This document shows positions 1 through 64,000 of a DNA stretch of 64,000 nucleotides, piece by piece. The notes below the pieces were generated by a model. The model did not search any database. It was not told the origin of the DNA and saw nothing but the letters and a program-made list of their open reading frames with translations. The number at the start of each line of letters is the position of its first letter. The first letter of the stretch is position 1. The stretch comes from an uncultured virus (IMG/VR IMGVR_UViG_3300001682_000650) (Duplodnaviria; Heunggongvirae; Uroviricota; Caudoviricetes): the IMG/VR virus record IMGVR_UViG_3300001682_000650. One strand, given 5' to 3'. The translations under genes and the position numbers were made by a program.

Positions 1-729
1 CTAAATCAAAGTTAGAGTCTTTTTAAAGTATTTATTACTGCCTTTGTTAAATTCAACAGGCATCGATTCTCTTGTATCTGCAAAATAAGTCACTATGCTC
101 CCGTTTATTTTGTTTTCGCTTTGTATATAGCTCTCATGTAGGACAATTCCCCGCAGAATATCAACGATAATGCTGTGCTTCACCTTAAAGTTGCCTATGT
201 CAAATTCATACTCTTTTTCGTACTCAAGCATAAACTTGGACTTATAATTCATTTTCTTTAAGGGCTTGCCATTACCCATATAAAAATCATCATACGCCCC
301 CACCGTGTAGTTGAAATTATCATACGGTGGGCGGTCTGTGAAAGGATATTCTTTATCAGTCTTAATAGCCATATAGAAAGGCTTGCCTTCAACATACAAC
401 TTACCTGTTTGGTCTAATTCCACATAGAAGTATGTCCTCTCGTCACGAAGTACGATTTGATTTACAAACTCTAAAGAGTCTTTATCCATTCTAAATACTT
501 CATTTTCTTTATCAAATGTAAGCTTAATCTCTTCCCCGCCCACAAGCTCCACGATTTTCTGATAGTTGAGGTTAGAAAACCGAATAATCCCGCTGTCTGC
601 ACTAAAGTTGACCGTTGAATCTCCGCTCGACTCGGTTATCCTAAAACTGTCTACCTTGCTTTTGTCTAACTTTATTCCGTCATGCTGTTTAATTATACTT
701 CCATCTTTCAACCTTGCGATCCAAATCAT
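1..729 (-). CDS. hypothetical protein (distal late module)
   Basis: 242-aa ORF with SD-like GGTAGGA upstream, co-oriented with the late operon; no motif recognised. Confidence 0.6.
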   Translation of the reverse strand: MIWIARLKDGSIIKQHDGIKLDKSKVDSFRITESSGDSTVNFSADSGIIRFSNLNYQKIVELVGGEEIKLTFDKENEVFRMDKDSLEFVNQIVLRDERTYFYVELDQTGKLYVEGKPFYMAIKTDKEYPFTDRPPYDNFNYTVGAYDDFYMGNGKPLKKMNYKSKFMLEYEKEYEFDIGNFKVKHSIIVDILRGIVLHESYIQSENKINGSIVTYFADTRESMPVEFNKGSNKYFKKTLTLI

Positions 730-746
730 TTCCTACCACCGTGTCC

Positions 747-1400
747 TTATATAATTCCGTCATAGTTGTAAGACACACGGGTATACCACTCAACCCTACC
801 TGCCTGTGCGTCAGGATTTACTACAAGTCTCATTTTAACCTTTGAATAATTGGCACTTGCAGCGATGTCACCTGCATTTACAGCACCACTGATGATGTTT
901 CTCACTCCAGAAGCAGATAGAACGTCTACCTTAACACCACCCTCAATGGTGGCCCATTCTCCAGGTTTCCATGTTCCGCCTTGTCCGTAAACTCCCCAAC
1001 CATTTTCTACTTGATTGTAGAAAATTACCTCAACATGACCTCTCTTGTTTTCATCATTACTTGGACCAGCAATAGGACCTTCTGGTTTATAAGAGTTTGT
1101 AGTGTCGATATCGCCCTGACCATCACGAACAAGCGACAATGTGGATATCTGAACACTCTGCATGCTACTTACCTGTGTGTTTCCTCCCCTGTTATTCCAG
1201 ATTAAGAAAGTACAAGGATAGTACTCAGGGTCAGGATCATCAAGTGAAACAGAACGGCTTGAGCTACCTGCATCGATAATGCCAGCGTTCCATGAAGACA
1301 TTTCCTGTGTGTTTGGTGCAATTGTAACATCGCTCTCATTTTTAAACGATTCGCCATTATACCAGCTTACTATTGGAGCTTCTAAACTCATTTTATACAC
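747..1400 (-). CDS. putative virion structural protein
   Basis: 217-aa beta-rich ORF in the tail operon; translationally coupled to the upstream gene. Confidence 0.55.
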   Translation of the reverse strand: MYKMSLEAPIVSWYNGESFKNESDVTIAPNTQEMSSWNAGIIDAGSSSRSVSLDDPDPEYYPCTFLIWNNRGGNTQVSSMQSVQISTLSLVRDGQGDIDTTNSYKPEGPIAGPSNDENKRGHVEVIFYNQVENGWGVYGQGGTWKPGEWATIEGGVKVDVLSASGVRNIISGAVNAGDIAASANYSKVKMRLVVNPDAQAGRVEWYTRVSYNYDGII

Positions 1401-1854
1401 CCTTTCTAACGAAAATTTGCAGATTAAAAGTAGTTAGCGAGCCTGCATTTGTTAATGTGACATATATATCATTAGTGCCTGACTCATCTTTGAATGGGAT
1501 CTCCATTATGTCCCACAGTATGTTATTTACTGTTCCTGACCTGTATACATACTTCCCGCCCACATTCTGCGGTTTTGTGAATATTGAAAGTTCAAAGTCA
1601 CCTGTATGTTCATGACCGGAACACTTTATCCCACGAATGAATCCATTTTTGATGAACGGGATCCAAAGTGATCTTGTTTCATTTTGCTCTACATACGAAA
1701 TTGAAGTTTCGTAAACATCTAACAATGAACCGCCCTTGTCATAGAGTTCATTGATTGCGGTAACAACTGTTTTGGAAGATGTTTTTAGCTCTCTGGTGTC
1801 CCCCACCGAACGCTTTACTTTTTTTGTTTCCTGTAGAGCAATAATCGTATCCAC
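1393..1854 (-). CDS. putative tail-associated protein
   Basis: N-terminal 'VGDTRELKTSSKTVVTAINEL' resembles the G.L..L.T..K..V.AINE repeat of Firmicute phage tail fibres; late promoter motif directly upstream. Confidence 0.55.
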   Translation of the reverse strand: MDTIIALQETKKVKRSVGDTRELKTSSKTVVTAINELYDKGGSLLDVYETSISYVEQNETRSLWIPFIKNGFIRGIKCSGHEHTGDFELSIFTKPQNVGGKYVYRSGTVNNILWDIMEIPFKDESGTNDIYVTLTNAGSLTTFNLQIFVRKGV

Positions 1855-1889
1855 AAAATCACCACTAAATTAAAATAGCTACCTATTAG

Positions 1890-1919
1890 TAGAATAGGTA
1901 GCTGCCGGTACTGTGTAAC
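1890..1919 (-). promoter_or_regulatory. putative phage late promoter (GTTAC-N15-ACCTATTCTA)
   Basis: one of nine copies with identical 15-nt spacing, upstream of 1393..1854. Confidence 0.7.
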
Positions 1920-1922
1920 ATG

Positions 1923-2204
1923 TTATACCCATTCACGTGTGATTTTACCTCGACTTAGAATAGGATATCCGTTTATGACTGTTGAGAACTCATAAAATAT
2001 ATCACCGACACCATCTGGTACCGTATAGTTATAGGCGAACACATTTGGGTCTAATTTATGATCATCTGTTAATATTATGTCTTCACCCATCTGTACTTTT
2101 CTATAGTCAAAGAACCTTAGTACAGCCGTGGCTGGAGAAACAGCCTCTCCATCAACCCCATAAAATTCTGCCTTCAGTCTTATTGTATTACCTATAATTG
2201 CCAT
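1923..2204 (-). CDS. small virion/baseplate-associated protein
   Basis: 93 aa; 'IGNTIRLKAEF...G..V.P' Ig-like phage structural pattern; in late operon. Confidence 0.5.
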   Translation of the reverse strand: MAIIGNTIRLKAEFYGVDGEAVSPATAVLRFFDYRKVQMGEDIILTDDHKLDPNVFAYNYTVPDGVGDIFYEFSTVINGYPILSRGKITREWV

Positions 2205-2208
2205 AAGA

Positions 2209-2412
2209 TCACCCTATACCAGTCTTTGTGTAAGATTCAGCTATGATAGTCTTAGCAACTGCATCTGTCAGATCCACTCCGCAAAAAACAGGTTTCTGCA
2301 CACCGAGATTATAGTTCAGATATCCATTGTTTGGCATAAGGACATACTTAACCAGTTCTATGTGAGCTATTGCAAAATATGCAATGTCCATCTCAAGCAT
2401 GTATTCCATCAT
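2209..2412 (-). CDS. hypothetical protein
   Basis: 67-aa ORF overlapping the stop of the upstream gene (ATGA coupling). Confidence 0.45.
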   Translation of the reverse strand: MMEYMLEMDIAYFAIAHIELVKYVLMPNNGYLNYNLGVQKPVFCGVDLTDAVAKTIIAESYTKTGIG

Positions 2413-2810
2413 GTGTCACCAATTGAAAGTATTTGATTATCAATGAACGAAAAAGATACTCTACCAGATAATAATGTTACTGCTTCGGGCATTTCAGCAT
2501 ACCCGAAAAGAGAACCATCTTCTAGATACAGAACAACATACTTAAAAGTAGCAGATAAATCGTCAATTGAAATTCTTGATACTGTTAACGTATAGCCTCT
2601 ATCTGTTTCGATTAACTCATTTACATCCATTGTATCTTCAATGTGAAAAACGACATAAGAAGAAATATCATCTATTGTTTTATGATTAAGGTCTGGGGTA
2701 TAGTTTGAACATAAAAGCTTCAAGTGAAAACAAGCGGTAGATAAATCAACACCGCCCACCATAAATTTTTCTATCATGTTTTTGTAGAGTATGAGTTGAA
2801 TAGCTACCAC
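2409..2810 (-). CDS. putative tail structural protein
   Basis: 133 aa; 'DLS...HLKLL.S.YTPD..H' and 'FKYVVLY...G.L.GY' resemble small phage minor tail proteins. Confidence 0.5.
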   Translation of the reverse strand: MVAIQLILYKNMIEKFMVGGVDLSTACFHLKLLCSNYTPDLNHKTIDDISSYVVFHIEDTMDVNELIETDRGYTLTVSRISIDDLSATFKYVVLYLEDGSLFGYAEMPEAVTLLSGRVSFSFIDNQILSIGDT

Positions 2811-2856
2811 CGCCTTTTAATGGGATGGCCCCCACGGTGGGGTGGGGGCGTGATTA

Positions 2857-3507
2857 CTAAGAAACTACAGCAGTAACTCCAGTGATCTTTCCGGAAGTTT
2901 CGTCATAAGTATATGTCTTAGTGGTTGTCTTGCCATCTTCAGTAATTGCTTCAGTGGCAATCTTACCCACAGCATTGTAAGTGTATGCAATCTCTCTTAC
3001 AATATCGCCTGTATAGCTTACTTTATGGATCTTGCCATCGTTCCCGCCCTCAGTGTAATAGGTAACCGCTACGGAATAGTTCAGCTTTGTTGCGTTACCG
3101 ATGATAAAGGTAATTACATCACCAGCTTCTAAGATATCAGCACCGAATCGCACGGTTGTTGCAGAATCTTCTGTATAGTCTCCATTGCCAAGTGTTTGCT
3201 GAATACCGTTCCGAAGTACCAGAAGGTTGTTCTTACCAACCTTGTATGTCTTCGAATTGGGGATCGTGATGACTACAGGTTCTTCTGCAACGATATCTTC
3301 TGCGTCAACTGTGTAGGTCTCCACATCATTAAATACAGGAGTAGTGACAGGTGCCGACGCCATAGCCATAACTGTCTCATTGATAAGCTGAGCCTCAGTG
3401 TTGATGTTGGCAATGCTCTGGTCAAACCCATCCATTCTCTCTCCAATATTAGTAAAACCTTCTTTTCCGGACTCTATCTGCTTAGGCGTTACTTTCTTCT
3501 GTGCCAT
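2857..3507 (-). CDS. putative tail/baseplate protein with C-terminal YD-like repeats
   Basis: 'YKVGKNNLLVLRNGIQQ..DYTE' module plus 'YTYNAVGKI', 'YTYDETSGKI'; same architecture as 3556..4440. Confidence 0.6.
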   Translation of the reverse strand: MAQKKVTPKQIESGKEGFTNIGERMDGFDQSIANINTEAQLINETVMAMASAPVTTPVFNDVETYTVDAEDIVAEEPVVITIPNSKTYKVGKNNLLVLRNGIQQTLGNGDYTEDSATTVRFGADILEAGDVITFIIGNATKLNYSVAVTYYTEGGNDGKIHKVSYTGDIVREIAYTYNAVGKIATEAITEDGKTTTKTYTYDETSGKITGVTAVVS

Positions 3508-3540
3508 TGCTAATCACTCCTTGCGATAATAATTCACTTA

Positions 3541-3570
3541 TAGGATAGGCCACATTTATACAACAGTAAC
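3541..3570 (-). promoter_or_regulatory. putative phage late promoter (GTTAC-N15-GCCTATCCTA)
   Basis: conserved bipartite motif upstream of 2857..3507. Confidence 0.7.
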
Positions 3571-4440
3571 TGTTACTGAAACACCTTCAATATCCCCAAA
3601 GCTGTTGTACGTGTAGATCTTCTCTATCTGCTTAAAGTTTTTTGTCACTATTTCTTTAAAAATATTCCCATCATTGTCATACTCATATTGAGTGGTTCTA
3701 ACTACCTGGTTATCTTTCATGACTGTTTCAAAGGTTACGTTTTGATAAGCATCGTAGGTGTAAGTAGTGGTATGGTCGTTACAGTCTTCCCATGGATCGG
3801 TATCTGCAACTAAAAACTCAATCACGCCATCTGGCAATTCGTCATAGTCAAAGGTAATGGTTCTACTATCAACTTCAACATAATCTTTTACAAGTAACCC
3901 GTTAATGAATACTAAAAGGTCATTCATGCCTGGGTTATATGCAATATTGTTCATTACATAGGTAGTTTGAAAATTATCTGTTATTTCCTGCTTCTCGTAT
4001 TGGAACAGTATGCCTATATTTTTTGTCGTAAACGGAATGTTCCATTCTTCCCACCCATTTATGCCATAGTGATAGAATTTCTTTAGTTCAGTAACAACAG
4101 CAATACTGTTAAACTGAATATCCCTCAATCTTGCAAGATCCGAATAGGAAGATACTATTCGTAAGTCTCCTATAGTGATTCCTTCAGAAAGGTTATGACG
4201 TATGGTGATGACATCTCCCTCTTCTAAAGGATTATCTGTATCAGTATACCGAAGGCTGGTGGATGATACCTCTTCAAAGACGCTTCTCTCTTGAAGAACA
4301 CCATTTCTGAAGATGTCGATCATTCCAGTACCTACAACATATGGGTTAGAAAGATCTATGATGGTTTGTCCGTCTTGAACTATTACTATTTCTTCTCTTA
4401 TAAGTACACTTTGACCTGCGCTTACCCAATCAAGCGACAA
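3556..4440 (-). CDS. putative tail/baseplate protein with repeated module and YD-like repeats
   Basis: two copies of the 'Y..G...L.VF.NG.L...Y.E.D...I.F' module; C-terminal 'YTYDAYQN', 'YEYDNDGN', 'YTYNSFGD'. Confidence 0.6.
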   Translation of the reverse strand: MSLDWVSAGQSVLIREEIVIVQDGQTIIDLSNPYVVGTGMIDIFRNGVLQERSVFEEVSSTSLRYTDTDNPLEEGDVITIRHNLSEGITIGDLRIVSSYSDLARLRDIQFNSIAVVTELKKFYHYGINGWEEWNIPFTTKNIGILFQYEKQEITDNFQTTYVMNNIAYNPGMNDLLVFINGLLVKDYVEVDSRTITFDYDELPDGVIEFLVADTDPWEDCNDHTTTYTYDAYQNVTFETVMKDNQVVRTTQYEYDNDGNIFKEIVTKNFKQIEKIYTYNSFGDIEGVSVTVTVV

Positions 4441-5460
4441 CTAAACCACCTCCAGAAAGAACGTACATACTTTGTTCTTATAGTCATAGTCGATGGCGTT
4501 ATCAGGTCTTTTAATGTATAAGTAAAATGGAACTTCACCATATGGTTCAATTGTGGTTTCAAGGCTATTGAAATAATCATTATAGGCTACCAAATCAATC
4601 TCGTCTAATGATAACCAAACCCAGTCATAGAATGGTGAGTACTCCGCCACCCGTAATGTAACTTGAACATCTTCATCAGAATTGTTCTTAAGGTAGTATT
4701 GTTTCAGTATGTACCCATTATTGAGGTTTCCTAAAAACTCTTCACCGATTACAGGGAATACTTCATGAAACTCATTCAATATATCAACGTCAACGGTGCA
4801 TTCATAATCGTCACCGCCCCACACATTGTACAGGTCACATTCACATACAAGAGCCTCGCCGTCATATATCTTGAAATTTCCTGAGAATGGGTAGGTGTTT
4901 AGCTTGAACACCATTTCACCATTTACTGATGTTGTTACAAGACTATTGTTAATATACAACTTCCAACCATCCAAAGTACCGTATATATTAACGAACTCAC
5001 TCTCGTATGCTTTGAAGCTTAGAAGCTCGTATGGTGTGGAGCCACCGACTACTACAGAAACCGTATCGACTGAACTAAGCGTTACACTCCCACGATCTTC
5101 CCACAACTGCATGTTATGGCTACCCTTACCTTGAAACAAGTTCCCAGTCTTTACGATACGAACACCACGATAAGTGCCAGGGTTCTCAGTATAGTACTCA
5201 ACAAAATCACGTTTGGAAGATGTGTTTCTTATACGCAGCCCTCCAAAGTCTCCCTGCTCCATGGCTATGTAGTTATTTTCTACCTCAACAACACAATTTT
5301 CAGCACCTTGAAGGTCGAAAGCAATTTCACCGTTTTGTATGGATATAGCAGAAGACCCGTAGCTATATACAGCGTTGGGCCTTAGCCTATCATCCATCGG
5401 CGGTACCGAAAATGACTCATTGATTATTAAACCATTTTTGTGCTTCTTAAGTGTTTTCAC
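4441..5460 (-). CDS. putative tail protein
   Basis: 339-aa beta-rich ORF, tightly packed in the tail operon. Confidence 0.55.
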   Translation of the reverse strand: MKTLKKHKNGLIINESFSVPPMDDRLRPNAVYSYGSSAISIQNGEIAFDLQGAENCVVEVENNYIAMEQGDFGGLRIRNTSSKRDFVEYYTENPGTYRGVRIVKTGNLFQGKGSHNMQLWEDRGSVTLSSVDTVSVVVGGSTPYELLSFKAYESEFVNIYGTLDGWKLYINNSLVTTSVNGEMVFKLNTYPFSGNFKIYDGEALVCECDLYNVWGGDDYECTVDVDILNEFHEVFPVIGEEFLGNLNNGYILKQYYLKNNSDEDVQVTLRVAEYSPFYDWVWLSLDEIDLVAYNDYFNSLETTIEPYGEVPFYLYIKRPDNAIDYDYKNKVCTFFLEVV

Positions 5461-5473
5461 AACCTACCACCCA

Positions 5474-5815
5474 TTACTCGTTAGGTAGAACCTCATAATC
5501 CACAGGAATATAAATGCAACACCTGACATTAGAAGTTCCGTAAAAAGCAATGATACTTTTCAAGGATTCTCTCATATCTGTGTAGCTTGTGTAGGTAGCA
5601 TACAGGAACCAAGGGTCTTGTTTATAGGTACCTTTGCTGTTTAGTACATCCGGTGAATTGTCCTGACCCAAAGTATTGTTTGTTGAAAGAACAGAGTAAC
5701 TACTTGCTCCTGTTGACACATAAACGGTACCCTTATGAAATACCTTGTGTTCAGCGTCGGCGTTGTAAAATGGTCTTACGAAAACCATGAACACTTTGTT
5801 TAACAAATCAGCCAT
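5474..5815 (-). CDS. hypothetical protein
   Basis: probable start ATG at 5815 (MADLLNK) after an AAGGA-like SD, overlapping the upstream stop; same frame as ORF 5474..5875. Confidence 0.5.
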   Translation of the reverse strand: MADLLNKVFMVFVRPFYNADAEHKVFHKGTVYVSTGASSYSVLSTNNTLGQDNSPDVLNSKGTYKQDPWFLYATYTSYTDMRESLKSIIAFYGTSNVRCCIYIPVDYEVLPNE

Positions 5816-7805
5816 TATTATCACGTTTCCTTTCTTCTTCAACATCCCAGATAAGCTCATTCTCTGAAATGCCATATTCTCGTTTCATATCCCCGCCCCA
5901 GGTTCTCTGGTTACTACCGTGCTTCTTGCCTCTAATTCTGTCAATATAGCTTCTGTCTTTGCTGTATATGAACATACCGTCTATACCGTAATCTACCACA
6001 CGCCCGCCCCACCTGCTTTCAAAGTATCTTACCATGTCGTCTCTAATGCTTTCGAGTACTGAATATCCAGATAGAGTCATGTCGTCTTTGTGTTTACTCT
6101 TTTGGCCAGTTGATAGCCATTTACACCACCTGACAAGATATTCATATTCATTCGATACTTCATTTTGTGGTCTTGCTTCAGTTATCCATTCAATGAGTAT
6201 GTCCACAAATCTGTCAATGGCGTGTTCCGGTATGCAGGCACTAAAATGGTCTTTGTTTACATAGAGTATCTGTTCTACGAACAGTATAAAGTCTAACATT
6301 GCCTTGAAGCTTATGATTGCTTCAACTGTGTTCTCTTTCTCCTCAAATTTTAAGAAGTATTCTTTTTGAGGATTGAGCCAAATCTTATCGTGGGCGGTGC
6401 CTGTGCGATACCGCCACCTCTTGTAGAATCTCAGGTCTTTATACTTGTTTTTAAATGTACTATGTACTATACCGGCATATTTCCTTGGTGCTTTTCTTGT
6501 CCTATTTACAGTATAGGTAGATTTCAATTTATTCTTTCTCGTTTTCACGATTGCATGTGTATCTTTTAATTCAATCTTTATGACAGGAGATACAGGGTCA
6601 ATTCTCTTAACAGGATCCTTATGCGTATCATTACCTACAATAGAAGCCTGCTTGCCACTTCTCTCGTCAATATGCTTGGTGTACTCACGTTCAACACTAT
6701 TCGTATGATTCTTTTTGTCTATTCCACTCTTAATAAGTAAAACACCAAACAGTTCTTTGAGATACACTTCTGTGTCTAAAGACTCAACTTCCTTTGCTTT
6801 ATAATCAGCAACGTCAGCAACAATATTGTTGATCACAGACATTGTAGAATTTGCAGCCAATTCTTTGACTGTATATTTTTCTAAAAACTTTCTATACTCA
6901 GATAGCAACTTTTCAATCGGGTTCATATAAACATCCTTATATAGTTTACTGTTTCCTTCGATGGCTGTATTCTTAACAATGGCATCCATGCTGTATCGTG
7001 ATATCTTATCCAATGGAGTTGCATGCTTCCTTTTTAAGTGCTGTGTTTCTCTTAATAGCGATATTCTTCTATAACTATGTCTATTGAAATCATTTCTGTT
7101 TCTCTTGTGCATGCCCAAAGGCTTTATCTTGTCTGCGTGTTTCTTTAGCTGTTCCGTGAAGCTTAGAGGAATATCGAACAGCTCAATGTCACTGTTTATG
7201 TCTATGGTCTTAGAACTAAGCTTCTCAATAAGGTCACATGCCTCTGAAAGCGCAATACTTTTTGTGGCTATGTCTGAATAAATTAAATTCATTACCACCA
7301 ATCTTCTTATGTAAGCGTCTTTGATCATATCTCTTATAACACTTTTTGTTTTGATTTTAGACGCCCCGCCCGACACAAGATTTGCAGTTTTAGGTTTATT
7401 TTCACGTGTGTCTGCCTGTCCAAAATCCATAATTGCTGTGCTGTTCGAACTACCTTCAATTTTCTGTTCAACGTCAACGTCTTTTAAAGTTTCTGAGAAT
7501 ATCTCCAATGAATTAACTTCTGTGTTCTCATCTGCTGCGATACGTGTAGATGTTGCTGTATCAAGCTCTTTCGCGTACATGGTTTTATATATTGTATCGT
7601 ATAGTTTTTTAATAGGTACTTTTACTGACGCTATTTTTGAAGGCGGTGGCGAAATTTCTTCAGCCCCCTCCACCATTTTTAGAGCGTACTTGTAGATTTC
7701 ATATACAGTAAAGCCATAGAAGCGAAATGGATAAATGCCTTTAAGCAAAGCATTAAAGGCAAATTCATATCCATTTCTTATTCTAAACTCAAAAGAGTAA
7801 ACCAT
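5808..7805 (-). CDS. hypothetical late protein
   Basis: 665-aa ORF in the tail operon; basic central region; no catalytic motif recognised. Confidence 0.6.
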   Translation of the reverse strand: MVYSFEFRIRNGYEFAFNALLKGIYPFRFYGFTVYEIYKYALKMVEGAEEISPPPSKIASVKVPIKKLYDTIYKTMYAKELDTATSTRIAADENTEVNSLEIFSETLKDVDVEQKIEGSSNSTAIMDFGQADTRENKPKTANLVSGGASKIKTKSVIRDMIKDAYIRRLVVMNLIYSDIATKSIALSEACDLIEKLSSKTIDINSDIELFDIPLSFTEQLKKHADKIKPLGMHKRNRNDFNRHSYRRISLLRETQHLKRKHATPLDKISRYSMDAIVKNTAIEGNSKLYKDVYMNPIEKLLSEYRKFLEKYTVKELAANSTMSVINNIVADVADYKAKEVESLDTEVYLKELFGVLLIKSGIDKKNHTNSVEREYTKHIDERSGKQASIVGNDTHKDPVKRIDPVSPVIKIELKDTHAIVKTRKNKLKSTYTVNRTRKAPRKYAGIVHSTFKNKYKDLRFYKRWRYRTGTAHDKIWLNPQKEYFLKFEEKENTVEAIISFKAMLDFILFVEQILYVNKDHFSACIPEHAIDRFVDILIEWITEARPQNEVSNEYEYLVRWCKWLSTGQKSKHKDDMTLSGYSVLESIRDDMVRYFESRWGGRVVDYGIDGMFIYSKDRSYIDRIRGKKHGSNQRTWGGDMKREYGISENELIWDVEEERKRDNNG

Positions 7806-7807
7806 GA

Positions 7808-9061
7808 TTAGATATCCGTTCTTATTGCAAACCCAATGAGCACATCAGACGAAGTATTGAATGGGGTGTAAGGAGAATTGATATTTAAGAAAATGTATGT
7901 CTGCTCTTTGCCGCTCATGTATCTGTTGTAAATCAACTCAACACAGTGTTCTTTAGCAACCTTTGGCACAGCGATACAGTGTCTAAGGATACCTCTATCA
8001 TTCTCATGTGTATCTGTTAAAACAATATCAGATACAGGATGTTTACCAGTATGGAGCGACTGACCGTTAAAGGTTTTTTCTCTGAATTCATACCCGCCAA
8101 ACAAAGCAACTTTATGTGCCTGATAAGGTCTCTTTGTCTTCGTCTTAGCCATTACAACGTCAATAACACCTGTTCCTGTATAGTCACCGTATGTCTTAAA
8201 CAATGTAGGCTCTGTATAAGAACCGGAGAACCCACCGAAGTTACCTTCTTCGTCAGTTTCCAGAGCACCTTCAATTTGGTCAAGTGACCCAAAGTAGAAT
8301 GGAGAGGACAGCCATTCACTATCTGAAAGACCAGGGTCGCCCATCACTACTCCTGCAACGGCATTGTTGTCAAACGATAACCAATACTCAATCGGGAGCC
8401 ACCCGTGAGCAATTTCCTTAGCAACTGTGGATTCTTTAAACCAGTTCAACTTACCGGTCATGCTATAATGGTCGGCAGGGAATCCACTTGTAATATCAGC
8501 AGGATCGTCATCCTCTGCAATATCATAATCCTCACCAATGACCCACAGTAAGCCATAGTGGTTGGGAGTATCTGTCCCGATAGTCACTGTAGCTGGCTTA
8601 TACAGTTTCAGGTAGTATTCTTTTGTAATGTCAACAGTAGTCTCATAGTCTACAAGAACCTGCTTTCCATTAAGTGCTACGTTTACTGTAAGTGTAGAAG
8701 CATCACTGACTTTATATTCCATTACGTCAGGGCTACTTGACTCAGTTAAAAATAGATTATATTTCTTATCCCTAACAAATACCCTTGTCCCGCCACCAGT
8801 AGCAATCGCCTTGCTCAATGTGATTGTTCCGGCGGATACCGTTACAGGCTCTCTTTTGACCCATTTCTTAGTTACCTTCGTGGAAGCCTTGACAACAGCC
8901 ATATTTGTAATACCATCAAGTGCTTCCTCAAGATCTCCACCAGGGGCGGGGTTAATCAATGTCCAGTTATTAGATGGAACTAATTCATCGCCAGTACATA
9001 ACTTAGTAACCAAGTCTTTGATAATTGTATCGGCAGTTGTGTAATCTCTAATGTAAGCCAT
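7808..9061 (-). CDS. putative virion structural (tail/baseplate) protein
   Basis: 417 aa, strong SD (AAAGGAG); 'MAY....T...IIKDL' start typical of large Firmicute siphovirus tail proteins. Confidence 0.6.
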   Translation of the reverse strand: MAYIRDYTTADTIIKDLVTKLCTGDELVPSNNWTLINPAPGGDLEEALDGITNMAVVKASTKVTKKWVKREPVTVSAGTITLSKAIATGGGTRVFVRDKKYNLFLTESSSPDVMEYKVSDASTLTVNVALNGKQVLVDYETTVDITKEYYLKLYKPATVTIGTDTPNHYGLLWVIGEDYDIAEDDDPADITSGFPADHYSMTGKLNWFKESTVAKEIAHGWLPIEYWLSFDNNAVAGVVMGDPGLSDSEWLSSPFYFGSLDQIEGALETDEEGNFGGFSGSYTEPTLFKTYGDYTGTGVIDVVMAKTKTKRPYQAHKVALFGGYEFREKTFNGQSLHTGKHPVSDIVLTDTHENDRGILRHCIAVPKVAKEHCVELIYNRYMSGKEQTYIFLNINSPYTPFNTSSDVLIGFAIRTDI

Positions 9062-9091
9062 TAATATATTCTCCTTTCCATGACTGTAGCT

Positions 9092-9970
9092 TTATCGTGT
9101 GTTCACTACAGTTCCTACAACACGAATTTCTATTGGGTGCTGGTTTGTCGAACTTATATTTTTGAAATTTATGACTATACTCTTATCATTCCTGAAAACT
9201 GAAGTAATAGCGATTACGTTTACCCTTGCAAGGAAGTTTGATCCAATGTAGTTCGGATTTGTCTCCACATAATTTGACACTACACCGTTTAAATCGTAGG
9301 ATATCGTTGCAACAATATTCTGCAATGTTACATCGATAATGCTTAAGTTAAACTCAGAAATATCTGATTCCATGTTTACAAAGTTTGGCTGAATGATTAC
9401 AAGAGATAAAGTATCGTCACTATCTAAATTTGTTGACACTCCATTCCAGTCAAACGCCCATTCAAGCCTGTCCTCATCGTAAACATATTGCTCGTCAACA
9501 AGAGTAACTATTTCGTACATCAGATACTTTTCAAGCCCACTGTTGTTGTGAAAGTTAATAACAATAGGCATGCCAGCAGGAACAACTTCATAAACTTCAA
9601 AGGTTCTATACTCTGTCATCTCTTTTACATAGGAATCCTTAATAACATACCTCGAACCGATCATTACATCGTAAGTATCATCAACATTGTACGATGTGCA
9701 TATTAGCTGTACTCCTTTGAACTCTACTTCCGTATCTGGAATATATACTGCTTGATATGTACCTATGTTTGGGGCTATATGGATTTGCCCGCCCTTCTGA
9801 TAATTGTATTTCTTTAACGGAAAATATGGGTGTGGGAGCTTACGTACATCATGCACAGTATTAACATCATGTACAGTGTTCACATCTTGCACTGTTCCGA
9901 CATTATTAACCTGTTCGACCAACAGGCATTCCTCAACTGTTGGTACATATGCGATCGTGAAACTTCCCAT
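9092..9970 (-). CDS. putative tail protein with short N-terminal V-x-T-V-x-D repeats
   Basis: 292 aa; 'VGTVQDVNTVHDVNTVHDV'. Confidence 0.55.
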   Translation of the reverse strand: MGSFTIAYVPTVEECLLVEQVNNVGTVQDVNTVHDVNTVHDVRKLPHPYFPLKKYNYQKGGQIHIAPNIGTYQAVYIPDTEVEFKGVQLICTSYNVDDTYDVMIGSRYVIKDSYVKEMTEYRTFEVYEVVPAGMPIVINFHNNSGLEKYLMYEIVTLVDEQYVYDEDRLEWAFDWNGVSTNLDSDDTLSLVIIQPNFVNMESDISEFNLSIIDVTLQNIVATISYDLNGVVSNYVETNPNYIGSNFLARVNVIAITSVFRNDKSIVINFKNISSTNQHPIEIRVVGTVVNTR

Positions 9971-9973
9971 TTA

Positions 9974-11065
9974 TTACTCCTGTATGTTAAGTGAGGAACT
10001 AACTGAGTTAAGCTTCCCTTGTAAATAGTTTAGGCTTACCTGTATTTTGAATAACAGCCTGCCATCTTGGGCTTTCAGGGCTTGATTAACGTATTCTGCC
10101 ATTTCTTCTACCGTAATGTCTTCTTCATCAGAGATGTAGTATTTATCCCTGTATGGCTGTTCTGATTCCAATATCAGTTCAGGATCTTCAACAGTTAAGT
10201 TGTTTTCTTTTATCCTGTAATACGCTATAAAGTCTTCCGTACTCATCCCAAGAGGATTCGGAAGATATTCTTTGATCATGTCATAGGAAAATATATCGTT
10301 CTTGATAAGGTAGTTATTACGCAATTCTGCGTTCTGTTCCATTGCACTTGTCCGTACTTGCTCAGGAATATCTAAACCTTCACTATAAAGCTTAAATATC
10401 TTTTTATTCAGTACATAGGTAATGAAATCAGATTCAGGCATACCGAGAGGATTTGGTAAGAACTGCACAAGCATATCATATGTGTATGCATCTGTAAGCA
10501 CTCCGTAAAGAGATCTTAAATTTTGATTCTCTATGTCAGCCTCTTCCCTCTTTTGCATCGCTTCCACTTTATCATCATCCGTACTGCTTGGATTTACGAT
10601 GATTTCTGTATAGTAGTCAATTGAGTATTTATTAAACATATACTTTGAGAACACATTAGCTGGCATATTGAATGGGTTTTGGATATCGTACATTGTATCT
10701 TCTTTAATGAACACTGAAATAATTACTTCAGATAGCTTACCGCCCGCACGATTTAATTCAATCAGTTGAGTGACATTTTCTTCAAATGAGATGATAACAC
10801 CAGTGAGCCTATTTGGGTGTGTTGGGTCGTCTTTCAGCAGTCTCAAATCAAAATTATTCGACTCCAGGGTAGCAAGCACACTTGATATTATTCTCCAGTC
10901 CTTACTGACTTGTGTTCCAGAGTCTTGACCATACCCACCTGAACTTTCCACAATATATTGAGTAATAATTTGACTACCTTGATTCGTAAGGTACTTCCTT
11001 ACTTCATTTCTTGCTAATTCAGCTATTGCATACGCAATATATTCATTAGCCACCCCAAAACCCAA
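9974..11065 (-). CDS. hypothetical late protein with internal duplication
   Basis: 363 aa; 'YDML..FLPNPLGM..SDFI.Y' motif occurs twice. Confidence 0.55.
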   Translation of the reverse strand: MGFGVANEYIAYAIAELARNEVRKYLTNQGSQIITQYIVESSGGYGQDSGTQVSKDWRIISSVLATLESNNFDLRLLKDDPTHPNRLTGVIISFEENVTQLIELNRAGGKLSEVIISVFIKEDTMYDIQNPFNMPANVFSKYMFNKYSIDYYTEIIVNPSSTDDDKVEAMQKREEADIENQNLRSLYGVLTDAYTYDMLVQFLPNPLGMPESDFITYVLNKKIFKLYSEGLDIPEQVRTSAMEQNAELRNNYLIKNDIFSYDMIKEYLPNPLGMSTEDFIAYYRIKENNLTVEDPELILESEQPYRDKYYISDEEDITVEEMAEYVNQALKAQDGRLLFKIQVSLNYLQGKLNSVSSSLNIQE

Positions 11066-11067
11066 AG

Positions 11068-13716
11068 TTACCCCTCCATCCAGTAAAGGTCTAAATTCGT
11101 AATATAACCCTGATCTACGTTATACGAATCTTTAATACCTTTAACTACGTACATTCCTTTAGTGTTCGTACTGAAATTAACGATTTCAACAGAATCCATA
11201 AGCTCGATATATGGGTTTCCTTCAACAGCAACCTGCAATGTTCTAAACAGAGATTTTATGTCGAAGAACAGCTTCTTTGCAATCATGTAACGTCTTCCAT
11301 AAGTATTTGCAAAGTCATAGTATTCAGAAGCAGTTTTTCTCTTTCCTTGTGTATACTTCCACAGCTCTATATCAAAGAAGTGGTCAACGTCAAACGGGCC
11401 GCTTATGATCAGGTGATTTCTTATCTTACTATAATCATAGTTTTTATTCACACTGATAAGGTCTTCACCATCTACAAATCGAAATTGTGGTAAAGTAGGG
11501 ATCTGTCCGTACATGAACGGTATAGTTGTAGCACGATAAGTTCCATAACAATCACACCTTTGCCAGTACCCAAGCAACGTACAAATGTTTTCAATATACT
11601 CAGCGAAGTTGGTACCAACGGGGACAGATGTATTCCACCATGCAGGGTTTCTGAATCCAGTACCATCCGGTACACTTGCAATCGTTTTTGTTATTTCTTC
11701 ACCGTACTCATTAAATGTTACATAAATACCACTCTCAGGTCTTACATCAGTATAATATGACTCTTCTATCACAATTGATGGCCTTGCTAAATCTTCGTTC
11801 ACAGTTTTCCAACTATTCATCCCCGCCCTATTTACAAGGTCTTGAATAACAGAAGATGCAAGCCACACTTCTCTCTCATTACCATATTCAATTCGGTTGT
11901 AATTATAAAAATCATTTAACAGTTTCATCATGTCTACACATGTAACTGTTAAAACAGATCCATCACTTGCAACAGATACATTACTCACAAGACCAGTAAA
12001 CCGTCTTTGCAGCTTATCCCCATATCCTATATAGATTCTCACAGGGGCATTTTCAACAAACACTCCTGAAAACTCAGAAATCTCTGTGCCATATTCACTA
12101 AAACGTGCTGGATTATAGTCTGGTGAATAATAACCATTCTTATTAGCAATCGTGAAAGTTGCTTCCGCCGCCCGCATTTCATATTTATAGTCAATATCTA
12201 TAGATATAACATCTTCAATTGTCAGTGTTTTTGAGAAAACAAAGGCACCAGTAGGTATTTTATATACCATTTCAGTAACACCTGACGAGGACTTAAGTGT
12301 AGCATAGTCTGAAAGAACATATGCCTCAGTAGAATTGTACAGTATTTTATACCATTTATGCGTTTCAGTAAGTACTGTTTCTACATATGGGTATGTCTTA
12401 CCTGATTCTAACGGTGCAATGTTCTGACTATTTATTTCCGGAGCATTCTTCATATAAGCGTCACTTGGTAAGTTGTTATTGGCAACCAAAGTGTCCGGTA
12501 AAGATAATTTAGTAGAAGATGCGTCTAAAAGTTTTGTGTACCTATTCACTATCTCAATCTTTTCTATGTATATCGGTGTCGGTCTTGTAACGGAAGAATG
12601 TGGTGTAACAGAAAGAACAAGAGTCTGAGCACCATTCAAAGAAGCAGGAGCTTGTATAGTTATATTTGTGTAACCATCTGTTGAAGCAGTTGTTGAAAAA
12701 ACTTCATTCCCGCCCAATGTTACAGAAAACTTCTCACCGCCAGACAGGTTACTCTTATACCTAATGGACACTATCGTATCGTTTGTAGATCTGAAAGACT
12801 TAGAAATCATAGAATCCTTCTTAACACTCTTAATAAGAGTCAAAACAGGCAAGTCTCCGTCTTTCGAGATCCCCCACGCTCTATCTGCACCTTGTACAAA
12901 TTCGTTAAGGTCATTGATACTATTGAAATTACTCGAATAAACTTTATCTGAAGTTAGATCATAATGAAGTGATTCAGTACTGTTATCTGACTCAGCATAA
13001 ATCTCTCCGACATCTCTAATTCTCTTTTCGCCGTTCAAGTATGGTAATGGGTCTACTTCCTTACCCGTTGATGATTTAGTAGCACCTGTTCTAATCTCAA
13101 AGTGTAGATGAACGAAATTCCCATTTGGATTGTTCTTATATTGTGTTGTTTCCTCCATTCCGGTCTGGCCCATGTAAGCTATAAGCTGACCTTGTTTAAC
13201 ATGGTCGCCAACCTGTATGGGTCTCCCGCCCACGTTTGCAAAGCCATCAAGGTGTAAATATCGTGTTAGATAACCGTTATCGTGAAGTATGCTAATAATA
13301 TGACCGCCATATGCAACATTTCTCTGAACAGAAGTTACCTCACCATCAGCAGCAGCTAATATGTGATCACCTTTACTACCGCCAAAATCAATCCCCCTGT
13401 GATAGTGATGAAATACACCATCTCTCTCTCGTGGTGCTCCAAATAAGCTACTCTCTCTTATAGGCTCAAAATCTGATAAGCTTTTACCTTCAATTGGGAA
13501 CGAAATAGTCACAGCCTTCTCAACTATCTCATTCGGAGCATTAAGATTTACAGAGGGTGCGGCGGTATCAGTATCAAGCATTGCATAGTAAAATTCAGTA
13601 ATCTGATTAGGTATATAATCATACTTATCAACTTCTACACGAACATTGACCTGTTTATTTCCTATCTTAAGTTTGTCTCTCATTAGAGAAAGAACATAAT
13701 CATTTAAATAAATCAT
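11068..13716 (-). CDS. baseplate hub / tail-associated lysin (M23 peptidase, SH3-like domain, hub domain)
   Basis: M23 motifs HRGIDF, YLHL, HLHFE; SH3b-like 'WYKILYNSTEAYVLSDY'; hub-like 'ATFTIANKNG...VRIYIGY...RFTGLV...VTCVDMMKLL'; two genes downstream of the Dit-like gene. Confidence 0.8.
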   Translation of the reverse strand: MIYLNDYVLSLMRDKLKIGNKQVNVRVEVDKYDYIPNQITEFYYAMLDTDTAAPSVNLNAPNEIVEKAVTISFPIEGKSLSDFEPIRESSLFGAPRERDGVFHHYHRGIDFGGSKGDHILAAADGEVTSVQRNVAYGGHIISILHDNGYLTRYLHLDGFANVGGRPIQVGDHVKQGQLIAYMGQTGMEETTQYKNNPNGNFVHLHFEIRTGATKSSTGKEVDPLPYLNGEKRIRDVGEIYAESDNSTESLHYDLTSDKVYSSNFNSINDLNEFVQGADRAWGISKDGDLPVLTLIKSVKKDSMISKSFRSTNDTIVSIRYKSNLSGGEKFSVTLGGNEVFSTTASTDGYTNITIQAPASLNGAQTLVLSVTPHSSVTRPTPIYIEKIEIVNRYTKLLDASSTKLSLPDTLVANNNLPSDAYMKNAPEINSQNIAPLESGKTYPYVETVLTETHKWYKILYNSTEAYVLSDYATLKSSSGVTEMVYKIPTGAFVFSKTLTIEDVISIDIDYKYEMRAAEATFTIANKNGYYSPDYNPARFSEYGTEISEFSGVFVENAPVRIYIGYGDKLQRRFTGLVSNVSVASDGSVLTVTCVDMMKLLNDFYNYNRIEYGNEREVWLASSVIQDLVNRAGMNSWKTVNEDLARPSIVIEESYYTDVRPESGIYVTFNEYGEEITKTIASVPDGTGFRNPAWWNTSVPVGTNFAEYIENICTLLGYWQRCDCYGTYRATTIPFMYGQIPTLPQFRFVDGEDLISVNKNYDYSKIRNHLIISGPFDVDHFFDIELWKYTQGKRKTASEYYDFANTYGRRYMIAKKLFFDIKSLFRTLQVAVEGNPYIELMDSVEIVNFSTNTKGMYVVKGIKDSYNVDQGYITNLDLYWMEG

Positions 13717-13728
13717 ATACCCATCTTC

Positions 13729-15000
13729 CTAACACAATACTTCTAAGAAATATTTTCTGAATCTATTTAATAGATAAGCTGCCTCCCCACGAGATACGGG
13801 CACGTCTAATCCATTCGAATCTAACATACCTATCATAGCATACGAGGAACGTGGTATATCATCGCTCTGGGGTTTACCCTCGGTACTATAGTTCAATACA
13901 TATACTCCATTATGGTATTTCAAATTCTCTACGTTTCTTAGATAAGGCCACCACCACGGGTTCCCTGAAAGTGTCCTTATGTCCAAAAATGCAGAACCAT
14001 GCATTTCGGTATCGCTAATAGTTATTTCACTTACATCTTTATATTTTGAATAAGTTAGTAATAGATGAACTCTCAAACGGTCAAGGAACGCAATAATTTG
14101 AGATTTACTCACAAAAACATCTGGGAAAAACCTGTTTGTATAAATCATTTTATCTGATTCTGCATATAACGATTCGTTTACTATCTTGTATGTCCTTGAA
14201 TCAGACACGCCACTTGAGACAAGACCAACTATGTAGGAAAAGTTAATAACTTCATTTCTAAGATAGAAAGTTGTTACAAATCTATCATCTGGAGTAATTG
14301 AGTAAATGAGATACTCTGACGGTTCAAGTGTTTTCTTAAACCTTTCGATGACAACATCCCATTCGTAAAACATTTTGTCATAATCTACATAATATATTGT
14401 GTTCAATGACGGTTGCTCAGTAGGTAGCTCTAACTCATTTGCAACACACGGTACACGTTTTAATTGTGTACCACTCCAAGTTGCCCTCTCTGAGAAATAA
14501 CTGTACGATGGGTCATACCTATACGAATAGCCACTATAAATATTCATATACGAAAGTGCCTTATTAGGTAGTTTAACACCTTCACTGTCAACATCAAATG
14601 GAGCCCCCAAAGGACTGTAATCTGGCGAGTTTGGATTTGAATACTGTTTCATCATCGGTCTTCCATGACAGATTACTCTTAATAGAGAACCTTGAGGAAC
14701 ATACCTTTTTAAGTATATGATAGTATCAGTTGCAGTAGGTTCGATTCTTAAATAGCCAATTTCAACACTGTCTTGATACACTGAAATCGGGTTCAGCGGG
14801 CTTTCTGTAACTCTCTCGCCCAAATTTATACTATTTGTCATACTGTTTACCTGAATGACCTTATCAATTACAGGGTACCCTTCTTGCATTTTGTTATATG
14901 GGATACTCTTAATGAATGCGTCATACCCATATGTGGGAACAGTACTCATTTCAACAACATCTTTATTAACCCAATGTGAAGCTGGAGTATCAATAAACAA
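13729..15000 (-). CDS. tail protein with SLH-like motifs
   Basis: probable TTG start at 15000 after GAGGAGG; SLH-like segments 'FIDTPASHW', 'FFPDVFVSKSQIIAFLDRL', 'FLDI...PWWWPYL', 'VSRGEAAYLLNRF'. Confidence 0.65.
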   Translation of the reverse strand: MFIDTPASHWVNKDVVEMSTVPTYGYDAFIKSIPYNKMQEGYPVIDKVIQVNSMTNSINLGERVTESPLNPISVYQDSVEIGYLRIEPTATDTIIYLKRYVPQGSLLRVICHGRPMMKQYSNPNSPDYSPLGAPFDVDSEGVKLPNKALSYMNIYSGYSYRYDPSYSYFSERATWSGTQLKRVPCVANELELPTEQPSLNTIYYVDYDKMFYEWDVVIERFKKTLEPSEYLIYSITPDDRFVTTFYLRNEVINFSYIVGLVSSGVSDSRTYKIVNESLYAESDKMIYTNRFFPDVFVSKSQIIAFLDRLRVHLLLTYSKYKDVSEITISDTEMHGSAFLDIRTLSGNPWWWPYLRNVENLKYHNGVYVLNYSTEGKPQSDDIPRSSYAMIGMLDSNGLDVPVSRGEAAYLLNRFRKYFLEVLC

Positions 15001-15021
15001 AGAAATCGCCCTCCTCAACTA

Positions 15022-15051
15022 TAGGGTAGGCGATTTTTGCTATTATGTATT
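15022..15051 (-). promoter_or_regulatory. putative phage late promoter (AATAC-N15-GCCTACCCTA)
   Basis: conserved proximal element, degenerate distal element, upstream of 13729..15000. Confidence 0.6.
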
Positions 15052-15082
15052 AAATTCAGTGGGCGGGGATCCGTGCGACAAA

Positions 15083-15727
15083 TTACTGGATCATTCTCTT
15101 TACTGTCTTTCTTAATCGATTAAGAAATGTTATCATCTCTGCTCTGGTCACGTACGCATTTGGTCTATAAGTATAAACATAACCTGTATCAGATAAAGTT
15201 GCCACTAACCCATAGGCAGCTATTTCAATAATATCTTTTTCGAATTCATTTCCTTCTATGTCCGAAAACTGAACAGTATGATCTTCTTCATGTGTGTCTT
15301 TTTTAATTCCCTGTAAAGTAAGTTTAATAAAATACTTCATCCCCGCCTCTAGGCGTTCGACAGAAGGCTCCCCAGTAACACAACAATGGTATATGTACCC
15401 ATTCTCGTCATAGTACTTTAAGTCACCTTTAAGGAAATGGACAAACTCAGCATATTTAACACTGTCTTTGAAATAAATCTTAAGCTCTATTTTGTATGAA
15501 GTTATACCACTTCCATGAAACCTAGAAGTCCCGCCCAATATTTTTATTTCTGCCGTTTTGTATGACGGGGTGGGTGGAGTGTATTCTTCTACAATCCTGC
15601 CAAGAAACCTATCCGTGTTATAGTATAAATTACCTGCAGCTATCGGTACGTACCCTAAGGGAGATTTTCCATATAAAACTCTTCTAAATAATTCCCCAGA
15701 AGGTTTACTAACGTCTTGTTGTGCCAT
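15083..15727 (-). CDS. distal tail protein (Dit-like) fused to a C-terminal SLH domain
   Basis: first tail gene after the tape measure and moron; C-terminus 'FSDIEGNEFEKDIIEIAAYGLV...YRPNAYVTRAEMITFLNRL' matches the SLH consensus including TRAE. Confidence 0.7.
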   Translation of the reverse strand: MAQQDVSKPSGELFRRVLYGKSPLGYVPIAAGNLYYNTDRFLGRIVEEYTPPTPSYKTAEIKILGGTSRFHGSGITSYKIELKIYFKDSVKYAEFVHFLKGDLKYYDENGYIYHCCVTGEPSVERLEAGMKYFIKLTLQGIKKDTHEEDHTVQFSDIEGNEFEKDIIEIAAYGLVATLSDTGYVYTYRPNAYVTRAEMITFLNRLRKTVKRMIQ

Positions 15728-15743
15728 GAAACCACCTCAAGAT

Positions 15744-15773
15744 TAGTATAGGCAGAAAGACATCTTTTTTACT
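15744..15773 (-). promoter_or_regulatory. putative phage late promoter (AGTAA-N15-GCCTATACTA)
   Basis: conserved proximal element upstream of the Dit-like gene. Confidence 0.6.
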
Positions 15774-15823
15774 AAAAACCAAGAGTAACATTGAACGTTA
15801 CGGTGAAAGATTATTTTATCCCT

Positions 15824-16119
15824 CTTTTACCATTTTTCATAGTCTAAAAAATGAACCGCCTTCTATATATATATATATATATATATATAATAAAAAGTAT
15901 TATATATAAGACTAATGTTAACATAAAATTCCCCCTTAAAATGTTAACTTAAAGGTTAGAGTTAGGCGAAAATATTAACACAAAGTCTACAGGTTAAATT
16001 AAACACTTTTACCATTTTTCATAGTCTAAAAAATGAACCGCCTTCTATATATATATATAATAAAAAGTATTATATATAAGAAGGCGGTTCAATTTTTGAA
16101 CTAATGTTAACATAAAATT
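15824..16119. repeat. two tandem AT-rich palindromic repeat units (copies A and B)
   Basis: CTTTTACCATTTTTCATAGTCTAAAAAATGAACCGCCTTC(TA)nATAAAAAGTATTATATATAAG...ACTAATGTTAACATAAAATT at 15824 and 16006; inverted copies at 40.8-41.1 kb. Confidence 0.9.
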
Positions 16120-16150
16120 TTTACCGAAACTTCCTCTAACCAAAGATGCG

Positions 16151-17344
16151 TTAATGGTTCATGTTAACATACTTAGATTCTACTATGATTATATCGTCAA
16201 AGTAAGCATCCCCAAGCTTGCCTAATTCTAATCTAACGTGTGATCCTTCTTTTACTTCTGGCAGTGTAAATTTCATAGCCCGCTGTTGCCATTCTCCATT
16301 ACCATCCATTCTTAATGCGTAATAGTTCTGATATGTAAAATACACAGACGTTCTGTCTACTGCTTTAGCATGGAATATTAATACATATTCAACATCCTTC
16401 TGTAGTGTAAGGTATTGGTATACCATACCACCGTTTCTCCAGTATAATGCTTTATCACCAGATACTTTTTCATTAGATACAATAGTTTTTATTCCAGAAC
16501 TTACTTCATTACTCTCAAACGCCCACCCTCGCCAATCAAAACCGGCTCCTACATCTCCTTTATAAATACCTTCCTCAAAACCACCATCTACGACTAAGTT
16601 ATGTTTTCTTATTTCGTCTGTTATTTCTATGTAGTCAAGTAGCTCCCCGCCCTCTACTATAGGTCTTCCCTGTTTATCTACCATAGGTGTCGGGGTTGGC
16701 GTGGGTGATGGGGTAGGTATCCTCTCATCTATTCTCTTTAACGCTCTGTAGATAAGAGTGGCCGCCTCTGCTCTCGTAAGTTTACCGAATGGCATAAATT
16801 CAAAGTTGGAGCCCTGCATTAACCCATGTTTTACTACTTGGTTGATATAGCCTAAATGCGGTGTGTACACGTTATCAAGGTCATCAAACATGGTATATAG
16901 TTGGCTAAAATCTTCAGTATTATCGTACCCAAAATAAATCGATAATGCTTTGGCAGCTTCAAATCGTTGGAGTTTGGCTGTAGGATTAAAAAGAATTCGT
17001 TTTGGTTGATTTGGGTAAGGAGACCCTCCCACATACGGATACGCAGCTCTTACATACTCCAGGCTCCATCTTCCTTCACAGTCTTGGAAATAGTTATCAT
17101 TTGGAACCATTTCAATACCAAGAGCAAGTACAAACATTTTCGAAAACTCCTCCCGTGTAACTGCATCATTGGGTAGGAATTTGCCATCAGGAGTTCCATT
17201 AATGATCCCACGCTCTGACATGTCATTTATATACTCATATGCCCAATGACCTTCTGGGACATCTGAGAAGCTTAGCCCATATGCTCCGAGTGGGAACACA
17301 AAAATAATTGCCAGTACTAAAAGTGCCAATAATTTTTTAGACAT
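16151..17344 (-). CDS. secreted S-layer homology (SLH) protein with PT linker and CBM-like C-terminal domain (moron)
   Basis: probable start MSKKLLALLVLAIIF (signal peptide); three SLH repeats (FSDVPEGHWA..TREEF; LQRFEAA; LTRAEAA); PTPSPTPTPTP linker; 'NLVVDGGFEEG...AYFDDI' CBM4/9-like beta-sandwich. Confidence 0.85.
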   Translation of the reverse strand: MSKKLLALLVLAIIFVFPLGAYGLSFSDVPEGHWAYEYINDMSERGIINGTPDGKFLPNDAVTREEFSKMFVLALGIEMVPNDNYFQDCEGRWSLEYVRAAYPYVGGSPYPNQPKRILFNPTAKLQRFEAAKALSIYFGYDNTEDFSQLYTMFDDLDNVYTPHLGYINQVVKHGLMQGSNFEFMPFGKLTRAEAATLIYRALKRIDERIPTPSPTPTPTPMVDKQGRPIVEGGELLDYIEITDEIRKHNLVVDGGFEEGIYKGDVGAGFDWRGWAFESNEVSSGIKTIVSNEKVSGDKALYWRNGGMVYQYLTLQKDVEYVLIFHAKAVDRTSVYFTYQNYYALRMDGNGEWQQRAMKFTLPEVKEGSHVRLELGKLGDAYFDDIIIVESKYVNMNH

Positions 17345-17379
17345 AGAATCAGCCCCCTTCAACAAAATTTTACATTTTT

Positions 17380-17408
17380 ATTGTACCACAAGGCAATAAG
17401 TTTGTAAA
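17380..17408 (-). promoter_or_regulatory. sigmaA-type promoter for the SLH moron
   Basis: minus strand TTTACA-N17-TACAAT with extended -10 TG. Confidence 0.7.
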
Positions 17409-17432
17409 TTTTGGTGATGGGGGCGGTGTCAG

Positions 17433-20400
17433 TTATCTTATTGCTCTATTCACAGCTCTATTTATTGCGTCTGTTAAATCTCTTTCTACCCTACTGATAC
17501 TGTTCGGGTCAGCAAAGTTAGCATGGTCAAATGTCACGGATACATTTATGTTTCCTCTTTGACCTGAGAGTGTTCTATCGGTAGCTGTTGCTTGAAGTAT
17601 ATCGTTATAAGTAATCACTCTAAGCCCATCCGGTAATCCAAAGGATACTCTGTTTTCATTAAGCTTCCTGATAGCTACAAGGTTTTCGTTTTGCTTTGCT
17701 AATAAATCCAGTATTTCGAGTTGATATTTTTCACTGTTCGGGGATCCTTCACTGATAATCTTTTCAAGATCCCTAATCCTTACACTAAACGCAACATTCT
17801 GTTCTTCAAGTTTTCTTCTGGTTATTAGTCTTTCATATAAGGAATCTTCTCCTAATCCCCTTAACTGTGCTTGTGCTATTGCTATTCTGGCTTCAGCGTC
17901 TGCTCTCCCCGCAGCCATGTTCATGACTGTTTCAGAAGCAACGTACGGCATTTCCTCTAAGCTCTTCCGATACTGAAGCATTGATGCATTAGCTGAACTC
18001 TCCAACTGTAGCACTTCTGCTTCTCTTATCCTTCTTGTCTCTATTACGGCTTCAAGATCTGTAAGTAGTTTTTCTGAATCAAAGGCCCCGCCGGACATTA
18101 AGCCGTTGTAGATTTCACGATTTATACGCACAACCTCTTTATCTATTACGGGTCTGATCATCGTCTCAAACTCTTTACGTGCAGTATCTGCCGCTTTTTT
18201 GTCTGCTAAAGCTTTATCATGCAGAGCTTGAATCTCTTGATTGACAGCGGTAGCCGAATAATCAGCTATTCCAAGCCCCCACCTAGTCAGACGATTCTGC
18301 GATGCTATCGCCTCAGCTTTTGCTGTTTCTGACGACAATACTTCGCTAATGTATGACAGGTGTTTGCTAAACTCTGTGAATACATTCTCAAGTGTTTCTC
18401 TGTATCCTGCAATTGCCTTAACAATGCTGTTTCTTTCAGATTCAAGTATCTTCATTATTTCACTGTCTGCTTTTTTCATTTTGAATTCAGGGTCATTCTT
18501 TATTTTATTTAACATTACATCAAATGGTACGCCTGCTTCATTAGCAAGTTGCTGAACTTTTTCAGCCCCACCCGCTAAAACAAGCTCACTTTGATAGATC
18601 ATTGCTTCTATTCCGGACAGTGCCTCTTCATAATGAGCAAGCTGTTTTTTTGCAAATTCTTTTTCAATGTTTATCATCTTATCAGAATTTGCAGATAATC
18701 CAACTAATGTAGCATCTAATCGCTCTGCTATAAGCTCTGTATCATTCATGGCAGTTAGTGTTGAAAGCCATGACTCCCAATACTCTATAGCAGTCTGTAT
18801 TGCTTCCAAGCTTGCTGCAAAGCTCTCTGCGTCTGTTCCTTTTGATGAGAACGCATCAATGATCATTTTTTCTGCAAGTGTATTCATTCTTGTTTCAGAT
18901 ATATTTGTTTCTTTAGATGCCTTATAGTATTCTTCAAGATATTTTTTTACTATTGCTTCTCGTTCTTCTGGGCTCTGTGCATAAGCTATTGCCTGTTTAG
19001 CAGTACTTTTAGGGTACAGATCAATACCCAATATACTTTCTATAAAGTCAACTATAGAGTATTTACCGCCAGGTGCGAAGAAAGCTTTAATCCTTTCCCA
19101 AGCTTTTTGCCACTCTTTGTCAGTATCCATCAGTACAGCCATTTCTTTAGCTGTCTCGTATGCTCTTCTTGCCTTTATGTCCTTAGGCTGTACAGCTTCT
19201 GCTACTGTACTTGTTATGAAAGTGGTTATCGCTCCAATGGCCCAGTTAATAAGCATTCCCTTAAGTCCTGCAAAGATCGATGTTAAAATAGAGGAGCCTA
19301 TTCCTTTATCTTTGAATTCCTGTGCCTCTTTTGTTTTCTTAATATAATCCTCACTGGAACCGCCCGCCTCAAACTCTGCATTTGCCCTCATTTGTGCTTC
19401 GCTCAATTCTGCTTGGGCGGAGGCAGCGGTTCTGGAGGACGTTGCAAGTTTATCTGCTTCACGCCTCAGGTTAGCAAGTTCTACAGAAAGTTTCTTCAGC
19501 TCTATCCCTGAACTTGACTCTGACATTGATTTCAACTGCTCGTTTACTTCTGCCATTATCGATTCTTCATCTACCAGTTTACCAACCGCTTTGTACTTGT
19601 CAGCAACATTTTTCTTTACAGCTTCTTTGTCTATGTCACCAGTATCCATAAAAGGTATCCCAGAAGAATCCTTCAGCTTATTTATTCTCTGCTCAATCTC
19701 ACTCTGTCTGGTCATGTTTTTAACATACCGTTCCGCTTTACTGTCTGCGTCATTAATAAGCTCCCATGCCTTTTCCACGATGGGGGCGACAGCACCGAAT
19801 CTACTCTTAATCTTTTCAGAATCACCGGAGTTCAAAACACTCACGATTTCAGAAGGAATCATATTTATCCCATAATGTCTTAATGTCTTTACAAAGGATT
19901 CTTTTGTACTGCTTGTTTTTTCTTTTAGCTTTGTAGCTTCAAATATATTCTTGATCCCGCCACGTGTGGTGCCAGATTTTGAGCCTTTTGTAACAGAAGC
20001 GCCCATGTCGGCATAAGCCGATACAATGTTGTTGATCGTCTGTTCTATAGACACCATTTCTGTATCTACTTCGGTCAATGTTTTAATCATATCAGCTTTT
20101 CGTTTGACAACCTCACTGTATGTATCTAAAGCTTGGTTTGATTTACGCAAAGCTTGCTCTGCTTCGTCTTCCAGAATAGCAATCTGGTCTCTGAGCCTTT
20201 CAAGTGTAAATTTGTTATCCTCTAAGTTTTCAGGGTTCAGTGACACTCTTGAAGCTTCTTTTAATTGAGTTTCAAGCTCACTGATATCAGAATTAGACAG
20301 CCTTCCGCTTTCAAGAAGTTCAATACGCCTGCCTACAACGTCACGCTTTCTTCTTGCAAGAGAAGCTTCGCTGGAATCTGAACCGTACTGTCTCTCATAA

Positions 20401-23400
20401 GCTGTAAGTGTTTTTGTCAGTTCTTCATATTCAGAACGTGCTATTCCTATGCGATCATCTAAGTCAATATTAAGCGGCTGACCATTTTTAATGGATTTTA
20501 TGAGTTCCGCCAGCATTACTTCCTGTAATGTATTGAAATCAACATCATTATCTGCATATTTGGTTAATGCATCTTCAATATTGCCTATGCCAAGTCTTGT
20601 CTCTGCTCTTGATTCAGCTTCTTCTATATCTTTTGTGATAGACCTGTAATCCTCTGAAGAAGTATCTGTAATCTGATCTCTTAGTTCTCTGAGCATTTGA
20701 ACATCAGTGTCAGACCCAGCAACATCATACAGCATGGATAAATAATTCTTTGCTCTTTCAATGATTTCTGATTTCGGTGTATTTTTAATGGCTTTAGGAT
20801 CTCCAAGGTAACGACTGAGCACAGTCGCACTTTCGACTGTAGCTATTGCCTCACTAAGCTCTTTCTCGTATTCTTTCAGTTTACCTATTTGACCAGTAGC
20901 ACCTTCTGAATTTGTTACAAGCCTTACATCTTTATCGCTGTTGAATAAATCTTCACCAAACGAAGCAAGCTGTCCTGAATACTTCATGAGTCTTCTTCTT
21001 GCGTTAGATATTTCATTACGAGATAACTTTTCCCCGCCCAACAGCTTCTTTACCAACTTTGTAAGAGGGTTGGCATCAATTATATTGAAGCCGACATTAT
21101 TTGACTCAGCAGTATACTCACCTATCTGTTCAGTATCAGTTTGCAGGCTATACAAAGCAAGCAAAGCTCTCTCTACATTCTCGTCGTTCATTTCCAGGTA
21201 ACCCCTGACGGTGGTTGGTCTTGGTGTATTTTGTGAGGTTTCAGACAGTTTATCAAGAGGTATCCCAGTAAGATTGAAATACTTTTCTCTGGCTTTATCA
21301 TATGCAGTTGTGGCCTTTTCAATCTTTTTTTCCTGATCCATTAGAGATTTCTGTGTTTCAAACCTTCTACCTACAGCCTCCTGCATACGGTCTTTCCATG
21401 GCTGTATCATCCTGTCTCTTTCTTCTGCAAGGATTTTTGAGTTGAAAGAATCGATCGCTTTCCCGCCCAAATTCCTTATGCCGTAGCCTATCAAGATATT
21501 GACAAGAGATTTGAATATAGTAGCAACAGCACTGGCATTATCGTGTACAGCTCTCAACATGGTCATGATAGTGTCAACCACAAGATTAACTTCATCTGAG
21601 AAGTTTGACATTACCTCGTCTATAGTGATGCCCCACATTACGGGTATCTGTTGTATTCTTTTTGCTTGCGTTTCGTTTAGAGCAATTATGTCTTGGTTCA
21701 TTTTCTCATCTGAAGATGATCTTATTGCCTCTGCCCAGTTTGTGAATATTGCCCCATCTTCACCTGCATACTCTGGCCACTTATCTGAGAATTCCTTTAT
21801 TACTGATGTTAATGCTTCAAACGCACCAGAATATCTTCCGGTTAGCTTAACAAGTAGAGCATCGGCTTCTTGTGCGTCAGTTTTTCTTAACTCTGGCAGA
21901 GCATCGAGAAAATCAACCAAAACCTTTACCTGGTTTTTGGCTACATTTTGAACTATTCCAGTGGTGGGGTCTTGTACCCTCGTATATGGTCTCAGATACT
22001 CAAGCTCAGGTCTTCCCTCTATAATTCTGTCAAATACTTTATGTACTTCTGGGCTTCTAAGGGCACGGAAAATCTGCTCATATGCCCTGCCAGTTTCAGA
22101 CCCTGTTCTGCTCGTAGCTTCCTCGAAAAGACTTATAAGCGGAAGGGCATATGAAAATGTTATCTCTTTTTCAAGATTATCATACTCTGCAAGTAACCTC
22201 TTCTTGGTCTCCTCGTCTATTTCTTTTGCGATCTGTTTTCTTAATGCTTCAAGTTCTGGATGATCCATTGTCCCGCCCGTCATTGCCTGACGAAGAGACG
22301 GACCGCCACGTACTAAGCCGGACAGTATATCTTGCGATGAAGCAGATACCTGTGTTCCTGCTGAGTATATCATTGAAGCATATTTACCAATATCGAAACC
22401 AGACACGCCCCATATTACAGACAAGCTCTGTAGTTTTTTGGCAACATCTTCTGGAGTACCTACATCTGGCTCTGCGGCATATAATTTCGTTGCCGCTTCT
22501 GTCAACGCAAGCGCTTCATACGGATTTCTCGTACTCCGTGAAGCATATTGGAACATTTCCCCAACACTCTCTTGTGGGATAATGTACCTCAAAGCAAGTG
22601 ATTGAATATCTTTCTTTAGACCACCGCTGATTAACCGACTAATCTCACTGTACTCTCTTTCTTTTGCATCACTCTCTGACAGGTTTTGCAGGTAATCATA
22701 CTGTTTCTGTAAGCCAAGTTCAAATATCTTCTCTATACGACTGTCAGTATAGCTTCTGTTCTCTTCAACAGTAAGACCACGAAGGTTATTTGCGACTTTT
22801 GTAAGTGCTAACTCAAGCTGTTTAGATGACTGCCACCCTTGTTGCATGGCACCCATAGGTGCTCTAAGTAAAGTACCTGCCATGATGTATCTCACTGTGC
22901 TCAGTATAGAGTTCAACAACTTACTGTTATTTCCACCTTGACCCACACCACCTGCACGTTGATACAGATCCGATAAGCTAATGTCATTGCCAACTCGATA
23001 GGGGATCTGTAATGACACATTTCCTCTCGGCATTTCTGTAGAAGCACCAAATGACTTAATAATTCTTGTTTTCGAAGGTTGCTCTCTTTTAACATCTGTT
23101 GGAATATAGTTGAATCCGACAGGAGCTACTTTCATTGCTTTTATTTCTTTTTCTATGTGGCTAAACTGCTTCTGCATGATTTCTTTGATTTTGTTAATGA
23201 TTACTGTCTGTACAGTTCCGATCCTCTCCACCATATAGTCAACAGGAGAGTTATCATATACGACCTTTATGTTTTTGATTGAATCTCTGTACTGTGAAAT
23301 TAAGTCAGTTTGGTTTGCCCTTGTTTTCTCATAGAATAATGCTGACATGTCATAGATGCTTGTTTCCATCATGTGAGAAATAAGTTCTGGACCAGCCAAC

Positions 23401-26400
23401 CTCGGATTTTTCTTCACATATTCACTGATAGACAGGTTAGCTTTCTGAGCCAGAGAAGCTTTAACCGATTTTGGGAGTGCCACAGTACTGATATCAAACG
23501 AAGGAGCAACTACCTGGCTGGCAAGGCTATCCACGAATCCGTCAACAAAACCGGACACCATTTTAGACAGAGCAGAAATTATCTTATTGGTAGTCTTCTT
23601 AGGTATTTGGAGTTTTGTAGGGTCTATTGACCCAGAGATATGAGACTCTATAACAGTGCTCGCATTTTCAAGTAACTTCTTGATGGCGTTACCGAACGGC
23701 TCAGATACATCCTTCAGGTTTGTGATTTTAACACTACCTATCTGAGCGTCCAAGCTATCAAGTTGTTCTTGAGTCAGCTTGATGTTCAAGGTTTCAGCGT
23801 CAACATTTACTATTTTTGCTGATAGCTCACGCAATGAGTTTACAAACTCTACTATCTTTTCGTTGACAGCGTTCATTACAATAGTTGACGCTGTTACACC
23901 GTTTTCAGCGTTACGGAACTCTTGTCTGAGTTCTTCGAGAGTAGAGTTCAACTCACTGACAGGGAGGTTGACCTCTAAAGCTTTCGCCGCAGCGTCTATT
24001 CTATCCAATTCCTTAGCAAATGCTTCTACAGACGCCTTGAACCCAACAGCACCTGAACGCTTCAGTGCATTGTTAACTGCGTCAAAGCTTTTACCAAGAT
24101 TGCTTATGCCCTTCTGCATAGGTAGCAGTTTTGAGTCGAGCACTGTCTTTTTAACTTCTAAAATATTTCTAAGCGCCGCACCAATATCTGAAAAGTTTTT
24201 ACCAAGTTCCTTGATGTTACTTCTGATATCAGCAAATACTTCCGTTGGAATATCTCCACCTTTGGACTTTGTAATCGAACCGATCTGGCCGGCTGTTTCA
24301 GAGAACTTGACAACAATATCCTTAATAATAGCAATAGATGTTTCCTGTAATGTGTTTATGCTGGCAGATATCGCAGAAGTATCAAGCGCAGCTTTGTCTG
24401 GTTTAATACTGGACACATTAAGAAGTTTGGTAAGATCTTCAATTACACCGTTCAGTGACTTAACCAAGTTAACGGATATCTTGGTCTTCAGATTACCAAT
24501 ACTCTTTTCAATCTTTTTAACGTCAACGTCGTCTTTAAAAGAGTTGTCAAGTAAAGCGGATATGTTGTTTGTAACAGCAGTAATTTGGTTAACGATTTTC
24601 TCCTGTATTGACTTAACAATCGATTCTGACAAGTTGCTACCTGAAATAGTTTTATGGATCTCTTCTTTGGAAACGGATGTCCATTTCTTACCTTCAAATT
24701 TGTTTAACAGATCTGACTCGCCTTTGAGTATCTCTGCCAGCCTTTTCTCCTTCCTGATATAATAATCTGTACTGTTCTGAGAGATATCATAAAATTTTTT
24801 GAATGTGTCCAAAGACGACAGATCGCCAGAAGGTATTATACCTTCTAGTTTGTAATCTTTATAATCTTTTCTAAATGCTTCGAGCTTTAACGCTTCCTTA
24901 ATAGGCGTGTCAAACTCTAATTTATTTCTACCTAGAACAGTTCTTAGGTTTCTTCTGGCTTCTGCTTCTTGCCTTATCCGATGATTTATGTATTTTTCAA
25001 CATCCTCGAAACTGCCCTTTCCTTCTCTAATGTCTCGAAGTATATTAATATGCCCTATATTTTCTTCATTTAATGTGTTAAGTATTTGTTTCTTGTACAT
25101 TTCTTGATATTTCTTAATATCAAATTCCCCGCCACCTGCACCACCAGCAGACGCAATCTCTTCTCCTATATGCTCAAGGGATTCTTTAAAATAATCAACA
25201 GCAACACGCAACTGCCTCATTGTATTAGTGCCTACGTTATTTAGGGCTCCGTTAATATCCATGAAGATATTACCGAGCTTATTCAATTCTTTTTGGAAAG
25301 GAAGCAGTTGAGATGTAATTGAGCCTTTGTCCATGCTGGCTATGCTATCAATTACCTTTGCAACATCATTGAACTTTTTATTGAGGGATGAGAGCTTCTT
25401 TGAAAAGTCCCCAGAATTAGGAAGACTTCCTGATTTAATATTACCAAGAGCTTCTGTAATGTCAACGAAACCATTACCGATTTCTGCAATAGCTTTTTGC
25501 AGAGGAAGTAATGTTGAATTTATAGATGTCCTTTCCTCAGACAATATGGTGCTTAATGCGTTCGAAAGTTTTTTAAATGAGGCATACAGAGCTTTAACCC
25601 TGTCTTTAATACCTCTCATGGTGTCAAGGTTTGTACTTGCAAGTGCTTCTTCAAGTTCCTTCATTATTTTAGCAGAGACACTTTCTACTATATTTTTCTT
25701 AGATACTTTTGTCTTCCCGCCCTTAATATCAATACTCGCTATTTCTTCAGCAACGGTGGCAAGCTTCTGCATGAAAGCATCAACAGATTTTTGAAGCTTT
25801 TCAAGCGATTCTGTTGACACGCTGTCATTTATCTCATCAATGACATTTGAAAGTTTTTCAAATCCGATACCTTCTCCTTGCATCTTAGCCTTAATTTGCT
25901 CAAGCCCACCTATGCTTACGTTATCAAGAAGTTCTGATAGAGACTTTGAGACCCTCTCTACAAAACGGTCTGTTACATCTTTAGGAACAATGGTTTTGTC
26001 CCTTTTCACTGTGTCCCGTCTGGACAATGCTTTTTCTGTTCTGTTATATTCTGCTTTGAGCGCTTTCAGCTTCGTATCCGCATCTTTGATTGAGATCGCT
26101 AATTTTTGTGTCGCTTCATCATTGCCCAAACCTTTAACAATTTTTAGACCTTCTGTCTGTTGTTTCAGAAGTTCCTCAGTGGCATCAATATCAGCTTGGA
26201 TATCCTCAAGTTTTCTTAACTTAGTCGGCTGTTTTGCCTTTTTTTTCGTTGGTTTATCATCGCTAAGTGATAATATGTTGAAACTATCCATGTAATCGAA
26301 CATGGACTTACGTATTGCTGTTTTTATCTCATCAATCTTATTGTTAAGTTCAGTAATATCAAATGAAGGCATGTCTGAAATAGTCTTAAGATCGATGTCT

Positions 26401-27416
26401 ACGATTAAGCTTGCAAATTTCTTCTGTGCCTCTTTCCATATACCATCGAATGCTTCTTTAGACAACTTAAGCCCGCCAGAGGTAGGTGAGCCTTCATACT
26501 CAATTTCGAACCCTTTTGAGATTATTTCAGACACTCTGTTACTTAAAGATGATTTGATTTTTTCAAGAGCGTCTTTGCCTAATTTTACATTAAGAGAACC
26601 CTTAGTTATTTGTATTTCAAGGCTCTCAACAACAGCAGACTTAATCTGTTTCCGAATATTTTCTATTGCTTTTGTGGATAGGTCAGAAATAGGTGAGCTG
26701 TTCTCATGAAACTTGAGAATTCTTTCATACTCTTCAAGCTGTTTAACAATAGAAGCGCTAAAGCTTTTAATTCTTTCATTAACAGATTCTTTGAGTTTAT
26801 GCAGGTCATCTGCAAAAGTCTTTCCTTCTGGCAGTACAGACACTTCTCCAGTAACTTTAGATACTACATCTTGAATTGCCTTAACTTTCTCTGCGTATTG
26901 TTTTGTATTATCAGACAATACTGCCTCAAATGAAGACTTAATAGAGCTACTTACCTGTGCGTATTCATTTTTAGTTTTACTCGGGAGGTCTGTGAGTATG
27001 TCAAATGTATTTGAAAAATTCTTTTTAATATCTGTAAAGAACTTCTTTGTTGAGTTCTTTATAGCTCTTTCAGCTTCAGTAATATCTCCTTCTTGGAACA
27101 AAGCCTTACGAAAATCAAGCCCATTCACATAGTCAGTGATAGCTCTGTTTATTTCACTTTGAATGACAGACATTACTTTTGTGTCAATGGCTTCTGTTGT
27201 GGCATTATCCCGCCCGATACTTTTCGATAGAGCATCAAAGCTCTTCTTGATCTTTTCTTCAAGGCTGGTGGTATTATTAGACCACTTAACAAATTCAGTA
27301 TTAAGCTTAGCAACTTTATCGGCAAATTCTTGTAAACTCGATAACCCAGAACTAAACTCTATGTCAACATCAGCATTTAGATTGTGCTGTACGTTTTCGT
27401 CTGCCAAACAAATCAA
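17433..27416 (-). CDS. tail tape measure protein
   Basis: 3327 aa, helical/coiled-coil composition, directly after the tail chaperone pair; TMP-like core about 1500-1950 aa; hydrophobic segments. Confidence 0.9.
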   Translation of the reverse strand: MICLADENVQHNLNADVDIEFSSGLSSLQEFADKVAKLNTEFVKWSNNTTSLEEKIKKSFDALSKSIGRDNATTEAIDTKVMSVIQSEINRAITDYVNGLDFRKALFQEGDITEAERAIKNSTKKFFTDIKKNFSNTFDILTDLPSKTKNEYAQVSSSIKSSFEAVLSDNTKQYAEKVKAIQDVVSKVTGEVSVLPEGKTFADDLHKLKESVNERIKSFSASIVKQLEEYERILKFHENSSPISDLSTKAIENIRKQIKSAVVESLEIQITKGSLNVKLGKDALEKIKSSLSNRVSEIISKGFEIEYEGSPTSGGLKLSKEAFDGIWKEAQKKFASLIVDIDLKTISDMPSFDITELNNKIDEIKTAIRKSMFDYMDSFNILSLSDDKPTKKKAKQPTKLRKLEDIQADIDATEELLKQQTEGLKIVKGLGNDEATQKLAISIKDADTKLKALKAEYNRTEKALSRRDTVKRDKTIVPKDVTDRFVERVSKSLSELLDNVSIGGLEQIKAKMQGEGIGFEKLSNVIDEINDSVSTESLEKLQKSVDAFMQKLATVAEEIASIDIKGGKTKVSKKNIVESVSAKIMKELEEALASTNLDTMRGIKDRVKALYASFKKLSNALSTILSEERTSINSTLLPLQKAIAEIGNGFVDITEALGNIKSGSLPNSGDFSKKLSSLNKKFNDVAKVIDSIASMDKGSITSQLLPFQKELNKLGNIFMDINGALNNVGTNTMRQLRVAVDYFKESLEHIGEEIASAGGAGGGEFDIKKYQEMYKKQILNTLNEENIGHINILRDIREGKGSFEDVEKYINHRIRQEAEARRNLRTVLGRNKLEFDTPIKEALKLEAFRKDYKDYKLEGIIPSGDLSSLDTFKKFYDISQNSTDYYIRKEKRLAEILKGESDLLNKFEGKKWTSVSKEEIHKTISGSNLSESIVKSIQEKIVNQITAVTNNISALLDNSFKDDVDVKKIEKSIGNLKTKISVNLVKSLNGVIEDLTKLLNVSSIKPDKAALDTSAISASINTLQETSIAIIKDIVVKFSETAGQIGSITKSKGGDIPTEVFADIRSNIKELGKNFSDIGAALRNILEVKKTVLDSKLLPMQKGISNLGKSFDAVNNALKRSGAVGFKASVEAFAKELDRIDAAAKALEVNLPVSELNSTLEELRQEFRNAENGVTASTIVMNAVNEKIVEFVNSLRELSAKIVNVDAETLNIKLTQEQLDSLDAQIGSVKITNLKDVSEPFGNAIKKLLENASTVIESHISGSIDPTKLQIPKKTTNKIISALSKMVSGFVDGFVDSLASQVVAPSFDISTVALPKSVKASLAQKANLSISEYVKKNPRLAGPELISHMMETSIYDMSALFYEKTRANQTDLISQYRDSIKNIKVVYDNSPVDYMVERIGTVQTVIINKIKEIMQKQFSHIEKEIKAMKVAPVGFNYIPTDVKREQPSKTRIIKSFGASTEMPRGNVSLQIPYRVGNDISLSDLYQRAGGVGQGGNNSKLLNSILSTVRYIMAGTLLRAPMGAMQQGWQSSKQLELALTKVANNLRGLTVEENRSYTDSRIEKIFELGLQKQYDYLQNLSESDAKEREYSEISRLISGGLKKDIQSLALRYIIPQESVGEMFQYASRSTRNPYEALALTEAATKLYAAEPDVGTPEDVAKKLQSLSVIWGVSGFDIGKYASMIYSAGTQVSASSQDILSGLVRGGPSLRQAMTGGTMDHPELEALRKQIAKEIDEETKKRLLAEYDNLEKEITFSYALPLISLFEEATSRTGSETGRAYEQIFRALRSPEVHKVFDRIIEGRPELEYLRPYTRVQDPTTGIVQNVAKNQVKVLVDFLDALPELRKTDAQEADALLVKLTGRYSGAFEALTSVIKEFSDKWPEYAGEDGAIFTNWAEAIRSSSDEKMNQDIIALNETQAKRIQQIPVMWGITIDEVMSNFSDEVNLVVDTIMTMLRAVHDNASAVATIFKSLVNILIGYGIRNLGGKAIDSFNSKILAEERDRMIQPWKDRMQEAVGRRFETQKSLMDQEKKIEKATTAYDKAREKYFNLTGIPLDKLSETSQNTPRPTTVRGYLEMNDENVERALLALYSLQTDTEQIGEYTAESNNVGFNIIDANPLTKLVKKLLGGEKLSRNEISNARRRLMKYSGQLASFGEDLFNSDKDVRLVTNSEGATGQIGKLKEYEKELSEAIATVESATVLSRYLGDPKAIKNTPKSEIIERAKNYLSMLYDVAGSDTDVQMLRELRDQITDTSSEDYRSITKDIEEAESRAETRLGIGNIEDALTKYADNDVDFNTLQEVMLAELIKSIKNGQPLNIDLDDRIGIARSEYEELTKTLTAYERQYGSDSSEASLARRKRDVVGRRIELLESGRLSNSDISELETQLKEASRVSLNPENLEDNKFTLERLRDQIAILEDEAEQALRKSNQALDTYSEVVKRKADMIKTLTEVDTEMVSIEQTINNIVSAYADMGASVTKGSKSGTTRGGIKNIFEATKLKEKTSSTKESFVKTLRHYGINMIPSEIVSVLNSGDSEKIKSRFGAVAPIVEKAWELINDADSKAERYVKNMTRQSEIEQRINKLKDSSGIPFMDTGDIDKEAVKKNVADKYKAVGKLVDEESIMAEVNEQLKSMSESSSGIELKKLSVELANLRREADKLATSSRTAASAQAELSEAQMRANAEFEAGGSSEDYIKKTKEAQEFKDKGIGSSILTSIFAGLKGMLINWAIGAITTFITSTVAEAVQPKDIKARRAYETAKEMAVLMDTDKEWQKAWERIKAFFAPGGKYSIVDFIESILGIDLYPKSTAKQAIAYAQSPEEREAIVKKYLEEYYKASKETNISETRMNTLAEKMIIDAFSSKGTDAESFAASLEAIQTAIEYWESWLSTLTAMNDTELIAERLDATLVGLSANSDKMINIEKEFAKKQLAHYEEALSGIEAMIYQSELVLAGGAEKVQQLANEAGVPFDVMLNKIKNDPEFKMKKADSEIMKILESERNSIVKAIAGYRETLENVFTEFSKHLSYISEVLSSETAKAEAIASQNRLTRWGLGIADYSATAVNQEIQALHDKALADKKAADTARKEFETMIRPVIDKEVVRINREIYNGLMSGGAFDSEKLLTDLEAVIETRRIREAEVLQLESSANASMLQYRKSLEEMPYVASETVMNMAAGRADAEARIAIAQAQLRGLGEDSLYERLITRRKLEEQNVAFSVRIRDLEKIISEGSPNSEKYQLEILDLLAKQNENLVAIRKLNENRVSFGLPDGLRVITYNDILQATATDRTLSGQRGNINVSVTFDHANFADPNSISRVERDLTDAINRAVNRAIR

Positions 27417-27447
27417 CCCCTTTAATAAAAAATCCCGTACCTACATT

Positions 27448-27477
27448 TAGAGTAGGTACAGGAATCTATTGTGTAAC
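27448..27477 (-). promoter_or_regulatory. putative phage late promoter (GTTAC-N15-ACCTACTCTA)
   Basis: conserved bipartite motif upstream of the tape measure gene. Confidence 0.7.
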
Positions 27478-27785
27478 TATACCAACGCCATATCATTTAT
27501 AAACTGAAGATCATCATCGGTTATCTCTGTACTTTCAGTCTTCTCACTACCGCCAAACCCGCCCAAGAATGCTTTGATTGGAGCCATAGATGCCTCAATC
27601 TCAAAACGTATATTTTTTTGTGCTTTTTTAAGTAACTCTGTTATCTGCGGAAGGGTATAGTTGTATATCTCCCACTTATTCAAGTTACAGTGTTTGTGTA
27701 GCATGAAGAATAAGTCGCCCCAGTCAAGGTTTTCATTTGTCTCATTATCTACTATTCCGCTACCTGCTGAGGCTTCGACTTTTTT
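27477..27785 (-). CDS. tail assembly chaperone, C-terminal frameshift extension (gpGT-like)
   Basis: the -1 frame from AAAAAAG (27785-27779) is open as VEASAGSGIVDNETNENLDWGDLFF and continues into ORF 27477..27704. Confidence 0.8.
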   Translation of the reverse strand, partial: KKVEASAGSGIVDNETNENLDWGDLFFMLHKHCNLNKWEIYNYTLPQITELLKKAQKNIRFEIEASMAPIKAFLGGFGGSEKTESTEITDDDLQFINDMALV

Positions 27786-28138
27786 AACCCATTGAGCCCT
27801 ATCAGTATCTCGATTATCTTAGAAGCAGTCACAATATCCACATAGTTCTCAAGGTATTCTCTGTCCACTTCTGGATAGTTGCAGAAGGCTATTTGTAATG
27901 CCTCAAATAAGTCATTCTCTTTCTGTTCGTCTTCCCCTGTCGACGAGAAATTGAGAATGATAGCGTCAATATTGATCGTCTTCAATAACTGCATTAATCT
28001 TCTAGCGTTTTTAAGATTAGCGGGAGGGATCTTATATACCTTCCCGTCCCTCAGTTTTATAGATTCGTCATCCTCGAAAAATACCGATTCAATCCTATCA
28101 GCTTCTTCTTTTGTTAGTACTACTTTTTCATCTGACAT
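27752..28138 (-). CDS. tail assembly chaperone (gpG-like)
   Basis: 128 aa between tail tube and tape measure; ends GLKKS at the slippery site TTA AAA AAG. Confidence 0.8.
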   Translation of the reverse strand: MSDEKVVLTKEEADRIESVFFEDDESIKLRDGKVYKIPPANLKNARRLMQLLKTINIDAIILNFSSTGEDEQKENDLFEALQIAFCNYPEVDREYLENYVDIVTASKIIEILIGLNGLKKSKPQQVAE

Positions 28139-28170
28139 AAAAAAATCCTACCTTTCATTACTTGATACTT

Positions 28171-28200
28171 TAGGGTAGGCAGATAGGAAAAAGGCTTACC
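28171..28200 (-). promoter_or_regulatory. putative phage late promoter (GGTAA-N15-GCCTACCCTA)
   Basis: conserved proximal element upstream of the tail chaperone. Confidence 0.6.
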
Positions 28201-28220
28201 GCATTACACGGCAAGCCTTT
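28187..28220 (-). terminator. intrinsic terminator after the major tail gene
   Basis: minus strand AAGGCTTGCCGTG-TAAT-GCGGTAAGCCTT followed by a T-run. Confidence 0.7.
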
Positions 28221-28254
28221 ATATAGTACAGGTGGTAGGGAGCCTGTATTATAC

Positions 28255-29094
28255 TTACATGCACGGAGGAGCCGCAGTTACGAACCTCTTCATAGTCCAC
28301 AATCTGCAAGTACCGTCTTCAGGATCCAGCATATTGAGTGTAATAACAGGAGCACTGGCAGTTGCCCTTGCATAGTCAAGAGTGAACGTACCACTTGCTT
28401 TAGCGAGTTTGATTTCAGTTTCGATACCATGCCACGTATCATCCTTTTGCTTAAAGTTACCCTGATGAATAATCTTAACAGCGACAGGAAGGTCAGTTTT
28501 CTTACCCTCAGCAATGGACATGTCTGTGGTAGCTTTTTTGAAGCTGTACATAACCATTTTGCCTTCCATAGTAGAATCGAACTCGATTACTCTGCCGGTT
28601 ACTACGCTCTCGCCGTCCACTGTTTCAGTAACAGCATACTTACCTTCGGCAACAGCGGCTGCTTCGGTCAAAACTTCACCAGTAGCCATTTCCATAACAG
28701 TGAATTCAGGTTCAGAGAACGGAGTACCGTCTGCAAAAATGTCAACCACATACTTGAAGTCAGGGCTTGTTCCTGTTTTCTTAACGGTTCCGACTTTGTT
28801 AAGAACCCAGGTATATGAATCGTCAGATCCGGCAGATCCTACAGTAGCTCCAGTAGCAAGTCTGAGCATATTCAGATCAAACTTAGCATTAGTGGCAGTT
28901 ACGGATACATTCTTGTCTCTCGTAACATAATCAATTGGAAACAGACCGTCTCCTCCGTAAACAGGATCTTCTGTAACTGCGAAGTCAAATCTAAGGCTTT
29001 GCAGAGATCCGATTGGAGCCACCTTACCATTTGCTCCCACTGTAAGAACACTACCTACACCATTTATGATTATGCTCTTGTTTTCCTTTCCCAT
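28255..29094 (-). CDS. major tail (tube) protein
   Basis: 279 aa; position after the tail terminator; 'GSLQSLRFDFAVTEDPVYGGDGLFP' tube-like motif; strong SD AAGGAGA. Confidence 0.8.
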   Translation of the reverse strand: MGKENKSIIINGVGSVLTVGANGKVAPIGSLQSLRFDFAVTEDPVYGGDGLFPIDYVTRDKNVSVTATNAKFDLNMLRLATGATVGSAGSDDSYTWVLNKVGTVKKTGTSPDFKYVVDIFADGTPFSEPEFTVMEMATGEVLTEAAAVAEGKYAVTETVDGESVVTGRVIEFDSTMEGKMVMYSFKKATTDMSIAEGKKTDLPVAVKIIHQGNFKQKDDTWHGIETEIKLAKASGTFTLDYARATASAPVITLNMLDPEDGTCRLWTMKRFVTAAPPCM

Positions 29095-29141
29095 GAAATC
29101 TATCTCCTTTCAATAGCATTGTCTGTGATAAAACTCTGCTA

Positions 29142-29171
29142 TAGAGTAGACAGAACATGGATTTTCGTAAC
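29142..29171 (-). promoter_or_regulatory. putative phage late promoter (GTTAC-N15-GTCTACTCTA)
   Basis: conserved bipartite motif upstream of the major tail gene. Confidence 0.7.
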
Positions 29172-29174
29172 AGG

Positions 29175-29621
29175 TCACCCTTCAGAGTTAGAAAAGGAAA
29201 CCTCTATGGTAAAGCAATACACATTCTCTAAATTAGAATTACTCTCATGTGCGTCTATTATTGTAGCTGAAGACCCGCCCACGCCAGTAAAATTTAAACA
29301 CCCTGTTAGTAAAACACATAGTCTCTCAGCTATCTGGTGGGCGAGATTTACGTTATCTCTTGTGTAGATATCAAAAAAGAACACAGGACAAAACACATCA
29401 AGATTAACGTAATCTGTACTACCGCCTGGTGTATAGAACGATATTATAGGTAAGTTATCTGCCAATTGCTGTGGTTTGCTCTGTTTCTGGAACTTACGCC
29501 CTTTTTGTGCGTATGTAGAGTCTGTCTGTAAACCAACATAGCCAAGAATCTCAGAGTCACTTGAAATCATCTTATATATTCCGTTATATAGGCTAATGAT
29601 TGTCAATCCATTATTAGACAT
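29175..29621 (-). CDS. tail completion/terminator protein
   Basis: 148 aa; synteny; 'LPIISFY...FFFDIYT....A.QIAERL..LL' pattern. Confidence 0.65.
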   Translation of the reverse strand: MSNNGLTIISLYNGIYKMISSDSEILGYVGLQTDSTYAQKGRKFQKQSKPQQLADNLPIISFYTPGGSTDYVNLDVFCPVFFFDIYTRDNVNLAHQIAERLCVLLTGCLNFTGVGGSSATIIDAHESNSNLENVYCFTIEVSFSNSEG

Positions 29622-30360
29622 TATGTCTCCGCCCCCCTATGATAATTTTGTTTTTTATCTGAAGATACTTTTCAATATGTAAATACTTCATCTCATTACT
29701 AAGTACTTTAGAAAACTGCTTGTTAGCAATTTCCACAGCTCTTTCAAACCACTTGTATGGCTTTACAGCAAAACCATTGAGTTTTCTAAGCTTACCGGCA
29801 TTCGATATTCTCCTGTTCCCACCAAGATCAGTCCATTCTTGCCCTGGTCTTGTGTAGATATCGTTACCTATTCTAAGAGGATTCCTATCATATTTAGCAC
29901 CAGTAACATTTGTAAAGCCACCGCTTGCGTACTGTCCAGTACCATGCTCATAGTAAATACCGATATGAGAATCTTTAAAATTGTTAGCCATAGTCTTAAC
30001 TGCAACACTTACTCTTGATACTGAAGTCTTTACAGCTTTATCAAGTATTATTGAATTAATTAATGCGTGTTTTCTTGTAGCGTCAGTACGCCCATATCCA
30101 GCAGTTGTTTTTCTTATACCAGCGGTAGGAATAGCCTCACCAGCCAACCGAACAGGAAATTGATTAAACTGAATACTCCTGATATTCTTTTTTGCCTCTG
30201 CTACAAGAATACCGCCAACCGTTTTTGCGGTTATTTCAATTGCCTTCTGTAGATCACGGGATAGCAAATCAGCACGAAAAATAATATACCCGCCACCAAA
30301 TCTGGCGGTGGGCTCTCCTGTAGCTATGTGGTGTTTTGGCGTATAAGCTCTCTTAGGCAT
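29614..30360 (-). CDS. neck protein (HK97 gp10-like)
   Basis: basic; 'IYYEHGTG' and 'KPYKWFERA' motifs; synteny. Confidence 0.65.
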   Translation of the reverse strand: MPKRAYTPKHHIATGEPTARFGGGYIIFRADLLSRDLQKAIEITAKTVGGILVAEAKKNIRSIQFNQFPVRLAGEAIPTAGIRKTTAGYGRTDATRKHALINSIILDKAVKTSVSRVSVAVKTMANNFKDSHIGIYYEHGTGQYASGGFTNVTGAKYDRNPLRIGNDIYTRPGQEWTDLGGNRRISNAGKLRKLNGFAVKPYKWFERAVEIANKQFSKVLSNEMKYLHIEKYLQIKNKIIIGGRRHNV

Positions 30361-30976
30361 TTCTTGTCTCCGATTTTACCTGTATCCTTGTTACACCTGC
30401 ATACAGGTAATTGTTGATGTCAACAGCTTTCACTTTTTTGTTCGGAATTACATTCTTTAGCTCTATCGTGTCCATTAGTCCAACGTTACAGCCTTGTAGG
30501 TAGATTATATCCTCTGCTTCTTCATGGAGACCAGGATCATATCTCCTTAAATCAGCAGACACACGTTGTATATAGCAAGGAGCATCGGACACAACCGATT
30601 CAATTTTATTGGTTTTGTTACCGTACTCATCATAGGAATCTGTAACACTATATATGTCAACAATGGCATTGCATATATACATTATTGAAGCACGTGAAAG
30701 TAGCTTGCCATTGTACTCTTCAGGATACATTGCTATAGCTAAATACGTGTCGCCAGTGACTGTGTTTTCTACAATGTATCCATTATCTATATCGACATCA
30801 GGCAGAAAATAACACCGCCTGGTGGATTCCAACGATAGTGTACTTGACGACAATTGAGTGGCTCTTCCTACTAACACTTTCGTTTCATAAGAAGAACCTG
30901 ATGGTGTTTTTACTGTAACTGGAGAACCAAGCTTATTTATGAGTTTATATTTTTCCTTCGCAATCAAACTACTCAC
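30353..30976 (-). CDS. head closure/stopper protein
   Basis: 207 aa; 'DSYDEYGN' and synteny after the adaptor gene. Confidence 0.6.
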   Translation of the reverse strand: MSSLIAKEKYKLINKLGSPVTVKTPSGSSYETKVLVGRATQLSSSTLSLESTRRCYFLPDVDIDNGYIVENTVTGDTYLAIAMYPEEYNGKLLSRASIMYICNAIVDIYSVTDSYDEYGNKTNKIESVVSDAPCYIQRVSADLRRYDPGLHEEAEDIIYLQGCNVGLMDTIELKNVIPNKKVKAVDINNYLYAGVTRIQVKSETRNA

Positions 30977-31397
30977 CGCCGATAGGGTTATAATCGTTTG
31001 ATATAATTCCTGAGATAACAGGTGAACTACCGACTATTTCCACAGATTCAATATTACCAATCGCCTTCTCAAACTCTGTTAAGAAGTGATTTGCGAGCTT
31101 TTCCCAGTCTATTTTCTCTTTTTTCCATGTTGTATCTAAAGTTTTTACCTCAATGTTCAACTTTCTCGGAAGGGTGGGGCAAATGAGATAACAGATATAA
31201 TTAATAGCTGCTTCTTCAAGATAAAACAACTCAACTGTATCAGTTATAGAGGAGTATGCTGGAACTCTTTTTGCGACAACTGCTTCAGCTATGCTTGGGA
31301 ATCTGGCATTGTTAATGTCTGCATCTGTAAGGTCTATATCGTCTAATCCAAGTTTGCCTCTAACAAATGTCTCATATCCAGGAGTTAAAAACAGCAT
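30969..31397 (-). CDS. head-tail adaptor protein
   Basis: 142 aa helical protein following the capsid genes. Confidence 0.6.
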   Translation of the reverse strand: MLFLTPGYETFVRGKLGLDDIDLTDADINNARFPSIAEAVVAKRVPAYSSITDTVELFYLEEAAINYICYLICPTLPRKLNIEVKTLDTTWKKEKIDWEKLANHFLTEFEKAIGNIESVEIVGSSPVISGIISNDYNPIGGE

Positions 31398-31402
31398 ATT
31401 AA

Positions 31403-31762
31403 CTACCTCCAGTAAGTAATGAGAACTACAGGGAAGGAATGTGAATACAGAATGATATTCTCATTTGAGTCGATATCAAACTGATCACCAGCATAAATCT
31501 TTGCTTCAATTGGAGCTTTAACTAAAACGTCCCCGCCGCCGGTATTCTTTACAGTAACTTTCACAACGTCTTGTGGAACGCACAACGTAAGCTGCCTGTC
31601 CTTACAGAGATTGTGCTTTTCAGTGCCAACTACAACCAAAGCGGTTTCCTTAACCTCGGCAATCTGTTCTTCAATCTCTTCTGCTTTCTTTACCTCATTA
31701 GCTTTTACTTTCTGAGTCTTAGCAACATTGTCATTATTGGTTGATTTCTTCCTACCTGCCAT
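31403..31762 (-). CDS. hypothetical head-associated protein
   Basis: 119 aa after the major capsid gene, SD AAAGGA. Confidence 0.55.
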   Translation of the reverse strand: MAGRKKSTNNDNVAKTQKVKANEVKKAEEIEEQIAEVKETALVVVGTEKHNLCKDRQLTLCVPQDVVKVTVKNTGGGDVLVKAPIEAKIYAGDQFDIDSNENIILYSHSFPVVLITYWR

Positions 31763-31855
31763 TAGAATAACATCCTTTCTTTTTTTGATTCTAATAGAAA
31801 CTCCCGCCCATACTTTAAGAATGGCACGGGAGTTCCATTAATAGTTTTACGTTTC

Positions 31856-32797
31856 TTAGGAGATAACGTCTGGGAACAGTACACCAGCTCTACTGGAAAC
31901 AATCTTGTGGTCGTACCATCTTTCGGCTTCGATGAAAGAGCATCTAGGGCCGTCTTCGTACCACTTACGAACCTGAACAGCACCTTTACCGTCCTTGTTC
32001 CACATATAGGTGTAGCCAAATGCTGGAACCTTCTTGCTCGGAACCTTAGGTACGTACGCGAGAATTGCGGATTTCCCCCAGATGTAGCTCTTAACACCGT
32101 TTGCATTGGAAGCAACTGCCCTGCCTACAAGAATATTATCGACTTCAAAGAACTCCTTCATGATCTCAACCGGGACAAGGGAAACTTCTTTGGTCTTAAA
32201 CAGAGCAAGCAGAGTAGGATGCCTTCTCAGCCTGTTGTAAACAGGGTAGGAGAGCAACAGGGTGTTGGGGTCGAGGACGATCTTCTGATGAACGGCTTCC
32301 TTCATCATTGCTACAAGAGCAATAGGATCCGCATTCGGGTTGTCCCATTTCTGAGGCTGGTTGTTTCCGCCAGTAGGTACAACCAACTCAGGATCATAGC
32401 TGGATTGATTCAAAAGCAATCCGGCAGCATTGATTTCCTTATTCAGCAGGATACCCTCACTTACCAGTGTGGTAGCATCGGATTCTACTTCAAATGCCGG
32501 ATCTGCGTTCTGCTTTACTTCGTCAGGAATTCTAGTCCTGAGAGCATGTCCTTCGCAGAAGTAGGTGTCGTCACTGTATGTCCACTGAATTTCATTTGCT
32601 TCAGTGCCAGGAGCACGGTTATCTGCGTGTGCTGTGAAAATTTCCTCACCATATACAGGATACCTGTCAGACTGTTTATCAACAGTTACTTCCTTCAGGA
32701 TCTGGCTGGAAACAAATTCATCGTTGGTATATCCTACGGATATATTTGTCAACAGTTTATCATAATGAACTGCTTGTGTGCTAGGCATGTTTGTCAC
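31856..32797 (-). CDS. major capsid protein
   Basis: 313 aa; 'DKLLTNISVGY', 'RAPGTEAN', 'KWDNPNADP', 'PNTLLL', 'PAFGYT' motifs of the lambda gpE-like Firmicute capsid family. Confidence 0.85.
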   Translation of the reverse strand: MTNMPSTQAVHYDKLLTNISVGYTNDEFVSSQILKEVTVDKQSDRYPVYGEEIFTAHADNRAPGTEANEIQWTYSDDTYFCEGHALRTRIPDEVKQNADPAFEVESDATTLVSEGILLNKEINAAGLLLNQSSYDPELVVPTGGNNQPQKWDNPNADPIALVAMMKEAVHQKIVLDPNTLLLSYPVYNRLRRHPTLLALFKTKEVSLVPVEIMKEFFEVDNILVGRAVASNANGVKSYIWGKSAILAYVPKVPSKKVPAFGYTYMWNKDGKGAVQVRKWYEDGPRCSFIEAERWYDHKIVSSRAGVLFPDVIS

Positions 32798-32808
32798 CCT
32801 TCCTTTCC

Positions 32809-33528
32809 TTACGGCACATAGTAGTGGCTGATATTGATATTGACCGGAATAATGTCACCGTCTACGCCGCTTGCTTCAGCATATCCGAGAACATTAAACG
32901 ATCCATTACCTTCTTCTTTACCCAAAGTGGTAACAGAAACGCTTGCGGTTACTCCAGTAGAACCGCCATCAAATGTGGGCGGTATTTGGTATCCCTTAGT
33001 GACAGCAGTAATAGTTACAGTATCAGTAGCTGAAGTAGCGGTATGCGTGGTACCAGTGTTAATTTCAGTAGCGATCGCTGTAGCAACACCGGTAGCGTCT
33101 TCAGTACCAGCTAAAGTAACGTCAATGTCTACCCCATTAAGTGTAACAGTAACATCACCTGCACCAGTAGGTGCCTTTGTTACTTGGAGAGATGTGATTT
33201 CAGCCACTCCAGGATTCTGGGGCATTCTCTTAACAGCACCGCCAGCGGCAAGAATAACTCTTTCGCCATAACCTACGTTACCCGACAGAGTAACTTTAGC
33301 AATACCTGAAAGCTGTACCGCTACATTTCTACCAGCCTGAATACCACCGGCACTTGGGGCAGTGATTCTTCTTTCATCATTCGTAACAACGCCCAATGGA
33401 ATGGCATTGTCCACTAGTGGAACCGCACAGCCACCTTCTGAGAGACCGTAAGTTACAGCGGTGTTCTGTTCAATAAGAGGATCTTCAAGGATATATGTTT
33501 TTTGCATACCTGTGGTCTGCCCTGCCAT
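32809..33528 (-). CDS. head decoration/cement protein with inserted Thr-rich domain
   Basis: cement-like N and C halves ('PLGVVT..VAVQLSGIAKV', 'VLGYA...GDIIPV') interrupted by an ~95-aa 'GDVTVTLNG...ATAIA' insert; immediately upstream of the capsid gene. Confidence 0.7.
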   Translation of the reverse strand: MAGQTTGMQKTYILEDPLIEQNTAVTYGLSEGGCAVPLVDNAIPLGVVTNDERRITAPSAGGIQAGRNVAVQLSGIAKVTLSGNVGYGERVILAAGGAVKRMPQNPGVAEITSLQVTKAPTGAGDVTVTLNGVDIDVTLAGTEDATGVATAIATEINTGTTHTATSATDTVTITAVTKGYQIPPTFDGGSTGVTASVSVTTLGKEEGNGSFNVLGYAEASGVDGDIIPVNINISHYYVP

Positions 33529-33530
33529 AT

Positions 33531-34964
33531 TTATTCACTCTCCTTACCGTACTTTTCATACATCAATTTAGTAGCTTCCGTAATGGTTACGCCATTCTCA
33601 GAAGCATATTCCACCGCTTTGTCAGCGATAAAATCTCTGAACTCAGCTTCTGTTTCAAAGTCGTCACGAGTCAGTTTCTTGTCCTTGCCAGAATCAACAG
33701 CGTCAACGCTCTTTGCAAAACCAGCGGCTTCAAACTTTGAAGCAAACTCAGCCTTAAACTGCTCAATAACTGATTTGATTTCATCCACGGAGAGGGTTCC
33801 GAGGAATTTTTCGAACATCTCTGACGGGAAAGCATTACCTTGAGCACGTACACCAGATTCAAGTGCTTGATTGATCAAGTCCTTTTTGTATGTTTCAGCA
33901 AGACCTGCTTTTTCAGAAAGCTCTTCGTTCTTTGCAGTGAGCTCTTTAATGGTCTCGTCCTTAAGTGCAATCTCATCATTTGCCTTCTGAAGTTCTTCTG
34001 TAAGAGCAACAATTTTATTGCTTGTCTCTTCTAGCTCCTTGACAGTGTTATTCTTTGAGGCAAAAGATTCAGATAGTGCGGTCTCAAGTTCAGATTCATC
34101 GGCAAATTTTATATCAAACTTACCAAGAACATCTATTACTTTTTCCAACAACACTTGGTCTTCACTCCTTTTTCTTAAATAATCTGTGCCGCATGTCCTC
34201 TCTTGTGTGTCTGCTACTAAAACAGAACCATCTTTTGTATAATATTGTGTTATCGTAGCGTCTACTGGCACATTTTTTATGTCATCAATCACTTGTAGTT
34301 TAGACGAGTCTCTAAATTCTGTAACATTAGCAGAGAAGTTTCTAATAATACCAGCCCTGTCACATGCCCCTGCGTACACAATAGAATCTTCGAGTAACTC
34401 ACCTACACCATTCTCTCCGACTAGTACGTAGCATTTCTCAACTACGTCTCTTCCTTCACGTTCTACTGCATATTTCCTTCCAGGGATATGTGGACAAGCA
34501 TAATAGTCTCGAATGTCATTACCACAGATAGAGCATTTCCACTCTTCAGCATTGAATCCGATAGAAGTAGCAAAGTTAATACCTGTTTCAATACCTTTTG
34601 CGATATCGTCCGTGGTGACCCCGCCCTCAAGTGCAATTCCAAGAGGAATGTAGAAGTCTCCGTACAATGTAAGTACGTCTCTTCCTTCATCTGGAACGTA
34701 CTCGCTCTTGATCCTTGCGTCAAAAGATCTTCCTACTGGAAGCTTTCTGCTGTTATGTACCAGCAGTAAGGAAATGCCTTTCTTCACATCTTCCATAAAG
34801 GTATTCAGCAGTGCTGGCTGAAGGATAGAATTGTAAGCTGTAGGAAGATTATCTATCATAAGATTTGGAAAGACATAGCAGTTGTCCTCTGTCAGTTGTG
34901 TCTGACTAAATCTGCTGTTTATGATCTGCAATTGTTGTTCTGTTGGTTTCGGCATATGTAACAC
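33531..34964 (-). CDS. prohead protease-scaffold fusion
   Basis: 'LLVHN...PVGR.F', 'TSIGF...CSICG..C.H.PG', 'EDSIVY.GA' protease domain; C-terminal acidic coiled coil. Confidence 0.8.
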   Translation of the reverse strand: MLHMPKPTEQQLQIINSRFSQTQLTEDNCYVFPNLMIDNLPTAYNSILQPALLNTFMEDVKKGISLLLVHNSRKLPVGRSFDARIKSEYVPDEGRDVLTLYGDFYIPLGIALEGGVTTDDIAKGIETGINFATSIGFNAEEWKCSICGNDIRDYYACPHIPGRKYAVEREGRDVVEKCYVLVGENGVGELLEDSIVYAGACDRAGIIRNFSANVTEFRDSSKLQVIDDIKNVPVDATITQYYTKDGSVLVADTQERTCGTDYLRKRSEDQVLLEKVIDVLGKFDIKFADESELETALSESFASKNNTVKELEETSNKIVALTEELQKANDEIALKDETIKELTAKNEELSEKAGLAETYKKDLINQALESGVRAQGNAFPSEMFEKFLGTLSVDEIKSVIEQFKAEFASKFEAAGFAKSVDAVDSGKDKKLTRDDFETEAEFRDFIADKAVEYASENGVTITEATKLMYEKYGKESE

Positions 34965-34970
34965 CTCCGA

Positions 34971-35117
34971 TTATTCTTTAATGCTAATTTTTACTCTACA
35001 CCCACATTTCGGGCATGTAGTGGAATAAACATCCCAATTATCATTGCTTTTTGTTTTATCCGGCTCTGGAACGTATCCGCAGTTTCCGCACTTAAGCTCA
35101 AACTCTATGTTATCCAC
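34971..35117 (-). CDS. small zinc-ribbon protein
   Basis: CGNC...CPKC; probable GTG start at 35117 after GGGGGTGA, in the frame of ORF 34971..35165. Confidence 0.5.
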   Translation of the reverse strand: MDNIEFELKCGNCGYVPEPDKTKSNDNWDVYSTTCPKCGCRVKISIKE

Positions 35118-35130
35118 GCTGTCACCCCCA

Positions 35131-36591
35131 TTAATTTCCTGCATTATCTGTATTTCCGCCAGCATTAGGGTTAGTGTCAGTAGTACCGTTTACAGGACTT
35201 CCTTCAGCATTTCTGACGACACTCTCTCCAACACGTGGTTCTGGTGCATCTGGTTCATGCCCAACAGCCATCATTGCTGCTTCTTCTTGTGAAATCCAAC
35301 CTCTATCGTACATTAGTGCGATATTATTAAGTCTGGTGGAACGGAATTGTTCCTGCTCAAGTTCAGTACGGATCTCTATTGGATTGAAATTGAATTCGAC
35401 TATTCCCTGCTTGCCTTTCATATTGAGGTAAATAGTCAGCATTTTCTCCATGAAACTGGAAATATAACGCTGAATACCTGCAAGACCTGCCATGTAAAGT
35501 TTAATTTCTATCTTGGCGTAGCTTTCAGTCTGACCAGCTCCACGTCTTCCGAGAAGTGTAGACAAAGTCTTAACGCCACTCTGAATGAGGTTATCTATTA
35601 CATGCATCAACTTCTCAGGGTCAATTAATGCACCGCTACCCTTACCGCCCGCCTCACCAAACTTCAAGCTGTCATAGTGAACAAAGGCGTCGTCAGGGTT
35701 AAGATTGTTATACATGTTAATGATGTCTCTGAGCCTTTCATTTAGCCACTTTTCTTTCTTTTCTTCGTTATTTCGAATTGAGATTGGCATACGTCTAAGA
35801 AGAACTTCTTCTATAATCATAATGTCAAGTCTCGGATAGCCTTGATTGTGTACAACTGCCTTTATATCATTGAGAACCTGCAATTGGAAAAGAACCATAC
35901 TAAGTGCACTAAATATGGGTGACCTTCCGTATGGGTCGTCTACTTTCTCGTCTATACCCTCGTAAACAAATGTAGGTATGTCCAGCACAATCTTTTCGTT
36001 GTCCTGAGTTGGGATATATCTGCCATTTATCAGTTTAAAATCTATAGTGGCTGGGTCTACTAATGAAATCCTAACAACTTCTGATAAATCAGGTGTCATT
36101 ACAAGCTCTCCGGCAATCGCCCCACGGGTTATTGCCAGTAATATCATCTGATCAACAAGCTTTGAGATGCCTTTTGAACGCTCAAATCCAGAAAGGTTAT
36201 GTATCTTCATTTGCATGAAGAAATCATCTATTTCTCGTTTGCCTTGAGGGTAATCTTTACCAGACCCTATTTTCTTGACAGAATAACTGAACCCACTGTT
36301 TCCAAGACGCAAGAAATTCCATAACGCATAGGAGAGATCTGGATGTGCGTCAATTAAAGAATCAATGAGTTCAAAAACATCGTATGTTCTAAGAGTTCTA
36401 TCGTCTAAGCCTAATTCAGCTCTTGTCTTTTTTGGAAGCGCACCAAAAACGCCACCACCAATCTCATTTGAGGACAATGACCTTCTAGTGCCTCCCAAGT
36501 CAGGAGCTGGTGGTTCACGGTTATCAATAGAGCCAGCGTATGTAGTAGCCTCTTTATTCTTTTTATTAGTCTTTCTATTAAATAAAGCCAT
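35131..36591 (-). CDS. portal protein
   Basis: 486 aa after the terminase; 'DDPYGRSP', 'GYPR.D', 'GWISQEEAA'. Confidence 0.85.
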   Translation of the reverse strand: MALFNRKTNKKNKEATTYAGSIDNREPPAPDLGGTRRSLSSNEIGGGVFGALPKKTRAELGLDDRTLRTYDVFELIDSLIDAHPDLSYALWNFLRLGNSGFSYSVKKIGSGKDYPQGKREIDDFFMQMKIHNLSGFERSKGISKLVDQMILLAITRGAIAGELVMTPDLSEVVRISLVDPATIDFKLINGRYIPTQDNEKIVLDIPTFVYEGIDEKVDDPYGRSPIFSALSMVLFQLQVLNDIKAVVHNQGYPRLDIMIIEEVLLRRMPISIRNNEEKKEKWLNERLRDIINMYNNLNPDDAFVHYDSLKFGEAGGKGSGALIDPEKLMHVIDNLIQSGVKTLSTLLGRRGAGQTESYAKIEIKLYMAGLAGIQRYISSFMEKMLTIYLNMKGKQGIVEFNFNPIEIRTELEQEQFRSTRLNNIALMYDRGWISQEEAAMMAVGHEPDAPEPRVGESVVRNAEGSPVNGTTDTNPNAGGNTDNAGN

Positions 36592-36612
36592 TCAAAAACC
36601 CTGCCTTTTCTT

Positions 36613-36642
36613 TAGAATAGGCAACTAATACCTTTAAGTAAC
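36613..36642 (-). promoter_or_regulatory. putative phage late promoter (GTTAC-N15-GCCTATTCTA)
   Basis: conserved bipartite motif upstream of the portal gene. Confidence 0.7.
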
Positions 36643-38007
36643 AACTGAATAAAGTATGTCTGTTAGCCCTTTTTCCTTATCCCATATAAAAGACTGACTT
36701 ACAGCTAAAGCGCCAACATAGCCACTTTCAAAATGCCATACGTCAGTTCCTGTTATAGACGAAAGACTTCTTATCTTGATACCATTGACTTCTCTAACAT
36801 GTTCACTGTGGAGGTGTGCCCCATGCCACTCTCTGAATTTTGTACGCCCCCACGCTTCTGAAGCCTCTACCTGCATATTGCCCTCTATTCGCTTCTTTTC
36901 TTTGTCAAGATGTGAGTAACCTATAAGGCAATTTCCAAATTCAATATACTTTCTTGCCATTGGGCTTGTGTCTACAAAGACAGAATCACTATTGCGATAC
37001 CAACAGTGAAGGCTATATACCGCATAAAAACTAATCATTTTATCATGATTGCCTGGTACGCAAAGAACATGGACAGGAGCTATATTGCTCAGCAAATCTA
37101 TGGCTCTTATCAGTAATTCAAGCCCTTTTGTGAACAACTTTTGCCATCTTAAATCATTATTTTGAAGAGTTCCTGCTGTGGTAGTACCGGATATGGTATC
37201 AAAATTAAAGAAATCGTTTCCTACAGGGAATAGAATCTTTTCAAATTTCAAGTGAGATGTTCTTTCAATTACGTCATCTATAACACTCATGAATCTTTTT
37301 TGGGCTATTTTATGGTCGTAATCCTCTCCAGATTCAGGAGCCCATGCAAGCTTTCCAAGATGGAGATCCACTATTGGAACCTCAAGCATCTTTGATGCGT
37401 CTTTAATTACAGGTGATATTGGCTTAGGTATCGTATATGTTTTAGCAAAATCCTCAAAGAATTCTTCAGTAGCATCACGTATCAGGTCTATGTAGTATTC
37501 TTTTTTACGATACTTTTCAACTTCACTTTTTAATTGTCTTATCTCGGCTTCCTGAAGTTTAATAAAATACTTTTCTTTTTGACGTTCAAGTGTCCTGCCT
37601 ACAAGCTCATCAACATCTGTATTTAAAATCTCTTCGTCAGTATAAGGTACGTCATCGTGTGTTATGCCAAAAGCATTTCTAACAAGCATGAAGTCTCTTC
37701 TCGGAATATTGAGTTTTCTGCATATTTGATTTATAGTTAAGTGATTTTCCCCACAGTAAAGAATCTTAAGCTCCTTAAGAGTTGTCTTCATTATTTTGAC
37801 AGATCTCTTCTTAGAGCTGACGACATAGTAATTTTCAAATTCAGCTATTTCTGGAGTTATTTCTTCTTCACCGCTTATATCTTCCCTGTTAGGGTCTCTT
37901 AAGAATCTTGACTTTAATGTATTGTAGTTAATATTCAAATTTCTTGATATTTCACTGTATGAAAGTCCTTCACTTCTCATTCGTTTGGCTTCTTCAAACC
38001 AACTCAT
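36634..38007 (-). CDS. HTH-containing calcineurin-like metallophosphoesterase
   Basis: N-terminal HTH (GLSYSEISRNLNINYNTLKSR); motifs DLHLG, GND, GNHD, HLH. Confidence 0.8.
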   Translation of the reverse strand: MSWFEEAKRMRSEGLSYSEISRNLNINYNTLKSRFLRDPNREDISGEEEITPEIAEFENYYVVSSKKRSVKIMKTTLKELKILYCGENHLTINQICRKLNIPRRDFMLVRNAFGITHDDVPYTDEEILNTDVDELVGRTLERQKEKYFIKLQEAEIRQLKSEVEKYRKKEYYIDLIRDATEEFFEDFAKTYTIPKPISPVIKDASKMLEVPIVDLHLGKLAWAPESGEDYDHKIAQKRFMSVIDDVIERTSHLKFEKILFPVGNDFFNFDTISGTTTAGTLQNNDLRWQKLFTKGLELLIRAIDLLSNIAPVHVLCVPGNHDKMISFYAVYSLHCWYRNSDSVFVDTSPMARKYIEFGNCLIGYSHLDKEKKRIEGNMQVEASEAWGRTKFREWHGAHLHSEHVREVNGIKIRSLSSITGTDVWHFESGYVGALAVSQSFIWDKEKGLTDILYSVVT

Positions 38008-39731
38008 CTTATTGCACTTCCTCTCCGTGCGCCAGCTATTAAAGGCATAGAGAAATACTTAGTATCTTCTGGAGGGTCAGAACTGCATAACCAAATGAAT
38101 CCCATGCGAGCGTCAGAATAGTCTTTACCTACAATCTTGTCCCCCACCTTACTGTCATGGTCAATTTTATTTCCGTTGATTAGCTTGATAGCTTTTAACT
38201 CCTCGTTTGGTGTACAAACTTTTGGATCTCTTGGTTTGTAGTCGAGCAATTCTACGTTTCCGCCATATATTAAGGATTTGCCATTTTGATAAATCTTTAA
38301 CTGGAATGCATTTGTAAAAGCTTTATCTTCTGCGTCTACTCCATAACTAATCAATCGCTGTACGGTTTCAGCAGAATTGAACTTATCGAAAAGCGCTTTC
38401 TTTACATATACCTGCTGGCATATCTGTTCTATAATATCTGCAATGTTAAGAAGGTCAACTGGCAATCGTTCTTGTTTATTTGGTCTCCATTCTAGTATAA
38501 GATCCTCCACCGGTTTATTTATCCACTTAACAATGGTTTCTCCATTTTCAACGACTTGTGTTTCAACTGCCTCGCCGTGCCCTAAGCATAAAACGTAGCT
38601 ATCTCCGGTAACACCGCAGTCTCCACCAAGATAGTAAGTGTACTGTGGGTCAAGTTTCAGGTTATGTAGCTGTAATCCAACGAAATGTCTCTGTTCCCCG
38701 TTTACAAGAGTCCTTGTAGTTATAATGTCCTCTACCACAAGACCAAAATGCTGAGAATGTTTCCCCCACACAGTAACCTCATCTATTCTCTCAGGGAATT
38801 TGAACAATCCTTCAGAATGGGAGGGCGGTTTACATTCAAGCATCATTTCCGCTGTTTCTGGGTCATCCTCATACTGTTTATTAAAGGTTTCCCTGCTTAC
38901 CTTAAGGTTAACTTCCCATGTGGCACCTCTAATAGACCACATCGTACCACTTGTGTCCTTTACCGCTTCAGAGTACTTAGTGTACATTGGGCAGTTTTCA
39001 CTTCTTGGGTAAGAAATAAAGATCATGAGATATTTTGAGTTGTAACGTGTTGACGCAGATGTTTTTAATATATCGTATCCGTTCTTGGCATTTTCAGGAG
39101 TATACCCGCCATACTCGTCAAAGATGATTACCAATGGGTTAAATCCTTCGTATGCTTCTGCTTCAGAGTGGGCGGAGTGGCAAGTAATATTCTTATAGAA
39201 TCGGATTTTGTTTCGAGTAACTTGGAATTCATTATAAGCTATGGGTTGGCGATGCTTTACTTCTGTAAACCAGGAGCAATTTCTGAGGCGGGCTTTTAAC
39301 TTTTTAAAGAATACCTCATTTGCCTGGTTAGAGTTTATGGCGACATTGATAAGGTCTATAGGCTCATCCTGACCAAAGTTAAAGTAAGCGTGTGGATCTC
39401 TAATGCAACATAGCAGGTACGACATGTAGGCCATGAATCCAGAGATAAGGAAATCTTTTCCTGCCCCTTTGCCGAAAAGGACAATAGCCTCTAACACTTC
39501 TCTGAGTTCTTCTTTACAAAATTTAGGATCTCCGGTTAGCTTCCACCACATTATTTGGTTTAATGTCTCAAGCAATTCTGTTTGTTTTCCCTCATACGGA
39601 GACTCTTTCAAGAACCTATCGGATTTAAAGAATGTAAGCAAATCAACGGGATATTCTCTCCAGATCCCGTTGCTTTCAACACTTTCTTCTATTAGGCTTA
39701 AAAAATCATTGAATAAATTGGTTACTTCCAA
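38004..39731 (-). CDS. terL: terminase large subunit
   Basis: Walker A-like GKGAGKD, Walker B IIFDE, coupling motif ISYP, nuclease acidic residues (GGDCG..GD, FDKFNS, KDYSDA). Confidence 0.9.
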   Translation of the reverse strand: MEVTNLFNDFLSLIEESVESNGIWREYPVDLLTFFKSDRFLKESPYEGKQTELLETLNQIMWWKLTGDPKFCKEELREVLEAIVLFGKGAGKDFLISGFMAYMSYLLCCIRDPHAYFNFGQDEPIDLINVAINSNQANEVFFKKLKARLRNCSWFTEVKHRQPIAYNEFQVTRNKIRFYKNITCHSAHSEAEAYEGFNPLVIIFDEYGGYTPENAKNGYDILKTSASTRYNSKYLMIFISYPRSENCPMYTKYSEAVKDTSGTMWSIRGATWEVNLKVSRETFNKQYEDDPETAEMMLECKPPSHSEGLFKFPERIDEVTVWGKHSQHFGLVVEDIITTRTLVNGEQRHFVGLQLHNLKLDPQYTYYLGGDCGVTGDSYVLCLGHGEAVETQVVENGETIVKWINKPVEDLILEWRPNKQERLPVDLLNIADIIEQICQQVYVKKALFDKFNSAETVQRLISYGVDAEDKAFTNAFQLKIYQNGKSLIYGGNVELLDYKPRDPKVCTPNEELKAIKLINGNKIDHDSKVGDKIVGKDYSDARMGFIWLCSSDPPEDTKYFSMPLIAGARRGSAIR

Positions 39732-39744
39732 AGCTTAACCACCC

Positions 39745-40146
39745 TTACGGAGAAAGTATTTTAATTATGGATATCACCATACCAGCAAGGCCGAATATCC
39801 AGCCTCCCCATCTCAAGAAACTGTCTTCAACAGATTTCCTACCTCTGTCCTTATTTTTGTACTCCTCTACCTGTAGCTTTAGAGAAGTAATCTGATCCTG
39901 CATCTTGTGTGCGATACCATCAGGATCACTTATATGTCTTTTACATGCTTCTGATTGTGCAAGCTGTGTTTTTTGCAATTCAGCTATAGCACCTCGCAAG
40001 TCGTTGTACTTTCTCAAATCCATGCGAGTGTTGTGCAGATCTTCCTTTAGATCCTGTAACATCTCGAATAACTCTTTGTTTGAATACCACTGATCATTTT
40101 GAGGATTTGAAGCCATACGACAGCCCTCCAGTCTAGTTCCTTCCAA
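39745..40146 (-). CDS. coiled-coil protein with C-terminal transmembrane helix (possible holin-like)
   Basis: 'WYSNKELFEM...KYNDLR' coiled coil; 'WGGWIFGLAGMVISIIKIL' TM segment. Confidence 0.5.
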   Translation of the reverse strand: MEGTRLEGCRMASNPQNDQWYSNKELFEMLQDLKEDLHNTRMDLRKYNDLRGAIAELQKTQLAQSEACKRHISDPDGIAHKMQDQITSLKLQVEEYKNKDRGRKSVEDSFLRWGGWIFGLAGMVISIIKILSP

Positions 40147-40702
40147 TAATGTTAGCGAACCATTGTGTACCTTTTGTTATTCTGAGCCTTTCGGCAATTT
40201 TCGGAATTTGGGCGGGGCATTCCTCTTGAAGAACCTGCAATACAATCTCCATAAACTTACGAATGTTATCATAGTCATTGATTTCTTTTTGAATATCAGT
40301 CATGTGACGAAGCATTTCACGCATTTCAGATGAGATGGCTTTAAAGGACATAGCACCAACAAGTCTACCAGACTGTTCTGCTCTCTCTTCCATAGCGTCC
40401 AGTAGCTTTTTAGTGCGTGAAAATAGAGAGCTTATTTCATGGATGATGTCGAAGTTGGTGTTAACAACCTCAACCAATCTATCCTTGCTCTCTTTTACCA
40501 AAGCTTTCTCTACTGCTGGAACACGTTTCATGAAACGGTCAACATCATCACGTGTGATTAAATCGTTGTTAGGAACTTTTCCGCTCATGTTAAGCTCATC
40601 TGCTATCTGTCGATGCGTAAGACCGCTTTTCTTTAACAGTACAGTATCTTCCTCTATCTTATACCTGACAATTTTATTTCTTGTTGCATACATTGGTTCC
40701 AT
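40133..40702 (-). CDS. terminase small subunit (putative)
   Basis: HTH-like 'GLTHRQIADELN' plus helical body, upstream of terL; probable ATG at 40702 after AAAGGTGG. Confidence 0.65.
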   Translation of the reverse strand: MEPMYATRNKIVRYKIEEDTVLLKKSGLTHRQIADELNMSGKVPNNDLITRDDVDRFMKRVPAVEKALVKESKDRLVEVVNTNFDIIHEISSLFSRTKKLLDAMEERAEQSGRLVGAMSFKAISSEMREMLRHMTDIQKEINDYDNIRKFMEIVLQVLQEECPAQIPKIAERLRITKGTQWFANIIGRN

Positions 40703-40723
40703 AGAATTACCCACCTTTCTACT

Positions 40724-40753
40724 TAGAATAGGCAGGTTAGCGAGCTTGTTAAC
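40724..40753 (-). promoter_or_regulatory. putative phage late promoter (GTTAA-N15-GCCTATTCTA)
   Basis: conserved bipartite motif at the head of the late module. Confidence 0.7.
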
Positions 40754-40802
40754 AGATAAGCATAAAAGCGAAGGTTATAGTGATGAGCTGCCAGAAATGA
40801 CA

Positions 40803-41096
40803 TAACATTTTAAGGGGGAATTTTATGTTAACATTAGTTCAAAAATTGAACCGCCTTCTTATATATAATACTTTTTATTATATATATATANNNNNNNNNN
40901 NNNNNNNNNNNNNNNNNNNNNNNNNNNNNNNNNNNNNNNNNNNNNNNNNNNNNNNNNCCTTTAAGTTAACATTTTAAGGGGGAATTTTATGTTAACATTA
41001 GTTCAAAAATTGAACCGCCTTCTTATATATAATACTTTTTATTATTATATATATATAGAAGGCGGTTCATTTTTTAGACTATAAAAAATGGTAAAA
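40803..41096. repeat. inverted copies (C and D) of the 15.8-16.1 kb AT-rich palindromic repeat, separated by an N-gap
   Basis: reverse complement of the unit at 15824-16119; contains TGAACCGCCTTCT..(TA)n..AGAAGGCGGTTCA. Confidence 0.85.
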
Positions 41097-41260
41097 CTGT
41101 TAGCTGTTAACTAATCATTTTCATAGAATATGTTAGTGGAAGTATTGGGCTACAGTATGAAAAATGAACTGCTCCTCTAAGTTTTATATTCTTAGTGTAG
41201 GGAGTTCTGCATAGTTCATCACAATGCAGAACAATGCAGAACTATTCTGTACGAATAAGA

Positions 41261-41827
41261 TTAAGACTTGCGTAGCTCTGGCGGGATAGTTTTCAAGAAA
41301 GTTTTCAGTTCATTATATACACTATAGATACTGAATCTCTTGATAGGGTACACACTTGTAAATTCTATCAACGACTTTTTAAGGGCGTCATATGCTGAGA
41401 AGGTTTCTACAGAGTACTTCTCAATCGCAATATTTTGGAGGTCGTACAGTTTAGAGTGAACTAATCTTCTATATTTATAATACTTAGCCTGATCCTTGAC
41501 ACTTGGAAGGTGTTCAGCGCAAGCGTCTGCGAAGGTTAGAAATGGATCCAAATTGTCGATCAAGTGGGCGGCGAGTTTTTGTTCATTTGGCGTATCATCA
41601 CTAACAAATACACGAACATATCTTGATATGTAATCCTGCAATGATTTAGGAAAGCAGTTAATGATGAAATTACTAAGACGTTTAGCCTCGTAATAACCAT
41701 TCTTACTAAAATACTCATAATCTGAGCAAGTATATAGTGATTTGTTATTAAATAGGTAGAGTACTTCCAACAGTTTATCTTTACCGAGCATATATGCTAC
41801 CAGTAATAGTTTCCACATATGTTTCAT
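41261..41827 (-). CDS. hypothetical protein
   Basis: 188 aa, SD GAGGTG, own sigmaA promoter. Confidence 0.65.
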   Translation of the reverse strand: MKHMWKLLLVAYMLGKDKLLEVLYLFNNKSLYTCSDYEYFSKNGYYEAKRLSNFIINCFPKSLQDYISRYVRVFVSDDTPNEQKLAAHLIDNLDPFLTFADACAEHLPSVKDQAKYYKYRRLVHSKLYDLQNIAIEKYSVETFSAYDALKKSLIEFTSVYPIKRFSIYSVYNELKTFLKTIPPELRKS

Positions 41828-41913
41828 AGTAACACCTCATTTACTTTTTGCCCGCCACCCCAAGCGGGCGGGGAAATGAAAGTCCTCCAGATATACTGTA
41901 GGAATACAATTTA

Positions 41914-41942
41914 AGTATAATAGTAATTAAATATAGTGTCAA
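41914..41942 (-). promoter_or_regulatory. sigmaA-type promoter
   Basis: minus strand TTGACA-N17-TATACT upstream of 41261..41827. Confidence 0.8.
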
Positions 41943-42245
41943 CGCATCAAATTTCAAGTTTCAGTCTGCAAACCACCCACCCATGCGGATATCACAATAT
42001 TATTTCATTGTGCTTCTATTAAACTTCCATTTTTCTGGAAACTGATTTTCAAAAAATTCCCGTGTGATACCGCACGGTACCCACGCCTGAGTCGCTCTAC
42101 GAGCGACTTCCAGGCACTGGGTGGGGGCGGCAATTTTGCACGAAGTTTTTTTTGCAAAACACTTGCAATCCATGCCGATTTGTGGCGGTATGAAACTGCG
42201 GTTCGGGAAACTGAATCGACACAATTTAATATGGAGGTTTATACT

Positions 42246-42596
42246 ATGAGTAAAAAGTTTACGGAGAAAGAGTTGCTGAGTCTGTTGGAAGGTATTAAGA
42301 TTCCGTCAAACGAATCGGCTGTAAAGGCTATCGGTGTTGATATCCTTGAAACTGAGCCGTACGAAAAAACGAACGTACGTTATCTTAACAACAAATTCAA
42401 TCCTCTGAAGCTGTCAACTGAGTACTTCGACTTATCAGTAACGATAAGCGTTACTGAAGGTCAAGCCGCTAAAATAGCGACTTTGGTCAAGGATTCTTAC
42501 CAGCAACATAAGCTAAACGCCGCTGTAGCCGCTTTGGTGGCTGCTGGATTTACTCCAGAACAGGCACAGGCAATCCTGAAAAAGAAGGGGAAATAA
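42246..42596 (+). CDS. hypothetical early protein
   Basis: ATG at 42246 after GGAGG; followed by a terminator. Confidence 0.7.
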   Translation: MSKKFTEKELLSLLEGIKIPSNESAVKAIGVDILETEPYEKTNVRYLNNKFNPLKLSTEYFDLSVTISVTEGQAAKIATLVKDSYQQHKLNAAVAALVAAGFTPEQAQAILKKKGK

Positions 42597-42613
42597 ACCC
42601 CTTCTTCTTTTTT
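42582..42613 (+). terminator. intrinsic terminator
   Basis: AAGAAGGGG-AAATAAA-CCCCTTCTT then a T-run. Confidence 0.75.
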
Positions 42614-42839
42614 GCCCTTTTTTCTGCATTGCCGTATTTTTTTTTATGCACTATTATCGGCGGTTGTGAAAACCCTATGTTTTATCGGCGGTTTGAAAAA
42701 CCCTGGATTTGCTAACCGCTCATAATACTTGTTATGAGCGGTCACAATGTCGAGATATAAACACGACCGCCTTCCGGCATGGACAGGGGCGGAGATAAAA
42801 ATACCTGTCGGGCGGTGCCTGCCGGGGAAGGAGGAAAAA

Positions 42840-43340
42840 ATGAATAGATTCAAACTGCAAGCCTACAAACAAGAATTCCCCTTTTTGGGGGAAGTTATCG
42901 GGGACGAAATCCCCGACTCCGTCCGTATAAAGCGGGCGGATGAGAACTTGCTGAAGTTTATACCCACGAACTCGTTACACGTGGGGAGCTTGGGAAGGAC
43001 AGAGGTTAATGAAAAAATTCATTTCATCTTGTCCGACGGCAAGGTTCTATACAATGTTGTAGTTAGGAAAGAGGAATACAGTTCCAACTACAACAGTGAC
43101 ACCCATTACCACGAGTGGGGCGAGACCGTGCTAGAAGCTATCGATCGGCATGGTGTAGCCGAAAGCCTTGCCTTTATCATCGTCGAGGAATATTATCTCA
43201 ACGATTGGGAAGGCCAGGAATACACAAAAGAATACACCTTCACCATCTACAAGACCCCGAAAGGAACCTCTTTCGGGGCAGAGATAAAGAAGGCAAGGGC
43301 GCAAGCCCTTGCGGAAGTCCGTGTAGAAGCGGACTTCTAA
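42840..43340 (+). CDS. hypothetical early protein
   Basis: ATG at 42840 after AAGGAGG; higher GC than the late genes. Confidence 0.7.
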   Translation: MNRFKLQAYKQEFPFLGEVIGDEIPDSVRIKRADENLLKFIPTNSLHVGSLGRTEVNEKIHFILSDGKVLYNVVVRKEEYSSNYNSDTHYHEWGETVLEAIDRHGVAESLAFIIVEEYYLNDWEGQEYTKEYTFTIYKTPKGTSFGAEIKKARAQALAEVRVEADF

Positions 43341-43390
43341 AGCGAATTCCGGCGGGATGCCGGAAATAACCGCAGGTAAGCGGGATGCAA

Positions 43391-43436
43391 GCCTGGCAGC
43401 AGATACGTTTTGTGTCTGTTGCTGGGCTTTTTTTTT
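43391..43436 (+). terminator. intrinsic terminator
   Basis: GCCTGGCAGCAGATAC / GTGTCTGTTGCTGGGC stem followed by a long T-run. Confidence 0.75.
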
Positions 43437-43942
43437 GTTTTTGCCCCGAATTGATACTATCCATTTTTAATTGCGTTTTATCGGGCATATAAAAAGCCCG
43501 AGTTTTAATCGCTCATATCGTGCAGAATTTTGACTTTGTTCGGAAAGAAGCTCTTAAAGACAACTGTATGAATATTTAGAAGCGAGTGGGGTTTAATCCC
43601 CTCCCCCTTTTTTATATAACCGCCACCCTTTAACAAATAGCGACGTCATTATCGGCGTCGCTGAAACCATGAGTTTTATATTTTTTTATAAATATTCAGG
43701 GCTTTTATAGTGTCCGGTTCATTATCGGGCATTATAAAAACCCTGAAAATGAAAGATGAATATTGAAATCCTGCATATTATTGGTGGTATTTTTTATTAC
43801 CATCGATATTTTTCAATACAATTTGAAAAATATGCAGGATTGCACTATACCAACTTGCAAAATAGTGTGGAATTTATACCCCGACGGGCGGTATTTAATC
43901 CGACTTAACTATTTTGCATGGTGATCGGTATATATAACCAGG

Positions 43943-44488
43943 GTGAACTCGCCCCAGATTGGTGGGGTGTTACATAGGTGTGCTATGTATCATGGGTTCC
44001 GTGGTAAATCCCCCTGCCACGTAAATACGGAATGGAGATCTCGGTATATCGGGCTTGGGATATACAGTGGGCGTAACACTTCAAAAAACGCTATTGGCGG
44101 TGGGAGACCGTACCGTACTGTTACTGCACAGTTACGTAAGATCGAATAAGCAGCGGAGCAATCTATAGGGCACTCCGTAATAAACCGTGCATATTATCAT
44201 AGGCTACAGCATAGTTTCTGAGAAATCAAGGGGTTTATCCGGCATTTCGGCATATTTCTATGCACTATCTACCCTTTCACTATCTCTTTAGTTACTATGT
44301 TCGTAGGTACATACTATGATACGAGTCATGACGATAAACATTATGGTAAGCGGAGGTGAGAGTCCCCCGCCCACCGTTTTTGGGAAGGCTCCTGAATACG
44401 TTGGAACCATTGCAGGTGTAAGTAAATCAGCGCTGCGAAAGCCATTCCTATAGTGATAATACTATGGCTTATAATTAGTAGGGTTCAC
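43943..44488 (+). ncRNA. candidate large structured ncRNA (~550 nt)
   Basis: no credible CDS; GTGAACTC/GGGTTCAC end pairing; many internal hairpins; terminator immediately downstream. Confidence 0.5.
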
Positions 44489-44504
44489 TTATTATTGTTT
44501 ATAC

Positions 44505-44548
44505 AAAGCCCTATATGTTTTCTTATTGATTGCATATAGGGCTTTTTT
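44505..44548 (+). terminator. intrinsic terminator
   Basis: AAAGCCCTATATG / CATATAGGGCTTT stem ending in a T-run. Confidence 0.75.
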
Positions 44549-44651
44549 AATATGGCTGGAAAGACCGCAAGAGGTCCGCCCCGCCACCCCCGATTTTTGG
44601 GGAATTGAAGTAAAGCCTCTCTATATGGAGAGGTCGCATGGAGGTGTTGAT

Positions 44652-44999
44652 ATGGCTTTTGATCTTTCACTCAATAAAGTCATAGAGAAATACCCACGCA
44701 TCGTCGCACATCTTATCGCTGAAAGCTATGGGTATTTTACTCCGATCTCCGCAGCCAATGCTATAAAACGTGCCAAGCGTAATGAGCCATGTTTCTGTGA
44801 GTGGTACTGTGATTGCGCTCGTAGATATGGAAACATGTACGACGAGGACAATGTTAGAAGGGTCACCAAAGAGATACTGAATCAGACTATACAGAATCGC
44901 CACTACCATAGAGGTAGTTGGGCTGATTACAGGAGTGCACGTAGAATTGTTGACAGAGCTATTACTGGAGAACATCCTGTTTTAGCAAGCTGGTTCTGA
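44652..44999 (+). CDS. hypothetical protein
   Basis: ATG at 44652 after GGAGGTG. Confidence 0.65.
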   Translation: MAFDLSLNKVIEKYPRIVAHLIAESYGYFTPISAANAIKRAKRNEPCFCEWYCDCARRYGNMYDEDNVRRVTKEILNQTIQNRHYHRGSWADYRSARRIVDRAITGEHPVLASWF

Positions 45000-45174
45000 T
45001 CCCCGCCACCCTGGATTTTGGCGGTCGAATATAGATAGCTTACCGAGCATGGACAGCTTGGATGTAAGTGGCTATCAAACGTGCATAGTGGTTTTTGGTA
45101 AGGCTATAGCACGTGTCCAAGACAGGGTTTTATAGCGTTCCCTCAAAAAACGCTATCTTTCATTGGAGGTTATT

Positions 45175-45309
45175 ATGTCTATTCAGTACAAAGGCTATGT
45201 CATTTATCTAATTAATTACGGGTGGCGGATAAAGGGCACCAATTATTACCCCGCCACCCTTGAAGAAGCATTTGAAATTATAGACCTATGGAAGGAGGTC
45301 GCATTATGA
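45175..45309 (+). CDS. small hypothetical protein (44 aa)
   Basis: GGAGG SD, MSIQYKGYVIY...; coupled to the next gene; below the ORF-track cutoff. Confidence 0.55.
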   Translation: MSIQYKGYVIYLINYGWRIKGTNYYPATLEEAFEIIDLWKEVAL

Positions 45310-45530
45310 GAAACATTACTAGCCTTAAGCCAAAGAAAAACAAGGACATTTTTAAGCGTATCCCTAAGTTCTCTGAAGTATTCGTTCCATTTGAGATTGC
45401 TGTAGATTACTTGCATGATCTGTATGCAGGTGTAGATCTCCCCGCCACCCTCACAAAAACTGTGGTACAGCAGAAGCTGGACAAGGCTTATTCCATGGGT
45501 GACACTCCTTGGAGAGTAGTCATTGGATAG
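45306..45530 (+). CDS. hypothetical protein
   Basis: ATG at 45306 after AAGGAGG. Confidence 0.55.
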   Translation: MRNITSLKPKKNKDIFKRIPKFSEVFVPFEIAVDYLHDLYAGVDLPATLTKTVVQQKLDKAYSMGDTPWRVVIG

Positions 45531-45539
45531 GAGGTAGCT

Positions 45540-46031
45540 ATGAGATACACAGTAGAGAGAGATTTTGAACATGCAGGATTGCGCTGTGTCGTCATCATGA
45601 CAGAAATGGGTCATCGTTGTGGCTATGTCGGGGTTCCTGAAAGCCACCAGCTTTATGGGGTGGGTTACAGTCAAAAAACAGTTGCGTTACCATTGGCAAA
45701 GATAGCTGATCAGCCAATAGGAAAACGTGGCATTATCCCATTATTGTGCATGGACAACACATCTAAGTACCTTTCACCGAATGTGTATTTTAATGTCCAT
45801 GGAGGCGTTACATATACCGGTGGCGGGAAAGGCTCAAAGTATCCTGTCGAGTCTGATCTTTGGTGGTTCGGATATGACTGTAACCATGCTGGCGATGGTA
45901 AAGATTTGTCTGTTGTCAGTGACGCGCTCAGGGAACTGGAAATTAGGTTCCCCACATATGGCGTAATACGTACCGCAGAATACTGCATCGATGAGTGCAA
46001 GTCACTTGCTGAACAGTTGGTATGCGTTTAA
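45540..46031 (+). CDS. conserved phage protein (HGG.T / W.FG.DC.H family)
   Basis: 'GHRCGYVGVP..H', 'VHGGVTY', 'WWFGYDCNHAGD'. Confidence 0.7.
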   Translation: MRYTVERDFEHAGLRCVVIMTEMGHRCGYVGVPESHQLYGVGYSQKTVALPLAKIADQPIGKRGIIPLLCMDNTSKYLSPNVYFNVHGGVTYTGGGKGSKYPVESDLWWFGYDCNHAGDGKDLSVVSDALRELEIRFPTYGVIRTAEYCIDECKSLAEQLVCV

Positions 46032-46120
46032 TTAAAAGGCCACCGCCAGTTTTTTTACTATATGTGGATCTATATACCATTATCGGCACCTTAAAAGCCC
46101 TGAATTTTGGAGTGGTGACA

Positions 46121-46279
46121 ATGAAAGACAATAGACGGAAAAGTGTTCTTGACTATGTGAAAAGTGGTGGGCGGGTACTTATCAATATGAACACAGGTAC
46201 CCGCCCACACAAACCCAAAAAGGGAAAAGGCTCTTACCAAAGAATTAAGAAAGTAAAGGAGCGTGAATCAAATGAGTAA
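46121..46279 (+). CDS. small basic protein with ArfA-like KKGKGSYxR motif
   Basis: ATG at 46121 after GGAGTGG; MKDNRRK...HKPKKGKGSYQRIKK. Confidence 0.6.
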   Translation: MKDNRRKSVLDYVKSGGRVLINMNTGTRPHKPKKGKGSYQRIKKVKERESNE

Positions 46280-46418
46280 TTGGAAAACCAAAAGCCTATG
46301 TGAGCTTACTCTTGAGGACGTATTGCAGGGACATGCTGAAGGCTATTGCTTCCCTGTAGACGAGGGAAGGTTTATTAAATTCTTTACAGACGAAAAGGAG
46401 TCCGGCGATGATAGGTAG
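46272..46418 (+). CDS. small hypothetical protein (48 aa)
   Basis: AAGGAG SD, MSNWKTKSLC... Confidence 0.5.
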   Translation: MSNWKTKSLCELTLEDVLQGHAEGYCFPVDEGRFIKFFTDEKESGDDR

Positions 46419-46428
46419 GTTTCTTGAA

Positions 46429-47930
46429 CAATAAAACAGTCCCGCATTCTCCCACCTCTTAGGTGGGGGTTAGGGGCGTGGTTATTCTCATTTAAGAAAG
46501 GCAGGTGATATCAATAAAAATTACATCTTCGTATAGTGTAAAAATCAATAATTATACAAAAATTCTAAGACATACAGTAAATATTTATAGAAAAGCTGTA
46601 TCATTTTTTATTGATGTCATCGATACAGAATGGGAGAGCTTTTCAAGTATAACCAATACTAATGGCTCTGTATTAATAGCGGAAAGACTTACTCATTCAA
46701 CAAAAAACAATCCCTTGGTAAAACACAATTTTGATGAGAAGTTTTATAAATTTCCTTCATACCTGAGAAGAGCTGCTATTGCAGATGCCTTTGGAATTGT
46801 GTCCAGTTACAAGAGTAATCTTGCTAATTGGAAAGCATCTGGCAGCAAAAATAAACCTCCAAGGCTTAAGAAAAACCATAGCTGTAACCCGTGCTGTTAT
46901 TATGACAATATGTTCGAGGGAAATTGTTATAGCAAAACTGCTAAAATCAAATATTTTAACGGTAAAGATTGGCTATGGCTACCCATAAATTTATCTTCCC
47001 AAGACATAAAGTATTTGCAGAATAAATGGTCTCACTGTAAGCCTTCAGCCCCCATATTGGAGCGTAGGCACGGGAAGAACTATCTCAGGTTCAGTTTTAC
47101 TGAAAAAGTAAGCTTAAATAAAACACCAATCGAAGAACAAAAAATTGTTTCTGTTGACCTTGGACTCAACAATCATGCGGTTTGCTCAGTTATGGATGCT
47201 AAAGGAACTGTCTATTCGAGAAAGTTTATTAATCTCAAATATGAAAAAGACCTTTTAAATCACAAACTGAACAAACTTAAAAAGTTCCAACGTCAGCACG
47301 GAAGCAAGAATAGTTTGTCAAGGTGGTCATACATAAATAATTTGAATGATAATATTTCAAGGCAGGTAGCTCATCAAATAGTTGAGTTCGCCACATCACA
47401 GAATGTTGATGTTGTTGTTTTTGAGTATCTCAAAACCGAAGGCAAAAAACATGGCTCGAAAGCTCAGCAGCTTGCTTTATGGCGTAAGAGGCAAATACAG
47501 CAAATAGTAGAACATCAAGGCCATCGTAATGGTATACGTTTTTCAAGGATAAACCCAAACGGTACCAGTAAGTATGCCTATGATGGTTCTGGGCTTGTAG
47601 TACGCAGTAATAATAATTACAGTTTATGTACCTTCAGTAACGGAAAACAATATAACTGTGACCTGAACGCCAGTTACAATATTGGTGCAAGATATTTTAT
47701 CAGAGAAATACTAAAACCCTTTTCAGCGATGGAAAGGTCGCATTTGGAGGCGAAAGTTCCTTCAATAGCGTTTAGAACCAAATGCACCCTTACTACATTA
47801 ATTAGCTTAAACAAAGTATTAGTAGCTTCCGCTGCCTAATTACTCGGTTTAAGCTGTATCTGTAGAAGGCAGTCCCTAAGGTTGTTTAACTATAAGGGAA
47901 GCCCCCACTTCTAAAGTGGGGGAAGTTCAC
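46429..47930 (+). mobile_element. IS200/IS605-family element (tnpB only, IS1341-like)
   Basis: inserted 3' of TTGAA; left hairpin CCCACCT-CTT-AGGTGGG; right hairpin CCCCCACTT-CTA-AAGTGGGGG ending TTCAC; flanks rejoin into one reading frame. Confidence 0.8.
46505..47839 (+). CDS. tnpB: TnpB RNA-guided endonuclease
   Basis: RuvC motifs VSVDLG, VVFEYL, NCDLNASYNIG. Confidence 0.9.
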   Translation: MISIKITSSYSVKINNYTKILRHTVNIYRKAVSFFIDVIDTEWESFSSITNTNGSVLIAERLTHSTKNNPLVKHNFDEKFYKFPSYLRRAAIADAFGIVSSYKSNLANWKASGSKNKPPRLKKNHSCNPCCYYDNMFEGNCYSKTAKIKYFNGKDWLWLPINLSSQDIKYLQNKWSHCKPSAPILERRHGKNYLRFSFTEKVSLNKTPIEEQKIVSVDLGLNNHAVCSVMDAKGTVYSRKFINLKYEKDLLNHKLNKLKKFQRQHGSKNSLSRWSYINNLNDNISRQVAHQIVEFATSQNVDVVVFEYLKTEGKKHGSKAQQLALWRKRQIQQIVEHQGHRNGIRFSRINPNGTSKYAYDGSGLVVRSNNNYSLCTFSNGKQYNCDLNASYNIGARYFIREILKPFSAMERSHLEAKVPSIAFRTKCTLTTLISLNKVLVASAA

Positions 47931-48066
47931 AATTCGTGACAACACTGACTGCTGCAAAGAATGGTGGAACGGACTTGACCAAAGAGAAAAGCAAGTCATC
48001 ATGAGCATCCCAAACTTTGATGCAGACAAGTTCTTATTAATAACAGGAATTAATGTCAATTCATGA
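47931..48066 (+). pseudogene. 3' part of a gene split by the tnpB element
   Basis: joined flanks read GFLK-IRDNTDCCKEWWNGLDQREKQVIMSIPNFDADKFLLITGINVNS, similar to the C-terminal domain of phage pentapeptide-repeat proteins. Confidence 0.6.
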
Positions 48067-48117
48067 CCGCTAATAACGGGGGTCAATTAATGTCTAACAT
48101 CCACCCCCGTTTTTTAA

Positions 48118-48192
48118 GGCTCGTTAGTCAAGCGGTAAAGACGCTGCCCTCTCAAGGCAGAAACAGAGGTTCAAACCCTCTACGAGTCACCA
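48118..48192 (+). tRNA. tRNA-Glu(CTC)
   Basis: cloverleaf: GGCTCGT/ACGAGTC acceptor, CTGCC-CTCTCAA-GGCAG anticodon arm, GGTTCAAAC T-loop, encoded CCA. Confidence 0.9.
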
Positions 48193-48284
48193 TAACGGGA
48201 ATAGTTGAATTATTGGAGTGACGCCCATAGCAAATGCGGGATAAGGAAGTCGTTAAAGATCAAACCCCCGCTCCCGTTTTATAT

Positions 48285-48359
48285 GGCCCGTTAGTCAAGC
48301 GGTAAAGACGCCACATTCTCAGTGTGGAAACAGAGGTTCGAATCCTCTACGGGTCACCA
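48285..48359 (+). tRNA. tRNA-Glu(CTC)
   Basis: GGCCCGT/ACGGGTC acceptor, CCACA-TTCTCAG-TGTGG anticodon arm, GGTTCGAATCC, CCA. Confidence 0.9.
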
Positions 48360-48404
48360 GACAAGGCAAAAGCCTTGATTATTTTTTATTAGGAGGTAGT
48401 TTTC

Positions 48405-48896
48405 ATGAAAACTGCGGTATGTGTATTTACGGAAAATGGGTGGGTGCCTGTTATCGCTCTGGGTGAAGGCACGATTACTGGCGATCAAGTTACCAATGAG
48501 GTAGCTCCCCAGGAAGCTATTGCCACCCCTGCATTTGCAATTGGTGACTCTGTTGAGGTTAACGGCAGGCTTTATCAAGGCAGTGCTGTTGTCGAGCGCC
48601 TTGACGGTGGCGATGTATTGGCAAGGGCAGGTAATGGTAAGCTGTACCGTTACAGCAAGGTTGACCAGGATACTGGCGTAATCACCAAGATCTCCTCTGA
48701 TCCTGCGCCTAAGAAAACCCTCACTTCTGATGACTTCGAAGAAGGTGAAGAAGTAGAGATTAACGGTCGTTTGTTCAAGGGGTACGGTACTGTTGAAACC
48801 ATTGACGGTGCTGATGTCCTTGTCAGAGCAGACAATGACAAGCTGTACCGTTACAGTCCGATAGACTTGGCAGCAGGAATGCTGATTAAAGCCTAA
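48405..48896 (+). CDS. hypothetical protein with two tandem SH3/KOW-like repeats
   Basis: 'F..GD/E.VE.NGRL..G...VE..DG.DVL.RA.N.KLYRYS..D' occurs twice; AGGAGG SD. Confidence 0.7.
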   Translation: MKTAVCVFTENGWVPVIALGEGTITGDQVTNEVAPQEAIATPAFAIGDSVEVNGRLYQGSAVVERLDGGDVLARAGNGKLYRYSKVDQDTGVITKISSDPAPKKTLTSDDFEEGEEVEINGRLFKGYGTVETIDGADVLVRADNDKLYRYSPIDLAAGMLIKA

Positions 48897-48929
48897 TCCC
48901 AAAACCCCCATAGCCAATGGGGGTTTCAT

Positions 48930-49004
48930 GGCCCGTTAGTCAAGCGGTAAAGACGCCACATTCTCAGTGTGGAAACAGAGGTTCGAATCCTCTACGGGTC
49001 ACCA
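48930..49004 (+). tRNA. tRNA-Glu(CTC), identical to 48285..48359
   Basis: exact 75-nt duplicate with CCA. Confidence 0.9.
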
Positions 49005-49030
49005 TAATTTTTGAAAGGTGGGCGGGTGGA

Positions 49031-50179
49031 ATGTTTGATAATTGCTTATGTTGTGGAGCCCCATTAACTGGCTATAGCAAATACTACGGAGAATGTGATG
49101 CTTGCTATTCCGATTATATGTGCACATATAAATACGGAGGATATAGAGCAAGTGCTAAGTTCGCAGAAGGTAAACCACGGTTCGCCCATTGGAGAATATT
49201 TCAGATGAGTGTACCGAGGTTGGCTTCTTATCTGTCAAAGTTCTTGTCTGGAAAATTCAGTACAGTTATCACGGCTAAGGGCAATGAGTATGTATATGCC
49301 GAAGGTGAAGTCCCGATTCTTCTGGTAGCACACATGGATACAGTTCACAAAGACCTTCCAAGAGTACAGCAGGATCTTCAACAAAATGTGCTTTGGAGCA
49401 AGACTGGTCTTGGCGCTGATGATCGGGCGGGTATTGCTGCGATAATCGAATTACTGAATTCAGGATACCGCCCGCATGTCTTATTTACGGACAAAGAAGA
49501 ATCCGGCGGAGCTGGTGCGTATGCATTCACACGTGATTTCAAAGAAATAGACGTTAACTGCATAATAGAACTGGACAGAAGAGGATCTGATGACGCTGTG
49601 TACTATAATTGCGACAACAAGGATTTCGAGGAGTACATAACATCATTTGGGTTTAAAACTTCATATGGATCATTCACAGACATCTCAAAAATATGCCCCT
49701 ATTTCGGCATCGCAGGTGCCAACCTGAGTATAGGCTACTACTTCGCTCACAGTGATAGCGAATATCTGAAAGTAGACGAATGGGAAAAGACTGTTAGACG
49801 GGTTGAAGATATACTGCTTAACCCGCCCACTGTCAGATATGAATATGTACCTAAGTACTCATACGGATATCATGGATATTCTAAAAGCTACACATGGACT
49901 TATGATGATTATACCAGCAAAAAGAGCGAAGTTACTACTGATGACCTGACATACGACGACGGAGCATACGATGATATTGAAACGATCAGCGCTTGTGCTG
50001 GAGATGTTAGTGTAAATGTAGATATCATGGAACTTGTATATTCATTTGGCGGTACTCTTGTAGATTGGCAAGAGTTCCTAGCTGATAACAAAGGAAAAAT
50101 TGAGAGTGCCTTAAGAGAAAAAATCCTTGATACAGTCTATAACCTATGCATTTCAAGTATGCCTGATTTCTTGCTATAG
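49031..50179 (+). CDS. M28/M20-like zinc peptidase with N-terminal Cys knuckle
   Basis: LVAHMDTVH, GLGADDRAG, FTDKEE, ELDRRG, NLSIGYY.AHS; start moved to ATG 49031 because the longer ORF overlaps a tRNA. Confidence 0.8.
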   Translation: MFDNCLCCGAPLTGYSKYYGECDACYSDYMCTYKYGGYRASAKFAEGKPRFAHWRIFQMSVPRLASYLSKFLSGKFSTVITAKGNEYVYAEGEVPILLVAHMDTVHKDLPRVQQDLQQNVLWSKTGLGADDRAGIAAIIELLNSGYRPHVLFTDKEESGGAGAYAFTRDFKEIDVNCIIELDRRGSDDAVYYNCDNKDFEEYITSFGFKTSYGSFTDISKICPYFGIAGANLSIGYYFAHSDSEYLKVDEWEKTVRRVEDILLNPPTVRYEYVPKYSYGYHGYSKSYTWTYDDYTSKKSEVTTDDLTYDDGAYDDIETISACAGDVSVNVDIMELVYSFGGTLVDWQEFLADNKGKIESALREKILDTVYNLCISSMPDFLL

Positions 50180-50417
50180 TAACTGCTGAAACGCAGCGCC
50201 AATACATAGGCAACCTCCAAACGGCGGGCAGGATGCCCGCTGAATATTATTCCCAGATAATGTCTGGGTTTATTTATATAAAATAGGGTTGGAACGACCC
50301 GAATATAAGAGGTGGAGAGGTTCAAATTGCGATAGTTGCTCAATGCCAATCGTTTTTACGGTTGGCATTTTGAAGCTATCGAGCTTCAAAAATATTTTAT
50401 TTAATGGAGGTATTATT

Positions 50418-50594
50418 ATGAAAAATGTGGATCTGAAGGTAAAGGACAACAAGTTGACAATCGTAGTTGATCTGACCAAGGAATTTGGTAAATCTTCCAG
50501 CGGTAAGTCAACAATGATTGCTTCTACAGAGGGAAACCAGGCACTTCCAGGAATGGATGATGTCAAGATCGGCCTGAATATTTACCGTAAGTAA
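50418..50594 (+). CDS. small conserved beta-rich protein
   Basis: GGAGG SD; MKNVDLKVKDNKLTIVVDLTKEFGKSSSGKSTMIASTEGN. Confidence 0.7.
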   Translation: MKNVDLKVKDNKLTIVVDLTKEFGKSSSGKSTMIASTEGNQALPGMDDVKIGLNIYRK

Positions 50595-50610
50595 TTGAAT
50601 TACTTGGTAT

Positions 50611-50642
50611 GGGGGAGCTGAGTTGCTCCCCTAATTTTTTTT
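50611..50642 (+). terminator. intrinsic terminator
   Basis: GGGGAGC-TGAGTT-GCTCCCC followed by a T-run. Confidence 0.6.
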
Positions 50643-50654
50643 GGGGGTGTTTTT

Positions 50655-52400
50655 ATGTTCAGCGAAAAAATCGATTTCTGGTTTGACGAAGTGAAGAAGG
50701 TAATCTCTAACATTATCAACATAGACGCAAATGGCGTAAACGAATGGAAAAATATCTGGATGCAGAAAAAGGCTGACCTGCTTCCGTATTTCAACGAAGA
50801 CGGCAGGATTGAAAAAGAAGTCAAATTTGAAAGCTGCGATGATGACACCATGAAGCAGATTATCAAGCAGACATATCACTCTGTAAACTCACAGATTTAC
50901 AACACAATATTCAAGCGCAGTGGTGACGTCAATATTGGCCACCGTATCTTGGATGACCTGTACTCAGACGTCTTTAGTGTAACTGCAAATGAGGTACTCA
51001 ACAACAAACTTATCTCAGACTTTGGTAAGTTCAAGAAGGGTACAAAAACCTCAAAGGCATTTGTCGGTATGCGTAAGACAGAGTACGAAGCCGCAAACTT
51101 CAACGAAGATTTCATTACTAAGTACGTTGACAATTATAATATTGCTTTCAGTGCGATCTTAAATTCACTCAAAAATTTTGGCAAGATAGGTCTGAGTATC
51201 AATCCAATGGACTTTATTCTGGTTTCCGCCCATACAAATGGCTGGAAAAGCTGCCACAATATCGAAAATGGTTGCTACCGCACAGGCGGTATCTCATATA
51301 TGCTTGATAACACTTCAGTAGTTGGGTACGCATACGAAAAAAGCGCTCCGCTACGTGAGTCTAATTTTGCGTCAGATGAAATAATGCCCCTCAAACTGTG
51401 GCGTGCAATGGTATTCGTCGAACCAGAAGCCAGACGGTACAGTATTATCAGCAGGCAGTACCCATCTGAAAAAACTATCTACTCCCACGCTATGAGAGAG
51501 CTGGTTGCTGAATTAATGGCAACCATCAATGTGGTCGGCAGGAATTATCTGGCAAGACCATACTCAAACGTACCTCTGAGCGAATCCGAAGTAGTGGATA
51601 GAGACCACAGAATTTCTGTATCTCGTGGCAGTAATTATAATTACGTAGATCCTATCACATCTCATGTTTTGCTGTCGCATTTTGAGAATGACGTTGTTTC
51701 AAATGTTGTGGTAGAAATCGGTACACGGTGTATCCCATGCGCAGAATGCGGTGAGCTTAGGGATTGCGAATATGAGGAATCTGGCCCTAATTACCTCACA
51801 TGTGAAGAGTGTGGCGACAGAGGTATAGAATGTAGCTCTTGTGGGTGCCATTGTAATGAAGATTACTACTATGACGGTTCATACTACTGTGAAGATTGTT
51901 ATGAAGAACTCTTTTCTTACTGTGAACGCTGTGACTCAACAACTCCTAGGGATGAGCTACACACTGTGAGAAATGATAGAGGATGCTACATTTCAGTATG
52001 CTGCGATTGCCTGGAAAGATATTACAGTTACTGCGATAGGTGTGAAGAATACTGCGAATCAGTAGAAGAAGTTGATGTAAATGGCTCTATTGAACACTGG
52101 TGTGATTCGTGCGTTTCAGATGATGCCTATACATGCGAAGAATGCGGATGTCTATTTACAAAAGTTGAGGAAATTGAAGGAGATTATTATTGTGAAGATT
52201 GTGCCTCAAGCAAATTTGAGGTGTGTGATAGGTGTGGAGAGTACTCATCTGAGATTACATCGGTTGATGGAAAAAATTACTGTGAAAACTGCCTCAAACA
52301 ACACTGTATAGAGTGTGCAGAGTGTGGTGAGTACACAGAAAATCCAGTGTTCAATTTATGTGATGACTGTGTGAAGAACAAAGAAATGGCGGTGGTGTAA
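50655..52400 (+). CDS. phage protein with C-terminal multi-CxxC zinc-finger array
   Basis: N-terminal 'SINPMDF...W.SCH..GCY..G.ISYMLD..RQYP' domain; more than 10 CxxC motifs in the last 230 aa. Confidence 0.75.
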   Translation: MFSEKIDFWFDEVKKVISNIINIDANGVNEWKNIWMQKKADLLPYFNEDGRIEKEVKFESCDDDTMKQIIKQTYHSVNSQIYNTIFKRSGDVNIGHRILDDLYSDVFSVTANEVLNNKLISDFGKFKKGTKTSKAFVGMRKTEYEAANFNEDFITKYVDNYNIAFSAILNSLKNFGKIGLSINPMDFILVSAHTNGWKSCHNIENGCYRTGGISYMLDNTSVVGYAYEKSAPLRESNFASDEIMPLKLWRAMVFVEPEARRYSIISRQYPSEKTIYSHAMRELVAELMATINVVGRNYLARPYSNVPLSESEVVDRDHRISVSRGSNYNYVDPITSHVLLSHFENDVVSNVVVEIGTRCIPCAECGELRDCEYEESGPNYLTCEECGDRGIECSSCGCHCNEDYYYDGSYYCEDCYEELFSYCERCDSTTPRDELHTVRNDRGCYISVCCDCLERYYSYCDRCEEYCESVEEVDVNGSIEHWCDSCVSDDAYTCEECGCLFTKVEEIEGDYYCEDCASSKFEVCDRCGEYSSEITSVDGKNYCENCLKQHCIECAECGEYTENPVFNLCDDCVKNKEMAVV

Positions 52401-53470
52401 TGATAACAACTACAGTTAATATTGATAAAGGAAAAAAGGTCTGCTGCATAGTGTGCAAAAAAGAGATATCTAAGCAGGACTTGGAAAAAGGCATATGTTC
52501 TAAATGTATATCTACTATAACAAAACCCAGTTTTAAGTTCGGTCACCCTACATTTCATTATTGGTGGGTGTTCAAAATGGATGTCCCCACCCTCTTTGGC
52601 TACTTAAAAAATATCCTTTTGGACATATATGGAAGCGTACATCACGATAGCACCTGTGACTATCTGTATGCAAAGGGCGATATACCAGTACTTCTTGTAG
52701 CACACATGGATACCGTTCACAAGAAATTACCCAGAGTAGAGCATGATCATGAACAGAATATCCTCTGGAGTAAAAACGGACTCGGCGCTGATGATCGTGC
52801 TGGTGTTATCGCAATATTGCGTATTCTTGAAGATGGATACCGCCCACACGTCCTATTTACGGATAAGGAAGAATGTGGATGTGTTGGTGCCAAAGTAGCG
52901 TCAAGAAATCTTGACCCCCCAGATGTAAACTATATTATCCAACTAGATAGGAGGGGGAGTGTGGACTCTGTTTATTATGATAACGATAATGATAAGTTCG
53001 AGGAATATGTAAACTCATTTGGGTTCAAAACAGCTAACGGATCCTTCTCTGACATATCGGCACTTTGCCCTTCCTGGGGTATTTCTGGCGTTAATTTAAG
53101 TATTGGCTATTACGAAGCACACTCATCTTCGGAATATTTGAAGATAGACGAATGGAAAAATACCGTAGAAAAAGTTGAGAAAATGCTTGACAATCCATCG
53201 GACACTTTCTTTGAGTATATTGAGAAGCCATATAGTTATGGATTGTTTGACTCAGGATTTGGTTACAACATTATTGCAGACAAAATTGGGATAAGCCTGG
53301 ACATAAATGCAGACGAACTTGCGGGATATTTTGGTGGTAAGCCTTCTGCATGGAGTGTCTTTTTAGACACCTATGGTGAATTTATTACTGACGAAATTTT
53401 CAACAACATACTGGAAACAGTATACGATCTTGCAGTGGATCTGTGTCCAGAAGAATTTGACATGATTTAA
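52400..53470 (+). CDS. M28/M20-like zinc peptidase (paralog of 49031..50179)
   Basis: same motifs LVAHMDTVH, GLGADDRAG, FTDKEE, QLDRRG, NLSIGYYEAHS. Confidence 0.8.
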   Translation: MITTTVNIDKGKKVCCIVCKKEISKQDLEKGICSKCISTITKPSFKFGHPTFHYWWVFKMDVPTLFGYLKNILLDIYGSVHHDSTCDYLYAKGDIPVLLVAHMDTVHKKLPRVEHDHEQNILWSKNGLGADDRAGVIAILRILEDGYRPHVLFTDKEECGCVGAKVASRNLDPPDVNYIIQLDRRGSVDSVYYDNDNDKFEEYVNSFGFKTANGSFSDISALCPSWGISGVNLSIGYYEAHSSSEYLKIDEWKNTVEKVEKMLDNPSDTFFEYIEKPYSYGLFDSGFGYNIIADKIGISLDINADELAGYFGGKPSAWSVFLDTYGEFITDEIFNNILETVYDLAVDLCPEEFDMI

Positions 53471-53478
53471 TATGGAGG

Positions 53479-53861
53479 TTGTTCAACAGCTCAGGAATAA
53501 CTAAAATTAAGTAACAACAACTGTTAAGCTTTTTAGTTTTTGTTTACCCTTTAAATGAGGTTTCAAANNNNNNNNNNNNNNNNNNNNNNNNNNNNNNNNN
53601 NNNNNNNNNNNNNNNNNNNNNNNNNNNNNNNNNNNNNNNNNNNNNNNNNNNNNNNNNNNNNNNNNNNNNNNNNNNNNNNNNNNNNNNNNNNNNNNNNNNN
53701 NNNNCTAAACACTATAAAGTTTAGTGCTACGGTGTAGGGAGCGTTATACCCGAAGTTAAGCCTTTGGACTGCTAAGAAAACCTGAGTAGCTTTAGTGAAA
53801 AGGAGCAGGATGAACAAGGAATCAAACATAATACTATGTTTTTATAGTTTTATGGTAACGG
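53479..53861 (+). mobile_element. IS607-type element, copy 1 (interior hidden by an N-gap)
   Basis: left end TGTTCAACAGCTCAGG and right end ...AAGGAATCAAACAT...GGTAACGG shared with copy 2; GG at both junctions. Confidence 0.7.
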
Positions 53862-53872
53862 TGGTGGCGGGT

Positions 53873-54007
53873 ATGCTTTACTTTTTTACCGGTGTATTAT
53901 GTGGTTTTTTCAGTACTTTGCTGTATGCGAATTACAGAAAACGTCATTACCGGATTGATAATTTAACCAGCGTTCGGAAAGTAGAAAATGAGATTAAGCT
54001 TATGTGA
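53873..54007 (+). CDS. small membrane protein
   Basis: MLYFFTGVLCGFFSTLLYANY; its SD is displaced by the IS insertion. Confidence 0.45.
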   Translation: MLYFFTGVLCGFFSTLLYANYRKRHYRIDNLTSVRKVENEIKLM

Positions 54008-54413
54008 CAAGTTCGGAAAGGGGCGGTTTAAATTGATTTCTGAAAAACAAATAGAAGATCTGGCGAAGGAAATTCGGCAGTTTTTACTGGATAACGAACT
54101 GTGGATAGACGTTACTATTTACTTCAATGGTAAGGCATTTAGTACAGACGATGGTAAGAATTTTTATTATAATGACCCCGACCATCTTATTGTACTCGAA
54201 GACAAAGACCCGAAAGATTACTTCGACTATGTTGCAGAACCCCACATATTGAGCATGAGCTTTGAGGGAGATTTTTGCAGTTGTATGAACAACTATGGTG
54301 AATACGGGTATGATTTTGATGAACGTATCCAAAATGGTTTCCGTGAAATATTGGACAAGTACGGTCTGTACTATGAAATGGGAAATCACTGGAACTTAAG
54401 CTGTTATAGTTAG
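53988..54413 (+). CDS. hypothetical protein
   Basis: 141-aa acidic ORF; start could lie further downstream. Confidence 0.65.
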   Translation: MRLSLCDKFGKGRFKLISEKQIEDLAKEIRQFLLDNELWIDVTIYFNGKAFSTDDGKNFYYNDPDHLIVLEDKDPKDYFDYVAEPHILSMSFEGDFCSCMNNYGEYGYDFDERIQNGFREILDKYGLYYEMGNHWNLSCYS

Positions 54414-54421
54414 TGAGGAGG

Positions 54422-54838
54422 CTGTTCAACAGCTCAGGAATAACTAAAATTAAGTAACAACAACTGTTAAGCTTTTTAGTTTTTGTTTACCCTTTAAATG
54501 AGGTTNNNNNNNNNNNNNNNNNNNNNNNNNNNNNNNNNNNTAGTGAAAACCAAACCATCAGCGGTAGTCATTTAACACTTAAGGTGTAGTGAAAATCTTA
54601 AAGAACTTATATCTGTGAAGAGTGTGGTTGTACTATAGACAGAGACTTAAATGCAGCCATTAACCTGAGCAGATATGTAGCCTAAACACTGTAAAGTTTA
54701 GTGCTACGGTGTAGGGAGCGTTATACCCGAAGTTAAGCCTTCGGACTGCTACGAAAACCTGAGTAGCTTTGGTGAAAAGGAGCAGGATGAACAAGGAATC
54801 AAACATAATACTATGTTTTTATAGTTTTATGGTAACGG
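54422..54838 (+). mobile_element. IS607-type element, copy 2, with tnpB 3' remnant and omegaRNA-like right end
   Basis: same ends as copy 1; 54602..54685 encodes RTYICEECGCTIDRDLNAAINLSRYVA* (TnpB Zn finger and RuvC-III). Confidence 0.75.
54602..54685 (+). pseudogene. tnpB: tnpB C-terminal fragment
   Basis: C..CG...DRDLNAAINL motif; no TnpB-like sequence in the bases immediately upstream. Confidence 0.75.
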
Positions 54839-54982
54839 TAGACATGGAACTAACCAAAGGAGATGTTCGCATTGAGTGGGCAGCATTAGGGGAAGGTAAG
54901 TATGGGAACATTGTATTAGTGAGATGTATCTAACCACCCCGCCCGCTTCAAAAATTGCTATACACTTGGAAGGGGTAATAGG

Positions 54983-55321
54983 ATGTATACGTATATCTGT
55001 AAAAAATGTAAGCAAGAGCAGTATTCTAGCAGCCCTACAAAAGAAAATGAACCATGCATATATTGTGGTTCAAGAGTTGAATTGGTTGGTGAGCATGATC
55101 AAAGAAATAATTCATGCAGGTATGTATGGAAAGTAAAAGTGATACCTAGCTGTGAAACAGCATTCATAGACGCTTGTAAAGAAAATAACATTGACTTTAG
55201 ACCCTACCCAAAACCAATTGCTGCAACGTATAAGGTAAATGGATTAAAAGGTGAAATAATCGATTCAGTAGGACACTATATAACGTCAATCGAGCCAATG
55301 CCTATCGGGACATTTGGGTAA
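54983..55321 (+). CDS. zinc-ribbon hypothetical protein
   Basis: CKKC...CIYC at the N-terminus. Confidence 0.55.
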   Translation: MYTYICKKCKQEQYSSSPTKENEPCIYCGSRVELVGEHDQRNNSCRYVWKVKVIPSCETAFIDACKENNIDFRPYPKPIAATYKVNGLKGEIIDSVGHYITSIEPMPIGTFG

Positions 55322-55354
55322 TTAACCTACGCAATACAAATCGGAGGGGAGTTT

Positions 55355-55543
55355 ATGGAACGTGTTGAAATTTTATCTGACACTATTCGCATCTATGATA
55401 ACGACAATAATGAGGTCGTTGGATGGATAGAAGAAGAATGGTTGGAAGACCCAAATCTTGTCTTGGTAATTGCCAATGCAATCAGTATTTTTTATGAATA
55501 CGGTGCTGACATGTTAAAGACCATTACACACGGAAATATGTAG
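55355..55543 (+). CDS. hypothetical protein
   Basis: GGAGGGG SD, 62 aa acidic. Confidence 0.6.
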   Translation: MERVEILSDTIRIYDNDNNEVVGWIEEEWLEDPNLVLVIANAISIFYEYGADMLKTITHGNM

Positions 55544-55547
55544 TTCC

Positions 55548-55829
55548 GTCAACTACCCACCACTTAGTCTTTAACAAGACTTGAAGTGGGGGCTTGTAGT
55601 TTAAGCCCAGTTGATTAGCCTAAGCCTATAAGTCAATATTAGAATGCATAGTTACCTACAGGTGCTCCACAAGCTTGTAGCTCTAAGGATAGCAATTAAA
55701 CATCTCTGATGGGTGGGAGAAGTGTTGCTATTTAAAAACCTAATATAACCTTGGCGATGTGGACCTACCCACTAAGCTTTGCTTAGTGGAGATAGTTAAG
55801 TAGTATTACTATTTTAAGGAGTATGCCTT
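55548..55829 (+). ncRNA. IscB omegaRNA (HEARO-like) scaffold
   Basis: ~280-nt structured leader with GTTGATTAGCCTAAG, GTGCTCCACAAGC..CTCT and TTGGCGATG motifs typical of IscB omegaRNAs. Confidence 0.75.
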
Positions 55830-57131
55830 ATGGTATATGTAATAAGTAAGTCAGGCAAACCGCTTATGCCTACAAATAGGCATGGAAAGGTTAGAATCTT
55901 ACTAAAAGAGAAAAGGGCTAAAGTGGTACAAAATAAGCCTTTTACTATTCAACTTTTGTATGATTCAAAAGAATATACACAGCCTATTAGCTTAGGCATT
56001 GACTCAGGTTACACCTATATTGGCTATTCTGCTATCACAGAAGATATTGAGCTAATATCAGGTGATGTTGAGCTTTTATCTGGTCAATCAGAAAGACTTA
56101 AAGAAAAAGCTATGTATAGAAAACAAAGAAGACAAAAGCTACGATACAGAAAGCCTCGCTTTGATAATAGAAAAAGAGCTGAGGGTTGGTTAGCTCCAAG
56201 CTTACAACACAAATATGACAGTCATATTAGATTCATTGAAAAGCTTAAAAAGATATTACCAATAACAAATATTACAATAGAGGTAGCAAGTTTTGATACT
56301 CATAAGCTTAAAAATCCAAGTGTTAGTGGAGAAGATTATCAAAATGGCGAACAGGAGGGTTTCTTTAACTTAAGGGAATATATCTTATACAGAGATAATT
56401 ATACATGCCAAATCTGTGGAGCCAAGGATAAGCCACTAGAGGTTCATCATATAGGCTTTTGGAAGGGAGATAGAAGTAATAGACCAGCTAATTTATTAAC
56501 AGCCTGCATTACTTGTCATGTTCCAGCTAATCATTTAGAAGGAGCTAAGCTATGGGGATTAAAACCAAGCAATAAAGGATTCAAGGAAGCTACCTTTATG
56601 AGTATGGTTAGATGGCGATTAGTTAATGTGCTGAACTGTAATCACAGCTATGGATATGCAACAAAGTCTAAAAGAATTGCATTAGGCTTAGATAAAAGCC
56701 ATTCAAATGATGCATTTGTAATAGCTGGTGGAGAAAATCAAAAGAGAGCCAAAGCTATAATGTTTAAGCAAATAAGAAGAAATAATAGAAGCTTAGAGAA
56801 ATTCTACGATGCTAAATATATCGACATCAGAACTAGTAATAGAGTATCAGGACAAGATTTATTTAATGGCAGAAGGTGTAGAAATAAAAACTTAAACGAA
56901 GAAAATCTGCATAAGTATAGAGGCAAAAAACTAAGCAAAGGTAAAAGAAGTATTCGCACGAAGAGGTACTTTTATCAGCCAAATGATTTAGTTAAGCTAG
57001 ATGGTAATATTTATACAGTAAAAGGAACTCAAAACAAAGGAGCTTATGTGGCTCTAAAGAACCACAGCAAAGTTGTAAGAGTAGAGTTACTAACTCCATA
57101 CAAATTTATGAGTGGATTAGTGGCCATATAG
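55830..57131 (+). CDS. iscB: IscB RNA-guided endonuclease
   Basis: PLMP N-terminus, RuvC-I GIDSG, Arg-rich bridge helix, RuvC-II IEVASFD, HNH (CQIC..EVHH..N..CITCH), RuvC-III SHSNDA. Confidence 0.92.
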   Translation: MVYVISKSGKPLMPTNRHGKVRILLKEKRAKVVQNKPFTIQLLYDSKEYTQPISLGIDSGYTYIGYSAITEDIELISGDVELLSGQSERLKEKAMYRKQRRQKLRYRKPRFDNRKRAEGWLAPSLQHKYDSHIRFIEKLKKILPITNITIEVASFDTHKLKNPSVSGEDYQNGEQEGFFNLREYILYRDNYTCQICGAKDKPLEVHHIGFWKGDRSNRPANLLTACITCHVPANHLEGAKLWGLKPSNKGFKEATFMSMVRWRLVNVLNCNHSYGYATKSKRIALGLDKSHSNDAFVIAGGENQKRAKAIMFKQIRRNNRSLEKFYDAKYIDIRTSNRVSGQDLFNGRRCRNKNLNEENLHKYRGKKLSKGKRSIRTKRYFYQPNDLVKLDGNIYTVKGTQNKGAYVALKNHSKVVRVELLTPYKFMSGLVAI

Positions 57132-57220
57132 TAAGGGATTCATCCCCCACTTACATTTCATTAAGAAGTGGTGGTATTCTCCTTATATGACTAAAAGATA
57201 AAAGTACAGTACGAATTGAG

Positions 57221-57541
57221 GTGAATATGATGAAATTAATGACTACTGAGATTGAGGACAAGTTGTCAAAGTATCCTATCGGTTCAACGGACGGGCAAGG
57301 CAAAAACGCAGAAGTCATCGTTAAATACTTCAACCCATGTGGGGCCGGTACTTGGCTAATCACAGAAGGAGAAAAGCAGGAAAACGGTGACTGGCTATTG
57401 TTCGGAATGTGCCATATCTACGAATGGGAATGGGGATATGTAATGCTCAGTGAATTGCAGTCTATAAAAGTACCCATGTTCGGTCTTGGCATAGAGCGTG
57501 ATTTGTATTCTAAAGGTACTGTTGGAGAATTGATGGAATAA
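57221..57541 (+). CDS. DUF2958-like protein
   Basis: 'KYFNP.GAGTWLITE...FG...EWGYV.LSEL......IERDLY'. Confidence 0.7.
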   Translation: MNMMKLMTTEIEDKLSKYPIGSTDGQGKNAEVIVKYFNPCGAGTWLITEGEKQENGDWLLFGMCHIYEWEWGYVMLSELQSIKVPMFGLGIERDLYSKGTVGELME

Positions 57542-57587
57542 CACCCCCCCCTCAAAATACTGGCGGTGGTTTTTGAAAGGAGCAATG

Positions 57588-57815
57588 AAAATGACATTAA
57601 TAGAATTGCAGAGTATATTGGGTGAACGGATACTAATTTCGATAGACAAAAACATGAGTATTGATGAAAGACGAAAAGAAATAGATATATCGCAATCAAT
57701 ATCGTCACTGGCAAAGCAAATGATTAACAACGCAGATATCGTGCTTAGAACAAACAAGCTTGTTGCTGAGGGCGTACTGAGAGAATCAACTATTGAGAAA
57801 ATGGTTGGTGTATAA
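57588..57815 (+). CDS. small helical phage protein preceding the HNH gene
   Basis: AAAGGAG SD; 'EI..S..ISSLAKQMINNA' pattern; start approximate. Confidence 0.55.
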   Translation, partial: KMTLIELQSILGERILISIDKNMSIDERRKEIDISQSISSLAKQMINNADIVLRTNKLVAEGVLRESTIEKMVGV

Positions 57816-58537
57816 TGGCTAAGATCTATACAGAAGACCAAGATCTGTGGCTACTTGAGAATCACCATAAATATGATTCGTACAAGAAAATCACAGACGA
57901 TTTCAATACTCATTTCTGTACGTTGAAAAGTATAAATGCTATTCAACAGCACATGTACAAGGGAATAGGTGTCCATCTAGTCACCGTTAAAAATTCTTCT
58001 CATTTTTCCAAACAAGAGGATAAATGGCTTATTGATAACTATTGTAGATTCCATGACTATAAGAACTTGGTAATAGAGTTGAACAGGATTTTTGGAAATA
58101 ACAGACCTATAAATTCTGTAAGAGAGCGGTGTACGAAAAGGCTAAAATTAAATGGCATTAAAAGCAGAACGTCATACAAAAAAGGGCACAGGCAAGCACA
58201 ATTACCCATTGGAACTATCAGAAAAACTACTAATGGAACTACATACATAAAAGTAAAAGACAGTTACCTATCACGTCAAAAAGGATATAGGGAACCCTAT
58301 TGGGTGCCGATCCAAAAGAAAGTATGGCAGGATCATTATGGTGAAGTGCCCGACGGGAAAATGGTTATCTTCCTTGACGGAAATAATGAGAACATAGACA
58401 TATCAAATCTATATTGTATCGACAGAAAAATATCTGCGATTATGGCTTCAAATGGATGGTACAGCAGTAATCGTGATATAACACTTACTGCAATAAAATG
58501 GTGTGAGCTTTATTACGCTATGAGGCAGTCAATTTAG
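57815..58537 (+). CDS. HNH-family endonuclease-like protein
   Basis: repeated N-terminal helical units; 'VWQDHYGEVPDGKMVIFLDGNNENIDISNL'. Confidence 0.7.
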   Translation: MAKIYTEDQDLWLLENHHKYDSYKKITDDFNTHFCTLKSINAIQQHMYKGIGVHLVTVKNSSHFSKQEDKWLIDNYCRFHDYKNLVIELNRIFGNNRPINSVRERCTKRLKLNGIKSRTSYKKGHRQAQLPIGTIRKTTNGTTYIKVKDSYLSRQKGYREPYWVPIQKKVWQDHYGEVPDGKMVIFLDGNNENIDISNLYCIDRKISAIMASNGWYSSNRDITLTAIKWCELYYAMRQSI

Positions 58538-58548
58538 GGGGCGGGATA

Positions 58549-58851
58549 ATGGTTACAATGAGTGTGAAAGTACCGCAGGAAATTGTCATTAAAGCAAGTC
58601 TTAAAGCTTCTGAAATCCAATGTCTTCGCAGGGAAATTATATTCGAGTTATCTGAAAACAATAAATGGCATTATCGGTTTATGTGTCACGGGTACGGTAA
58701 TGGATACGGAGCCATGTGTCCATGTAAAGAAGACTGTGATTTGAGGATCACTGACTTGAACAAGTGTGTTGATCGTGTATTACCAACTGGATATTCTTAT
58801 AAAGTTCAAGGAGATTTCTTCAGTAGCGTAAATCCTCAAAAGCATACGTAA
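58549..58851 (+). CDS. hypothetical protein
   Basis: 100-aa ORF co-oriented with its neighbours. Confidence 0.5.
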   Translation: MVTMSVKVPQEIVIKASLKASEIQCLRREIIFELSENNKWHYRFMCHGYGNGYGAMCPCKEDCDLRITDLNKCVDRVLPTGYSYKVQGDFFSSVNPQKHT

Positions 58852-58886
58852 AAAATGTTTGTTGATATTATTGCACATAGAAGGGG

Positions 58887-59108
58887 TTGATCTTAGTGCT
58901 GAATGAGATTAAAAAACAACAGGAGCAAGGTATTGTTGGTGTATGCCCACGTTGTGGGCAAAACACAATGGATCCAGAAATACATAGAAACGCATTAAGC
59001 AGATACGAGGATATTCATATCTGTAACGCCTGTGGTTCTGATGAAGCATATCTTGATTTTCTGGACATCCCCCCACTCCACATTACAGGGTGGGCGTGTC
59101 ACAAATAA
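58887..59108 (+). CDS. zinc-finger hypothetical protein
   Basis: CPRCG...NALSR....ICNACGSDEA. Confidence 0.65.
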   Translation: MILVLNEIKKQQEQGIVGVCPRCGQNTMDPEIHRNALSRYEDIHICNACGSDEAYLDFLDIPPLHITGWACHK

Positions 59109-59202
59109 AAATGCACTTGAGATTGGATGTCAACGGTTGTATACGGAGTATCTTATCAAGATGTGTGGTTATCACGCTTATTTTTATAAGGAGGTTGTAA
59201 TT

Positions 59203-59778
59203 ATGAATAATCTATTTAAACCTACATTCGTGGAAGTCAGGATCAAGGAAAATGATTACATTGAAGTTATCAAGAGTATAATTGAAGGTGAGTGCGGTGT
59301 CAGTGATTTTGACATGTTTCTCAGCGTAGATGACGAAACTGGATTTGTCAGAACTGTAATTGATGAGTACACCATTTCAGAAGAAGACGAGGAAACACTG
59401 TCAGAATACGGTTACAACATTCAAGAATGGTACTTACTCACCGAAGCAATCCTCAGAAAGATCTTCAATACTGAAAATGTAAGCTCTTACGTAAACCTTG
59501 ACGAATATGACGCCATGTGTGAGAACAATGAGTTAATTGTACCTATTCAAGTAGGTTTTGAGGACTATATTAACTTGCACAATACTTACTGCAAGACACC
59601 TAAAGGTAATATTACAGCAGTTATGTGTCAGAGCGACTACTTCCCCGCTGTAAAGACATACGTTGGAAATGACCTTGCTACTATAACTGAATATAACTAC
59701 ATTAAAGACGCAATCAGTATCTATGTATACGACAAGGACAACGATGATTTTATCACTACGGTAAATTGGAACCCTTAA
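59203..59778 (+). CDS. hypothetical acidic protein
   Basis: ATG at 59203 after AAGGAGG. Confidence 0.65.
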   Translation: MNNLFKPTFVEVRIKENDYIEVIKSIIEGECGVSDFDMFLSVDDETGFVRTVIDEYTISEEDEETLSEYGYNIQEWYLLTEAILRKIFNTENVSSYVNLDEYDAMCENNELIVPIQVGFEDYINLHNTYCKTPKGNITAVMCQSDYFPAVKTYVGNDLATITEYNYIKDAISIYVYDKDNDDFITTVNWNP

Positions 59779-59970
59779 TGAAATGAGGTTGGCGGGTGAA
59801 GATTGAATATTTGATTAAGTCAAGTATAGACATGTCACTATTCAAAGTCGTTGAAGAACCTGAGCACTCAATACCGTAGCTGAAAAAGCTACAGGAAAAG
59901 TATTGAATATCTGATGACGACATGTGTGAGATATCCTACAATATCAAAATTATTATGGAGTGTGAACAAC

Positions 59971-60699
59971 ATGGCTTACGGTAATTGGGGAGCATTTGTT
60001 TGGAAAAACGGTGAATTCAGAAAAGATTGCTGCGATACTGGATTTGACACCGGAGATCTGCATATCGGAGGACACGCAGTAATAGATTGTGGTGATTTGG
60101 TTTTTGAGTTTTACAAGTCCTACTTCCCCACCATTTTTGAAAAGAAACCTGATGGAACATATAAGAAGTGGGGCGAAGATGAGTTTATAAGGAGTTATGG
60201 GCTCAGCTACGTTCAGGACTGCGTAAAAGTAAACATGAGATATCTGTCAGAGGACAAAAAAGAGCCTGACATTGACGATTTCTACTTCTCTTTTAACCGT
60301 AGCTCAGTAGTAACTCTTGCTTATAATGGTTATCATATTGTGTTTATCGGAGACATATTTGACTTAAACATTCCGATTAACACAGTTAAAATTATTACCC
60401 CTAACGGTGACGTTTGGTACTGTGCGTACGGGATGTCTTTTGGAAATGGATTTGATAAAAAAGCAGTGTCTAAATGCCATAACAAGTACATGCGGTATGA
60501 TGAAGATCAAAAAGAATATCGATACCTCCGTGGGTTCAACAGAAAAATGAAAAAAGCATACTCCAAAGACAACAGGCGTAACCAGCTTTATTGGATTAGA
60601 TGTTATACTAAAGATTTTCTGAAAAGTATGATAAGGCTCAATTTTGTTGACATGGCATACTACTTTTGTATAATTCAAGACTACATTTATAGAATGTAA
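59971..60699 (+). CDS. hypothetical protein
   Basis: probable start MAYGNWGAFVWKNG after GGAG. Confidence 0.65.
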   Translation: MAYGNWGAFVWKNGEFRKDCCDTGFDTGDLHIGGHAVIDCGDLVFEFYKSYFPTIFEKKPDGTYKKWGEDEFIRSYGLSYVQDCVKVNMRYLSEDKKEPDIDDFYFSFNRSSVVTLAYNGYHIVFIGDIFDLNIPINTVKIITPNGDVWYCAYGMSFGNGFDKKAVSKCHNKYMRYDEDQKEYRYLRGFNRKMKKAYSKDNRRNQLYWIRCYTKDFLKSMIRLNFVDMAYYFCIIQDYIYRM

Positions 60700-60707
60700 C
60701 CTACACC

Positions 60708-60746
60708 ACCCCACCACACCCACATAATTTGGCGGTGGGGTTTTTT
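60708..60746 (+). terminator. intrinsic terminator
   Basis: ACCCCACC...GGTGGGGT followed by a T-run. Confidence 0.6.
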
Positions 60747-60781
60747 ATGCTATTAAATGCAATTACTAAAGGAGGTAAATT

Positions 60782-61009
60782 ATGACTAAAACAGTTTTAT
60801 TAAATGGTGTAATTGGAAGAGGGATCAATGGTTTATCTGAAATCAGAATAACTACAGACGATGATATTAATTTGTCAGAAAAAATTATCTGTTTTACAGG
60901 AGAGATAAAAGAGATGGATAGTTATTTTAATAACCATCCGTTAAGTGGTGTACATAATTTTACAGTAAACACTCAAAACATTATTGCCATAATGGAAAAA
61001 GTAACATAA
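60782..61009 (+). CDS. hypothetical protein
   Basis: AAGGAGG SD, 75 aa. Confidence 0.65.
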   Translation: MTKTVLLNGVIGRGINGLSEIRITTDDDINLSEKIICFTGEIKEMDSYFNNHPLSGVHNFTVNTQNIIAIMEKVT

Positions 61010-61075
61010 AGCGTGATGACTGTTACGCTTTACTTACGGGTACTTAAACTAAAATAAGTGAAAGGATGAATTATT

Positions 61076-61828
61076 ATGGGATTAGATTGGCACTCAACTA
61101 CATTTGCAACAGAGCAAGACAAGGAAGATTGGGTTTATACACACTGTCAAGAGAAGTTGGCTGATGGTGTACCATTAGAAGAATTAATTAAAGAGGCTCC
61201 CACATATATGCAGCCATGTTATTTGGTTAATGCCCCTAAAATGAAAAGCAGGGCCTCGTTTGACGACTTTGTATTAAAGGAAATTGAAGATCATAGAGAG
61301 GAAGCTATAAGGATATCACAGCAAGAACACTACAATCATGCCTATGCGGAGTATTGGAAAAATGCTACCTTGGAAAGTGTGAAAAAAGATATGGGGGACA
61401 AGTTCGATTGTGAAAACTGTCCGTTATTGAAAGCACTTCAAGGATCAGATTCAAGTGAAAGTCCATTTTTAGGAGTAACTGTAAAATCATGTGACTTTCG
61501 TGGCAAGATTATCTCCAATGATGAAGCTATAGATGGGCAGTTACAAGACATGGCTTTTGAAGACATGGATCCAAATAGGATGCTTGAATATGCTGATTTA
61601 CTTGAAGAAGAGCTGGAAAGACTACGTAAGAACGGATTTCTTAACAAAGATAGCTATGGGCAGTATTGCCGTGAGTATGACGAAGACGAATGGCCGTTAA
61701 AAGATGCAAAACTGTCTAAAGAGCAGTACGAAAAATCTATGCACTGGAGAGAAAAGAACATAAGAGAAGCTATTCATTGGTTACGCGTTTGTTCGGGGTT
61801 TGGTATCCATAAATATGCTTCTTATTAA
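61076..61828 (+). CDS. hypothetical protein
   Basis: 250 aa with the MGLD start common in phage accessory genes. Confidence 0.7.
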   Translation: MGLDWHSTTFATEQDKEDWVYTHCQEKLADGVPLEELIKEAPTYMQPCYLVNAPKMKSRASFDDFVLKEIEDHREEAIRISQQEHYNHAYAEYWKNATLESVKKDMGDKFDCENCPLLKALQGSDSSESPFLGVTVKSCDFRGKIISNDEAIDGQLQDMAFEDMDPNRMLEYADLLEEELERLRKNGFLNKDSYGQYCREYDEDEWPLKDAKLSKEQYEKSMHWREKNIREAIHWLRVCSGFGIHKYASY

Positions 61829-61881
61829 TGGGGAGGTGGTTAACAACCCCCAACCTTATTTTTAATTTAGGAGGATTTATC

Positions 61882-62118
61882 ATGAAAAAGATTCGTGTAC
61901 CAGTAACTTGGGAGTGTTATGGTGTTGTGGAAGTAGAGGTTCCAGACAATCTTCCCAAAGAAAAAGCTATCGATATGGCTATTAATATCGCTAATGATGA
62001 TGAAATTCCTTTACCCGATGACTGGGAGTATGTAGATAGTAGCTGGAGGGCAGACGATGAAGGAGAACTGACAAGGCTCTTTTACGATCAGGACTATCCA
62101 GAAGGAGGTAAATTATGA
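61882..62118 (+). CDS. hypothetical acidic protein
   Basis: AGGAGG SD; MKKIRVPVTWE. Confidence 0.65.
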   Translation: MKKIRVPVTWECYGVVEVEVPDNLPKEKAIDMAINIANDDEIPLPDDWEYVDSSWRADDEGELTRLFYDQDYPEGGKL

Positions 62119-62164
62119 CTAAAACAGTTTTATTAAATGGTGTAATTGGAAGAGGTGGTGTAAC

Positions 62165-62329
62165 ATGAAAAATAAAGAGCTATTCGACAGAGCAAACCAG
62201 GACAAAGACTTAAACCTACAGGCAAAGTTGAGAGACGATTTTGAAGCATGGTGCAAAAACAATGGCAGAACACCCCTAAACCCGCAATCCATCATCGATT
62301 GGTGGGGCAAAGAAGTCGAATGGCAATGA
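62165..62329 (+). CDS. small hypothetical protein (54 aa)
   Basis: GAGGTG SD, MKNKELFDRA...; below the ORF-track cutoff. Confidence 0.45.
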   Translation: MKNKELFDRANQDKDLNLQAKLRDDFEAWCKNNGRTPLNPQSIIDWWGKEVEWQ

Positions 62330-62441
62330 GATCGTATCTGTGAACTAAAAGAACAATATGGTGAGTATCTTCCAGAAGATTTTGATTATGAGAACAAGTG
62401 TATTCATTATGTAGGAACTGTATTCGGGTAATATTGAAAGG

Positions 62442-62807
62442 ATGGTTGTAATGATGAAAAAGTGGAAAAACCATTACTTTGAAAGTTCTTGTTATAAGAC
62501 AGAGGATTTCAAAGCATTTGCAAGAGATTTAAAGAAATACATTAACAAAAACTTGCCCCCCTCCTCAAAATTAGTTAATTGGAGTGTGGGGCATTTTTAT
62601 GTTTCAGGATTCATTCAAAAAGGCGAACAGTATGTGTATTTTTCACTCCGTGATGTTCGTGGGGGTGATTGGTACGATAATATCCTGATCAGAACCGCCG
62701 CCCACGACAAAGATTATACGGGTGGGTGGAATAACTATACCAGTATTGAATTCTTTGGTCAGTCTGTTCAAAATCTGTTCCAACGAAATGAGGTGATTGC
62801 CGTATGA
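62442..62807 (+). CDS. conserved phage/mobile-element protein
   Basis: 'GHFYVSGFI...YVYFS..DVR....ILIRTAAHDKDYTGGWN'. Confidence 0.7.
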   Translation: MVVMMKKWKNHYFESSCYKTEDFKAFARDLKKYINKNLPPSSKLVNWSVGHFYVSGFIQKGEQYVYFSLRDVRGGDWYDNILIRTAAHDKDYTGGWNNYTSIEFFGQSVQNLFQRNEVIAV

Positions 62808-62998
62808 CAAAAAAAGATATCCTGAAAAGATTGATCAAAGTACAAAAACTCTTGTGGAAGAACGATGACTTAATGAATCAAGAAACATTATTCGACCTAC
62901 AAGACGAAGTCCAAACTCTCGTGTTAAAAGTAGCCGAGGACACAAATTCAACTGACATAATACTTAAAGAATTTCCTTGGCTATACAAGCAATCATAA
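62804..62998 (+). CDS. hypothetical protein
   Basis: GAGGTG SD, ATGA coupling. Confidence 0.6.
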   Translation: MTKKDILKRLIKVQKLLWKNDDLMNQETLFDLQDEVQTLVLKVAEDTNSTDIILKEFPWLYKQS

Positions 62999-63023
62999 CC
63001 CCACCAATGTAAAAAATATTGAG

Positions 63024-63437
63024 TTGTTTTTGGAAGGAGATGATTCATTGTTCAACAAAGATACAAAAAGACGTGCAGAAATTCTCAATATACCAAACGA
63101 TTATCCTACTGGAGGTATCAGAAAATTCAGAAATGCGACAGTTGAACAAATCAAGACACTCATGGACGAGAACTTTTTAGATCCGTCAGACACGCAGAAT
63201 GATTCCCCCACTGCAAAAGAATTTCTGGAATTTATGCAGGGATACCCAGAGGTAAGAGCACATGGGTATGTTGTAAGTCCTGATAGAGACGACTACCGTG
63301 TTACAATCGAGGGGCTTGAATGCCCAGAGTTTAAATTAACAGAAGATTCTTTTGGTTTGTACATCGACTTTATAAAACTATGTAGACATGCAGACGAATT
63401 TGAAATAGATTCGTACCTATATAGTTGGTGGGACTGA
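63024..63437 (+). CDS. hypothetical protein
   Basis: 'QNDSPT..EF', 'HGYVVSPDRDDYRVTIEG', ends WWD. Confidence 0.65.
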   Translation: MFLEGDDSLFNKDTKRRAEILNIPNDYPTGGIRKFRNATVEQIKTLMDENFLDPSDTQNDSPTAKEFLEFMQGYPEVRAHGYVVSPDRDDYRVTIEGLECPEFKLTEDSFGLYIDFIKLCRHADEFEIDSYLYSWWD

Positions 63438-63444
63438 TTAAGAA

Positions 63445-63630
63445 ATGATTTACACAGGAGGTGCTTTAATGATGGCTTATAATGAATATGCTTATCGAGT
63501 ATGGGTAGGCAAAAGAGAAACAAAAAGATGTGTGTTAATAAACGCATGTAATGGTGTCGCCGCAAGAATAATTGCTATGCAGAAATATCCTGGTGAAAGT
63601 ATAGGTGCTGTATGGAGAGTAAGTATATAA
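63445..63630 (+). CDS. hypothetical protein
   Basis: AGGAGG SD suggests a start near 63469-63472. Confidence 0.5.
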   Translation: MIYTGGALMMAYNEYAYRVWVGKRETKRCVLINACNGVAARIIAMQKYPGESIGAVWRVSI

Positions 63631-64000
63631 CGAAGACTTATATAAAAAGTCTTCTCAAGGAAGTTTGCGATATTTTAAAATGCAAACCTCCAAAAATCAT
63701 TTTTTTGTCAGATGACATATTTATGGAAGCTATATGCAATCTTCCAGTGACAGAGTCAATGATGAAATCAGGAGTGTACAAGGACTTCTATAACGAATAC
63801 GCATCATTCGCAGCTATGGGAATGGGCAAGATTGTAATGTCACTAAGCAGAGCAAATAAGTTTTTACGTGGTTTCTCTGAAAAACAAGTGTGCGAGTACT
63901 TAAAGTATGTTCTTGGACACGAAGTTGGTCACTTGTTAGATTGGAACGATGACCCATTTGAAAACGAGATGGTAGCTTGTACGTATGGCAAGATGGTGAG
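63612..64000 (+). CDS. HExxH zinc metallopeptidase-like protein (3' truncated by the window)
   Basis: open frame MESKYITK...YVLGHEVGHLL...ENEMVA running off the window end. Confidence 0.65.
   Translation, partial: MESKYITKTYIKSLLKEVCDILKCKPPKIIFLSDDIFMEAICNLPVTESMMKSGVYKDFYNEYASFAAMGMGKIVMSLSRANKFLRGFSEKQVCEYLKYVLGHEVGHLLDWNDDPFENEMVACTYGKMV

Follow-up and report, generated by a model that had tools for sequence, protein, structure and literature searches.

ROOL, GOLLD and OLE are regarded as RNAs that serve as scaffolds or form assemblies; OLE is encoded on the chromosome and has partner genes dedicated to it. Very few RNAs of bacteria and phages exceed 500 nt and possess a complex conserved fold; their jobs are mostly unknown, and each of these classes either did something unusual or still is an open problem. 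The sections of PMC5737381 dealing with ROOL report an average length of 581 nt and list no RNAs other than rRNAs, GOLLD and group II introns that surpass it in length and structural complexity. According to the same sections, ROOL and GOLLD are often found in prophages or phages and near tRNA genes. OLE is described in the relevant part of PMC3413148 as a roughly 600-nt structured RNA of anaerobic Bacillota, which is highly expressed and acts with protein partners. For GOLLD, ROOL and OLE, the formation of homo-oligomeric RNA-only complexes has been reported in the portion of PMC12286853 that concerns them. In the window, i.e., the whole 64,000-nt stretch of viral DNA that was analysed, a sequence-only reading had pointed to positions 43943-44548 as the gene of a large structured RNA, belonging either to a class like ROOL or GOLLD or to a new one.

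The element resides on a phage genome, whose terminase (38004-39731) shares 46% identity with its counterpart in Brevibacillus phage Jenst. Structural genes on the minus strand extend to position 41827, and small early genes on the plus strand begin at 42180. The structural module also harbors a single ORF of 3327 aa (17433-27416, minus strand). One of the early genes (42840-43340) encodes a 166-aa protein, which belongs to no Pfam or PHROG family and for which 118 relatives were identified among 171 candidates in a large protein collection. The terminator of this gene (43389-43429) is the upstream border of a gap of approximately 1.2 kb without genes, and the next SD-led gene (111 aa) starts with the ATG at 44664, its SD being located at about 44650. 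In line with the earlier statement that the gap contains no SD-led ORF, no ORF longer than 68 aa exists between 43429 and 44664, and the longest one has no counterpart in L011 or the other homologues (see below). Each of the six frames over 43430-44663 is interrupted by 15 to 29 stops, and since all three stop types are present in each of them, recoding rescues no frame. The stretch is non-coding. The element interrupts no gene; it is intergenic, with the terminator of the 166-aa gene on one side and the next SD-led gene on the other. Its GC content (0.44 for the RNA body) had been described as elevated, which holds only in comparison with the AT-rich first half of the gap (43430-43942; GC 0.35, with many repeats and inverted repeats) and not in comparison with the neighbouring genes (0.44-0.475).

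Several repeated or conserved sequences were observed around the element. The 99 nt just past the terminator of the 166-aa gene (43430-43528) are 97% identical to the related loci L001 and L004, compared with about 70-73% identity of the 166-aa protein itself. Copies of a 32-nt repeat family, at 42651, 42679, 43475, 43647, 43719 and 46078, mostly precede early genes, and the stretch 43430-43528 with its copy may be a regulator site. The 9-mer CCGCCACCC occurs in eight exact copies in the window, seven of these inside 41852-45450; with up to one mismatch, 23 matches were counted against 2.8 expected. Copies lie in intergenic hairpin-like modules (41852, 44581 and 45003) and within ORFs (45251 and 45442). 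One of them, at 44581, is part of a conserved spacer on the plus strand (44549-44663), which is located outside the RNA, is about 75% identical to the loci L001, L011 and L040, and additionally contains a hairpin (44616-33) as well as the SD and the start of the next gene. This spacer parts the RNA from the downstream gene, which differs between the window and L001: in L001 the RNA precedes a homologue of the window's 45306 gene and not the 111-aa gene. A TnpB-like gene of 444 aa (46505-47839; Cas12f1-like TNB domain and OrfB_IS605 in Pfam, transposase in PHROG) is situated 2 kb downstream of the RNA and separated from it by several genes.

For the identification of homologues, 75 relatives of the 166-aa protein were aligned, leading to 51 metagenomic, four viral and two genomic loci. 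By nhmmer, which had been suggested for this purpose, the element was found in three of the 57 loci (L001, L011 and L040), to which positions 44033-44556 of the window aligned at E values of about 1e-40. A profile of the four sequences gave E values of about 1e-175 on the homologues and disclosed no further loci among the 57; none of the four viral and two genomic loci contained the element. At the 54 loci devoid of it, ordinary small genes come after the 166-aa gene. Within the early region, which is variable, the RNA represents an accessory cassette. L011 and L040 are 99.7% and L001 and L011 93% identical, while the window shares 66% identity with either of them; because the three loci resemble each other so closely, there are two lineages overall. 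No partner gene travels with the RNA, since the upstream 166-aa gene is common in relatives lacking it and the downstream gene is not the same in the window and L001. The protein of the downstream flank gene had no relatives in the viral contig collection. A blastn search in distant mode with positions 43900-44560 against 50,697 phage records yielded no match, and exact patterns (a 21-mer of the hairpin, a 22-mer and a 23-mer of the conserved core described below) gave none in the viral contig collection, nor did the core 22-mer in the genome contig collection. Two loci recovered with a degenerate hairpin pattern (L058 and L059) were rejected as homologues, as they share only a small hairpin with the same loop, which sits between structural genes of a GC-rich phage. 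With a covariance model of the core, only its four training sequences and one hit at E=3.7 were obtained in 60 sources, and nothing was found in the genome loci G001 and G002. A 25.6-bit hit of the same model among 151 sampled genomes of the class of G001, which overlaps with the terminal part of a 505-aa ORF, was discarded as spurious; apart from it, nothing was obtained in the 153 genomes searched with this model.

The structure was evaluated by several approaches. Folding of the single sequence gave z-scores of -2.55 on the plus strand and -3.62 on the minus strand (20 shuffles each), which is weak evidence for structure and does not favour the plus strand. For a MAFFT alignment, 150 pairs were predicted by RNAalifold, 35 of them with changes on both sides. 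The consensus energy was -110.9 kcal/mol, whereas 100 column shuffles of the three distinct sequences, preserving conservation and gap patterns, reached -74.3+/-5.4 (z = -6.7). Likewise, 36 fully kept compensatory pairs stood against 19.2+/-3.7 (maximum 29) in the shuffles, while the reverse complement (-80.1; 23 compensatory pairs) remained inside the shuffle range. The single sequence folds only mildly better than shuffled controls and favours no strand, and for the alignment the column shuffles reject chance. As MAFFT misregisters parts of the 3' domain (four modes gave similar, partly wrong results), we also defined 16 non-overlapping helices, selected by eye and in part re-registered by hand, through their coordinates in each of the three distinct sequences. 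Their 98 pairs comprised 32 compensatory, seven one-sided, 54 invariant and five broken ones. When the 3' partners were slid by 1-3 nt, 1-3 pairs were compensatory and 66-79 broken, and on the opposite strand 23 of the pairs were broken (G-U turning into A-C), which favours the plus strand. The selection of helices by eye biases these counts upward, so that the RNAalifold test with column shuffles provides the fairer figure; moreover, with only two divergent lineages the counts reflect few independent events and statistics of the R-scape type are impossible. Within these limits, the fold is kept by paired substitutions on the plus strand between the two lineages.

With the exception of an inverted repeat ahead of it, the parts of the proposed RNA gene described in the following are on the plus strand. 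The RNA body (43943-44488) comprises 546 nt from the 5' to the 3' strand of the closing helix P1, or about 606 nt when counted to the terminator; the bodies in L001 and L011 measure 490 nt and 491 nt, respectively. P1 (43943-50/44481-88) is the pairing of the 8-nt ends that had been proposed, and the same helix is formed by different letters in L001 and L011, with six of the eight pairs compensatory and two invariant. It is followed by a lineage-specific 5' domain (43951-44042, approximately the first 100 nt) with three hairpins, which is replaced by a segment of about 36 nt in L001 and L011. Two stems of this domain suggested earlier were each backed by one paired change in contigs assembled from public sequencing runs, namely 43951-56/43963-68 (changes at 43955 and 43964) and 43971-77/43983-89 (43973 and 43987). 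The stems 43997-44002/44027-32 and 44001-06/44015-20 showed no variation, and the other lineage does not possess this 5' part. The conserved core begins near 44044 and extends to 44178. It contains five hairpins, P3 (44045-50/44059-64; one compensatory pair), P4 (44065-74/44088-96), P5 (44097-101/44107-11), P6 (44114-20/44129-36; two compensatory pairs) and P7 (44153-58/44173-78; two compensatory pairs). Covariation thus also agrees with the stems first drawn at 44044-50/44059-65 and 44154-58/44173-77. Between 44065 and 44117, 51 of 53 columns are invariant in the four sequences, compared with 66% identity of the whole element between the lineages. The 13-nt loop of P4 (44075-44087) is identical in all four and was altered in the run contigs by single changes at 44076 and 44086; it is a candidate binding surface. 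A target search with the conserved loops revealed one site complementary to the 13-nt loop (50639-51), just before the start codon at 50655 of a 581-aa gene. This site includes one mismatch and depends on G-U pairs, and 0.5 sites per loop were expected from shuffles, so the complementarity is probably due to chance.

Downstream of the core, a long arm (44195-44321) is closed by P8 (44195-202/44314-21), whose eight pairs are compensatory (four), one-sided (one) or invariant (three). The interior of the arm is variable in sequence between the lineages but constant in length, and its inner helix 44229-34/44271-76 is invariant. In one run contig (X19) the 188 nt at 44125-44312 are swapped for 187 other letters, and in the contig of a near-identical strain (X1) the 67 nt at 44245-44311 are swapped for 87 letters. 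The 3' domain (44326-44437, P9-P13) consists of a three-way unit and a further helix. P9 (44326-30/44339-43) has one compensatory pair, as has P10 (44343-47/44406-10), which encloses P11 and P12. P11 (44350-56/44364-70), also with one compensatory pair, is the hairpin at 44350-70 that had been noticed for its likeness to a T-loop; it was corroborated by covariation, and its invariant 7-nt loop is presumably of the T-loop type, judged by the T-loop consensus. The long hairpin P12 (44371-85/44390-404) shows nine compensatory, three one-sided, one invariant and two broken pairs out of 15, and in P13 (44411-16/44432-37) three of six pairs are compensatory. Three of the eleven stems listed in the sequence-only reading gave way to better supported pairings: instead of 44209-14/44258-63 a local hairpin (44250-54/44259-63) recurs, the bases of a presumed 2-bp GNRA hairpin (44435-42) belong to P13, and 44448-55/44460-67 is superseded by 44460-64/44476-80 and 44439-44/44465-70. 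The two latter helices, P15 and a stem interleaved with it, form a candidate H-type pseudoknot (44439-44480). Four of the six pairs of its first stem (44439-44/44465-70) are compensatory, as are two of the five pairs of P15, a third one being changed on one side. The first loop of the pseudoknot (44447-57) can pair, side by side, with the P7 loop (44164-69; five invariant pairs and one broken in L001) and the P6 loop (44120-24; five pairs with one G-U/A-U change); these are weakly supported candidate contacts. Finally, an alternative local helix (44452-56/44485-89) was detected, all five pairs of which are compensatory. It shares its 3' strand with P1, and the two helices are therefore mutually exclusive; the alternative helix could reflect a genuine switch, an intermediate of folding or mere coincidence.

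The RNA body is followed by a strong intrinsic terminator (44505-44548), consisting, as proposed, of a hairpin (44505-44545) with 13 outer pairs and a T-run, which is conserved in L001, L011 and L040. It is missing from the list of a terminator scan, because its loop is above the limit of 8 in that scan. On the 5' side, a weak promoter-like site can be recognized (43905-43934), with a -35 region at 43905-10, an 18-nt spacer, a -10 region at 43929-34 and 8 nt to P1. The same geometry is present in L001 and L011 (18-nt spacer, 7 nt to P1), and a terminator-like hairpin precedes P1 by about 70 nt in L011. A promoter scan listed no promoter on the plus strand here, and both -10 hexamers are devoid of the last T of the consensus. 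An inverted repeat with 16-nt arms (43851-66/43908-23; 88% complementary) overlaps the site and could be an operator or a leader hairpin. The contig of one metatranscriptome (X15) carries a symmetric double change at the repeat partners 43860 and 43914; neither L001 nor L011 has a counterpart of this repeat. Part of the stretch was contained in 20 of 24 public runs listed (from 17 studies), six being RNA libraries. Contigs of four runs were compared, a DNA run (X1) and metatranscriptomes of three studies (X15, X16 and X19). The RNA-library samples were labelled as bioreactor sludge and anaerobic digester. Their contigs cover 43830-44461, one loose end reaching about 44508. They cannot give the strand, the ends or the level of a transcript, and DNA carry-over in RNA libraries is possible. 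No RNA-library contig falls on 43300-43787 or 44520-45100, flanks that are covered by the DNA run, missing cover being no evidence. What these contigs show is that RNA libraries contain sequence of the element. With starts at 43830 and about 43893, two of them extend 50-113 nt upstream of P1 and thus beyond the proposed start, so that both the 5' end and the promoter are tentative.

Comparison with covariance models, the check recommended by the sequence-only reading, assigned the RNA body to no family, neither at gathering thresholds nor at E<=10. Six gathering-level matches to Rfam 15 were obtained in the window (HEARO, three tRNAs and two RAGATH-18), none of them within 43943-44548. When positions 43300-44700 (1.4 kb) were scanned against 4227 models with lax filters, 24 weak matches at E<=10 emerged, of which six fell on the terminator hairpin, 18 on the AT-rich upstream part and none on 43943-44461. 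The elements of L001 and L011 gave no Rfam match. The model of ROOL, which we take to be among the 4227, did not match 43943-44548 at either threshold or the homologues, and the same holds true for that of GOLLD. OLE gave no Rfam match, and among the 17 neighbouring proteins that were scanned no OLE-associated family was encountered. Models of group I and group II introns remained unmatched at E<=10, and no reverse transcriptase or maturase is encoded by the 17 neighbours. There was no match to riboswitch models at E<=10, and none to tmRNA or RNase P RNA in Rfam. ARAGORN reported three tRNAs only, all of them tRNA-Glu(CUC) (48118-49004), confirming the tRNA genes noted earlier at a distance of 3.6-4.5 kb downstream of the RNA. 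In L001 two adjacent tRNA-Glu(CUC) genes (6668-6823) lie 1.7 kb downstream of its RNA; as the two loci are syntenic, the proximity to tRNA genes counts as one observation and not as two. The core 22-mer did not occur in three of the six supplement files of a catalogue of phage structured RNAs (PMC10690425), and a full-text literature search, in which the sequence itself is not searchable, retrieved nothing describing this RNA. Hence, of the two options that had been left, the structured RNA reading stands and, with ROOL, GOLLD and the other Rfam 15 models unmatched, the new class applies. Among the large ornate RNAs associated with phages, a known kind, we class the element as a new family, uncatalogued as judged by the covariance models of Rfam 15 and half of the supplement files mentioned.

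Some other features of the window are worth recording. The second and third tRNA-Glu(CUC) copies do not differ over 75 nt, and the 570 bp between them include an ORF without a family (48405-48896). The HEARO RNA (55548-55768; 107 bits, gathering score 83) is located directly upstream of an IscB-like gene with RRXRR and HNH domains (55830-57131), and the two are a complete omega-RNA/nuclease pair inside a phage. The RAGATH-18 RNAs (53761-53821 and 54738-54798) scored 58.3 and 57.1 bits, respectively (gathering score 44.9). Runs of N, masked or unresolved, occupy 40891-40957, 53568-53704 and 54506-54540, each RAGATH-18 RNA residing shortly after one of the two latter.

We regard it as likely that the element, located among the early genes of a large phage of the Bacillota type, represents a stand-alone gene whose product is a large structured non-coding RNA. 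Transcription would start at about 43941-43943 from the weak, conserved promoter-like site and stop at 44548, yielding an RNA of approximately 600 nt, the ends of which would close on each other through P1. Its predicted layout comprises a nearly invariant core of five hairpins, a long arm free in sequence and a 3' domain containing both the T-loop-like hairpin and the candidate pseudoknot. A nearly invariant core amid helices that covary freely is what an RNA presenting a fixed binding or active surface would display. We infer that the RNA acts in trans as a folded molecule rather than by base-pairing along its length; the invariant part of the core (44065-44117), including the 13-nt loop, may bind a partner, either a protein or another RNA, in the early phase of infection, with the variable arm as a structural spacer. 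More tentatively, the RNA may found a new class of ornate large phage RNAs, whose core would be the active or binding centre. In this case the core might dock, for example, a tRNA or a host protein via the T-loop-like hairpin and the 13-nt loop, the RNA might assemble into a higher-order particle like ROOL and GOLLD do, and the swapped arm and the mutually exclusive end helices would provide a switchable or modular part.

Other explanations were weighed against the stand-alone gene. A very long cis-acting leader, a riboswitch or attenuator governing read-through of the terminator 44505-48, would fit the orientation shared with the following genes, the position of the terminator just upstream of them and the two covarying, mutually exclusive, switch-like helices on strand 44485-88. 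However, P1 and the alternative helix 44452-56/44485-89 both leave the terminator stem (44505-45) and the SD (about 44650) free, and no antiterminator is visible. Moreover, the gene behind the RNA is not conserved (the 111-aa gene at 44664 in the window, the homologue of the 45306 gene in L001), and the conserved spacer with its own repeated motif intervenes. Since the alternative helices spare the terminator and the downstream gene varies, and considering also that no riboswitch family was matched and that known riboswitches are several times smaller than about 550 nt, we consider a leader unlikely. The AT-rich region directly upstream (43430-43940) with its several 32-nt repeat copies and inverted repeats could suggest a transcript related to replication, either an origin primer or a regulator. 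Yet the repeats are located upstream of the RNA and not at its 3' end, a strong terminator ends the RNA, the same repeat family also precedes ordinary genes (42651, 42679 and 46078), and L001 and L011 retain the RNA but not the AT-rich stretch of the window past 43528, which makes this role highly improbable.

Equally small is the chance that the RNA is a diverged member of a catalogued large family (ROOL, GOLLD, OLE or a group I or II intron) missed by the covariance models. Its size, the phage setting and the nearby tRNA genes do resemble what the sections of PMC5737381 on ROOL and GOLLD describe, but not even a local or partial match was obtained under the lax conditions, on the window or on the homologues, and neither an interrupted gene nor a neighbouring reverse transcriptase or maturase points to an intron. 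Finally, one could argue that the element has no function of its own, being a decaying gene or filler whose structure emerged from two related sequences and selective reading, all the more as it is known from two lineages only and protein genes occupy its place at 54 of 57 loci. The column shuffles reject chance for both the energy and the compensatory pairs, a 53-nt block has stayed nearly invariant amid surroundings of 66% identity, and the indels and stops are incompatible with a frame that was coding until recently; we therefore judge this explanation to be quite improbable.

A further class of large RNA, as the stand-alone gene would represent, would be an extra test case for the role of such molecules in phages. 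The predicted RNA is small enough for chemical probing and cryo-EM, and its predicted helices offer direct mutational tests. In comparison with the known systems, the HEARO/IscB omega RNA is a structured RNA of the same phage genome, but it is positioned directly upstream of its IscB gene, whereas the element adjoins no nuclease gene and is not matched by the HEARO model. OLE is a structured RNA of similar size; unlike the situation in OLE, the neighbours of the element are not specific for the RNA, as the 166-aa flank gene has its 118 relatives and most loci are without RNA, and Rfam indicated no relationship. GOLLD is likewise a large ornate RNA but longer, as far as the relevant sections of PMC5737381 go, and its Rfam model did not match; a loop palindrome common to both lineages was not seen by eye. 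ROOL resembles the element in size (here 546 nt from one strand of the end helix to the other, or about 606 nt with the terminator) and has many helices and pseudoknots; in the element, no fewer than 16 helices, a candidate H-type pseudoknot and two candidate contacts between loops were found. It differs in that its Rfam model was unmatched even at E<=10 and in that it occurs in three phyla, while the RNA described here is known from two phage lineages only. Furthermore, ROOL possesses few highly conserved nucleotides according to the sections of PMC5737381 devoted to it, as opposed to the 53-nt near-invariant block of the element. With both ROOL and GOLLD it has in common the phage genome and tRNA genes within a few kb. 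Judged by the covariance models, the RNA is a member of neither of these two classes, but it is similar to them in kind.
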